Shown here: one piece after another, positions 1 to 64,000 of the stretch | How the letters are laid out: every line of letters starts with the position of its first letter | Numbering within the stretch: position 1 is the stretch's first letter | Origin: Eledone cirrhosa | Lineage: Eukaryota | Direction: 5' to 3' | DNA: 64,000 nt | NCBI GenBank assembly: GCA_964016885.1 | Contig: OZ024742.1 | Span: forward strand, 168,206,001 to 168,270,000 | Notes under the pieces: model-generated | The model's input: the letters and a program-made list of their open reading frames with translations, nothing else | Told to the model about the DNA's origin: nothing | Databases searched by the model: none | Translations under genes and position numbers: made by a program

Positions 1-854
1 AAAAGAAACATTAAAACAGCATTTAAAAAATCCATTGAAAAAATCCATTTAAAAAAATCCATTAAAAAATCCATTAAAAATCCATTAAAAATCCATTAAA
101 AATCCATTAAAAATTCATTAAAAAATCCATTTAAAAAACCCATTAAAAAAACCATTTAAAAAATCCATTAAAAAAAATACATTTAAAAAAACCCATTAAA
201 AAAAATCCATTAAAAATCCATTAAAAAAAATCCATTTAAAAAAAATTCATTAAAAAATCCATTAAAAATCCATTAAAAATCCATTAAAAATCCATTAAAA
301 ATCCATTAAAAATCCATTAAAAAATCCATTTAAAAAACCCATTAAAAAAAGCATTAAAAAATCCATTTAAAAAATCCATTAAAAAAAATCCATTTAAAAC
401 AACCCATTAAAAAAAATCCATTAAAAAAAACCCATTAAAAAAATCCATTAAAAAAATCCATTTAAAAAATCCATTAAAAAAAATCCATTAAAAAAAATCC
501 ATAAAAAAATCCATAAAAAAAATCCATTAAAAATCCATTAAAAAAATCCATTAAAAATCCATTAAAAAAAATCCATTTAAAAAAGCCATTAAAAAATCCA
601 TTAAAAATCCATTAAAAATCCATTAAAAAACCCATTAAAAAATCCATTTAAAAATCCATTAAAAAAATCCATTAAAAAAATCCATTTAAAAAAACCCATT
701 AAAAAAAATCCATTAAAAAAATCCATTAGAAAATCCATTAAAAAAATCCATTAAAAAAAATCGATAAAAAAAATCCATTAAAAAAAATCCATTAAAAAAA
801 ATCCGTTAAAAAAAATCCATTAAAAAAAAATCCGTTAAAAAAAATCCATTAAAA

Positions 855-939
855 GCTCAATCAAAAACCCATTAAAAACGCCATAAAAAATCATTAAAAT
901 CCCATTAAAGATACATTAAAGGCCCATTAAAAACGCCAT
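855..939 (+). repeat. G-type cassette (representative): GCTCAATCAAAAACCCATTAAAAACGCCATAAAAAATCATTAAAATCCCATT...GGCCCATTAAAAACGCCAT
   Basis: Recurs near 6277, 8561, 23961, 33247, 35230, 39496, 40473, 44074, 45884, 50123, 51117, 57145, 61651 and 62646. It never carries the inverted insert. Confidence 0.9.
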
Positions 940-972
940 AAAAAATCCATTAAAAAAATCCATTAAAAAAAA

Positions 973-1013
973 CTCAATCAAAAACCCATAAAAGAAACAT
1001 TAAAACAGCATTT
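973..1013 (+). repeat. Short cassette (representative): CTCAATCAAAAACCCATAAAAGAAACATTAAAACAGCATTT
   Basis: This 41-bp string, with a TTCAATC variant, recurs dozens of times through the window. Confidence 0.93.
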
Positions 1014-1384
1014 AAAAAATCCATTAAAAATCCATTAAAAAAATCCATTTAAAAAACCCATTAAAAAAAATCCATAAAAAAAAAACTCAATCAAAAACCC
1101 ATAAAAGAAACATTAAAACAGCATTTTAAAAATCCATTAAAAAAATCCATTAAAAAAAATCCATTAAAAAAATCCATTAAAAAAAACCCATTAAAAAAAA
1201 TCCATTTAAAAAATCCATTTAAAAAATCCATTAAAAAAAGTCCATTAAAAAAAATCCATAAAAAAATGCATTAAAAAAATCCATTAAAAAAATCCATTAA
1301 AAAAAATCCATTAAAAATCCATTAAAAAAATCCATTTAAAAAAATCCATTAAAAAAAAATCCGTTAAAAAAAATCCATTAAAAA

Positions 1385-1514
1385 CTCAATCAAAAACCCA
1401 ATTAAAAGGCCATAAAAGAAACATTAAAACAGCATTTAAAATACCATTAAAAACGCCATAAAAAATCATTAAAATCCCATTAAAAATACATTAAAGGCCC
1501 ATTAAAAACGCCAT
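1385..1514 (+). repeat. Long cassette, empty-site form (no inverted insert)
   Basis: CTCAATC-A5-CCCAATT-A4-GGCCAT-A4-GAAACATT-A4-CAGCATTT-A4-TACCATT-A5-CGCCAT-A6-TCATT-A4-TCCCATT...; other empty copies start at 5508, 41003, 51623, 51827, 57686, 57890, 63176 and 63380. Confidence 0.92.
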
Positions 1515-2020
1515 AAAAAATCCATTAAAAAAAACTCAATCAAAAACCCATAAAAGAAACATTAAAACAGCATTTAAAAAACCCATTAAAAATTCATTAA
1601 AAAAATCCATTTAAAAAATCCATTAAAAATCCATTAAAAATCCATTAAAAATCCATTAAAAATCCAATAAAAATTCATTAAAAAATCCATTTAAAAAAAT
1701 CCATTAAAAAAATCCATTAAAAAATCCATTTAAAAAATCCATTTAAAAAATCCATAAAAAAATCCATTAAAAAAATCCATTAAAAATCCATTAAAAATCC
1801 ATTAAAAAATCCATTAAAAAAACCCATTTAAAAAATCCAAAAAAATCCATTTAAAAAATCCATTAAAAAAAATCCATTTAAAAAAACCCATTAAAAAAAA
1901 TCCATTAAAAAAATCCATTTAAAAAATCCATTTAAAAAAATCCATTAAAAAAATCCATAAAAAAAATCCATTAAAAAAAATCCATTAAAAAAAAATCCGT
2001 TAAAGAAAATCCATTAAAAA

Positions 2021-2224
2021 CTCAATCAAAAACCCAATTAAAAGGCCATAAAAGAAACATTAAAACAGCATTTAAAATACCATTAAAAACGCCATAAAAA
2101 ATCATTAAAATTGTTTTTTATGAAATTTATAATATGGCTTTTAATGAACTTTTTAATGGGCTTTTAGAATCATTAAAATCCCATTAAAAATACATTAAAG
2201 GCCCATTAAAAACGCCATAAAAAA
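2021..2224 (+). repeat. Long cassette, filled form (57-bp inverted insert plus 11-bp duplication)
   Basis: Same as the empty form except for 68 extra bp at the AATCATTAAAA site. Confidence 0.93.
2111..2167 (-). repeat. 57-bp inverted satellite-like insert, copy 1 (C allele)
   Basis: TTGTTTTTTATGAAATTTATAATATGGCTTTTAATGAACTTTTTAATGGGCTTTTAG, flanked by AATCATTAAAA at 2100-2110 and 2168-2178. Confidence 0.95.
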
Positions 2225-4070
2225 TCCATTAAAAAAAATCCATTAAAAAAAAATTCAATCAAAAACCCATAAAAGAAACATTAAAACAGCATTTAAAAAA
2301 CCCATAAAAAATTCATTAAAAAAATCCATTTAAAAAATCCATTAAAAATCCATTAAAAATCCATTAAAAATCCATTAAAAAATCCATTTAAAAAACCCAT
2401 TAAAAAAATCCATTAAAAAAATCCATTTAAAAATCCATTAAAAAAAATCCATTTAAAAAAACCCATTAAAAAAAGTCCATTAAAAAATCCATTTAAAAAA
2501 TCCATAAAAAAAAATCCATAAAAAAAATCCATTAAAAAAAATCCATTAAAAAAAAAATCCGTTAAAAAAAATCCATTAAAAATCCCTTAAAAATCCATTA
2601 AAAATCCATTAAAAATCCATTAAAAATCCATTAAAAATCCATTTAAAAAAATCCATTAAAAAAATCCATTAAAAAAATCCATTAAAAAAATCCATTAAAA
2701 AAAATCCATTAAAAAAAAATCCATTAAAAAAAATCCATTAAAAAAAATCAATTTAAAAAAATCCATTAAAAAATCCATTAAAAAAGTCCATAAAAATCCA
2801 TTAAAAAAATCCATTTAAAAAAATCCATTTAAAAATCCATTAAAAACCCATTAAAAATCCATTAAAAATCCATTAAAAATCCATTAAAAAATCCATTAAA
2901 AAAATCCATTTAAAAAACCCATAAAAGAAACATTAAAACAGCATTTAAAAAACCCATTAAAAATTCATTAAAAAAATCCATTTGAAAAATCCATTAAAAA
3001 TCCATTAAAAATCCATTAAAAATCCATTAAAAATCCATTTGAAAAAATCCATTAAAAAAATCCATTAAAAAATCCATTTAAAAAATCCATTAAAAAAAAT
3101 CCATTAATAAAAACTCAATCAAAAACCCATAAAAGAAACATTAAAACAACATTTAAAAAATCCATTAAAAAAATCCATTTAAAAAAATCCATTAAAAAAT
3201 ATATTAAAAATCCATTAAAAATCCATTAAAAATCCATTAAAAATCATTAAAAATCCATTAAAAATACATTAAAAATCCATTAAAAAATCCATTTAAAAAA
3301 ATCAATTAAAAAAATCCATTAAAAAAAATCCATTAAAAAAAAATCCATTAAAAAAAAATCCATTAAAAAAAATCAATTAAAAAAAATCCATTAAAAATCC
3401 ATTAAAAAATCCATTAAAAACCCATTAAAAATCCATTAAAAATCCATTAAAAATCCATTTAAAAAACCCATTAAAAAAAATCCATTAAAATAATCCATTT
3501 AAAAAATCTATTTAAAAAAATCCATTAAAAAAAACCCATTAAAAAAAAATCCATTAAAAAAATCCATTTAAAAATCCATTTAAAAAAATCCATTAAAAAA
3601 ATTCATTAAAAAAATAACATTTAAAAAATCCATTAAAAAAAATCCATTAAAAAAAACTCAATCAAAAACCCATAAAAGAAACATTAAAACAGCATTTAAA
3701 AAATCCATTAAAAAAATCCATTTAAAAAAATCCATTAAAAAATCCATTAAAAAATCCATTAAAAATCCATTAAAAATCCATTAAAAATCCATTAAAAATC
3801 CATTAAAAATCCATTAAAAATCCATTAAAAAATCCAATTAAAAAAATCCATTAAAAAAATCCATTAAAAAATCCATTTAAAAAATCCATTAAAAAAAATC
3901 CATTAAAAAAAATCCATTAAAAAAAATCCATTAAAAAAAATCCATTAAAAAAAAAATCCGTAAAAAAAATCCATTAAAAACTCAATCAAAAACCCAATTA
4001 AAAGGCCTTAAAAGAAACATTAAAACAGCATTTAAAATACCATTAAAAATGCCATAAAAAATCATTAAAA

Positions 4071-4127
4071 TTGTTTTTTATGAAATTTATAATATGGCTG
4101 TTAATGAACTTTTTAATGGGCTTTTAG
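4071..4127 (-). repeat. 57-bp inverted insert, copy 2 (C allele, private T>G at 4100)
   Basis: Same string, with GGCTGTTAATG. Confidence 0.93.
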
Positions 4128-5802
4128 AATCATTAAAATCCCATTAAAAATACATTAAAGGCCCATTAAAAACGCCATAAAAAATCCATTAAAAAAAATC
4201 CATTAAAAAAAAATTCAATCAAAAACCCATAAAAGAAACATTAAAACGGCATTTAAAAAACCCATTAAAAATTCATTAAAAAAATCCATTTAAAAAATCC
4301 ATTAAAAATCCATTAAAAATCCATTAAAAATCCATTAAAAATACATTAAAAATCCATTAAAAAAAATCCATTAAAAAAATCCATTAAAAAATCCATTTAA
4401 AAAATCCATTAAAAAAAATCCATTAAAAAAAACTCAATCAAAAACCCATAAAAGAAACATTAAAACAGCATTTAAAAAATCCATTAAAAAAAATCCATTT
4501 AAAAAAATCCATTAAAAAAGCCATTAAAAATCCATTAAAAATCCATTAAAAATCCATTAAAAATCCATTAAAAATCCATTAAAAAATCCATCTAAAAAAA
4601 TCCATTAAAAAAATCCATTAAAAAAATTCATTTAAAAAATCCATTAAAAAAATCCATTTAAAAAATCCATTAAAAAAAATCCATTAAAAAAAATCCATAA
4701 AAAAATCCAATAAAAAAAATCCATTAAAAAAAATCCGTTAAAAAAAATCCATTAAAAATCCATTAAAAATCCATTCAAAATCCATTAAAAATCCATTAAA
4801 AATCCATTAAAAATCCATTAAAAATCCATTAAAAAATCCATTTAAAAAAATCCATTAAAAAATTCATTTAAAAAATCCATTTAAAAAATCCATTAAAAAA
4901 AATCCATTAAAAAAAACTCAATCAAAAACCCATAAAAGAAACATTAAAACAGCATTTAAAAAATCCATTAAAAAAATCCATTTAAAAAAATCCATTAAAA
5001 AATCCATTAAAAAATCCATTAAAAATCCATTAAAAATACATTAAAAATCCATTAAAAATTCATTAAAAAATCCATTTAAAAAAATCCATTAAAAAAATCC
5101 ATTAAAAAATCCATTTAAAAAATCCATTAAAAAAAATCCATTAAAAAAAATCCATAAAAAAATCCATTAAAAAAATCCATTAAAAAATCCATTAAAAAAA
5201 AATCCATTAAAAATCCATTAAAAAAATCCATTTAAAAAATCCATTTAAAAATCCATTAAAAATCCATTAAAAATCCATTAAAAATCCATTAAAAAATCCA
5301 TTAAAAAAACCCATTTAAAAAATCCAAAAAAATCCATTTAAAAAATCCATTAAAAAAAATCCATTTAAAAAAACCCATTAAAAAAATCCATTAAAAAAAT
5401 CCATTTAAAAAATCCATTAAAAAAAATCCATTAAAAAAAATCCATAAAAAAAATCCATTAAAAAAAATCCATTAAAAAAAAATCCGTTAAAAAAAATCCA
5501 TTAAAAACTCAATCCAAAACCCAATTAAAAGGCCATAAAAGAAACATTAAAACAGCATTTAAAATACCATTAAAAACGCCATAAAAAATCATTAAAATCC
5601 CATTAAAAATACATTAAAGGCCCATTAAAAACGCCATAAAAAATCCATTAAAAAAAATCCATTAAAAAAAATCCATTAAAAAAAAAATCCGTTAAAAAAA
5701 ATCCATTAAAAACTCAATCAAAAACCCAATTAAAAGGCCATAAAAGAAACATTAAAACAGCATTTAAAATACCATTAAAAACGCCATAAAAAATCATTAA
5801 AA

Positions 5803-5859
5803 TTGTTTTTTATGAAATTTATAATATGGCTTTTAATGAACTTTTTAATGGGCTTTTAG
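5803..5859 (-). repeat. 57-bp inverted insert, copy 3 (C allele)
   Basis: Same string as copy 1. Confidence 0.93.
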
Positions 5860-8047
5860 AATCATTAAAATCCCATTAAAAATACATTAAAGGCCCATTA
5901 AAAACGCCATAAAAAATCCATTAAAAAAAATCCATTAAAAAAAAATTCAATCAAAAACCCATAAAAGAAACATTAAAACAGCATTTAAAAAACCCATTAA
6001 AAATTCATTAAAAAAATCCATTTAAAAAATCCATTAAAAATCCATTAAAAATCCATTAAAAATCCATTAAAAATACATTAAAAATCCATTAAAAAAAATC
6101 CATTAAAAAAATCCATTTAAAAAAATCCATTAAAAACCCATTAAAAATCCATTAAAAAATCCATTTAAAAACCCATTAAAAAAAATCCATTAAAAAATAC
6201 ATTTAAAAAATCCATTAAAAAAAAATCCATTTAAAAAATCCATTAAAAAAAATCCATTAAAAAAAATCCATTAAAAGCTCAATCAAAAACCCATTAAAAA
6301 CGCCATAAAAAATCATTAAAATCCCATTAAAAATACATTAAAGGCCCATTAAAAACGCCATAAAAAATCCATTGAAAAAATCCATTAAAAAAAAACTCAA
6401 TCAAAAACCCATAAAAGAAACATTAAAACAGTATTTAAAAAATCCATTGAAAAAATCCATTTAAAAAAATCCATTAAAAAATCCATTAAAAATCCATTAA
6501 AAATCCATTAAAAATCCATTAAAAATTCATTAAAAAATCCATTTAAAAAACCCATTAAAAAAACCATTTAAAAAATCCATTAAAAAAAATACATTTAAAA
6601 AAACCCATTAAAAAAAATCCATTAAAAATCCATTAAAAAAAATCCATTTAAAAAAAATTCATTAAAAAATCCATTAAAAATCCATTAAAAATCCATTAAA
6701 AATCCATTAAAAATCCATTAAAAATCCATTAAAAATCCATTAAAAATCCATTAAAAAATCCATTTAAAAAACCCATTAAAAAAAGCATTAAAAAATCCAT
6801 TTAAAAAATCCATTAAAAAAAATCCATTTAAAACAACCCATTAAAAAAAATCCATTCAAAAAAACCCATTAAAAAAAATCCATTAAAAAAATCCATTTAA
6901 AAAATCCATTAAAAAAAATCCATTAAAAAAAATCCATAAAAAAATCCATTAAAAAAATCCATTAAAAATCCATTAAAAATCCATTAAAAATCCATTAAAA
7001 ATCCATTTAAAAAAATCCATTAAAAAAATCCATTAAAAAAATCCATTTAAAAAATCCATTAAAAAAAATCCATTAAAAAAAAATCCATTAAAAAAAATCC
7101 ATTAAAAAAAATCAATTTAAAAAAATCCATTAAAAATCCATTAAAAAAATCCATTTAAAAAAATTCATTAAAAACCCATTAAAAATCCATTAAAAATCCA
7201 TTAAAAAATCCATTTAAAAAACCCATAAAAAAAAATCCATTAAAAAAATCCATTAAAAAAAAATCCATTTAAAAAAAACCCATTGAAAAAATCCATTAAA
7301 AAAATCCATTTAAAAAATCCATTAAAAAAATCCATTAAAAAAAACTAAATCAAAAACCCATAAAAGAAACATTAAAACAGCATTTAAAAAATCCATTAAA
7401 AATCCATTAAAAAAATCCATTTAAAAAATCCATTAAAAAATCCATTAAAAATCCATTAAAAATCCATTAAAAAATACATTTAAAAAAATCCATTAAAAAA
7501 ATCCATTTAAAAAATCCATTAAAAAATCCATTTAAAAAATCCATTAAAAAAAATCCATTAAAAAAACCATTAAAAAATCCATTAAAAAAAATCCCATTAA
7601 AAATACATTAAAGGCCCATTAAAAACGCCATAAAAAATCCATTAAAAAAATCCATTAAAAAAAAACTCAATCAAAAACCCATAAAAGAAACATTAAAACA
7701 GCATTTAAAAAACCCATTAAAAATTCATTAAAAAAAATCCATTTAAAAAATCCATTAAAAAATACATTAAAAATCCATTTAAAATCCATTAAAAATCCAT
7801 TAAAAAATCCAATTAAAAAAATCCATTAAAAAAATCCATTAAAAAATCCATTTAAAAAATCCATTAAAAAAAATCCATTAAAAAAAATCCATTAAAAAAA
7901 AATCCATTAAAAAAAATCCATTAAAAAAAAAATCCGTTAAAAAAAATCCATTAAAAACTCAATCAAAAACCCAATTAAAAGGCCATAAAAGAAACATTAA
8001 AACAGCATTTAAAATACCATTAAAAACGCCATAAAAAATCATTAAAA

Positions 8048-8104
8048 TTGTTTTTTATGAAATTTATAATATGGCTTTTAATGAACTTTTTAATGGGCTT
8101 TTAG
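8048..8104 (-). repeat. 57-bp inverted insert, copy 4 (C allele)
   Basis: Same string as copy 1. Confidence 0.93.
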
Positions 8105-9571
8105 AATCATTAAAATCCCATTAAAAATACATTAAAGGCCCATTAAAAACGCCATAAAAAATCCATTAAAAAAAATCCATTAAAAAAAATTCAATCAAAA
8201 ACCCATAAAAGAAACATTAAATCAGCATTTAAAAAATCCATTAAAAATTCATTAAAAAAATCCATTTAAAAAATCCATTAAAAATCCATTAAAAATCCAT
8301 TAAAAATCCATTAAAAATACATTAAAAATCCTTTAAAAAAAATCCATTAAAAAAATCCATTTAAAAAAATCCATTAAAAACCCATTAAAAATCCATTAAA
8401 AAATCCATTTAAAAACCCATTTAAAAAAATCCATTAAAAAAATACATTTAAAAAATCCATTAAAAAAAATCCATTTAAAAAACCCATTAAAAAAAATCCA
8501 TTAAAAAAATCCATTTAAAAAATCCATTAAAAAAAATCCATTAAAAAAAATGCATTAAAAGCTCAATCAAAAACCCATTAAAAACGCCATAAAAAATCAT
8601 TAAAATCCCATTAAAAATACATTAAAGGCCCATTAAAAACGCCATAAAAAATCCATTGAAAAAATCCATTAAAAAAAAACTCAATCAAAAACCCATAAAA
8701 GAAACATTAAAACATCATTTAAAAATCCATTAAAAATCCATTAAAAATCCATTAAAAATCCATTAAAAATTCATTAAAAAATCCATTTAAAAAACCCATT
8801 AAAAAAACCATTTAAAAAATCCACTAAAAAAAATCCATTTAAAAAAACCCATTAAAAAAAATCCATTAAAAATCCATTAAAAAAAATCCATTTAAAAAAA
8901 TTCATTAAAAAATCCATTAAAAATCCATTAAAAATCCATTAAAAATCCATTAAAAATCCATTAAAAAATCCATTTAAAAAACCCATTAAAAAAAGCCATT
9001 AAAAAATCCATTTAAAAAATCCATTAAAAAAAATCCATTTAAAACAACCCATTAAAAAAAATCCATTAAAAAAAAACCCATTAAAAAAAATCCATTAAAA
9101 ATCCATTTAAAAAATCCATTAAAAAAATCCATTAAAAAAAATCCATAAAAAAATCCATTAAAAAAATCCATTAAAAATCCATTAAAAAAATCCATTAAAA
9201 AAAATTCATTAAAAACCCATTAAAAATCCATTTAAAAAACCCATTAAAAAATCCATTAAAAATCCATTAAAAATCCATTTAAATCCATTAAAAAACCCAT
9301 TAAAAAAATCCATTTAAAAAATCCATTAAAAAAAATCCATTTAAAAAAACCCATTAAAAAAATCCATTAAAAAATCCATTTAAAAAATTCATTAAAAAAA
9401 ATCCATTAAAAAAATCCATAAAAAAAATCCATTAAAAAAAATCCATTAAAAAAAAATCCGTTAAAAAAAATCCATTAAAAACTCAATCAAAAACCCAATT
9501 AAAAGGCCATAAAAGAAACATTAAAACAGCATTTAAAATACCATTAAAAACGCCATAAAAAATCATTAAAA

Positions 9572-9628
9572 TTGTTTTTTATGAAATTTATAATATGGCT
9601 TTTAATGAATTTTTTAATGGGCTTTTAG
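9572..9628 (-). repeat. 57-bp inverted insert, copy 5 (T allele)
   Basis: GAATTTTTTAATGGG in place of GAACTTTTTAATGGG. Confidence 0.93.
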
Positions 9629-11221
9629 AATCATTAAAATCCCATTAAAAATACATTAAAGGCCCATTAAAAACGCCATAAAAAATCCATTAAAAAAATC
9701 CATTAAAAAAAAACTCAATCAAAAACCCATAAAAGAAACATTAAAACAGCATTTAAAAAATCCATTAAAAATCCATTAAAAAAAAATCCATAAAAAAATC
9801 CATTAAAAATCCATTAAAAAATCCATTTAAAAAAATCGATTAAAAAATCCATTAAAAACCCATTAAAAATCCATTAAAAATCCATTAAAAATCCATTAAA
9901 AAATCCATTTAAAAAACCCATTAAAAAAATCCATTAAAAAATCCATTTAAAAATCCATTAAAAAAATCCATTTAAAAAAACCCATTAAAAAAAATCCATT
10001 AAAAAAATCCATTTAAAAAATCCATAAAAAAAATCCATAAAAAAAATCCATTAAAAAAAATCCATTAAAAAAAAAATCCGTTAAAAAAAATCCATTAAAA
10101 ATCCATTAAAAATCCATTAAAAATCCATTAAAAATCCATTAAAAATCCATTTAAAAAAATCCATTAAAAAAATCCATTAAAAAAATCCATTTAAAAAATC
10201 CATTAAAAAAAATCCATTAAAAAAAAATCCATTAAAAAAAATCCATTAAAAATCCATTAAAAAAATCCATTAAAAAAAATCCATTAAAAACCCATTAAAA
10301 ATCCATTAAAAATCCATTAAAAAATCCATTTAAAAAAACCATTAAAAAAATCCATTAAAAAAATCCATTTAAAAAATCCATTAAAAAAAAATCCATTAAA
10401 AAAAACCCATTAAAAAAAATCCATTAAAAAAATCCATTTAAAAAATCCATTAAAAAAAATCCATTAAAAAAAACTCAATCAAAAACCCATAAAAGAAACA
10501 TTAAAACAGCATTTAAAAAATCCATTAAAAATCCATTAAAAAAATCCATTTAAAAAATCCATTAAAAAATCCATTAAAAATCCATTAAAAATCCATTAAA
10601 AAATCCATTTAAAAAAATCCATTAAAAAAATCCATTTAAAAAATCCATTAAAAAATCCATTTAAAAAATCCATTAAAAAAAATCCATTAAAAAAAAACAT
10701 TAAAAAATCCATTAAAAAAAATCCCATTAAAAATACATTAAAGGCCCATTAAAAACGCCATAAAAAATCCATTAAAAAAATCCATTAAAAAAAAACTCAA
10801 TCAAAAACCCATAAAAGAAACATTAAAACAGCATTTAAAAAATCCATTAAAAAAATCCATTTAAAAAAATCCATTAAAAAATCCATTAAAAATCCATTAA
10901 AAATCCATTAAAAATCCATTAAAAATCCATTAAAAAATCCATTAAAAATCCATTAAAAATCCATTAAAAATCCATTAAAAAATCCATTTAAAAAAATCCA
11001 TTAAAAAAATCCATTAAAAAATCCATTTAAAAAATCCATTTAAAAAAATCCATTAAAAAAAATCCATTAAAAAAAAATCCATTAAAAAAAATCCATTAAA
11101 AAAAAATCCGTTAAAAAAAATCCATTAAAAACTCAATCAAACACCCAATTAAAAGGCCATAAAAGAAACATTAAAACAGCATTTAAAATACCATTAAAAA
11201 CGCCATAAAAAATCATTAAAA

Positions 11222-11278
11222 TTGTTTTTTATGAAATTTATAATATGGCTTTTAATGAACTTTTTAATGGGCTTTTAG
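11222..11278 (-). repeat. 57-bp inverted insert, copy 6 (C allele)
   Basis: Same string as copy 1; the upstream cassette has the CAAACACCC variant. Confidence 0.93.
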
Positions 11279-12389
11279 AATCATTAAAATCCCATTAAAA
11301 ATACATTAAAGGCCCATTAAAAACGCCATAAAAAATCCATTAAAAAAAATCCATTAAAAAAAAATTCAATCAAAAACCCATAAAAGAAACATTAAAACAG
11401 CATTTAAAAAACCCATTAAAAATTCATTAAAAAAATCCATTTAAAAAATCCATTAAAAATCCATTAAAAATCCATTAAAAATCCATTAAAAATCCATTAA
11501 AAATAATCCATTAAAAAAAAATTCAATCAAAAACCCATAAAAGAAACATTAAAACAGCATTTAAAAATCCATTAAAAAAAATCCATTTAAAAAAATCCAT
11601 TAAAAAAGCCATTAAAAATCCATTAAAAATCCATTAAAAAAATCCATTAAAAAAAAATCCATTAAAAAAAATCCATTAAAAATCCATTAAAAAAATCCAT
11701 TTAAAAAAATCCATTAAAAAATCCATTAAAAATCCATTAAAAATCCATTAAAAAATCCATTTAAAAAACCCATTAAAAAAATCCATTTAAAAAATCCATT
11801 TAAAAAATCCATTAAAAAAAATCCATTTAAAAAAACCCATTAAAAAAAATCCATTAAGAAAATCCATTTAAAAAATCCATTAAAAAAAATCCATTAAAAA
11901 AAATCCATAAAAAAAAATCCATTAAAAAAAATCCATTAAAAAAAAAATCCGTTAAAAAAAATCCATTAAAAAAAAATCCGTTAAAAAAATCCATTAAAAG
12001 CTCAATCCCATTAAAAACGCCATAAAAATCATTAAAATCCAATTAAAGATACATTAAAGGCCCATTAAAAACGCCATAAAAAATCCATTAAAAAAATCCA
12101 TTAAAAAAAACTCAATCAAAAACCCATAAAAGAAACATTAAAACAGCATTTAAAAAATCCATTAAAAATCCATTAAAAAAATCCATTTAATAAAATCCAT
12201 TAAAAAATCCATTAAAAATCCATTAAAAATCCATTAAAAATCCATTAAAAATCCATTAAAAATCCATTAAAAAAATCCATTAAAAAAATCCATTAAAAAA
12301 AGCCATTAAAAAAATCCATTAAAAAAAGCCATTAAAAAAATCCATTAAAAAAAAATCCATTAAAAATCCATTAAAAAAATCCATTAAAA

Positions 12390-13310
12390 ACCCATTAAAA
12401 ATCCATTAAAAAATCCATTAAAAAACCCATTAAAAAAAATCCATTAAAAAAATCCATTTAAAAAATCCATTTAAAAAAAATCCATTTAAAAAACCCATTA
12501 AAAAAAATCCATTAAAAAAATCCATTTAAAAAAATCCATTAAAAAAATCCATTAAAAAAATCCATTTAAAAAATCCATAAAAAAAACCCATTAAAAAAAA
12601 TCCATTAAAAAAAAAATCCATTAAAAAAAATCCATTAAAAAAAATCCATTAAAAATCCATTAAAAAAAATCCATTTAAAAAAAATTCATTAAAAAATCCA
12701 TTAAAAATCCATTAAAAATCCATTTAAAAAAATCCATTTAAAAAATCCATTTAAAAAACCCATTACAAAAAATACATTAAAAAAAATCCATAAAAAAAAA
12801 ATCCATTAAAAAAAATCCATTAAAAAAAATCTATTAAAAATCCATTAAAAATCCATTAAAAATCCATTAAAAATCCATTAAAAATCCATTAAAAATCCAT
12901 TAAAATTCATTAAAAATCCATTAAAAATCCATTAAAAAATCCATTTAAAAAAATCCATTAAAAAATCCATTAAAAAATCCATTTAAAAAATCCATTAAAA
13001 AAATCCATTAAAAAAAAATCCATTAAAAAAAAAATCCATTAAAAAAAATCAATTTAAAAAAATCCATTAAAAATCCATTAAAAAAATCCATTTAAAAAAA
13101 TCCATTAAAAACCCATTAAAAACCCATTAAAAATCCATTAAAAATCCATTTAAAAAACCCATTTAAAAAAATCCATTAAAAAAAATCCATTTAAAAAATC
13201 CATTAAAAAAAATCCATTAAAAAAACCCATTAAAAAAATCCATTAAAAAAATCCATTTAAAAAATTCATTAAAAAAAATTCATTAAAAAAAATCCATAAA
13301 AAAATCCATT
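12390..13310 (+). repeat. About 0.9 kb block duplicated at ~15865-16790 (offset ~3474)
   Basis: Shared rare markers CATTACAAAAAATACATT (12761 and 16235) and TCTATT, plus the same order of A-run lengths. Confidence 0.8.
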
Positions 13311-13635
13311 TAAAAAATCCATTAAAAAAAATCCATTTAAAACAACCCATTAAAAAAAATCCATTAAAAAAAACCCATTAAAAAAAATCCATTAAAAAAA
13401 TCCATTTAAAAAATCCATTAAAAAAATCCATTAAAAAAATCCATTTAAAAAATCCATTAAAAAAAATCCATTAAAAAAATCCATAAAAAAAATCCATTAA
13501 AAAAAATCCATTAAAAAAAAATCCGTTAAAAAAATCCATTAAAAACTCAATCAAAAACCCAATTAAAAGGCCATAAAAGAAACATTAAAACAGCATTTAA
13601 AATACCATTAAAAACGCCATAAAAAATCATTAAAA

Positions 13636-13692
13636 TTGTTTTTTATGAAATTTATAATATGGCTTTTAATGAATTTTTTAATGGGCTTTTAG
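13636..13692 (-). repeat. 57-bp inverted insert, copy 7 (T allele)
   Basis: T-allele string. Confidence 0.93.
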
Positions 13693-15134
13693 AATCATTA
13701 AAATCCCATTAAAAATACATTAAAGGCCCATTAAAAACGCCATAAAAAATCCATTAAAAAAATCCATTAAAAAAAAACTCAATCAAAAACCCATAAAAGA
13801 AACATTAAAACAGCATTTAAAAAATCCATTAAAAATCCATTAAAAAAAAATCCATTAACAAAATCCATTAAAAATCCATTAAAAAAATCCATTTAAAAAA
13901 ATCCATTAAAAAATCCATTAAAAACCCATTAAAAATCCATTAAAAATCCATTAAAAATCCATTAAAAAATCCATTTAAAAAACCCATTAAAAAAATCCAT
14001 TAAAAAATCCATTTAAAAATCCATTAAAAAAAATCCATTTAAAAAAACCCATTAAAAAAAATCCATTAAAAAAATCCATTTAAAAAATCCATAAAAAAAA
14101 ATCCATAAAAAAAATCCATTAAAAAAAATCCGTTAAAAAAAAAATCCGTTAAAAAAAATCCATTAAAAATCCATTAAAAATCCATTAAAAATCCATTAAA
14201 AATCCATTAAAAATCAATTTAAAAAAATCCATTAAAAAAATCCATTAAAAAAATCCATTTAAAAAATCCATTAAAAAAAATCCATTAAAAAAAATCCATT
14301 AAAAAAAATCCATTAAAAAAAATAAATTTAAAAAAATCCATTAAAAATCCATTAAAAAAATCCATTTAAAAAAATCCATTAAAAACCCATTAAAAATCCA
14401 TTAAAAATCCATTAAAAAATCCATTTAAAAAAACCATTAAAAAAAATCCATTAAAAAAATCCATTTAAAAAATCCATTAAAAAAAATCCATTAAAAAAAC
14501 CCATTAAAAAAAATCCATTAAAAAAATCCATTTAAAAAATCCATTAAAAAAAATCCATTAAAAAAATCCATTTAAAAAAATCCATTAAAAAAATCCATTT
14601 AAAAAATCCATTTAAAAATCCATTTAAAAAATCCATTAAAAAAAATCCATTAAAAAAAACCATTAAAAAATCCATTAAAAAAAATCCCATTAAAAATACA
14701 TTAAAGGCCCATTAAAAACGCCATAAAAAATCCATTAAAAAAATCCATTAAAAAAAAACTCAATCAAAAACCCATAAAAGAAACATTAAAACAGCATTTA
14801 AAAAATCCATTAAAAAAATCCATTTAAAAAAATCCATTAAAAAATCCATTAAAAATCCATTAAAAATCCATTAAAAAATCCATTAAAAATCCATTAAAAA
14901 TCCATTAAAAATCCATTAAAAAATCCATTTAAAAAAATCCATTAAAAAAATCCATTAAAAAATCCATTTAAAAAATCCATTTAAAAAAATCCATTAAAAA
15001 AAATCCATTAAAAAAAAAATCCGTTAAAAAAAATCCATTAAAAACTCAATCAAACACCCAATTAAAAGGCCATAAAAGAAACATTAAAACAGCATTTAAA
15101 ATACCATTAAAAACGCCATAAAAAATCATTAAAA

Positions 15135-15191
15135 TTGTTTTTTATGAAATTTATAATATGGCTTTTAATGAACTTTTTAATGGGCTTTTAG
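15135..15191 (-). repeat. 57-bp inverted insert, copy 8 (C allele)
   Basis: C-allele string; CAAACACCC upstream. Confidence 0.93.
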
Positions 15192-15762
15192 AATCATTAA
15201 AATCCCATTAAAAATACATTAAAGGCCCATTAAAAACGCCATAAAAAATCCATTAAAAAAAATCCATTAAAAAAAAATTCAATCAAAAACCCATAAAAGA
15301 AACATTAAAACAGCATTTAAAAAACCCATTAAAAATTCATTAAAAAAATCCATTTAAAAAATCCATTAAAAATCCATTAAAAATCCATTAAAAATCCATT
15401 AAAAATCCATTAAAAATCCATTAAAAATAATCCATTAAAAAAATATTCAATCAAAAACCCATAAAAGAAACATTAAAACAGCATTTAAAAAATCCATTAA
15501 AAAAAATCCATTTAAAAAAATCCATTAAAAAAGCCATTAAAAATCCATTAAAAATCCATTAAAAAATCCATTAAAAAAAAATCCATTAAAAAAAATCCAT
15601 TAAAAATCCATTAAAAAAATCCATTTAAAAAAATCCATTAAAAAAAAATCCGTTAAAAAAATCCATTAAAAACTCAATCAAAAACCCAATTAAAAGGCCA
15701 TAAAAGAAACATTAAAACAGCATTTAAAATACCATTAAAAACGCCATAAAAAATCATTAAAA

Positions 15763-15819
15763 TTGTTTTTTATGAAATTTATAATATGGCTTTTAATGAA
15801 TTTTTTAATGGGCTTTTAG
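15763..15819 (-). repeat. 57-bp inverted insert, copy 9 (T allele)
   Basis: T-allele string; the downstream cassette is truncated after GGCCCATT. Confidence 0.93.
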
Positions 15820-17348
15820 AATCATTAAAATCCCATTAAAAATACATTAAAGGCCCATTAAAAACCCATTAAAAATCCATTAAAAAATCCATTAAAAAAC
15901 CCATTAAAAAAAATCCATTAAAAAAATCCATTTAAAAAATCCATTTAAAAAAAATCCATTTAAAAAACCCATTAAAAAAAATCCATTAAAAAAATCCATT
16001 TAAAAAAATCCATTAAAAAAATCCATTAAAAAAATCCATTTAAAAAATCCATAAAAAAAACCCATTAAAAAAAATCCATTAAAAAAAAAATCCATTAAAA
16101 AAAATCCATTAAAAAAAATCCATTAAAAATCCATTAAAAAAAATCCATTTAAAAAAAATTCATTAAAAAATCCATTAAAAATCCATTAAAAATCCATTTA
16201 AAAAAATCCATTTAAAAAATCCATTTAAAAAACCCATTACAAAAAATACATTAAAAAAAATCCATAAAAAAAAAATCCATTAAAAAAAATCCATTAAAAA
16301 AAATCTATTAAAAATCCATTAAAAATCCATTAAAAATCCATTAAAAATCCATTAAAAATCCATTAAAAATCCATTAAAATTCATTAAAAATCCATTAAAA
16401 ATCCATTAAAAAATCCATTTAAAAAAATCCATTAAAAAATCCATTAAAAAATCCATTTAAAAAATCCATTAAAAAAATCCATTAAAAAAAAATCCATTAA
16501 AAAAAAAAATCCATTAAAAAAAATCAATTTAAAAAAATCCATTAAAAATCCATTAAAAAAATCCATTTAAAAAAATCCATTAAAAACCCATTAAAAACCC
16601 ATTAAAAATCCATTAAAAATCCATTTAAAAAACCCATTAAAAAAAATCCATTAAAAAAAATCCATTTAAAAAATCCATTAAAAAAAATCCATTAAAAAAA
16701 CCCATTAAAAAAATCCATTAAAAAAATCCATTTAAAAAATTCATTAAAAAAAATTCATTAAAAAAAAATCCATAAAAAAATCCATTAAAAAAATCCATTA
16801 AAAAAAATCCATTAAAAAAAATCCATTAAAAATCCATTAAAAAAATCCATTTAAAAAAATCCATTAAAAAATCCATTAAAAAACCCATTAAAAATCCATT
16901 AAAAATCCATTAAAAATCCATTAAAAATCCATTTAAAAAACCCATTTAAAAAATCCATTTAAAAAACCCATTAAAAAAAGCCATTAAAAAATCCATTTAA
17001 AAAATCCATTAAAAAAAATCCATTTAAAACAACCCATTAAAAAAAATCCATTAAAAAAAACCCATTAAAAAAAATCCATTAAAAAAATCCATTTAAAAAA
17101 TCCATTAAAAAAAATCCATAAAAAAATCCATTAAAAAAATCCATTAAAAAAATCCATTTAAAAAATCCATTAAAAAAAATCCATTAAAAAAATCCATAAA
17201 AAAAATCCATTAAAAAAAATCCATTAAAAAAAAATCCGTTAAAAAAATCCATTAAAAACTCAATCAAAAACCCAATTAAAAGGCCATAAAAGAAACATTA
17301 AAACAGCATTTAAAATACCATTAAAAACGCCATAAAAAATCATTAAAA

Positions 17349-17405
17349 TTGTTTTTTCTGAAATTTATAATATGGCTTTTAATGAATTTTTTAATGGGCT
17401 TTTAG
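17349..17405 (-). repeat. 57-bp inverted insert, copy 10 (T allele, private A>C at 17358)
   Basis: TTGTTTTTTCTG start. Confidence 0.93.
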
Positions 17406-18888
17406 AATCATTAAAATCCCATTAAAAATACATTAAAGGCCCATTAAAAACGCCATAAAAAATCCATTAAAAAAATCCATTAAAAAAAAACTCAATCAAA
17501 AACCCATAAAAGAAACATTAAAACAGCATTTAAAAAATCCATTAAAAATCCATTAAAAAAAAATCCATTAACAAAATCCATTAAAAATCCATTAAAAAAA
17601 TCCATTTAAAAAAATCCATTAAAAAATCCATTAAAAACCCATTAAAAATCCATTAAAAATCCATTAAAAATCCATTAAAAAATCCATTTAAAAAACCCAT
17701 TAAAAAAATCCATTAAAAAATCCATTTAAAAATCCATTAAAAAAAATCCATTTAAAAAAACCCATTAAAAAAAATCCATTAAAAAAATCCATTTAAAAAA
17801 TCCATAAAAAAAAATCCATAAAAAAAATCCATTAAAAAAAATCCGTTAAAAAAAAAATCCGTTAAATAAAATCCATTAAAAATCCATTAAAAATCCATTA
17901 AAAATCCATTAAAAATCCATTAAAAATCAATTTAAAAAAATCCATTAAAAAAATCCATTAAAAAAATCCATTTAAAAAATCCATTAAAAAAAATCCATTA
18001 AAAAAAATCCATTAAAAAAAATCCATTAAAAAAAATAAATTTAAAAAAATCCATTAAAAATCCATTAAAAAAATCCATTTAAAAAAATCCATTAAAAACC
18101 CATTAAAAATCCATTAAAAATCCATTAAAAAATCCATTTAAAAAAACCATTAAAAAAAATCCATTAAAAAAATCCATTTAAAAAATCCATTAAAAAAAAT
18201 CCATTAAAAAAACCCATTAAAAAAAATCCATTAAAAAAATCCATTTAAAAAATCCATTAAAAAAAATCCATTAAAAAAATCCATTTAAAAAAATCCATTA
18301 AAAAAATCCATTTAAAAAATCCATTTAAAAATCCATTTAAAAAATCCATTAAAAAAAATCCATTAAAAAAAACCATTAAAAAATCCATTAAAAAAAATCC
18401 CATTAAAAATACATTAAAGGCCCATTAAAAACGCCATAAAAAATCCATTAAAAAAATCCATTAAAAATCCATTTAAAAAACCCATTTAAAAAATCCATTT
18501 AAAAAACCCATTAAAAAAAGCCATTAAAAAATCCATTTAAAAAATCCATTAAAAAAAATCCATTTAAAACAACCCATTAAAAAAAATCCATTAAAAAAAA
18601 CCCATTAAAAAAAATCCATTAAAAAAATCCATTTAAAAAATCCATTAAAAAAAATCCATAAAAAAATCCATTAAAAAAATCCATTAAAAAAATCCATTTA
18701 AAAAATCCATTAAAAAAAATCCATTAAAAAAATCCATAAAAAAAATCCATTAAAAAAAATCCATTAAAAAAAAATCCGTTAAAAAAATCCATTAAAAACT
18801 CAATCAAAAACCCAATTAAAAGGCCATAAAAGAAACATTAAAACAGCATTTAAAATACCATTAAAAACGCCATAAAAAATCATTAAAA

Positions 18889-18945
18889 TTGTTTTTTATG
18901 AAATTTATAATATGGCTTTTAATGAATTTTTTAATAGGCTTTTAG
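18889..18945 (-). repeat. 57-bp inverted insert, copy 11 (T allele, private G>A at 18936)
   Basis: TTAATAGGCT. Confidence 0.93.
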
Positions 18946-20409
18946 AATCATTAAAATCCCATTAAAAATACATTAAAGGCCCATTAAAAACGCCATAAAA
19001 AATCCATTAAAAAAATCCATTAAAAAAAAACTCAATCAAAAACCCATAAAAGAAACATTAAAACAGCATTTAAAAAATCCATTAAAAATCCATTAAAAAA
19101 AAATCCATTAACAAAATCCATTAAAAATCCATTAAAAAAATCCATTTAAAAAAATCCATTAAAAAATCCATTAAAAACCCATTAAAAATCCATTAAAAAT
19201 CCATTAAAAATCCATTAAAAAATCCATTTAAAAAACCCATTAAAAAAATCCATTAAAAAATCCATTTAAAAATCCATTAAAAAAAATCCATTTAAAAAAA
19301 CCCATTAAAAAAAATCCATTAAAAAAATCCATTTAAAAAATCCATAAAAAAAAATCCATAAAAAAAATCCATTAAAAAAAATCCGTTAAAAAAAAAATCC
19401 GTTAAAAAAAATCCATTAAAAATCCATTAAAAATCCATTAAAAATCCATTAAAAATCCATTAAAAATCCATTAAAAATCCATTAAAAATCAATTTAAAAA
19501 AATCCATTAAAAAAATCCATTAAAAAAATCCATTTAAAAAATCCATTAAAAAAAATCCATTAAAAAAAATCCATTAAAAAAAATCCATTAAAAAAAATAA
19601 ATTTAAAAAAATCCATTAAAAATCCATTAAAAAAATCCATTTAAAAAAATCCATTAAAAACCCATTAAAAATCCATTAAAAATCCATTAAAAAATCCATT
19701 TAAAAAAACCATTAAAAAAAATCCATTAAAAAAATCCATTTAAAAAATCCATTAAAAAAAATCCATTAAAAAAACCCATTAAAAAAAATCCATTAAAAAA
19801 ATCCATTTAAAAAATCCATTAAAAAAAATCCATTAAAAAAATCCATTTAAAAAAATCCATTAAAAAAATCCATTTAAAAAATCCATTTAAAAATCCATTT
19901 AAAAAATCCATTAAAAAAAATCCATTAAAAAAAACCATTAAAAAATCCATTAAAAAAAATCCCATTAAAAATACATTAAAGGCCCATTAAAAACGCCATA
20001 AAAAATCCATTAAAAAAATCCATTAAAAAAAAACTCAATCAAAAACCCATAAAAGAAACATTAAAACAGCATTTAAAAAATCCATTAAAAAAATCCATTT
20101 AAAAAAATCCATTAAAAAATCCATTAAAAATCCATTAAAAATCCATTAAAAAATCCATTAAAAATCCATTAAAAATCCATTAAAAATCCATTAAAAAATC
20201 CATTTAAAAAAATCCATTAAAAAAATCCATTAAAAAATCCATTTAAAAAATCCATTTAAAAAAATCCATTAAAAAAAATCCATTAAAAAAAAAATCCGTT
20301 AAAAAAAATCCATTAAAAACTCAATCAAACACCCAATTAAAAGGCCATAAAAGAAACATTAAAACAGCATTTAAAATACCATTAAAAACGCCATAAAAAA
20401 TCATTAAAA

Positions 20410-20466
20410 TTGTTTTTTATGAAATTTATAATATGGCTTTTAATGAACTTTTTAATGGGCTTTTAG
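20410..20466 (-). repeat. 57-bp inverted insert, copy 12 (C allele)
   Basis: C-allele string; CAAACACCC upstream. Confidence 0.93.
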
Positions 20467-21025
20467 AATCATTAAAATCCCATTAAAAATACATTAAAGG
20501 CCCATTAAAAACGCCATAAAAAATCCATTAAAAAAAATCCATTAAAAAAAAATTCAATCAAAAACCCATAAAAGAAACATTAAAACAGCATTTAAAAAAC
20601 CCATTAAAAATTCATTAAAAAAATCCATTTAAAAAATCCATTAAAAATCCATTAAAAATCCATTAAAAATCCATTAAAAATCCATTAAAAATCCATTAAA
20701 AATAATCCATTAAAAAAAAATTCAATCAAAAACCCATAAAAGAAACATTAAAACAGCATTTAAAAAATCCATTAAAAAAAATCCATTTAAAAAAATCCAT
20801 TAAAAAAGCCATTAAAAATCCATTAAAAATCCATTAAAAAAATCCATTAAAAAAAAATCCATTAAAAAAAATCCATTAAAAATCCATTAAAAAAATCCAT
20901 TTAAAAAAATCCATTAAAAAAAAATCCATTAAAAACTCAATCAAAAACCCAATTAAAAGGCCATAAAAGAAACATTAAAACAGCATTTAAAATACCATTA
21001 AAAACGCCATAAAAAATCATTAAAA

Positions 21026-21082
21026 TTGTTTTTTATGAAATTTATAATATGGCTTTTAATGAATTTTTTAATGGGCTTTTAG
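21026..21082 (-). repeat. 57-bp inverted insert, copy 13 (T allele)
   Basis: T-allele string. Confidence 0.93.
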
Positions 21083-22553
21083 AATCATTAAAATCCCATT
21101 AAAAATACATTAAAGGCCCATTAAAAACGCCATAAAAAATCCATTAAAAAAATCCATTAAAAAAAAACTCAATCAAAAACCCATAAAAGAAACATTAAAA
21201 CAGCATTTAAAAAATCCATTAAAAATCCATTAAAAAAAAATCCATTAACAAAATCCATTAAAAATCCATTAAAAAAATCCATTTAAAAAAATCCATTAAA
21301 AAATCCATTAAAAACCCATTAAAAATCCATTAAAAATCCATTAAAAATCCATTAAAAAATCCATTTAAAAAACCCATTAAAAAAATCCATTAAAAAATCC
21401 ATTTAAAAATCCATTAAAAAAATCCATTTAAAAAACCCATTAAAAAAAATCCATTAAAAAAATCCATTTAAAAAATCCATAAAAAAAAATCCATAAAAAA
21501 AATCCATTAAAAAAAATCCGTTAAAAAAAAAATCCGTTAAAAAAAATCCATTAAAAATCCATTAAAAATCCATTAAAAATCCATTAAAAATCCATTAAAA
21601 ATCAATTTAAAAAAATCCATTAAAAAAATCCATTAAAAAAATCCATTTAAAAAATCCATTTAAAAAAATCCATTAAAAAAAATCCATTAAAAAAATCCAT
21701 TAAAAAAAAATCCATTAAAAAAAATCCATTAAAAATCCATTAAAAAAATCCATTTAAAAAAATCCATTAAAAAATCCATTAAAAATCCATTAAAAATCCA
21801 TTAAAAAATCCATTTAAAAAACCCATTAAAAAAAATCCATTAAAAAAATCCATTTAAAAAATCCATTAAAAAAAATCCATTAAAAAAAACCCATTAAAAA
21901 AAATCCATTAAAAAAATCCATTTAAAAAATCCATTAAAAAAAATCCATTAAAAAAATCCATTTAAAAAAATCCATTAAAAAAATCCATTTAAAAAATCCA
22001 TTAAAAAATCCATTTAAAAAATCCATTAAAAAAAATCCATTAAAAAAAACCATTAAAAAATCCATTAAAAAAAATCCCATTAAAAATACATTAAAGGCCC
22101 ATTAAAAACGCCATAAAAAATCCATTAAAAAAATCCATTAAAAAAAAACTCAATCAAAAACCCATAAAAGAAACATTAAAACAGCATTTAAAAAATCCAT
22201 TAAAAAAATCCATTTAAAAAAATCCATTAAAAAATCCATTAAAAATCCATTAAAAATCCATTAAAAAATCCATTAAAAATCCATTAAAAATCCATTAAAA
22301 ATCCATTAAAAAATCCATTTAAAAAAATCCATTAAAAAAATCCATTAAAAAATCCATTTAAAAAATCCATTTAAAAAAATCCATTAAAAAAAATCCATTA
22401 AAAAAAAATCCATTAAAAAAAATCCATTAAAAAAAAAATCCGTTAAAAAAAATCCATTAAAAACTCAATCAAACACCCAATTAAAAGGCCATAAAAGAAA
22501 CATTAAAACAGCATTTAAAATACCATTAAAAACGCCATAAAAAATCATTAAAA

Positions 22554-22610
22554 TTGTTTTTTATGAAATTTATAATATGGCTTTTAATGAACTTTTTAAT
22601 GGGCTTTTAG
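22554..22610 (-). repeat. 57-bp inverted insert, copy 14 (C allele)
   Basis: C-allele string; CAAACACCC upstream. Confidence 0.93.
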
Positions 22611-24504
22611 AATCATTAAAATCCCATTAAAAATACATTAAAGGCCCATTAAAAACGCCATAAAAAATCCATTAAAAAAAATCCATTAAAAAAAATTTCA
22701 ATCAAAAACCCATAAAAGAAACATTAAAACAGCATTTAAAAAACCCATTAAAAATTCATTAAAAAAATCCATTTAAAAAATCCATTAAAAATCCATTAAA
22801 AATCCATTAAAAATCCATTAAAAATCCATTAAAAATCCATTAAAAATCCATTAAAAATAATCCATTAAAAAAAAATTCAATCAAAAACCCATAAAAGAAA
22901 CATTAAAACAGCATTTAAAAAATCCATTAAAAAAAATCCATTTAAAAAAATCCATTAAAAAAGCCATTAAAAATCCATTAAAAATCCATTAAAAAAATCC
23001 ATTAAAAAAAAATCCATTAAAAAAAATCCATTAAAAATCCATTAAAAAATCCATTTAAAAAAATCCATTAAAAAATCCATTAAAAATCCATTAAAAATCC
23101 ATTAAAAAATCCATTTAAAAAACCCATTAAAAAAATCCATTTAAAAAATCCATTTAAAAAATCCATTAAAAAAAATCCATTTAAAAAAACCCATTAAAAA
23201 AAATCCATTAAGAAAATCCATTTAAAAAATCCATTAAAAAAAATCCATTAAAAAAAATCCATAAAAAAAAATCCATTAAAAAAAATCCATTAAAAAAAAA
23301 TCCGTTAAAAAAAATCCATTTAAAAAAAATCCGTTAAAAAAAATCCATTAAAAGCTCAATCCCATTAAAAACGCCATAAAAATCATTAAAATCCAATTAA
23401 AGATACATTAAAGGCCCATTAAAAACGCCATAAAAAATCCAAAAAAATCCATTAAAAAAAACTCAATCAAAAACCCATAAAAGAAACATTAAAACAGCAT
23501 TTAAAAAATCCATTAAAAATCCATTAAAAAAATCCATTTAATAAAATCCATTAAAAAATCCATTAAAAATCCATTAAAAACCCATTAAAAATCCATTAAA
23601 AATCCATTAAAAATCCATTAAAAAACCCATTTAAAAAAATCCATTAAAAAAATCCATTAAAAAAATCCATTAAAAAAAGCCATTAAAAAAATCCATTAAA
23701 AAAAGCCATTTAAAAAATCCATTAAAAAAAAATCCATTAAAAATCCATTAAAAAATCCATTTAAAAAAATCCATTAAAAACCCATTAAAAATCCATTAAA
23801 AAATCCATTAAAAAACCCATTAAAAAAAATCCATTAAAAAAATCCATTTAAAAAATCCATTAAAAAAAAATCCATTTAAAAAACCCATTAAAAAAAATCA
23901 ATTAAAAAAATCCATTTAAAAAATCCATTAAAAAAATCCATTAAAAAAAATCCATTAAAAGCTCAATCAAAAACCCATTAAAAACGCCATAAAAAATCAT
24001 TAAAATCCCATTAAAAATACATTAAAGGTCCATTAAAAACGCCATAAAAAATCCATTAAAAAAATCCATTAAAAAAAAACTCAATCAAAAACCCATAAAA
24101 GAAACATTAAAACATAATTTAAAAAATCCATTAAAAAAATCCATTAAAAAAAATCCATTAAAAATCCATTAAAAATCCATTGAAAATTCATTAAAAAATC
24201 CATTTAAAAAATCCATTAAAAAAATCCATTAAAAAAATCCATTTAAAAAATCCATAAAAAAAACCCATTAAAAAAAATCCATTAAAAAAAAAATCCATTA
24301 AAAAAAATCCATTAAAAAAAATCCATGAAAAATCCATTAAAAAAATCCATTTAAAAAAAATTCATTAAAAAATCCATTAAAAATCCATTAAAAATCCATT
24401 TAAAAAAATCCATTTAAAAAATCCATTTAAAAAACCCATTACAAAAAATCCATTAAAAAAAATCCATAAAAAAAAAGCCATTAAAAAAAATCCATTATAA
24501 AAAA

Positions 24505-24680
24505 TCTATTAAAAATCCATTAAAAATCAATTAAAAATCCATTAAAAATCCATTAAAAATCCATTAAAAATCCATTAAAAATCCATTAAAAATCCATTAA
24601 AAATCCATTAAAAATCCATTAAAAATCCATTAAAAATCCATTAAAAATCCATTAAAAATCCATTAAAAATCCATTAAAAA
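24505..24680 (+). repeat. Pure 11-bp run (TCCATTAAAAA)x16, the last 13 perfect
   Basis: Units start every 11 bp from 24505; two units carry substitutions (TCTATT, TCAATT). Confidence 0.9.
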
Positions 24681-25972
24681 TCCATTAAAAAATCCATTTA
24701 AAAAATCCATTAAAAAATCCATTAAAAAATCCATTTAAAAAATCCATTAAAAAAATCCATTAAAAAAAAATCCATTAAAAAAAAAATCCATTAAAAAAAA
24801 TCAATTTAAAAAAATCCATTAAAAACCCATTAAAAACCCATTAAAAATCCATTAAAAATCCATTTAAAAAACCAATTAAAAAAAATCCATTAAAAAAAAT
24901 CCATTTAAAAAATCCATTAAAAAAAATCCATTTAAAAAACCCATTAAAAAAATCCATTAAAAAAATCCATTTAAAAAATCCATTAAAAAAAATTCATTAA
25001 AAAAAAATCCATAAAAAAATCCATTAAAAAAATCCATTAAAAAAAATCCATTAAAAAAAATCCATTAAAAATCCATTAAAAAAATCCATTTAAAAAAATC
25101 CATTAAAAAATCCATTAAAAAACCCATTAAAAATCCGTTAAAAATCCATTAAAAATCCATTAAAAATCCATTTAAAAAACCCATTAAAAAAATCCTTTTA
25201 AAAAATCCATTAAAAAAATCCATTAAAAAAAACCCATTAAAAAAAATCCATAAAAAAAATCCATTAAAAAAATCCATTAAAAAAAAATCCGTTAAAAAAA
25301 TCCATTAAAAATCCATTAAAAATCCATTAAAAAATCCATTTAAAAAACCCATTAAAAAAATCCATTAAAAAAATCCATTTATAAAATCCATTAAAAAATC
25401 CATTAAAAAAAAACCCATTAAAAAAAAATCCATTTAAAAAATCCATTAAAAAAAATCCATTAAAAAAAATCCATAAAAAAATCCATTAAAAAAGTCCATA
25501 AAAATCCATTAAAAAAATCCATTTAAAAAAATCCATTTAAAAATCCATTAAAAACCCATTAAAAATCCATTAAAAATCCATTAAAAATCCATTAAAAAAT
25601 CCATTAAAAAAATCCATTTAAAAAACCCATAAAAGAAACATTAAAACAGCATTTAAAAAACCCATTAAAAATTCATTAAAAAAATCCATTTGAAAAATCC
25701 ATTAAAAATCCATTAAAAATCCATTAAAAATCCATTAAAAATCCATTTAAAAAAATCCATTAAAAAAATCCATTAAAAAATCCATTTAAAAAATCCATTA
25801 AAAAAAATCCATTAATAAAAACTCAATCAAAAACCCATAAAAGAAACATTAAAACAACATTTAAAAAATCCATTAAAAAAATCCATTTAAAAAAATCCAT
25901 TAAAAAATATATTAAAAATCCATTAAAAATCCATTAAAAATCCATTAAAAACGCCATAAAAAATCATTAAAA

Positions 25973-26029
25973 TTGTTTTTTATGAAATTTATAATATGGC
26001 TTTTAATGAATTTTTTAATGGGCTTTTAG
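25973..26029 (-). repeat. 57-bp inverted insert, copy 15 (T allele), in a 5'-truncated cassette
   Basis: Preceded only by CGCCATAAAAAATCATTAAAA, which is joined directly to plain 11-mers. Confidence 0.93.
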
Positions 26030-27470
26030 AATCATTAAAATCCCATTAAAAATACATTAAAGGCCCATTAAAAACGCCATAAAAAATCCATTAAAAAAAT
26101 CCATTAAAAAAAAACTCAATCAAAAACCCATAAAAGAAACATTAAAACAGCATTTAAAAAATCCATTAAAAATCCATTAAAAAAAAATCCATTAACAAAA
26201 TCCATTAAAAATCCATTAAAAAAATCCATTTAAAAAAATCCATTAAAAAATCCATTAAAAACCCATTAAAAATCCATTAAAAATCCATTAAAAATCCATT
26301 AAAAAATCCATTTAAAAAACCCATTAAAAAAATCCATTAAAAAATCCATTTAAAAATCCATTAAAAAAAATCCATTTAAAAAAACCCATTAAAAAAAATC
26401 CATTAAAAAAATCCATTTAAAAAATCCATAAAAAAAAATCCATAAAAAAAATCCATTAAAAAAAATCCGTTAAAAAAAAAATCCGTTAAAAAAAATCCAT
26501 TAAAAATCCATTAAAAATCCATTAAAAATCCATTAAAAATCCATTAAAAATCAATTTAAAAAAATCCATTAAAAAAATCCATTAAAAAAATCCATTTAAA
26601 AAATCCATTAAAAAAAATCCATTAAAAAAAATCCATTAAAAAAAATCCATTAAAAAAAATCAATTTAAAAAAATCCATTAAAAATCCATTAAAAAAATCC
26701 ATTTAAAAAAATCCATTAAAAACCCATTAAAAATCCATTAAAAATCCATTAAAAAATCCATTTAAAAAAACCATTAAAAAAAATCCATTAAAAAAATCCA
26801 TTTAAAAAATCCATTAAAAAAAATCCATTAAAAAAACCCATTAAAAAAAATCCATTAAAAAAATCCATTTAAAAAATCCATTAAAAAAAATCCATTAAAA
26901 AAATCCATTTAAAAAAATCCATTAAAAAAATCCATTTAAAAAATCCATTAAAAAATCCATTTAAAAAATCCATTAAAAAAATCCATTAAAAAAAACCATT
27001 AAAAAATCCATTAAAAAAAATCCCATTAAAAATACATTAAAGGCCCATTAAAAACGCCATAAAAAATCCATTAAAAAAATCCATTAAAAAAAAACTCAAT
27101 CAAAAACCCATAAAAGAAACATTAAAACAGCATTTAAAAAATCCATTAAAAAAATCCATTTAAAAAAATCCATTAAAAAATCCATTAAAAATCCATTAAA
27201 AATCCATTAAAAAATCCATTAAAAATCCATTAAAAATCCATTAAAAATCCATTAAAAAATCCATTTAAAAAAATCCATTAAAAAAATCCATTAAAAAATC
27301 CATTTAAAAAATCCATTTAAAAAAATCCATTAAAAAAAATCCATTAAAAAAAAAATCCGTTAAAAAAAATCCATTAAAAACTCAATCAAACACCCAATTA
27401 AAAGGCCATAAAAGAAACATTAAAACAGCATTTAAAATACCATTAAAAACGCCATAAAAAATCATTAAAA

Positions 27471-27527
27471 TTGTTTTTTATGAAATTTATAATATGGCTT
27501 TTAATGAACTTTTTAATGGGCTTTTAG
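27471..27527 (-). repeat. 57-bp inverted insert, copy 16 (C allele)
   Basis: C-allele string; CAAACACCC upstream. Confidence 0.93.
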
Positions 27528-28760
27528 AATCATTAAAATCCCATTAAAAATACATTAAAGGCCCATTAAAAACGCCATAAAAAATCCATTAAAAAAAATC
27601 CATTAAAAAAAAATTCAATCAAAAACCCATAAAAGAAACATTAAAACAGCATTTAAAAAACCCATTAAAAATTCATTAAAAAAATCCATTTAAAAAATCC
27701 ATTAAAAATCCATTAAAAATCCATTAAAAATCCATTAAAAATCCATTAAAAATCCATTAAAAATAATCCATTAAAAAAAATTCAATCAAAAACCCATAAA
27801 AGAAACATTAAAACAGCATTTAAAAAATCCATTAAAAAAAATCCATTTAAAAAAATCCATTAAAAAAGCCATTAAAAATCCATTAAAAATCCATTAAAAA
27901 AATCCATTAAAAAAAAATCCATTAAAAAAAATCCATTAAAAATCCATTAAAAAAATCCATTTAAAAAAATCCATTAAAAAATCCATTAAAAATCCATTAA
28001 AAATCCATTAAAAAATCCATTTAAAAAACCCATTAAAAAAAATCCATTAAAAAAATCCATTTAAAAAATCCATTAAAAAAAATCCATTAAAAAAAACCCA
28101 TTAAAAAAAATCCATTAAAAAAATCCATTTAAAAAATCCATTAAAAAAAATCCATTAAAAAAATCCATTTACAAAAATCCATTAAAAAAATCCATTTAAA
28201 AAATCCATTAAAAAATCCATTTAAAAAATCCATTAAAAAAAATCCATTAAAAAAAACCATTAAAAAATCCATTAAAAAAAATCCCATTAAAAATACATTA
28301 AAGGCCCATTAAAAACGCCATAAAAAATCCATTAAAAAAATCCATTAAAAAAAAACTCAATCAAAAACCCATAAAAGAAACATTAAAACAGCATTTAAAA
28401 AATCCATTAAAAAAATCCATTTAAAAAAATCCATTAAAAAATCCATTAAAAATCCATTAAAAATCCATTAAAAAATCCATTAAAAATCCATTAAAAATCC
28501 ATTAAAAATCCATTAAAAAATCCATTTAAAAAAATCCATTAAAAAAATCCATTAAAAAATCCATTTAAAAAATCCATTTAAAAAAATCCATTAAAAAAAA
28601 TCCATTAAAAAAAAATCCATTAAAAAAAATCCATTAAAAAAAAAATCCGTTAAAAAAAATCCATTAAAAACTCAATCAAACACCCAATTAAAAGGCCATA
28701 AAAGAAACATTAAAACAGCATTTAAAATACCATTAAAAACGCCATAAAAAATCATTAAAA

Positions 28761-28817
28761 TTGTTTTTTATGAAATTTATAATATGGCTTTTAATGAACT
28801 TTTTAATGGGCTTTTAG
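28761..28817 (-). repeat. 57-bp inverted insert, copy 17 (C allele)
   Basis: C-allele string; CAAACACCC upstream. Confidence 0.93.
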
Positions 28818-31800
28818 AATCATTAAAATCCCATTAAAAATACATTAAAGGCCCATTAAAAACGCCATAAAAAATCCATTAAAAAAAATCCATTAAAAAA
28901 AAATCCATTAAAAATCCATTAAAAAAATCCACTTAAAAAAATCCATTTAAAAATCCATTAAAAACCCATTAAAAATCCATTAAAAATCCATTAAAAATCC
29001 ATTAAAAAATCCATTAAAAAAATTCAATCAAAAACCCATAAAAGAAACATTAAAACAGCATTTAAAAAACCCATTAAAAATTCATTAAAAAAATCCATTT
29101 AAAAAATCCATTAAAAATCCATTAAAAATCCATTAAAAATCCATTAAAAATCCATTAAAAATCCATTAAAAATCCATTAAAAATAATCCATTAAAAAAAA
29201 ATTCAATCAAAAACCCATAAAAGAAACATTAAAACAGCATTTAAAAAATCCATTAAAAAAAATCCATTTAAAAAAATCCATTAAAAAAGCCATTAAAAAT
29301 CCATTAAAAATCCATTAAAAAAATCCATTAAAAAAAAATCCATTAAAAAAAATCCATTAAAAATCCATTAAAAAATCCATTTAAAAAAATCCATTAAAAA
29401 ATCCATTAAAAATCCATTAAAAATCCATTAAAAAATCCATTTAAAAAACCCATTAAAAAAATCCATTTAAAAAATCCATTTAAAAAATCCATTAAAAAAA
29501 ATCCATTTAAAAAAACCCATTAAAAAAAATCCATTAAGAAAATCCATTTAAAAAATCCATTAAAAAAAATCCATTAAAAAAAATCCATAAAAAAAAATCC
29601 ATTAAAAAAAATCCATTAAAAAAAAATCCGTTAAAAAAAATCCATTTAAAAAAAATCCGTTAAAAAAAATCCATTAAAAGCTCAATCCCATTAAAAACGC
29701 CATAAAAATCATTAAAATCCAATTAAAGATACATTAAAGGCCCATTAAAAACGCCATAAAAAATCCATTAAAAAAATCCATTAAAAAAAACTCAATCAAA
29801 AACCCATAAAAGAAACATTAAAACAGCATTTAAAAAATCCATTAAAAATCCATTAAAAAAATCCATTTAATAAAATCCATTAAAAAATCCATTAAAAATC
29901 CATTAAAAACCCATTAAAAATCCATTAAAAATCCATTAAAAATCCATTAAAAAACCCATTTAAAAAAATCCATTAAAAAAATCCATTAAAAAAATCCATT
30001 AAAAAAATCCATTAAAAAAAGCCATTAAAAAAATCCATTAAAAAAAGCCATTTAAAAAATCCATTAAAAAAAATCCATTAAAAATCCATTAAAAAATCCA
30101 TTTAAAAAAATCCATTAAAAACCCATTAAAAATCCATTAAAAATCCATTAAAAAACCCATTAAAAAAAATCCATTAAAAAAATCCATTTAAAAAATCCAT
30201 TAAAAAAAAATCCATTTAAAAAACCCATTAAAAAAAATCCATTAAAAAAATCCATTTAAAAAATCCATTAAAAAAATCCATTAAAAAAAATCCATTAAAA
30301 ATCCATTAAAAATCCATTGAAAATTCATTAAAAAATCCATTTAAAAAAATCCATTAAAAAAATCCATTAAAAAAATCCATTTAAAAAATCCATAAAAAAA
30401 AACCCATTAAAAAAAATCCATTAAAAAAAAAATCCATTAAAAAAAATCCATTAAAAAAAATCCATGAAAAATCCATTAAAAAAATCCATTTAAAAAAAAT
30501 TCATTAAAAAATCCATTAAAAATCCATTAAAAATCCATTTAAAAAAATCCATTTAAAAAATCCATTTAAAAAACCCATTACAAAAAATCCATTAAAAAAA
30601 ATCCATAAAAAAAAAGCCATTAAAAAAAATCCATTATAAAAAATCTATTAAAAATCCATTAAAAATCAATTAAAAATCCATTAAAAATCCATTAAAAATC
30701 CATTAAAAATCCATTAAAAATCCATTAAAAATCCATTAAAATCCATTAAAAATCCATTAAAAATCCATTAAAAATCCATTAAAAATCCATTAAAAATCCA
30801 TTAAAAATCCATTAAAAATCCATTAAAAAATCCATTTAAAAAATCCATTAAAAAATCCATTAAAAAATCCATTTAAAAAATCCATTAAAAAAATCCATTA
30901 AAAAAAAATCCATTAAAAAAAAATCCATTAAAAAAAATCAATTTAAAAAAATCCATTAAAAATCCATTAAAAAAATCCATTAAAAAAAATCCATTAAAAA
31001 CCCATTAAAAACCCATTAAAAATCCATTAAAAATCCATTTAAAAAACCCATTAAAAAAAATCCATTAAAAAAAATCCATTTAAAAAATCCATTAAAAAAA
31101 ATCCATTAAAAAAACCCATTAAAAAAATCCATTAAAAAAATCCATTTAAAAAAATCCATTAAAAAATCCATTAAAAAACCCATTAAAAATCCATTAAAAA
31201 TCCATTAAAAATCCATTAAAAATCCATTTAAAAAACCCATTAAAAAAATCCTTTTAAAAAATCCATTAAAAAAATCCATTAAAAAAAACCCATTAAAAAA
31301 AATCCATAAAAAAAATCCATTAAAAAAAATCCATTAAAAAAAAATCCGTTAAAAAAATCCATTAAAAATCCATTAAAAATCCATTAAAAAATCCATTTAA
31401 AAAACCCATTAAAAAAATCCATTAAAAAAATCCATTTATAAAATCCATTAAAAAATCCATTAAAAAAAAACCCATTAAAAAAAAATCCATTAAAAAAATC
31501 CATTTAAAAAATCCATTAAAAAAAATCCATTAAAAAAAATCCATAAAAAAATCCATTAAAAAAGTCCATAAAAATCCATTAAAAAAATCCATTTAAAAAA
31601 ATCCATTTAAAAATCCATTAAAAACCCATTAAAAATCCATTAAAAATCCATTAAAAATCCATTAAAAAATCCATTAAAAAAATCCATTTAAAAAACCCAT
31701 AAAAGAAACATTAAAACAGCATTTAAAAAACCCATTAAAAATTCATTAAAAAAATCCATTTGAAAAATCCATTAAAAATCCATTAAAAATCCATTAAAAA

Positions 31801-34800
31801 TCCATTAAAAATCCATTTGAAAAAATCCATTAAAAAAATCCATTAAAAAATCCATTTAAAAAATCCATTAAAAAAAATCCATTAATAAAAACTCAATCAA
31901 AAACCCATAAAAGAAACATTAAAACAACATTTAAAAAATCCATTAAAAAAATCCATTTAAAAAAATCCATTAAAAAATATATTAAAAATCCATTAAAAAT
32001 CCATTAAAAATCCATTAAAAATCATTAAAAATCCATTAAAAATACATTAAAAATCCATTAAAAAATCCATTTAAAAAAATCCATTAAAAAAATCCATTAA
32101 AAAAAATCCATTAAAAAAAAATCCATTAAAAAAAAATCCATTAAAAAAAATCAATTAAAAAAAATCCATTAAAAATCCATTAAAAAATCCATTTAAAAAA
32201 TCCATTAAAAACCCATTAAAAATCCATTAAAAATCCATTAAAAATCCATTTAAAAAACCCATTAAAAAAAATCCATTAAAATAATCCATTTAAAAAATCT
32301 ATTTAAAAAAATCCATTAAAAAAAACCCATTAAAAAAAAATCCATTAAAAAAATCCATTTAAAAATCCATTAAAAAAAATCCATTAAAAAAAATCCATAA
32401 AAAAATCCATTAAAAAAAATCCATTAAAAAAAATCCATTAAAAATCCATTCAAAAAATCCATTTAAAAAAATCCATTAAAAAATCCATTAAAAATTCATT
32501 AAAAATCCATTAAAAAATCCATTTAAAAAACCCATTAAAAAAATCCATTTAAAAAATCCATTTAAAAAATCCATTAAAAAAAATCCATTTAAGAAAACCC
32601 ATTAAAAAAAATCCATTAAGAAAATCCATTTAAAAAATCCATTAAAAAAAATCCATTAAAAAAAATCCATAAAAAAAATCCATTAAAAAAAATCCATTAA
32701 AAAAAAATCCGTTAAAAAAAATCCATTAAAAAAAAATCCGTTAAAAAAAATCCATTAAAAAAATCCATTAAAAAAAACTCAATCAAAAACCCATAAAAGA
32801 AACATTAAAACAGCATTTAAAAAATCCATTAAAAATCCATTAAAAAAATCCATTTAAAAAAATCCATTAAAAAATCCATTAAAAATCCATTAAAAATCCA
32901 TTAAAAAACCCATTTAAAAAAATCCATTAAAAAAATCCATTAAAAAAATCCATTTAAAAAATCCATTAAAAAAAGACATTAAAAAAATCCATTAAAAAAA
33001 AGCCATTAAAAAAATCCATTAAAAAAAAATCCATTAAAAATCCATTAAAAAAATCCATTTAAAAAAATCCATTAAAAACCCATTAAAAATCCATTAAAAA
33101 ATCCATTAAAAAACCCATTAAAAAAAATCCATTAAAAAAATCCATTTAAAAAATCCATTAAAAAAAAATCCATTTAAAAAACCCATTAAAAAAAATCCAT
33201 TAAAAAAATCCATTAAAAAAAATCCATTAAAAAAAATCCATTAAAAGCTCAATCAAAAACCCATTAAAAACGCCATAAAAAATCATTAAAATCCCATTAA
33301 AAATACATTAAAGGTCCATTAAAAACGCCATAAAAAATCCATTAAAAAAATCCATTAAAAAAATCCATTTAAAAAATCCATTAAAAAAAATCCATTAAAA
33401 AAAATCCATAAAAAAATCCATTAAAAAAAGTCCATTAAAAATCCATTAAAAAAATCCATTTAAAAAAATCCATTTAAAAATCCATTAAAAACCCATTAAA
33501 AATCCATTAAAAATCCATTAAAAATCCATTAAAAAATCCATTTAAAAAAAATTCAATCAAAAACCCATAAAAGAAACATTAAAACAGCATTTAAAAAACC
33601 CATTAAAAATTCATTAAAAAAATCCATTTGAAAAATCCATTAAAAATCCATTAAAAATCCATTAAAAATCCATTAAAAATCCATTAAAAATCCATTTAAA
33701 AAAATCCATTAAAGAAATCCATTAAAAAATCCATTTAAAAAATCCATTAAAAAAAATCCATTAAAAAAAACTCAATCAAAAAACCATAAAAGAAACATTA
33801 AAACAGCATTTAAAAAATCCATTAAAAAAATCCATTTAAAAAAATCCATTAAAAAATATATTAAAAATCCATTAAAAATCCATTAAAAATCCATTAAAAA
33901 TCCATTAAAAATCCATTAAAAATACATTAAAAATCCATTAAAAAATCCATTTAAAAAAATCCATTAAAAAAATCCATTAAAAAAAACCATTTAAAAAATC
34001 CATTAAAAAAATCCATTAAAAAAAAATCCATTAAAAAAAAATCCATTAAAAAAAATCAATTTAAAAAAATCCATTAAAAATCCATTAAAAAATCCATTTA
34101 AAAAATCCATTAAAAACCCATTAAAAATCCATTAAAAATCCATTAAAAATCCATTTTAAAAACCCATTAAAAAAATCCATTTAAAAAATCCATTAAAAAA
34201 AATCCAATAAAAAAAACCCATTAAAAAAAAATCCATTAAAAAAATCCATTTAAAAAATCCATTAAAAAAAATCCATTAAAAAAAATCCATAAAAAAATCC
34301 ATTAAAAAAATCCATTAAAAAAAATCCATTAAAAATCCATTAAAAAAATCCATTTAAAAAAATCCATTAAAAATCCATTAAAAATCCATTAAAAAATCCA
34401 TTTAAAAAACCCATTAAAAAAATCCATTTAAAAAATCCATTTAAAAAATCCATTAAAAAAAATCCATTTAAAAAAACCCATTAAAAAAAATCCATTGAGA
34501 AAATCCATTTAAAAAATCCATTAAAAAAAATCCATTAAAAAAAATCCATAAAAAAAATCCATTAAAAAAAATCCATTAAAAAAAAATCCGTTAAAAAAAA
34601 TCCATTAAAAAAAAATCCGTTAAAAAAAATCCATTAAAAGCTCAATCCCATTAAAAACGCCATAAAAATCATTAAAATCCAATTAAAGATACATTAAAGG
34701 CCCATTAAAAACGCCATAAAAAATCCATTAAAAAAATCCATTAAAAAAAACTCAATCAAAAACCCATAAAAGAAACATTAAAACAGCATTTAAAAAATCC

Positions 34801-35700
34801 ATTAAAAATCCATTAAAAAAATCCATTTAAAAAAATCCATTAAAAAATCCATTAAAAATCCATTAAAAATCCATTAAAAATCCATTAAAAATCCATTAAA
34901 AAACCCATTTAAAAAAATCCATTAAAAAAAATCCATTAAAAAAATCCATTTAAAAAATCCATTAAAAAAAGCCATTAAAAAAATCCATTAAAAAAAAGCC
35001 ATTAAAAAAATCCATTAAAAAAAAATCCATTAAAAAAATCCATTTAAAAAAATCCATTAAAAACCCATTAAAAATCCATTAAAAAATCCATTAAAAAACC
35101 CATTAAAAAAATCCATTAAAAAAATCCATTTAAAAAATCCATTAAAAAAAAATCCATTTAAAAAACCCATTAAAAAAAATCCATTAAAAAAATCCATTTA
35201 AAAAATCCATTAAAAAAAATCCATTAAAAGCTCAATCAAAAACCCATTAAAAACGCCATAAAAAATCATTAAAATCCCATTAAAAATACATTAAAGGTCC
35301 ATTAAAAACGCCATAAAAAATCCATTTAAAAAATCCATTAAAAAAATCCATTTAACAAAATCCATTAAAAATCCATTAAAAATCCATTAAAAATTCATTA
35401 AAAAATCCATTTAAAAAAATCCATTAAAAAAATCCATTAAAAAAATCCATTTAAAAAATCCATAAAAAAAACCCATTAAAAAAAATCCATTAAAAAAAAA
35501 TCCATTAAAAAAAATCCATTAAAAAAAAATCCATTAAAAATCCATTAAAAAAATCCATTTAAAAAAAATTCATAAAAAAATCCATTAAAAATCCATTTAA
35601 AAAAATCCATTTAAAAAATCCATTTAAAAAACCCATTACAAAAAATCCATTAAAAAAAATCCATAAAAAAAAAGCCATTAAAAAAAATCCATTAAACAAA

Positions 35701-35875
35701 TCCATTAAAAATCCATTAAAAATCCATTAAAAATCCATTAAAAATCCATTAAAAATCCATTAAAAATCCATTAAAATCCATTAAAAATCCATTAAAAATC
35801 CATTAAAAATCCATTAAAAATCCATTAAAAATCCATTAAAAATCCATTAAAAATCCATTAAAAATCCATTAAAAA
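35701..35875 (+). repeat. Pure 11-bp run (TCCATTAAAAA), 16 units including one 10-mer
   Basis: Direct reading; a paralogous run lies at ~46418-46570. Confidence 0.88.
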
Positions 35876-38800
35876 TCCATTAAAAAATCCATTTAAAAAA
35901 ATCCATTAAAAAATCCATTAAAAAATCCATTTAAAAAATCCATTAAAAAAATCCATAAAAAAAAAATCCATTAAAAAAAAAATCCATTAAAAAAAATCAA
36001 TTTAAAAAAATCCATTAAAAATCCATTAAAAAAATCCATTTAAAAAAATCCATTAAAAACCCATTAAAAACCCATTAAAAAATCCATTAAAAATCCATTT
36101 AAAAAACCCATTAAAAAAAATCCATTAAAAAAAATCCATTTAAAAAATCCATTAAAAAAAATCCATTAAAAAAACCCATTAAAAAATCCATTAAAAAAAT
36201 CCATTTAAAAAATCCATTAAAAAAAATTCATTAAAAAAAATCCATAAAAAATCCATTAAAAAAATCCATTAAAAAAAATCCATTAAAAAAAATCCATTAA
36301 AAATCCATTAAAAAAATCCATTTAAAAAAATACATTAGAAAATCCATTAAAAAACCCATTAAAAATCCATTAAAAATCCATTAAAAATCCATTAAAAATC
36401 CATTTAAAAAACCCATTAAAAAAATCCATTTAAAAAATTCATTAAAAAAATCCATTAAAAAAAACCCATTAAAAAAAATCCATTAAAAAATCCATTTAAA
36501 AAATCCATTAAAAAAAAATCCATTAAAAAAAATCCATAAAAAAAATCCATTAAAAAAATCCATTAAAAAAAAATCCGTTAAAAAAAATCCATTAAAAATC
36601 CATTAAAAATCCATAAAAAAATCCATTTAAAAAACCCATTAAAAAATCCATTAAAAAAATCCATTTAAAAAATCCATTAAAAAAAATCCATTAAAAAAAA
36701 ACCCATTAAAAAAAAATCCATTAAAAAAATCCATTTAAAAAACCCATTAAAAAAATCCATTAAAAAAAATCCATAAAAAAATCCATTAATAAAAGTCCAT
36801 TAAAAATCCATTAAAAAAACCCATTAAAAAAAATCCATTAAAAAATCCATTAAAAACCCATTAAAAATCCATTAAAAATCCATTAAAAAATCCATTTAAA
36901 AAACCCATTAAAAAAATCCATTAAAAAAATCCATTTATAAAATCCATTAAAAAATCCATAAAAAAAAAAACCATTAAAAAAAAATCCATTAAAAAAATCA
37001 ATTTAAAAAATCCATTAAAAAAATCCATTAAAAAAATCCATTAAAAAAAGTCCATTAAAAATCCATTAAAAAAATCCATTTAAAATAATCCATTTAAAAA
37101 TCCATTAAAAACCCATTAAAAATCCATTAAAAATCCATTAAAAATCCATTAAAAAATCCATTAAAAAAAATTCAATCAAAAACCCATAAAAGAAACATTA
37201 AAACAGCATTTAAAAAACCCATTAAAAATTCATTAAAAAAATCCATTTGAAAAATCCATTAAAAATCCATTAAAAATCCATTAAAAATCCATTAAAAATC
37301 CATTAAAAATCCATTAAAAATCCATTAAAAATCCATTAAAAATCCATTTAAAAAACCCATTAAAAAAATCCATTAAAAAAATCCATTTAAAAATCCATTA
37401 AAAAAAATCCATTTAAAAAAACCCATTAAAAAAAATCCATTAAAATAATCCATTTAAAAAATCCATAAAAAAAAATCCATAAAAAAAATCCATTAAAAAA
37501 AATCCATTAAAAAAAAAATCCGTTAAAAAAAATCCATTAAAAATCCATTAAAAATCCATTAAAAATCCATTAAAAATCCATTAAAAATCCATTAAAAATC
37601 CATTTTAAAAAATCCATTAAAAAAATCCATTAAAAAAATCCATTTAAAAAATCCGTTAAAAAAAATCCATTAAAAAAAAATCCATTAAAAAAATCCATTA
37701 AAAAAAATCAATTTAAAAAAATCCATTAAAAAAATCCATTTAAAAAAATTCATTAAAAACCCATTAAAAATCCATTAAAAATCCATTAAAAAATCCATTT
37801 AAAAAACCCATTAAAAAAAATCCATTAAAAAAATCCATAAAAAAAAAATCCATTAAAAAAAAAACCCATTAAAAAAAATCCATTAAAAAAATCCATTTAA
37901 AAAATCCATTAAAAAAATCCATTAAAAAAAACTCAATCAAAAACCCATAAAAGAAACATTAAAACAGCATTTAAAAAATCCATTAAAAATCCATTAAAAA
38001 AATCCATTTAAAAAATCCATTAAAAAATCCATTAAAAATCCATTAAAAATCCATTAAAAAATCCATTTAAAAAAATCCATTAAAAAAATCAATTTAAAAA
38101 ATCCATTAAAAAATCCATTTAAAAAATCCATTAAAAAAAATCCATTAACAAAAACCATTAAAAAATCCATTAAAAAAAATCCCATTAAAAATACATTAAA
38201 GGCCCATTAAAAACGTCATAAAAAATCCATTAAAAAAATCCATTAAAAAAAAACTCAATCAAAAACCCATAAAAGAAACATTAAAACAGCATTTAAAAAA
38301 CGCATTAAAAATTCATTAAAAAAAATCCATTTAAAAAATCCATTAAAAAATCCATTAAAAATCCATTAAAAATCCATTAAAAATCCATTAAAAATCCATT
38401 AAAAATCCATTAAAAAATCCATTTAAAAAAATCCATTAAAAAAATTCATTAAAAATCCATTAAAAATCCATTAAAAATCCATTAAAAATCCATTAAAAAA
38501 TCCAATTAAAAAAATCCATTAAAAAAATCCATTAAAAAATCCATTTAAAAAATCCATTAAAAAAAATCCATTAAAAAAATCCATTAAAAAAAAATCCATT
38601 AAAAAAAACTCAATCAAAAACTCACAAAAGAAACATTAAAACAGCATTTAAAAAATCCATTAAAAAAATCCATTTAAAAAAATCCATTAAAAAATCCATT
38701 AAAAATCCATTAAAAATCCATTAAAAATCCATTAAAAATCCATTAAAAATCCATTAAAAATCCATTAAAAATCCATTAAAAATCCATTAAAAATCCATTA

Positions 38801-39043
38801 AAAAATCCAATTAAAAAAATCCATTAAAAAAATCCATTAAAAAATCCTTTTAAAAAATCCATTAAAAAAAATCCATTAAAAAAAATCCATTAAAAAAAAT
38901 CCATTAAAAAAAATCCATTAAAAAATAATCCGTTAAAAAAAATCCATTAAAAACTCAATCAAAAACCCAATTAAAAGGCCATAAAAGAAACATTAAAACA
39001 GCATTTAAAATACCATTAAAAACGCCATAAAAAATCATTAAAA

Positions 39044-39100
39044 TTGTTTTTTATGAAATTTATAATATGGCTTTTAATGAACTTTTTAATGGGCTTTTAG
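39044..39100 (-). repeat. 57-bp inverted insert, copy 18 (C allele)
   Basis: C-allele string. Confidence 0.93.
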
Positions 39101-39618
39101 AATCATTAAAATCCCATTAAAAATACATTAAAGGCCCATTAAAAACGCCATAAAAAATCCATTAAAAAAAAATTCAATCAAAAACCCATAAAAGAAACAT
39201 TAAAACAGCATTTAAAAAAACCCATTAAAAATTCATTAAAAAAATCCATTTAAAAAATCCATTAAAAATCCATTAAAAATCCATTAAAAATACATTAAAA
39301 ATCCATTAAAAAAAAATCCATTACAAAAATCCATTAAAAAAAATCCATTAAAAACCCATTAAAAATCCATTAAAAAATCCATTTAAAAACCCATTAAAAA
39401 AAATCCATTAAAAAAATACATTTAAAAAATACATTTAAAAAAAATCCATTTAAAAAATCCATTAAAAAAAATCCATTAAAAAAAATCCATTAAAAGCTCA
39501 ATCAAAAACCCATTAAAAACGCCATAAAAAATCATTAAAATCCCATTAAAAATACATTAAAGGCCCATTAAAAACGCCATAAAAAATCCATTAAAAAAAA
39601 ACTCAATCAAAAACCCAT

Positions 39619-42600
39619 AAAAGAAACATTAAAACAGCATTTAAAAAATCCATTGAAAAAATCCATTTAAAAAAATCCATTAAAAAATCCATTAAAAATC
39701 CATTAAAAATCCATTAAAAATCCATTAAAAATTCATTAAAAAATCCATTTAAAAAACCCATTAAAAAAACCATTTAAAAAATCCATTAAAAAAAATACAT
39801 TTAAAAAAACCCATTAAAAAAAATCCATTAAAAATCCATTAAAAAAATCCATTTAAAAAAAATTCATTAAAAAATCCATTAAAAATCCATTAAAAATCCA
39901 TTAAAAATCCATTAAAAATCCATTAAAAATCCATTAAAAAATCCATTTAAAAAACCCATTAAAAAAAGCATTAAAAAATCCATTTAAAAAATCCATTAAA
40001 AAAAATCCATTTAAAACAACCCATTAAAAAAAATCCATTAAAAAAAACCCATTAAAAAAATCCATTAAAAAAATCCATTTAAAAAATCCATTAAAAAAAA
40101 TCCATTAAAAAAAATCCATAAAAAAATCCATAAAAAAAATCCATTAAAAATCCATTAAAAAAATCCATTAAAAATCCATTAAAAAAAATCCATTTAAAAA
40201 AGCCATTAAAAAATCCATTAAAAATCCATTAAAAATCCATTAAAAAACCCATTAAAAAATCCATTTAAAAAATCCATTAAAAAAATCCATTAAAAAAATC
40301 CATTTAAAAAAACCCATTAAAAAAAATCCATTAAAAAAATCCATTAGAAAATCCATTAAAAAAATCCATTAAAAAAAATCGATAAAAAAAATCCATTAAA
40401 AAAAATCCATTAAAAAAAATCCGTTAAAAAAAATCCATTAAAAAAAAATCCGTTAAAAAAAATCCATTAAAAGCTCAATCAAAAACCCATTAAAAACGCC
40501 ATAAAAAATCATTAAAATCCCATTAAAGATACATTAAAGGCCCATTAAAAACGCCATAAAAAATCCATTAAAAAAATCCATTAAAAAAAACTCAATCAAA
40601 AACCCATAAAAGAAACATTAAAACAGCATTTAAAAAATCCATTAAAAATCCATTAAAAAAATCCATTTAAAAAACCCATTAAAAAAAATCCATAAAAAAA
40701 AAACTCAATCAAAAACCCATAAAAGAAACATTAAAACAGCATTTTAAAAATCCATTAAAAAAATCCATTAAAAAAAATCCATTAAAAAAATCCATTAAAA
40801 AAAACCCATTAAAAAAAATCCATTTAAAAAATCCATTTAAAAAATCCATTAAAAAAAGTCCATTAAAAAAAATCCATAAAAAAATGCATTAAAAAAATCC
40901 ATTAAAAAAATCCATTAAAAAAAATCCATTAAAAATCCATTAAAAAAATCCATTTAAAAAAATCCATTAAAAAAAAATCCGTTAAAAAAAATCCATTAAA
41001 AACTCAATCAAAAACCCAATTAAAAGGCCATAAAAGAAACATTAAAACAGCATTTAAAATACCATTAAAAACGCCATAAAAAATCATTAAAATCCCATTA
41101 AAAATACATTAAAGGCCCATTAAAAACGCCATAAAAAATCCATTAAAAAAAACTCAATCAAAAACCCATAAAAGAAACATTAAAACAGCATTTAAAAAAC
41201 CCATTAAAAATTCATTAAAAAAATCCATTTAAAAAATCCATTAAAAATCCATTAAAAATCCATTAAAAATCCATTAAAAATCCAATAAAAATTCATTAAA
41301 AAATCCATTTAAAAAAATCCATTAAAAAAATCCATTAAAAAATCCATTTAAAAAATCCATTTAAAAAATCCATAAAAAAATCCATTAAAAAAATCCATTA
41401 AAAATCCATTAAAAATCCATTAAAAAATCCATTAAAAAAACCCATTTAAAAAATCCAAAAAAATCCATTTAAAAAATCCATTAAAAAAAATCCATTTAAA
41501 AAAACCCATTAAAAAAAATCCATTAAAAAAATCCATTTAAAAAATCCATTTAAAAAAATCCATTAAAAAAATCCATAAAAAAAATCCATTAAAAAAAATC
41601 CATTAAAAAAAAATCCGTTAAAGAAAATCCATTAAAAACTCAATCAAAAACCCAATTAAAAGGCCATAAAAGAAACATTAAAACAGCATTTAAAATACCA
41701 TTAAAAACGCCATAAAAAATCATTAAAATTGTTTTTTATGAAATTTATAATATGGCTTTTAATGAACTTTTTAATGGGCTTTTAGAATCATTAAAATCCC
41801 ATTAAAAATACATTAAAGGCCCATTAAAAACGCCATAAAAAATCCATTAAAAAAAATCCATTAAAAAAAAATTCAATCAAAAACCCATAAAAGAAACATT
41901 AAAACAGCATTTAAAAAACCCATAAAAAATTCATTAAAAAAATCCATTTAAAAAATCCATTAAAAATCCATTAAAAATCCATTAAAAATCCATTAAAAAA
42001 TCCATTTAAAAAACCCATTAAAAAAATCCATTAAAAAAATCCATTTAAAAATCCATTAAAAAAAATCCATTTAAAAAAACCCATTAAAAAAAGTCCATTA
42101 AAAAATCCATTTAAAAAATCCATAAAAAAAAATCCATAAAAAAAATCCATTAAAAAAAATCCATTAAAAAAAAAATCCGTTAAAAAAAATCCATTAAAAA
42201 TCCCTTAAAAATCCATTAAAAATCCATTAAAAATCCATTAAAAATCCATTAAAAATCCATTTAAAAAAATCCATTAAAAAAATCCATTAAAAAAATCCAT
42301 TAAAAAAATCCATTAAAAAAAATCCATTAAAAAAAAATCCATTAAAAAAAATCCATTAAAAAAAATCAATTTAAAAAAATCCATTAAAAAATCCATTAAA
42401 AAAGTCCATAAAAATCCATTAAAAAAATCCATTTAAAAAAATCCATTTAAAAATCCATTAAAAACCCATTAAAAATCCATTAAAAATCCATTAAAAATCC
42501 ATTAAAAAATCCATTAAAAAAATCCATTTAAAAAACCCATAAAAGAAACATTAAAACAGCATTTAAAAAACCCATTAAAAATTCATTAAAAAAATCCATT

Positions 42601-43195
42601 TGAAAAATCCATTAAAAATCCATTAAAAATCCATTAAAAATCCATTAAAAATCCATTTGAAAAAATCCATTAAAAAAATCCATTAAAAAATCCATTTAAA
42701 AAATCCATTAAAAAAAATCCATTAATAAAAACTCAATCAAAAACCCATAAAAGAAACATTAAAACAACATTTAAAAAATCCATTAAAAAAATCCATTTAA
42801 AAAAATCCATTAAAAAATATATTAAAAATCCATTAAAAATCCATTAAAAATCCATTAAAAATCATTAAAAATCCATTAAAAATACATTAAAAATCCATTA
42901 AAAAATCCATTTAAAAAAATCAATTAAAAAAATCCATTAAAAAAAATCCATTAAAAAAAAATCCATTAAAAAAAAATCCATTAAAAAAAATCAATTAAAA
43001 AAAATCCATTAAAAATCCATTAAAAAATCCATTAAAAACCCATTAAAAATCCATTAAAAATCCATTAAAAATCCATTTAAAAAACCCATTAAAAAAAATC
43101 CATTAAAATAATCCATTTAAAAAATCTATTTAAAAAAATCCATTAAAAAAAACCCATTAAAAAAAAATCCATTAAAAAAATCCATTTAAAAATCC
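39619..43195 (+). repeat. Near-identical copy of window positions 1-~3580 (offset 39,618)
   Basis: Markers at a constant offset: TCGATA 761/40379, insert 2111/41729, TCCCTT 2583/42201, TCTATTT 3507/43125. Confidence 0.9.
41729..41785 (-). repeat. 57-bp inverted insert, copy 19 (C allele)
   Basis: C-allele string. Confidence 0.93.
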
Positions 43196-46100
43196 ATTAA
43201 AAAAAATCCATTAAAAAAAATCCATAAAAAAGTCCATTAAAAAAAATCCATTAAAAAAAATCCATTAAAAATCCATTCAAAAAATCCATTTAAAAAAATC
43301 CATTAAAAAATCCATTAAAAATTCATTAAAAATCCATTAAAAAATCCATTTAAAAAACCCATTAAAAAAATCCATTTAAAAAATCCATTTAAAAAATCCA
43401 TTAAAAAAAATCCATTTAAAAAAACCCATTAAAAAAAATCCATTAAGAAAATCCATTTAAAAATTCCATTAAAAAAAATCCATTAAAAAAAATCCATAAA
43501 AAAAATCCATTAAAAAAAATCCATTAAAAAAAAATCCGTTAAAAAAAATCCATTAAAAAAAAATCCGTTAAAAAAAATCCATTAAAAAAATCCATTAAAA
43601 AAAACTCAATCAAAAACCCATAAAAGAAACATTAAAACAGCATTTAAAAAATCCATTAAAAATCCATTAAAAAAATCCATTTAAAAAAATCCATTAAAAA
43701 ATCCATTAAAAATCCATTAAAAATCCATTAAAAAACCCATTTAAAAAAATCCATTAAAAAAATCCATTAAAAAAATCCATTTAAAAAATCCATTAAAAAA
43801 AGCCATTAAAAAAATCCATTAAAAAAAAGCCATTAAAAAAATCCATTAAAAAAAAATCCATTAAAAATCCATTAAAAAAATCCATTTAAAAAAATCCATT
43901 AAAAACCCATTAAAAATCCATTAAAAAATCCATTAAAAAACCCATTAAAAAAAATCCATTAAAAAAATCCATTTAAAAAATCCATTAAAAAAAAATCCAT
44001 TTAAAAAACCCATTAAAAAAAATCCATTAAAAAAATCCATTAAAAAAAATCCATTAAAAAAAATCCATTAAAAGCTCAATCAAAAACCCATTAAAAACGC
44101 CATAAAAAATCATTAAAATCCCATTAAAAATACATTAAAGGTCCATTAAAAACGCCATAAAAAATCCATTAAAAAAATCCATTAAAAAAATCCATTTAAA
44201 AAATCCATTAAAAAAAATCCATTAAAAAAAATCCATAAAAAAATCCATTAAAAAAAGTCCATTAAAAATCCATTAAAAAAATCCATTTAAAAAAATCCAT
44301 TTAAAAATCCATTTAAAAAAATCCATTAAAGAAATCCATTAAAAAATCCATTTAAAAAATCCATTAAAAAAAATCCATTAAAAAAAACTCAATCAAAAAA
44401 CCATAAAAGAAACATTAAAACAGCATTTAAAAAATCCATTAAAAAAATCCATTTAAAAAAATCCATTAAAAAATATATTAAAAATCCATTAAAAATCCAT
44501 TAAAAATCCATTAAAAATCCATTAAAAATCCATTAAAAATACATTAAAAATCCATTAAAAAATCCATTTAAAAAAATCCATTAAAAAAATCCATTAAAAA
44601 AAACCATTTAAAAAATCCATTAAAAAAATCCATTAAAAAAAAATCCATTAAAAAAAAATCCATTAAAAAAAATCAATTTAAAAAAATCCATTAAAAATCC
44701 ATTAAAAAATCCATTTAAAAAAATCCATTAAAAACCCATTAAAAATCCATTAAAAATCCATTAAAAATCCATTTAAAAAACCCATTAAAAAAAATCCATT
44801 AAAAAAATCCATTTAAAAAATCCATTAAAAAAAATCCAATAAAAAAAACCCATTAAAAAAAATCCATTAAAAAAATCCATTTAAAAAATCCATTAAAAAA
44901 AATCCATTAAAAAAAATCCATAAAAAAATCCATTAAAAAAAATCCATTAAAAAAAATCCATTAAAAATCCATTAAAAAAATCCATTTAAAAAAATCCATT
45001 AAAAATCCATTAAAAATCCATTAAAAAATCCATTTAAAAAAACCATTAAAAAAATCCATTTAAAAAATCCATTTAAAAAATCCATTAAAAAAAATCCATT
45101 TAAAAAAACCCATTAAAAAAAATCCATTAAGAAAATCCATTTAAAAAATCCATTAAAAAAAATCCATTAAAAAAAATCCATAAAAAAAATCCATTAAAAA
45201 AAATCCATTAAAAAAAAATCCGTTAAAAAAAATCCATTAAAAAAAAATCCGTTAAAAAAAATCCATTAAAAGCTCAATCCCATTAAAAACGCCATAAAAA
45301 TCATTAAAATCCAATTAAAGATACATTAAAGGCCCATTAAAAACGCTATAAAAAATCCATTAAAAAAATCCATTAAAAAAAACTCAATCAAAAACCCATA
45401 AAAGAAACATTAAAACAGCATTTAAAAAATCCATTAAAAATCCATTAAAAAAATCCATTTAAAAAAATCCATTAAAAAATCCATTAAAAATCCATTAAAA
45501 ATCCATTAAAAATCCATTAAAAATCCATTAAAAATCCATTAAAAAACCCATTTAAAAAAAGCCATTAAAAAAAATCCATTAAAAAAATCCATTTAAAAAA
45601 TCCATTAAAAAAAGCCATTAAAAAAATCCATTAAAAAAAAGCCATTAAAAAAATCCATTAAAAAAAAATCCATTAAAAATCCATTAAAAAAATCCATTTA
45701 AAAAAATCCATTAAAAACCCATTAAAAATCCATTAAAAAATCCATTAAAAAACCCATTAAAAAAATCCATTAAAAAAATCCATTTAAAAAATCCATTAAA
45801 AAAAAATCCATTTAAAAAACCCATTAAAAAAAATCCATTAAAAAAATCCATTTAAAAAATCCATTAAAAAAAATCCATTAAAAGCTCAATCAAAAACCCA
45901 TTAAAAACGCCATAAAAAATCATTAAAATCCCATTAAAAATACATTAAAGGTCCATTAAAAACGCCATAAAAAATCCATTAAAAAAATCCATTAAAAAAA
46001 AACTCAATCAAAAACCCATAAAAGAAACATTAAAACAGCATTTAAAAAATCCATTAAAAAAATCCATTTAACAAAATCCATTAAAAATCCATTAAAAATC

Positions 46101-49100
46101 CATTAAAAATTCATTAAAAAATCCATTTAAAAAAATCCATTAAAAAAATCCATTAAAAAAATCCATTTAAAAAATCCATAAAAAAAACCCATTAAAAAAA
46201 ATCCATTAAAAAAAAATCCATTAAAAAAAATCCATTAAAAAAAAATCCATTAAAAATCCATTAAAAAAATCCATTTAAAAAAAATTCATAAAAAAATCCA
46301 TTAAAAATCCATTTAAAAAAATCCATTTAAAAAATCCATTTAAAAAACCCATTACAAAAAATCCATTAAAAAAAATCCATAAAAAAAAAAGCCATTAAAA
46401 AAAATCCATTAAACAAATCCATTAAAAATCCATTAAAAATCCATTAAAAATCCATTAAAAATCCCTTAAAAATCCATTAAAAATCCATTAAAATCCATTA
46501 AAAATCCATTAAAAATCCATTAAAAATCCATTAAAAATCCATTAAAAATCCATTAAAAATCCATTAAAAATCCATTAAAAAATCCATTTAAAAAAATCCA
46601 TTAAAAAATCCATTAAAAAATCCATTTAAAAAATCCATTAAAAAAATCCATTAAAAAAAAATCCATTAAAAAAAAATCCATTAAAAAAAATCAATTTAAA
46701 AAAATCCATTAAAAATCCATTAAAAAAATCCATTTAAAAAAATCCATTAAAAACCCATTAAAAACCCATTAAAAAATCCATTAAAAATCCATTTAAAAAA
46801 CCCATTAAAAAAAATCCATTAAAAAAAATCCATTTAAAAAATCCATTAAAAAAAATCCATTAAAAAAACCCATTAAAAAATCCATTAAAAAAATCCATTT
46901 AAAAAATCCATTAAAAAAAATTCATTAAAAAAAAATCCATAAAAAATCCATTAAAAAAATCCATTAAAAAAAATCCATTAAAAAAAATCCATTAAAAATC
47001 CATTAAAAAATCCATTTAAAAAAATACATTAGAAAATCCATTAAAAAACCCATTAAAAATCCATTAAAAATCCATTAAAAATCCATTAAAAATCCATTTA
47101 AAAAACCCATTAAAAAAATCCATTTAAAAAATCCATTAAAAAAATCCATTAAAAAAAAACCATTAAAAAAAATCCATTAAAAAATCCATTTAAAAAATCC
47201 ATTAAAAAAAAATCCATTAAAAAAAATCCATAAAAAAAATCCATTAAAAAAATCCATTAAAAAAAAATCCGTTAAAAAAAATCCATTAAAAATCCATTAA
47301 AAATCCATAAAAAAATCCATTTAAAAAACCCATTAAAAAAATCCATTAAAAAAATCCATTTAAAAAATCCATTAAAAAAAATCCATTAAAAAAAAACCCA
47401 TTAAAAAAAAATCCATTAAAAAAATCCATTTAAAAAACCCATTAAAAAAAATCCATTAAAAAAAATCCATAAAAAAATCCATTAATAAAAGTCCATTAAA
47501 AATCCATTAAAAAAACCCATTAAAAAAAATCCATTAAAAAATCCATTAAAAACCCATTAAAAATCCATTAAAAATCCATTAAAAAATCCATTTAAAAAAC
47601 CCATTAAAAAAATCCATTAAAAAAATCCATTTATAAAATCCATTAAAAAATCCATTAAAAAAAAAACCATTAAAAAAAAATCCATTAAAAAAATCAATTT
47701 AAAAAATCCATTAAAAAAAATCCATTAAAAAAATCCATTTAAAATAATCCATTTAAAAATCCATTAAAAACCCATTAAAAATCCATTAAAAATCCATTAA
47801 AAATCCATTAAAAAATCCATTAAAAAAAATTCAATCAAAAACCCATAAAAGAAACATTAAAACAGCATTTAAAAAACCCATTAAAAATTCATTAAAAAAA
47901 TCCATTTGAAAAATCCATTAAAAATCCATTAAAAATCCATTAAAAATCCATTAAAAATCCATTAAAAATCCATTAAAAATCCATTAAAAATCCATTAAAA
48001 AAACCCATTAAAAAAATCCATTAAAAAAATCCATTTAAAAATCCATTAAAAAAAATCCATTTAAAAAAACCCATTAAAAAAAATCCATTAAAATAATCCA
48101 TTTAAAAAATCCATAAAAAAAATCCATAAAAAAAATCCATTAAAAAAAATCCATTAAAAAAAAAATCCGTTAAAAAAAATCCATTAAAAATCCATTAAAA
48201 ATCCATTAAAAATCCATTTTAAAAAATCCATTAAAAAAATCCATTAAAAAAATCCATTTAAAAAATCCGTTAAAAAAATCCATTAAAAAAAAATCCATTA
48301 AAAAAAATCCATTAAAAAAATCAATTTAAAAAAATCCATTAAAAAAATCCATTTAAAAAAATTCATTAAAAACCCATTAAAAATCCATTAAAAATCCATT
48401 AAAAAATACATTTAAAAAACCCATTAAAAAAAATCCATTAAAAAAATCCATAAAAAAAAAATCCATTAAAAAAAAAACCCATTAAAAAAAATCCATTAAA
48501 AAAATCCATTTAAAAAATCCATTAAAAAAATCCATTAAAAAAAACTCAATCAAAAACCCATAAAAGAAACATTAAAACAGCATTTAAAAAATCCATTAAA
48601 AATCCATTAAAAAAATCCATTTAAAAAATCCATTAAAAAATCCATTAAAAATCCATTAAAAATCCATTAAAAAATCCATTTAAAAAAATCCATTAAAAAA
48701 ATCCATTTAAAAAATCCATTAAAAAATCCATTTAAAAAATCCATTAAAAAAAATCCATTAACAAAAACCATTAAAAAATCCATTAAAAAAAATCCCATTA
48801 AAAATACATTAAAGGCCCATTAAAAACGTCATAAAAAATCCATTAAAAAAATCCATTAAAAAAAAACTCAATCAAAAACCCATAAAAGAAACATTAAAAC
48901 AGCATTTAAAAAACGCATTAAAAATTCATTAAAAAAAATCCATTTAAAAAATCCATTAAAAAATCCATTAAAAATCCATTAAAAATCCATTAAAAATCCA
49001 TTAAAAATCCATTAAAAATCCATTAAAAAATCCATTTAAAAAATCCATTAAAAAAATTCATTAAAAATCCATTAAAAATCCATTAAAAATCCATTAAAAA

Positions 49101-49656
49101 TCCATTAAAAAATCCAATTAAAAAAATCCATTAAAAAAATCCATTAAAAAATCCATTTAAAAAATCCATTAAAAAAAATCCATTAAAAAAAATCCATTAA
49201 AAAAAAATCCATTAAAAAAAACTCAATCAAAAACTCATAAAAGAAACATTAAAACAGCATTTAAAAAATCCATTAAAAAAATCCATTTAAAAAAATCCAT
49301 TAAAAAATCCATTAAAAATCCATTAAAAATCCATTAAAAATCCATTAAAAATCCATTAAAAATCCATTAAAAATCCATTAAAAATCCATTAAAAATCCAT
49401 TAAAAATCCATTAAAAAATCCAATTAAAAAAATCCATTAAAAAAATCCATTAACAAATCCTTTTAAAAAATCCATTAAAAAAAATCCATTAAAAAAAATC
49501 CATTAAAAAAAATCCATTAAAAAAAATCCATTAAAAAATAATCCGTTAAAAAAAATCCATTAAAAACTCAATCAAAAACCCAATTAAAAGGCCATAAAAG
49601 AAACATTAAAACAGCATTTAAAATACCATTAAAAACGCCATAAAAAATCATTAAAA

Positions 49657-49713
49657 TTGTTTTTTATGAAATTTATAATATGGCTTTTAATGAACTTTTT
49701 AATGGGCTTTTAG
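49657..49713 (-). repeat. 57-bp inverted insert, copy 20 (C allele)
   Basis: C-allele string. Confidence 0.93.
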
Positions 49714-52552
49714 AATCATTAAAATCCCATTAAAAATACATTAAAGGCCCATTAAAAACGCCATAAAAAATCCATTAAAAAAAATCCATTAAAAAAAAAT
49801 TCAATCAAAAACCCATAAAAGAAACATTAAAACAGCATTTAAAAAAACCCATTAAAAATTCATTAAAAAAATCCATTTAAAAAATCCATTAAAAATCCAT
49901 TAAAAATCCATTAAAAATACATTAAAAATCCATTAAAAAAAAATCCATTACAAAAATACATTAAAAAAAATCCATTAAAAACCCATTAAAAATCCATTAA
50001 AAAATCCATTTAAAAACCCATTAAAAAAAATCCATTAAAAAAATACATTTAAAAAATACATTAAAAAAAAATCCATTTAAAAAATCCATTAAAAAAAATC
50101 CATTAAAAAAAATCCATTAAAAGCTCAATCAAAAACCCATTAAAAACGCCATAAAAAATCATTAAAATCCCATTAAAAATACATTAAAGGCCCATTAAAA
50201 ACGCCATAAAAAATCCATTGAAAAAATCCATTAAAAAAAAACTCAATCAAAAACCCATAAAAGAAACATTAAAACAGCATTTAAAAAATCCATTGAAAAA
50301 ATCCATTTAAAAAAATCCATTAAAAAATCCATTAAAAATCCATTAAAAATCCATTAAAAATCCATTAAAAATTCATTAAAAAATCCATTTAAAAAACCCA
50401 TTAAAAAAACCATTTAAAAAATCCATTAAAAAAAATACATTTAAAAAAACCCATTAAAAAAAATCCATTAAAAATCCATTAAAAAAAATCCATTTAAAAA
50501 AAATTCATTAAAAAATCCATTAAAAATCCATTAAAAATCCATTAAAAATCCATTAAAAATCCATTAAAAATCCATTAAAAAATCCATTTAAAAAACCCAT
50601 TAAAAAAAGCATTAAAAAATCCATTTAAAAAATCCATTAAAAAAAATCCATTTAAAACAACCCATTAAAAAAAATCCATTAAAAAAAACCCATTAAAAAA
50701 ATCCATTAAAAAAATCCATTTAAAAAATCCATTAAAAAAAATCCATTAAAAAAAATCCATAAAAAAATCCATTAAAAAAATCCATTAAAAATCCATTAAA
50801 AAAAATCCATTAAAAATCCATTAAAAAAAATCCATTTAAAAAAGCCATTAAAAAATCCATTAAAAATCCATTAAAAATCCATTAAAAAACCCATTAAAAA
50901 ATCCATTTAAAAAATCCATTAAAAAAATCCATTAAAAAAAATCCATTTAAAAAAACCCATTAAAAAAAATCCATTAAAAAAATCCATTAGAAAATCCATT
51001 AAAAAAATCCATTAAAAAAAATCGATAAAAAAAATCCATTAAAAAAAATCCATTAAAAAAAAATCCGTTAAAAAAAATCCATTAAAAAAAAATCCGTTAA
51101 AAAAAATCCATTAAAAGCTCAATCAAAAACCCATTAAAAACGCCATAAAAAATCATTAAAATCCCATTAAAGATACATTAAAGGCCCATTAAAAACGCCA
51201 TAAAAAATCCATTAAAAAAATCCATTAAAAAAAACTCAATCAAAAACCCATAAAAGAAACATTAAAACAGCATTTAAAAAATCCATTAAAAATCCATTAA
51301 AAAAATCCATTTAAAAAACCCATTAAAAAAAATCCATAAAAAAAAAACTCAATCAAAAACCCATAAAAGAAACATTAAAACAGCATTTAAAAAATCCATT
51401 AAAAAAATCCATTAAAAAAAATCCATTAAAAAAAATCCATTAAAAAAAACCCATTAAAAAAAATCCATTTAAAAAATCCATTTAAAAAATCCATTAAAAA
51501 AAATCCATTAAAAAAAATCCATAAAAAAAATCCATTAAAAAAAATCCATTAAAAATCCATTAAAAAAATCCATTTAAAAAAATCCATTAAAAAAAAATCC
51601 GTTAAAAAAAATCCATTAAAAACTCAATCAAAAACCCAATTAAAAGGCCATAAAAGAAACATTAAAACAGCATTTAAAATACCATTAAAAACGCCATAAA
51701 AAATCATTAAAATCCCATTAAAAATACATTAAAGGCCCATTAAAAACGCCATAAAAAATCCATTAAAAAAAATCCATTAAAAAAAATCCATTAAAAAAAA
51801 ATCCGTTAAAAAAAATCGATTAAAAACTCAATCAAAAACCCAATTAAAAGGCCATAAAAGAAACATTAAAACAGCATTTAAAATACCATTAAAAACGCCA
51901 TAAAAAATCATTAAAATCCCATTAAAAATACATTAAAGGCCCATTAAAAACGCCATAAAAAATCCATTAAAAAAAACTCAATCAAAAACCCATAAAAGAA
52001 ACATTAAAACAGCATTTAAAAAACCCATTAAAAATTCATTAAAAAAATCCATTTAAAAAATCCATTAAAAATCCATTAAAAATCCATTAAAAATCCATTA
52101 AAAATCCAATAAAAATTCATTAAAAAATCCATTTAAAAAAATCCATTAAAAAAATCCATTAAAAAATCCATTTAAAAAATCCATTTAAAAAATCCATAAA
52201 AAAATCCATTAAAAAAATCCATTAAAAATCCATTAAAAATCCATTAAAAAATCCATTAAAAAAACCCATTTAAAAAATCCAAAAAAATCCATTTAAAAAA
52301 TCCATTAAAAAAAATCCATTTAAAAAAACCCATTAAAAAAAATCCATTAAAAAAATCCATTTAAAAAATCCATTTAAAAAAATCCATTAAAAAAATCCAT
52401 AAAAAAAATCCATTAAAAAAAATCCATTAAAAAAAAATCCGTTAAAGAAAATCCATTAAAAACTCAATCAAAAACCCAATTAAAAGGCCATAAAAGAAAC
52501 ATTAAAACAGCATTTAAAATACCATTAAAAACGCCATAAAAAATCATTAAAA

Positions 52553-52609
52553 TTGTTTTTTATGAAATTTATAATATGGCTTTTAATGAACTTTTTAATG
52601 GGCTTTTAG
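52553..52609 (-). repeat. 57-bp inverted insert, copy 21 (C allele)
   Basis: C-allele string. Confidence 0.93.
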
Positions 52610-54123
52610 AATCATTAAAATCCCATTAAAAATACATTAAAGGCCCATTAAAAACGCCATAAAAAATCCATTAAAAAAAATCCATTAAAAAAAAATTCAA
52701 TCAAAAACCCATAAAAGAAACATTAAAACAGCATTAAAAAAACCCATAAAAAATTCATTAAAAAAATCCATTTAAAAAATCCATTAAAAATCCATTAAAA
52801 ATCCATTAAAAATCCATTAATAAATCCATTTAAAAAACCCATTAAAAAAATCCATTAAAAAAATCCATTTAAAAATCCATTAAAAAAAATCCATTTAAAA
52901 AAACCCATTAAAAAAAGTCCATTAAAAAATCCATTTAAAAAATCCATAAAAAAAAATCCATAAAAAAAATCCATTAAAAAAAATCCATTAAAAAAAAAAT
53001 CCGTTAAAAAAAATCCATTAAAAATCCCTTAAAAATCCATTAAAAATCCATTAAAAATCCATTAAAAATCCATTAAAAATCCATTTAAAAAAATCCATTA
53101 AAAAAATCCATTAAAAAAATCCATTAAAAAAATCCATTAAAAAAAATCCATTAAAAAAAAATCCATTAAAAAAAATCCATTAAAAAAAATCAATTTAAAA
53201 AAATCCATTAAAAATCCATTAAAAAAATCCATTAAAAAAAATTCATTAAAAACCCATTAAAAATCCAAAAATCCATTAAAAAATCCATTTAAAAAACCCA
53301 TTAAAAAAAATCCATTAAAAAAATCCATTAAAAAAAAATCCATTAAAAAAAAACCCATTAAAAAAAAACCCATTAAAAAAATCCATTAAAAAAATCCATT
53401 TAAAAAATCCATTAAAAAAATCCATTAAAAAAAAATCAATCAAAAACCCATAAAAGAAACATTAAAACAACATTTAAAAAATCCATTAAAAATCCATTAA
53501 AAAAATCCATTTAAAAAATCCATTAAAAAATCCATTAAAAATCCATTAAAAATCCATTAAAAAATCCATTTAAAAAAATCCATTAAAAAAATCCATTTAA
53601 AAAATCCATTAAAAAATCCATTTAAAAAATCCATTAAAAAAAATCCATTAAAAAAAACCATTAAAAAATCCATTAAAAAAAATCCCATTAAAAATACATT
53701 AAAGGCCCATTAAAAACGCCATAAAAAATCCATTAAAAAAATCCATTAAAAAAAAACTCAATCAAAAACCCATAAAAGAAACATTAAAACAGCATTTAAA
53801 AAACCCATTAAAAATTCATTAAAAAAAATCCATTTAAAAAATCCATTAAAAAATACATTAAAAATCCATTAAAAATCCATTAAAAATCCATTAAAAAATC
53901 CAATTAAAAAAATCCATTAAAAAAATCCATTAAAAAATCCATTTAAAAAATCCATTAAAAAAAATCCATTAAAAAAAATCCATTAAAAAAAATCCATTAA
54001 AAAAAATCCATTAAAAAAAAAATCCGTTAAAAACTCAATCAAAAACCCAATTAAAAGGCCATAAAAGAAACATTAAAACAGCATTTAAAATACCATTAAA
54101 AACGCCATAAAAAATCATTAAAA

Positions 54124-54180
54124 TTGTTTTTTATGAAATTTATAATATGGCTTTTAATGAACTTTTTAATGGGCTTTTAG
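54124..54180 (-). repeat. 57-bp inverted insert, copy 22 (C allele)
   Basis: C-allele string. Confidence 0.93.
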
Positions 54181-55590
54181 AATCATTAAAATCCCATTAA
54201 AAATACATTAAAGGCCCATTAAAAACGCCATAAAAAATCCATTAAAAAAAATCAATTAAAAAAAATTCAATCAAAAACCCATAAAAGAAACATTAAAACA
54301 GCATTTAAAAAACCCATTAAAAATTCATTAAAAAAATCCATTTAAAAAATCCATTAAAAATCCATTAAAAATCCATTAAAAATCCATTAAAAATACATTA
54401 AAAATCCATTAAAAAAAAATCCATTAAAAAAATCCATTTAAAAAAATCCATTAAAAACCCATTAAAAATCCATTAAAAAATCCATTTAAAAACCCATTAA
54501 AAAAAATCCATTAAAAAAATATATTTAAAAAATCCATTAAAAAAAAATCCATTTAAAAAACCCATTAAAAAAATCCATTAAAAAAATCCATTTAAAAAAT
54601 CCATTAAAAAAAATCCATTAAAAAAAATCCATTAAAAGCTCAATCAAAAACCCATTAAAAACGCCATAAAAAATCCATTGAAAAAATCCATTAAAAAAAA
54701 ACTCAATCAAAAACCCATAAAAGAAACATTAAAACAGCATTTAAAAATCCATTAAAAATCCATTAAAAATCCATTAAAAATCCATTAAAAATTCATTAAA
54801 AAATCCATTTAAAAAACCCATTAAAAAAACCATTTAAAAAATCCATTAAAAAAAATCCATTTAAAAAAACCCATTAAAAAAAATCCATTAAAAATCCATT
54901 AAAAAAAATCCATTTAAAAAAATTCATTAAAAAATCCATTAAAAATCCATTAAAAATCCATTAAAAATCCATTAAAAATCCATTAAAAATCCATTAAAAA
55001 ATCCATTTAAAAAACCCATTAAAAAAAGCCATTAAAAAATCCATTTAAAAAATCCATTAAAAAAAATCCATTTAAAACAACCCATTAAAAAAAATCCATT
55101 AAAAAAAATCCATTAAAAAAAACCCATTAAAAAAAATCCATTAAAAAAATCCATTTAAAAAATCCATTAAAAAAAATCCATTAAAAAAAATCCATAAAAA
55201 AATCCATTAAAAAAATCCACTAAAAATCCATTAAAAAAAATCCATTTAAAAAAGCCATTAAAAAATCCATTAAAAATCCATTAAAAATCCATTTCAAAAA
55301 CCCATTAAAAAATCCATTAAAAAAATCCATTTAAAAAATCCATTAAAAAAAATCCATTTAAAAAAACCCATTAAAAAAAATCCATTAAAAAAATCCATTT
55401 AAAAAATCCATTAAAAAAAATCCATTAAAAAAATCCATAAAAAAAATCCATTAAAAAAAATCCATTAAAAAAAAATCCGTTAAAAAAAATCCATTAAAAA
55501 CTCAATCAAAAACCCAATTAAAAGGCCATAAAAGAAACATTAAAACAGCATTTAAAATACCATTAAAAACGCCATAAAAAATCATTAAAA

Positions 55591-55647
55591 TTGTTTTTTA
55601 TGAAATTTATAATATGGCTTTTAATGAATTTTTTAATGGGCTTTTAG
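55591..55647 (-). repeat. 57-bp inverted insert, copy 23 (T allele)
   Basis: T-allele string. Confidence 0.93.
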
Positions 55648-58602
55648 AATCATTAAAATCCCATTAAAAATACATTAAAGGCCCATTAAAAACGCCATAA
55701 AAAATCCATTAAAAAAATCCATTAAAAAAAAACTCAATCAAAAACCCATAAAAGAAACATTAAAACAGCATTTAAAAAACCCATTAAAAATTCATTAAAA
55801 AAAATCCATTTAAAAAATCCATTAAAAAATACATTAAAAATCCATTAAAAATCCATTAAAAATCCATTAAAAAATCCAATTAAAAAAATCCATTAAAAAA
55901 ATCCATTAAAAAATCCATTAAAAACCCATTAAAAATCCATTAAAAATCCATTAAAAATCCATTAAAAAATCCATTTAAAAAACCCATTAAAAAAATCCAT
56001 TAAAAAAATCCATTAAAAAATCCATTAAAAAAAATCCATTTAAAAAAACCCATTAAAAAAAATCCATTAAAAAAATCCATTTAAAAAATCCATAAAAAAA
56101 AATCCATTAAAAAAATCCATTAAAAAAAATCCATTAAAAAAAAAATCCGTTAAAAAAAATCCATTAAAAATCCATTAAAAATCCATTAAAAACCCATTAA
56201 AAATCCATTAAAAATCCATTTAAAAAAATCCATTAAAAAAATCCATTAAAAAAATCCATTTAAAAAATCCATTAAAAAAAATCCATTAAAAAAAAATCCA
56301 TTAAAAAAAATCCATTAAAAAAAATCAATTTAAAAAAATCCATTAAAAATCCATTAAAAAAATCCATTTAAAAAAATCCATTAAAAACCCATTAAAAATC
56401 CATTAAAAAATCCATTTAAAAAAACCATTAAAAAAAATCCATTAAAAAAATCCATTTAAAAAATCCATTAAAAAAAAATCCATTAAAAAAACCCATTTAA
56501 AAAAACCCATTAAAAAAAATCCATTAAAAATCCATTAAAAAAAATCCATTTAAAAAAATTCATTAAAAAATCCATTAAAAATCCATTAAAAATCCATTAA
56601 AAATCCATTAAAAATCCATTAAAAAGCCATTAAAAAATCCATTTAAAAAACCCATTAAAAAAAGCATTAAAAAATCCATTTAAAAAATCCATTAAAAAAA
56701 ATCCATTTAAAACAACCCATTAAAAAAAATCCATTAAAAAAAACCCATTAAAAAAAATCCATTAAAAAAATCCATTTAAAAAATCCATTAAAAAAAATCC
56801 ATTAAAAAAAATCCATAAAAAAATCCATTTAAAAAATCCATTAAAAATCCATTAAAAAAAATCCATTAAAAATCCATTAAAAAAAATCCATTTAAAAAAG
56901 CCATTAAAAAATCCATTAAAAATCCATTAAAAATCCATTTAAAAAACCCATTAAAAAATCCATTAAAAAAATCCATTTAAAAAAACCCATTAAAAAAAAT
57001 CCATTAAAAAAATCCATTAGAAAATCCATTAAAAAAATCCATTAAAAAAAATCGATAAAAAAAATCCATTAAAAAAATCCATTAAAAAAAAATCCGTTAA
57101 AAAAATCCATTAAAAAAAAATCCGTTAAAAAAAATCCATTAAAAGCTCAATCAAAAACCCATTAAAAACGCCATAAAAATCATTAAAATCCCATTAAAGA
57201 TACATTAAAGGCCCATTAAAAACGCCATAAAAAATCCATTAAAAAAATCCATTAAAAAAAACTCAATCAAAAACCCATAAAAGAAACATTAAAACAGCAT
57301 TTAAAAAATCCATTAAAAATCCATTAAAAAAATCCATTTTAAAAACCCATTAAAAAAAATCCATAAAAAAAAAACTCAATCAAAAACCCATAAAAGAAAC
57401 ATTAAAACAGCATTTAAAAAATCCATTAAAAAAATCCATTAAAAAAAATCCATTAAAAAAAATCCATTAAAAAAAACCCATTAAAAAAAATCCATTTAAA
57501 AAATCCATTTAAAAAATCCATTTAAAAAATCCATTAAAAAAAATCCATTAAAAAAATCCATAAAAAAATGCATTAAAAAAATCCATTAAAAAAATCCATT
57601 AAAAAAATCCATTAAAAATCCATTAAAAAAATCCCTTTAAAAAAATCCATTAAAAAAAAATCCGTTAAAAAAAATCCATTAAAAACTCAATCAAAAACCC
57701 AATTAAAAGGCCATAAAAGAAACATTAAAACAGCATTTAAAATACCATTAAAAACGCCATAAAAAATCATTAAAATCCCATTAAAAATACATTAAAGGCC
57801 CATTAAAAACGCCATAAAAAATCCATTAAAAAAAATCCATTAAAAAAAATCCATTAAAAAAAAATCCGTTAAAAAAAATCCATTAAAAACTCAATCAAAA
57901 ACCCAATTAAAAGGCCATAAAAGAAACATTAAAACAGCATTTAAAATACCATTAAAAACGCCATAAAAAATCATTAAAATCCCATTAAAAATACATTAAA
58001 GGCCCATTAAAAACGCCATAAAAAATCCATTAAAAAAAACTCAATCAAAAACCCATAAAAGAAACATTAAAACAGCATTTAAAAAACCCATTAAAAATTC
58101 ATTAAAAAAATCCATTTAAAAAATCCATTAAAAATCCATTAAAAATCCATTAAAAATCCATTAAAAATCCATTAAAAATTCATTAAGAAATCCATTTAAA
58201 AAAATCCATTAAAAAAATCCATTAAAAAATCCATTTAAAAAATCCATAAAAAAATCCATTAAAAAAATCCATTAAAAATCCATTAAAAATCCATTAAAAA
58301 TCCATTAAAAAAACCCATTTAAAAAATCCTAAAAAATCCATTAAAAAAATCCATTAAAAAAAATCCATTTAAAAAAACCCATTAAAAAAAATCCATTAAA
58401 AAAATCCATTTAAAAAATCCATTAAAAAAAATCCATTAAAAAAAATCCATAAAAAAAATCCATTAAAAAAAATCCATTAAAAAAAAATCCGTTAAAGAAA
58501 ATCCATTAAAAACTCAATCAAAAACCCAATTAAAAGGCCATAAAAGAAACATTAAAACAGCATTTAAAATACCATTAAAAACGCCATAAAAAATCATTAA
58601 AA

Positions 58603-58659
58603 TTGTTTTTTATGAAATTTATAATATGGCTTTTAATGAACTTTTTAATGGGCTTTTAG
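58603..58659 (-). repeat. 57-bp inverted insert, copy 24 (C allele)
   Basis: C-allele string. Confidence 0.93.
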
Positions 58660-59917
58660 AATCATTAAAATCCCATTAAAAATACATTAAAGGCCCATTA
58701 AAAACGCCATAAAAAATCCATTAAAAAAAATCCATTAAAAAAAAATTCAATCAAAAACCCATAAAAGAAACATTAAAACAACATTTAAAAAACCCATTAA
58801 AAATTCATTAAAAAAATCCATTTAAAAAATCCATTAAAAATCCATTAAAAATCCATTAAAAATCCATTAAAAAATCCATTTAAAAAACCCATTAAAAAAA
58901 TCCATTAAAAAAATCCATTTAAAAATCCATTAAAAAAATCCATTTAAAAAAACCCATCAAAAAAAATCCATTAAAAAACATCAATTAAAAAAAATCCATT
59001 AAAAATCCATTAAAAAAATCCATTAAAAAAATTTTATTAAAAACCCATTAAAAATCCATTAAAAATCCATTAAAAAATCCATTTAAAAAACCCATTAAAA
59101 AAAATCCATTAAAAAAATCCATTAAAAAAAAATCCATTAAAAAAAACCCATTAAAAAAAATCCATTAAAAAAATCCATTTAAAAAATCCATTAAAAAAAT
59201 CCATTAAAAAAAACTCAATCAAAAACCCATAAAAGAAACATTAAAACAGCATTTAAAAAATCCATTAAAAATCCATTAAAAAAATCCATTTAAAAAATCC
59301 ATTAAAAAATCCATTAAAAATCCATTAAAAATCCATTAAAAAATCCATTTAAAAAAATCCATTAAAAAAATCCATTTAAAAAATCCATTAAAAAATCCAT
59401 TTAAAAAATCCATTAAAAAAAATCCATTAAAAAAAACCATTAAAAAATCCATTAAAAAAAATCCCATTAAAAATACATTAAAGGCCCATTAAAAACGCCA
59501 TAAAAAATCCATTAAAAAAATCCATTAAAAAAAAACTCAATCAAAAACCCATAAAAGAAACATTAAAACAGCATTTAAAAAACCCATTAAAAATTCATTA
59601 AAAAAAATCCATTTAAAAAATCCATTAAAAAATACATTAAAAATCCATTAAAAATCCATTAAAAATCCATTAAAAAATCCAATTAAAAAAATCCATTAAA
59701 AAAATCCATTAAAAAATCCATTTAAAAAATCCATTAAAAAAAATCCATTAAAAAAAATCCATTAAAAAAAAATCCATTAAAAAAAATCCATTAAAAAAAA
59801 AATCCGTTAAAAAAAATCCATTAAAAACTCAATCAAAAACCCAATTAAAAGGCCATAAAAGAAACATTAAAACAGCATTTAAAATACCATTAAAAACGCC
59901 ATAAAAAATCATTAAAA

Positions 59918-59974
59918 TTGTTTTTTATGAAATTTATAATATGGCTTTTAATGAACTTTTTAATGGGCTTTTAG
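59918..59974 (-). repeat. 57-bp inverted insert, copy 25 (C allele)
   Basis: C-allele string. Confidence 0.93.
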
Positions 59975-60049
59975 AATCATTAAAATCCCATTAAAAATAC
60001 ATTAAAGGCCCATTAAAAACGCCATAAAAAATCCATTAAAAAAATCCAT

Positions 60050-63000
60050 TAAAAAAAACTCAATCAAAAACCCATAAAAGAAACATTAAAACAGCATTTA
60101 AAAAATCCATTAAAAATCCATTAAAAAAATCCATTTAAAAAATCCATTAAAAAATCCATTAAAAATCCATTAAAAATCCATTAAAAAATCCATTTAAAAA
60201 AATCCATTAAAAAAATCCATTTAAAAAATCCATTAAAAAATCCATTTAAAAAATCCATTAAAAAAAATCCATTAACAAAAACCATTAAAAAATCCATTAA
60301 AAAAAATCCCATTAAAAATACATTAAAGGCCCATTAAAAACGTCATAAAAAATCCATTAAAAAAATCCATTAAAAAAAAACTCAATCAAAAACCCATAAA
60401 AGAAACATTAAAACAGCATTTAAAAAACGCATTAAAAATTCATTAAAAAAAATCCATTTAAAAAATCCATTAAAAAATCCATTAAAAATCCATTAAAAAT
60501 CCATTAAAAATCCATTAAAAATCCATTAAAAATCCATTAAAAAATCCATTTAAAAAATCCATTAAAAAAATTCATTAAAAATCCATTAAAAATCCATTAA
60601 AAATCCATTAAAAATCCATTAAAAAATCCAATTAAAAAAATCCATTAAAAAAATCCATTAAAAAATCCATTTAAAAAATCCATTAAAAAAAATCCATTAA
60701 AAAAAATCCATTAAAAAAAAATCCATTAAAAAAAACTCAATCAAAAACTCATAAAAGAAACATTAAAACAGCATTTAAAAAATCCATTAAAAAAATCCAT
60801 TTAAAAAAATCCATTAAAAAATCCATTAAAAATCCATTAAAAATCCATTAAAAATCCATTAAAAATCCATTAAAAATCCATTAAAAATCCATTAAAAATC
60901 CATTAAAAATCCATTAAAAATCCATTAAAAAATCCAATTAAAAAAATCCATTAAAAAAATCCATTAAAAAATCCTTTTAAAAAATCCATTAAAAAAAATC
61001 CATTAAAAAAAATCCATTAAAAAAAATCCATTAAAAAAAATCCATTAAAAAAAATCCATTAAAAAATAATCCGTTAAAAAAAATCCATTAAAAACTCAAT
61101 CAAAAACCCAATTAAAAGGCCATAAAAGAAACATTAAAACAGCATTTAAAATACCATTAAAAACGCCATAAAAAATCATTAAAATTGTTTTTTATGAAAT
61201 TTATAATATGGCTTTTAATGAACTTTTTAATGGGCTTTTAGAATCATTAAAATCCCATTAAAAATACATTAAAGGCCCATTAAAAACGCCATAAAAAATC
61301 CATTAAAAAAAATCCATTAAAAAAAAATTCAATCAAAAACCCATAAAAGAAACATTAAAACAGCATTTAAAAAAACCCATTAAAAATTCATTAAAAAAAT
61401 CCATTTAAAAAATCCATTAAAAATCCATTAAAAATCCATTAAAAATACATTAAAAATCCATTAAAAAAAAATCCATTACAAAAATCCATTAAAAAAAATC
61501 CATTAAAAACCCATTAAAAATCCATTAAAAAATCCATTTAAAAACCCATTAAAAAAAATCCATTAAAAAAATACATTTAAAAAATACATTAAAAAAAAAT
61601 CCATTTAAAAAATCCATTAAAAAAAATCCATTAAAAAAAATCCATTAAAAGCTCAATCAAAAACCCATTAAAAACGCCATAAAAAATCATTAAAATCCCA
61701 TTAAAAATACATTAAAGGCCCATTAAAAACGCCATAAAAAATCCATTGAAAAAATCCATTAAAAAAAAACTCAATCAAAAACCCATAAAAGAAACATTAA
61801 AACAGCATTTAAAAAAATCCATTGAAAAAATCCATTAAAAAAAATCCATTAAAAAATCCATTAAAAATCCATTAAAAATCCATTAAAAATCCATTAAAAA
61901 TTCATTAAAAAATCCATTTAAAAAACCCATTAAAAAAACCATTTAAAAAATCCATTAAAAAAAATACATTTAAAAAAACCCATTAAAAAAAATCCATTAA
62001 AAATCCATTAAAAAAAATCCATTTAAAAAAAATTCATTAAAAAATCCATTAAAAATCCATTAAAAATCCATTAAAAATCCATTAAAAATCCATTAAAAAT
62101 CCATTAAAAAATCCATTTAAAAAACCCATTAAAAAAAGCATTAAAAAATCCATTTAAAAAATCCATTAAAAAAAATCCATTTAAAACAACCCATTAAAAA
62201 AAATCCATTAAAAAAAACCCATTAAAAAAATCCATTAAAAAAATCCATTTAAAAAATCCATTAAAAAAAATCCATTAAAAAAAATCCATAAAAAAATCCA
62301 TTAAAAAAATCCATTAAAAATCCATTAAAAAAAATCCATTAAAAATCCATTAAAAAAAATCCATTTAAAAAAGCCATTAAAAAATCCATTAAAAATCCAT
62401 TAAAAATCCATTAAAAAACCCATTAAAAAATCCATTTAAAAAATCCATTAAAAAAATCCATTAAAAAAAATCCATTTAAAAAAACCCATTAAAAAAAATC
62501 CATTAAAAAAATCCATTAGAAAATCCATTAAAAAAATCCATTAAAAAAAATCGATAAAAAAAATCCATTAAAAAAAATCCATTAAAAAAAAATCCGTTAA
62601 AAAAAATCCATTAAAAAAAAATCCGTTAAAAAAAATCCATTAAAAGCTCAATCAAAAACCCATTAAAAACGCCATAAAAAATCATTAAAATCCCATTAAA
62701 GATACATTAAAGGCCCATTAAAAACGCCATAAAAAATCCATTAAAAAAATCCATTAAAAAAAACTCAATCAAAAACCCATAAAAGAAACATTAAAACAGC
62801 ATTTAAAAAATCCATTAAAAATCCATTAAAAAAATCCATTTAAAAAACCCATTAAAAAAAATCCATAAAAAAAAACTCAATCAAAAACCCATAAAAGAAA
62901 CATTAAAACAGCATTTAAAAAATCCATTAAAAAAATCCATTAAAAAAAATCCATTAAAAAAAATCCATTAAAAAAAACCCATTAAAAAAAATCCATTTAA

Positions 63001-64000
63001 AAAATCCATTTAAAAAATCCATTAAAAAAAATCCATTAAAAAAAATCCATAAAAAAATGCATTAAAAAAATCCATTAAAAAAATCCATTAAAAAAAATCC
63101 ATTAAAAATCCATTAAAAAAATCCATTTAAAAAAATCCATTAAAAAAAAATCCGTTAAAAAAAATCCATTAAAAACTCAATCAAAAACCCAATTAAAAGG
63201 CCATAAAAGAAACATTAAAACAGCATTTAAAATACCATTAAAAACGCCATAAAAAATCATTAAAATCCCATTAAAAATACATTAAAGGCCCATTAAAAAC
63301 GCCATAAAAAATCCATTAAAAAAAATCCATTAAAAAAAATCCATTAAAAAAAAATCCGTTAAAAAAAATCGATTAAAAACTCAATCAAAAACCCAATTAA
63401 AAGGCCATAAAAGAAACATTAAAACAGCATTTAAAATACCATTAAAAACGCCATAAAAAATCATTAAAATCCCATTAAAAATACATTAAAGGCCCATTAA
63501 AAACGCCATAAAAAATCCATTAAAAAAAACTCAATCAAAAACCCATAAAAGAAACATTAAAACAGCATTTAAAAAACCCATTAAAAATTCATTAAAAAAA
63601 TCCATTTAAAAAATCCATTAAAAATCCATTAAAAATCCATTAAAAATCCATTAAAAATCCAATAAAAATTCATTAAAAAATCCATTTAAAAAAATCCATT
63701 AAAAAAATCCATTAAAAAATCCATTTAAAAAATCCATTTAAAAAATCCATAAAAAAATCCATTAAAAAAATCCATTAAAAATCCATTAAAAATCCATTAA
63801 AAAATCCATTAAAAAAACCCATTTAAAAAATCCAAAAAAATCCATTTAAAAAATCCATTAAAAAAAATCCATTTAAAAAAACCCATTAAAAAAAATCCAT
63901 TAAAAAAATCCATTTAAAAAATCCATTTAAAAAAATCCATTAAAAAAATCCATAAAAAAAATCCATTAAAAAAAATCCATTAAAAAAAAATCCGTTAAAG
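60050..64000 (+). repeat. Near-identical copy of ~48535-52447 (offset ~11.5 kb), runs off the window end
   Basis: CGTCATA 48827/60341, insert 49657/61185, TCGATA 51022/62551, TCGATT 51816/63369, TCCGTTAAAG 52438/63991. Confidence 0.88.
61185..61241 (-). repeat. 57-bp inverted insert, copy 26 (C allele)
   Basis: C-allele string. Confidence 0.93.

What the first reader, a model, noticed from the sequence alone, without database searches (positions are those of the whole stretch)
2100..2178. 57-bp inverted satellite-like insert with an 11-bp flanking duplication; filled and empty sites coexist
Seen: this is the only opposite-polarity sequence I found in 64 kb. Its reverse complement (CTAAAAGCCCATTAAAAAGTTCATTAAAAGCCATATTATAAATTTCATAAAAAACAA) reads as diverged satellite monomers, but I did not see that exact string in forward orientation. 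It always sits between two copies of AATCATTAAAA, while empty cassettes have one copy. I count 26 filled copies and 9 empty long cassettes, always at the same site. Inference: a single templated inversion-insertion (template switching or polymerase-theta-type end joining) later amplified with the array. Alternatively, the empty sites arose by deletion between the 11-bp repeats. The periodic, highly conserved box could act as a protein-binding or structural landmark, analogous in role only to the CENP-B box.
Basis: partly seen in the sequence, partly recalled or inferred. Interest (0 to 1): 0.75.

Follow-up and report, generated by a model that had tools for sequence, protein, structure and literature searches.

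The report
Copied DNA patch amplified in satellite
A 57-base piece that reads backwards in this repetitive DNA is an exact copy of part of a larger parent repeat found elsewhere in the same genome; it was likely pasted in once during DNA repair and then likely multiplied passively to about 300 copies, so it is a good marker of how the array grew rather than a functional signal.

Summary
In detail: 26 filled and 9 long empty sites in the window, plus 20 short empty sites. The direct repeat is 12 bp, not 11. The donor was found. The exact 57-mer lies inside an already reversed tract of a 6.1-kb composite repeat (about 125 copies, seen on C2, C4 and C469), and that repeat also carries the empty target cassette. 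So empty is ancestral, and no inversion was needed at insertion. On C2 a donor lies 473 bp from an empty cassette whose flanks match the inferred founder. All 290 exact right junctions and all 258 exact left junctions in the genome fall in one 758-kb array on C3 (293 filled copies). Junctions show 3-bp microhomology and a 12-bp duplication, like a repair-mediated duplication. Against function: no more conserved than its flanks (P=0.62), irregular spacing, absent from the array's last 67 kb, and nearly absent from one of three other samples' reads. Main rival: two successive deletions. An earlier scan note describes a similar capture in another satellite of this genome. Verdict: ordinary mechanism, unusually complete fossil record.

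The parts
1..64000 (+). AATCCATT-A(n) satellite (11-13 bp monomers); part of a 758-kb array, G000:C3:167,989,129-168,746,924, whose 3' end meets a 200-N scaffold gap
2021..2099 (+). Upstream part of the variant-monomer cassette; the same sequence lies in the forward tract of the 6.1-kb parent unit
2100..2111 (+). Left copy of the 12-bp direct repeat; its last 3 bases (2109-2111) are shared with the donor (microhomology)
2112..2167 (-).
2168..2179 (+). Right copy of the 12-bp direct repeat; no microhomology with the donor at this junction
2136..2203 (.). Predicted imperfect hairpin across the right junction (27 pairs, 7-nt loop, about -18 kcal/mol with DNA parameters); only marginally stronger than simulated random insertions
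2180..2290 (+). Downstream part of the cassette; its first ~35 bp are shared with the parent unit, the rest is a rearranged order seen in the C3 array and the C2 proto-array
4060..61253 (+). 25 further filled sites, left repeat starting at 4060, 5792, 8037, 9561, 11211, 13625, 15124, 15752, 17338, 18878, 20399, 21015, 22543, 25962, 27460, 28750, 39033, 41718, 49646, 52542, 54113, 55580, 58592, 59907, 61174
1464..63470 (+). 9 long empty sites (1464, 5587, 41082, 51702, 51906, 57765, 57969, 63255, 63459)
889..62691 (+).

Best explanation
The insert is an exact copy of a piece of a 6.1-kb parent repeat that was likely captured once as a DNA-repair patch and then likely carried passively as the satellite array expanded. 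Steps: (1) shown: the parent unit holds the empty cassette and, 2.8 kb on, a reversed tract that begins with the 57-mer; (2) shown as present-day states, order inferred: one monomer and the cassette expanded into a simple satellite, leaving remnants in which donor and empty target lie 473 and 1,168 bp apart on the same strand; (3) inferred: a staggered break or stalled fork at the 12-bp box primed on the donor by 3-bp microhomology, copied 56 bases and rejoined bluntly, duplicating 12 bp (synthesis-dependent patch repair or template switch; enzyme unknown); (4) inferred: unequal exchange and segmental duplication spread the filled cassette to 293 copies, with two later point variants and one secondary loss amplified the same way. 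It is most likely neutral.
For: Donor: 22 of 28 sampled parent copies carry the exact 57-mer without the direct repeats (context); the donor-type continuation occurs 117 times and a unique parent 31-mer 128 times. Polarity: parent cassettes are empty and two C2 empties have the flank haplotype inferred for the filled founder on both sides. Single origin: 290 of 290 right-junction and 258 of 258 left-junction matches lie in the C3 array, all forward; no other right context among those tested. The commonest allele (172 of 293) equals the donor. Junction class microhomology + duplication without a poly(A) tail was seen in 3 of 39 proximal repair-mediated duplications (PMC2671141 section 7). Neutrality: 12 alleles in 57 bp against 28 in 107 bp of flank, P=0.62; irregular spacing; none in the last 67 kb; a roughly 430-kb sister array on C2 showed none in the stretches sampled; at most 3 of about 40 reads in X7 against 29 and 50 junction reads in X8 and X9.
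Against: One 374-nt contig from run X5 (organism B) joins the left junction to 254 nt of donor continuation, the half-way form that a two-step origin predicts; it was not returned and may be a graph chimera. No parent copy is listed on C3, so donor proximity at the time of the event is inferred from the C2 remnant. The right junction has no microhomology. The conservation test has only 40 alleles and cannot exclude weak constraint. The right-junction hairpin lies in the strongest 3-5% of simulated right junctions (8-9% allowing either junction in two of three nulls).
Confidence: 0.62

Rival explanations
1. Two deletions in a tandem of parent-derived units: first the cassette box was joined to the reversed tract through the 3-bp microhomology, later the tract was cut back to 56 bp and joined to the box of the next cassette. 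The 12-bp 'duplication' would then be two boxes from two neighbouring cassettes. Later amplification is passive as in the main reading.
For: X5 contig with left junction plus donor continuation and no X5 depth over 2171-2200. Donor and cassette alternate on one strand in the parent tandem and the C2 remnant. Pairing of the insert's 3' half with the downstream monomers could guide the second cut (inference).
Against: No half-way form in G000: 258 of 258 left junctions are in the C3 array. Both cuts must fall within 12 bp of the same cassette position (a few per cent by chance in a 0.7-kb unit; my estimate). X5 also has a donor-left contig ending at the shared stretch, so a de Bruijn chimera is plausible; the tool warns that holes prove nothing.
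Confidence: 0.2
2. RNA-templated insertion: a LINE enzyme nicked the box and reverse-transcribed 56 bases of a transcript of the parent repeat, primed internally by 3 bases, giving a 12-bp target-site duplication.
For: A 12-bp duplication, priming microhomology at one end and a blunt other end are compatible with target-primed reverse transcription (established knowledge); class 1 TSIPs have duplications of 5 bp or more (PMC5110952 passages).
Against: No untemplated poly(A) tail: the A-rich end is present in the donor. The duplication boundaries do not match a 5'-TTTT/A cut (sequence). In PMC2671141 none of 39 proximal cases had a tail.
Confidence: 0.1
3. A functional landmark: the insert binds a protein, or its hairpin forms a cruciform that favours centromeric chromatin or array expansion, and was selected.
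For: It is the only source of dyad symmetry in 758 kb; predicted hairpin -18 kcal/mol against -1.8 for the empty site; dyad symmetries have been proposed to matter at centromeres (PMC13081366 passages, which also say this is untested there).
Against: No excess conservation; irregular spacing; the sister C2 array reached about 430 kb without it in the parts sampled; nearly absent in X7; random reversed fragments give -12 +/- 3.5 kcal/mol; no CpG and no CENP-B core motif.
Confidence: 0.06
4. A tiny mobile element (MITE or SINE-like) that targets the 12-bp box repeatedly.
For: Filled and empty sites with a flanking duplication.
Against: No terminal inverted repeat (0 of the first 10 bases); an internal fragment of a longer tract; one target, one array, one orientation; shared derived alleles show descent by copying.
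Confidence: 0.02

Closest known systems
Repair-mediated duplications (Pace, Sen, Batzer, Feschotte 2009; PMC2671141; abstract and sections 6-7 read)
   Same: Insertion of 50 bp or more that interrupts a repeat, copied from a retained donor; microhomology 2-9 nt, duplication 4-21 nt, no poly(A) tail; donors mostly within 5 kb, as in the C2 remnant (473 bp) and parent unit (2.8 kb).
   Different: Those are single-copy vertebrate events in transposons. Here donor and target are both repeats, the product was amplified to 293 copies, and no donor is listed on the product's contig.
Templated sequence insertion polymorphisms, TSIPs (PMC5110952; abstract and passages read)
   Same: Short insert templated from elsewhere; appears polymorphic among samples; useful as a marker.
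   Different: Has a duplication like class 1 but lacks its tail and preferred cut site; class 2 lacks duplications.
Small tandem duplications at breaks with 3' overhangs, incl. the TD+ class (PMC8355091; passages read) and Pol-theta templated insertions (PMC12426944; passages read)
   Same: A 12-bp duplication with extra sequence and minimal microhomology fits repair of a staggered break.
   Different: Pol-theta insertions are described as generally under 25 bp and copied from the break's flanks; this one is 56 bp from at least several hundred bases away.
Conserved inversion sites and dyad symmetries in Tribolium satellites (PMC13081366; abstract and passages read)
   Same: A rare reversed junction becomes numerous and near-identical (98-99% there) inside a satellite.
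   Different: There kb-long subarrays flip on all chromosomes; here a 56-bp patch sits in one unidirectional array.
CENP-B box (PMC12532704; passages read)
   Same: Only that a distinct motif recurs in a subset of satellite units.
   Different: 17-bp protein-bound motif kept across chromosomes and species; here no motif match, no excess conservation, one array.

Membership tests
Repair-mediated duplication (PMC2671141) | Insert of at least 50 bp interrupting a repeat, with an empty pre-insertion site | tested here: met
   56-59 bp; empty sites in the parent and at C2:245.158 Mb
Repair-mediated duplication (PMC2671141) | Identifiable donor that remains in place | tested here: met
   22 of 28 sampled parent copies exact; multi-copy donor, unlike the paper's single-donor filter
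Repair-mediated duplication (PMC2671141) | Microhomology, filler or deletion at junctions; no poly(A) tail | tested here: met
   3-bp microhomology left, none right, 12-bp duplication, no untemplated tail
Repair-mediated duplication (PMC2671141) | Donor within 5 kb of the acceptor | tested here: inconclusive
   True of donor and empty target on C2 (473, 1,168 bp); no parent listed on C3; both arrays end at gaps
Repair-mediated duplication (PMC2671141) | Both junctions made in one event | tested here: inconclusive
   No half-way form in G000; one possible half-way contig in X5, not returned
Pol-theta templated insertion | Generally under 25 bp, copied from the break's flanks | tested here: not met
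   56 bp; no template in the C3 array's forward strand in the window; size norm from PMC12426944
Pol-theta templated insertion | Dependence on POLQ | not testable with these tools
   Historic germ-line event
Class 1 TSIP / LINE-mediated insertion | Target-site duplication of 5 bp or more | tested here: met
   12 bp
Class 1 TSIP / LINE-mediated insertion | Untemplated poly(A) tail and 5'-TTTT/A cut site | tested here: not met
   All inserted bases are in the donor; duplication edges do not fit the site (sequence)
MITE | Terminal inverted repeats | tested here: not met
   0 of 10 terminal bases match
MITE | Independent insertions at many targets | tested here: not met
   All exact junctions in one array at one site
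CENP-B box | 17-bp motif with its CpG-containing core (core pattern recalled, not from a call) | tested here: not met
   0 hits in 758 kb on either strand; no CpG in the insert
CENP-B-box-like landmark (role only) | Conservation above flanks and regular spacing | tested here: not met
   P=0.62; CV 0.82
CENP-B-box-like landmark (role only) | Sequence-specific protein binding in centromeric chromatin | not testable with these tools
   No ChIP or footprint run among the 9 listed

The most novel reading that the evidence does not exclude
One repair patch gave a strictly one-directional satellite its only hairpin (27 pairs, every 1.8 kb or so), and that hairpin drove break-prone expansion of a 0.76-Mb array that is present in some individuals and missing in others: a satellite caught being born from a composite parent and spreading through a population.
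Probability: 0.07. Interest if true: 0.7.

Novelty: new member of a known kind. Interest (0 to 1): 0.3.

Why it matters
The mechanism class is known. What is uncommon is that donor, empty target, product, later variants, a secondary loss and an apparent carrier/non-carrier difference among samples are all visible. The two junctions are a unique tag for one megabase-scale satellite array, so its copy number, inheritance and growth can be followed by PCR or k-mer counting. It is also a caution: a near-invariant recurring box in a satellite can be a young passenger rather than a binding site.

Tried and rejected
Search for a forward-orientation template in the window: none. Other right-hand contexts of the insert's 3' half: 0 for the letter pairs covered; 5 of 122 non-C3 matches are not accounted for by the exact donor continuation and were not looked at. 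Dispersed fragments of the reversed tract: the 150 listed of 388 matches were all in parent clusters (37 of 792 candidates scored), so not exhaustive. Test that the C2 and C3 arrays are one array split at a gap: inconclusive; informative C2 words are shared most with C3's last 80 kb in most samples (2-9% against 0-5%), but the two ends are no more alike than background. Hairpin-guided origin: marginal and post hoc. Fisher tests on read counts used counts read off depth tables, and RAD fragments share cut sites, so I do not rely on those P values. No RNA holder listed. X6 (small share) aligned only in short pieces. Paper searches: monomer strings, cephalopod satellites, inverted monomers and template switching in assemblies, satellite plus templated insertion (6 papers listed, none by title or abstract start on a germ-line patch amplified in an array), reversed subunits: no description of this satellite in the listings; supplements were not opened. 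One search timed out. Earlier-findings look-ups near the place and by sequence were empty.

Full report
Observation. The window is a single AATCCATT-A(n) satellite of 11-13 bp monomers at G000:C3:168,206,001-168,270,000 in a 3.0-Gb genome. A scan for opposite-polarity words gave 26 clusters, all the insert, all at the same cassette position. There are 9 long and 20 short empty cassettes. The direct repeat is 12 bp. Spacing is irregular, 616-10,283 bp.

The donor. An exact 28-mer from the insert's left half occurs 385 times in the genome; 260 of these are in the C3 array. The first others listed lie on C2 with a 6.1-kb period. There the whole 57-mer is an inner part of a reversed tract of about 460 bp, 21 bp after the turning point of a composite unit: TA repeats, 3.3 kb of diverged forward monomers, reversed tract, TTTTA repeats, a unique piece, a second reversed tract. 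It has no direct repeats there. The donor continuation matches 117 times and a unique 31-mer of the unit 128 times; the first 100 listed of each are clusters on C2 and C4, none on C3, and adds C469. Of 28 sampled donor sites, 22 are exact, 2 have one change and 4 have an internal deletion. Identity between insert and donor extends 2 bases to the left and none to the right, so with the shared T the left junction has 3 bp of microhomology and the right has none.

Which state is older. The parent unit also contains the target cassette, empty, 2.8 kb before the donor on the same strand, differing mainly by one base in the box. At C2:245.158 Mb a cut-down unit is followed by simple satellite with two empty cassettes of exactly the C3 type, 473 and 1,168 bp from a donor. 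Their flanks match the haplotype of the donor-identical filled copies that lack later variants. So empty is ancestral, and the reversed orientation is inherited from the parent. A C4 unit shows the simple monomer expanding inside the forward tract, which suggests how the satellite arose (inference).

One origin. I fetched the whole C3 array (167,989,129-168,746,924). It holds 293 filled and 202 empty cassettes, 77 of them long. All 290 genome-wide matches to the right junction and all 258 to the left junction are in it. 172 copies equal the donor; two derived changes occur in 83 and 26 copies, each over a limited range. 22 long empties join an upstream variant otherwise found on filled copies to the downstream haplotype of a short-empty lineage, so they are likely one secondary loss that was then amplified.

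Function. Among 293 copies the insert has 12 distinct substitutions in 57 bp and the flanks 28 in 107 bp (P=0.62; diversity 0.012 against 0.007-0.009). The test is weak, and two flank alleles may be alignment effects of a short deletion, but it gives no sign of constraint. No filled copy occurs in the last 67 kb. A sister array on C2 (about 245.16-245.59 Mb) had no insert in the stretches sampled. No CENP-B core motif (recalled pattern) and no CpG were found. The right junction is predicted to fold into a 27-pair hairpin of -18 kcal/mol; simulated insertions of random reversed fragments average -12 to -13, and 3-5% reach the observed value at the right junction, 3-9% at either.

Other samples. 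Nine runs were listed, none on record as RNA. In three RAD runs of one study under the same species label, the right junction has 29 reads in X8 and 50 in X9. In X7, 37 of about 40 reads over the insert continue into the donor and no junction row is shown (5 rows hidden). X7 and X8 have similar numbers of reads skipping the insert (38 and 30), while X7 has about nine times fewer simple-monomer reads. The filled array is therefore real in other animals and probably much smaller or absent in one; RAD bias, duplicates or a mislabelled species could contribute. Against my main reading, run X5 (organism B) gave one contig with the exact left junction followed by 254 nt of donor. It did not reappear, where a donor-left contig ended at the shared stretch, so it may be a real half-way form or an assembly-graph chimera.

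Mechanism and comparison. A copy of 50 bp or more from a retained, nearby donor with microhomology and a short duplication and no tail is the microhomology + duplication class of repair-mediated duplications (3 of 39 proximal cases; PMC2671141 sections 6-7). Short duplications arise at staggered breaks (PMC8355091 passages). Pol-theta insertions are usually under 25 bp and local (PMC12426944 passages), so that enzyme is possible but not favoured. Class 1 TSIP features other than the duplication are missing (PMC5110952 passages). Numerous near-identical inversion junctions in satellites are known from Tribolium (PMC13081366 passages). I put one DNA-templated event at 0.62, two deletions at 0.2, RNA templating at 0.1, a selected landmark at 0.06 and a mobile element at 0.02.

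Context. The C3 array lies between a 9-bp satellite and, past a gap, a 24-bp satellite. Whether it is centromeric cannot be told. The genome is probably an octopod: a flank in L119 resembles an octopus SINE as I recall it (no call), and an earlier scan note names an octopus element; I did not test this. An earlier unreviewed note (e1-9871998) describes a similar passive capture in a different satellite of this genome. My searches listed no description of this satellite; supplements were not opened.

Verdict. Real, explained, and of a known kind; its value is as a complete record and a marker of satellite growth. Interest 0.3.

Noticed in passing
L002:2600-8800 (G000:C2:245.06-245.07 Mb) and clusters on C2 245.06-245.20, 248.3, 250.5-250.7 Mb; C4 140.04, 142.45, 204.7-205.4 Mb; C469: A 6.1-kb composite tandem unit (about 128 copies) with forward and reversed tracts of CCATTAAAA-like monomers, TTTTA and TA repeats and a palindromic TA/TG-rich piece; likely the parent of the simple satellite. 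Several clusters abut other large satellites.
   Followed up: partly
G000:C3:168,746,925 and G000:C2:245,585,924 (L137): The C3 array's 3' end and the C2 sister array's 5' end both stop at scaffold gaps, with the same 24-bp satellite beyond (directly on C3; by 245.60 Mb on C2). They may be one array split by scaffolding; the k-mer test was inconclusive.
   Followed up: partly
L004-L006 (G000:C2:245.158-245.207 Mb): Three islands of a cut-down parent unit, each with about 310 bp of reversed tract, embedded 21-24 kb apart in the simple satellite; all three end at the same junction.
   Followed up: partly
L038:1600-2350 and L118:4150-4560 (C4): The simple monomer is expanded locally inside single parent units, in L038 with part of the cassette duplicated: possible early stage of satellite birth.
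   Followed up: partly
run X7 on window:2021-2300: This sample has about nine times fewer simple-monomer reads than X8 and almost no filled junctions, but similar parent-type reads: possible large presence/absence variation of the array.
   Followed up: partly
L014-L015 and L120 (C3:167.90-167.989 Mb): A 9-bp AAAATTCCT/AAAATTCAT satellite of at least 89 kb joins the array directly, without a gap.
   Followed up: no
L033-L035, L102-L107, L109-L112: A 21-24-bp satellite with a TTATCTCCCC core fills megabases on C2 and follows the array on C3; its orientation differs between the blocks before 248.28 Mb and from 249.0 Mb on C2.
   Followed up: no
L113, L115-L118 (C4:140.0-142.5 Mb): A 7-bp AAGCACC/AAACACC satellite block with parent-unit clusters in it and a change of orientation; in L118 the parent's forward tract runs directly into it.
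   Followed up: no
L001:1-4400: A 227-bp GC-richer tandem repeat borders the C2 parent cluster.
   Followed up: no
L119:2000-2130: Sequence resembling an octopus SINE as recalled from memory; not tested.
   Followed up: no
window 51623-52030, 57686-58090, 63176-63580: Tandem 204-bp duplications of the long empty cassette; 3-copy runs occur elsewhere in the array.
   Followed up: no
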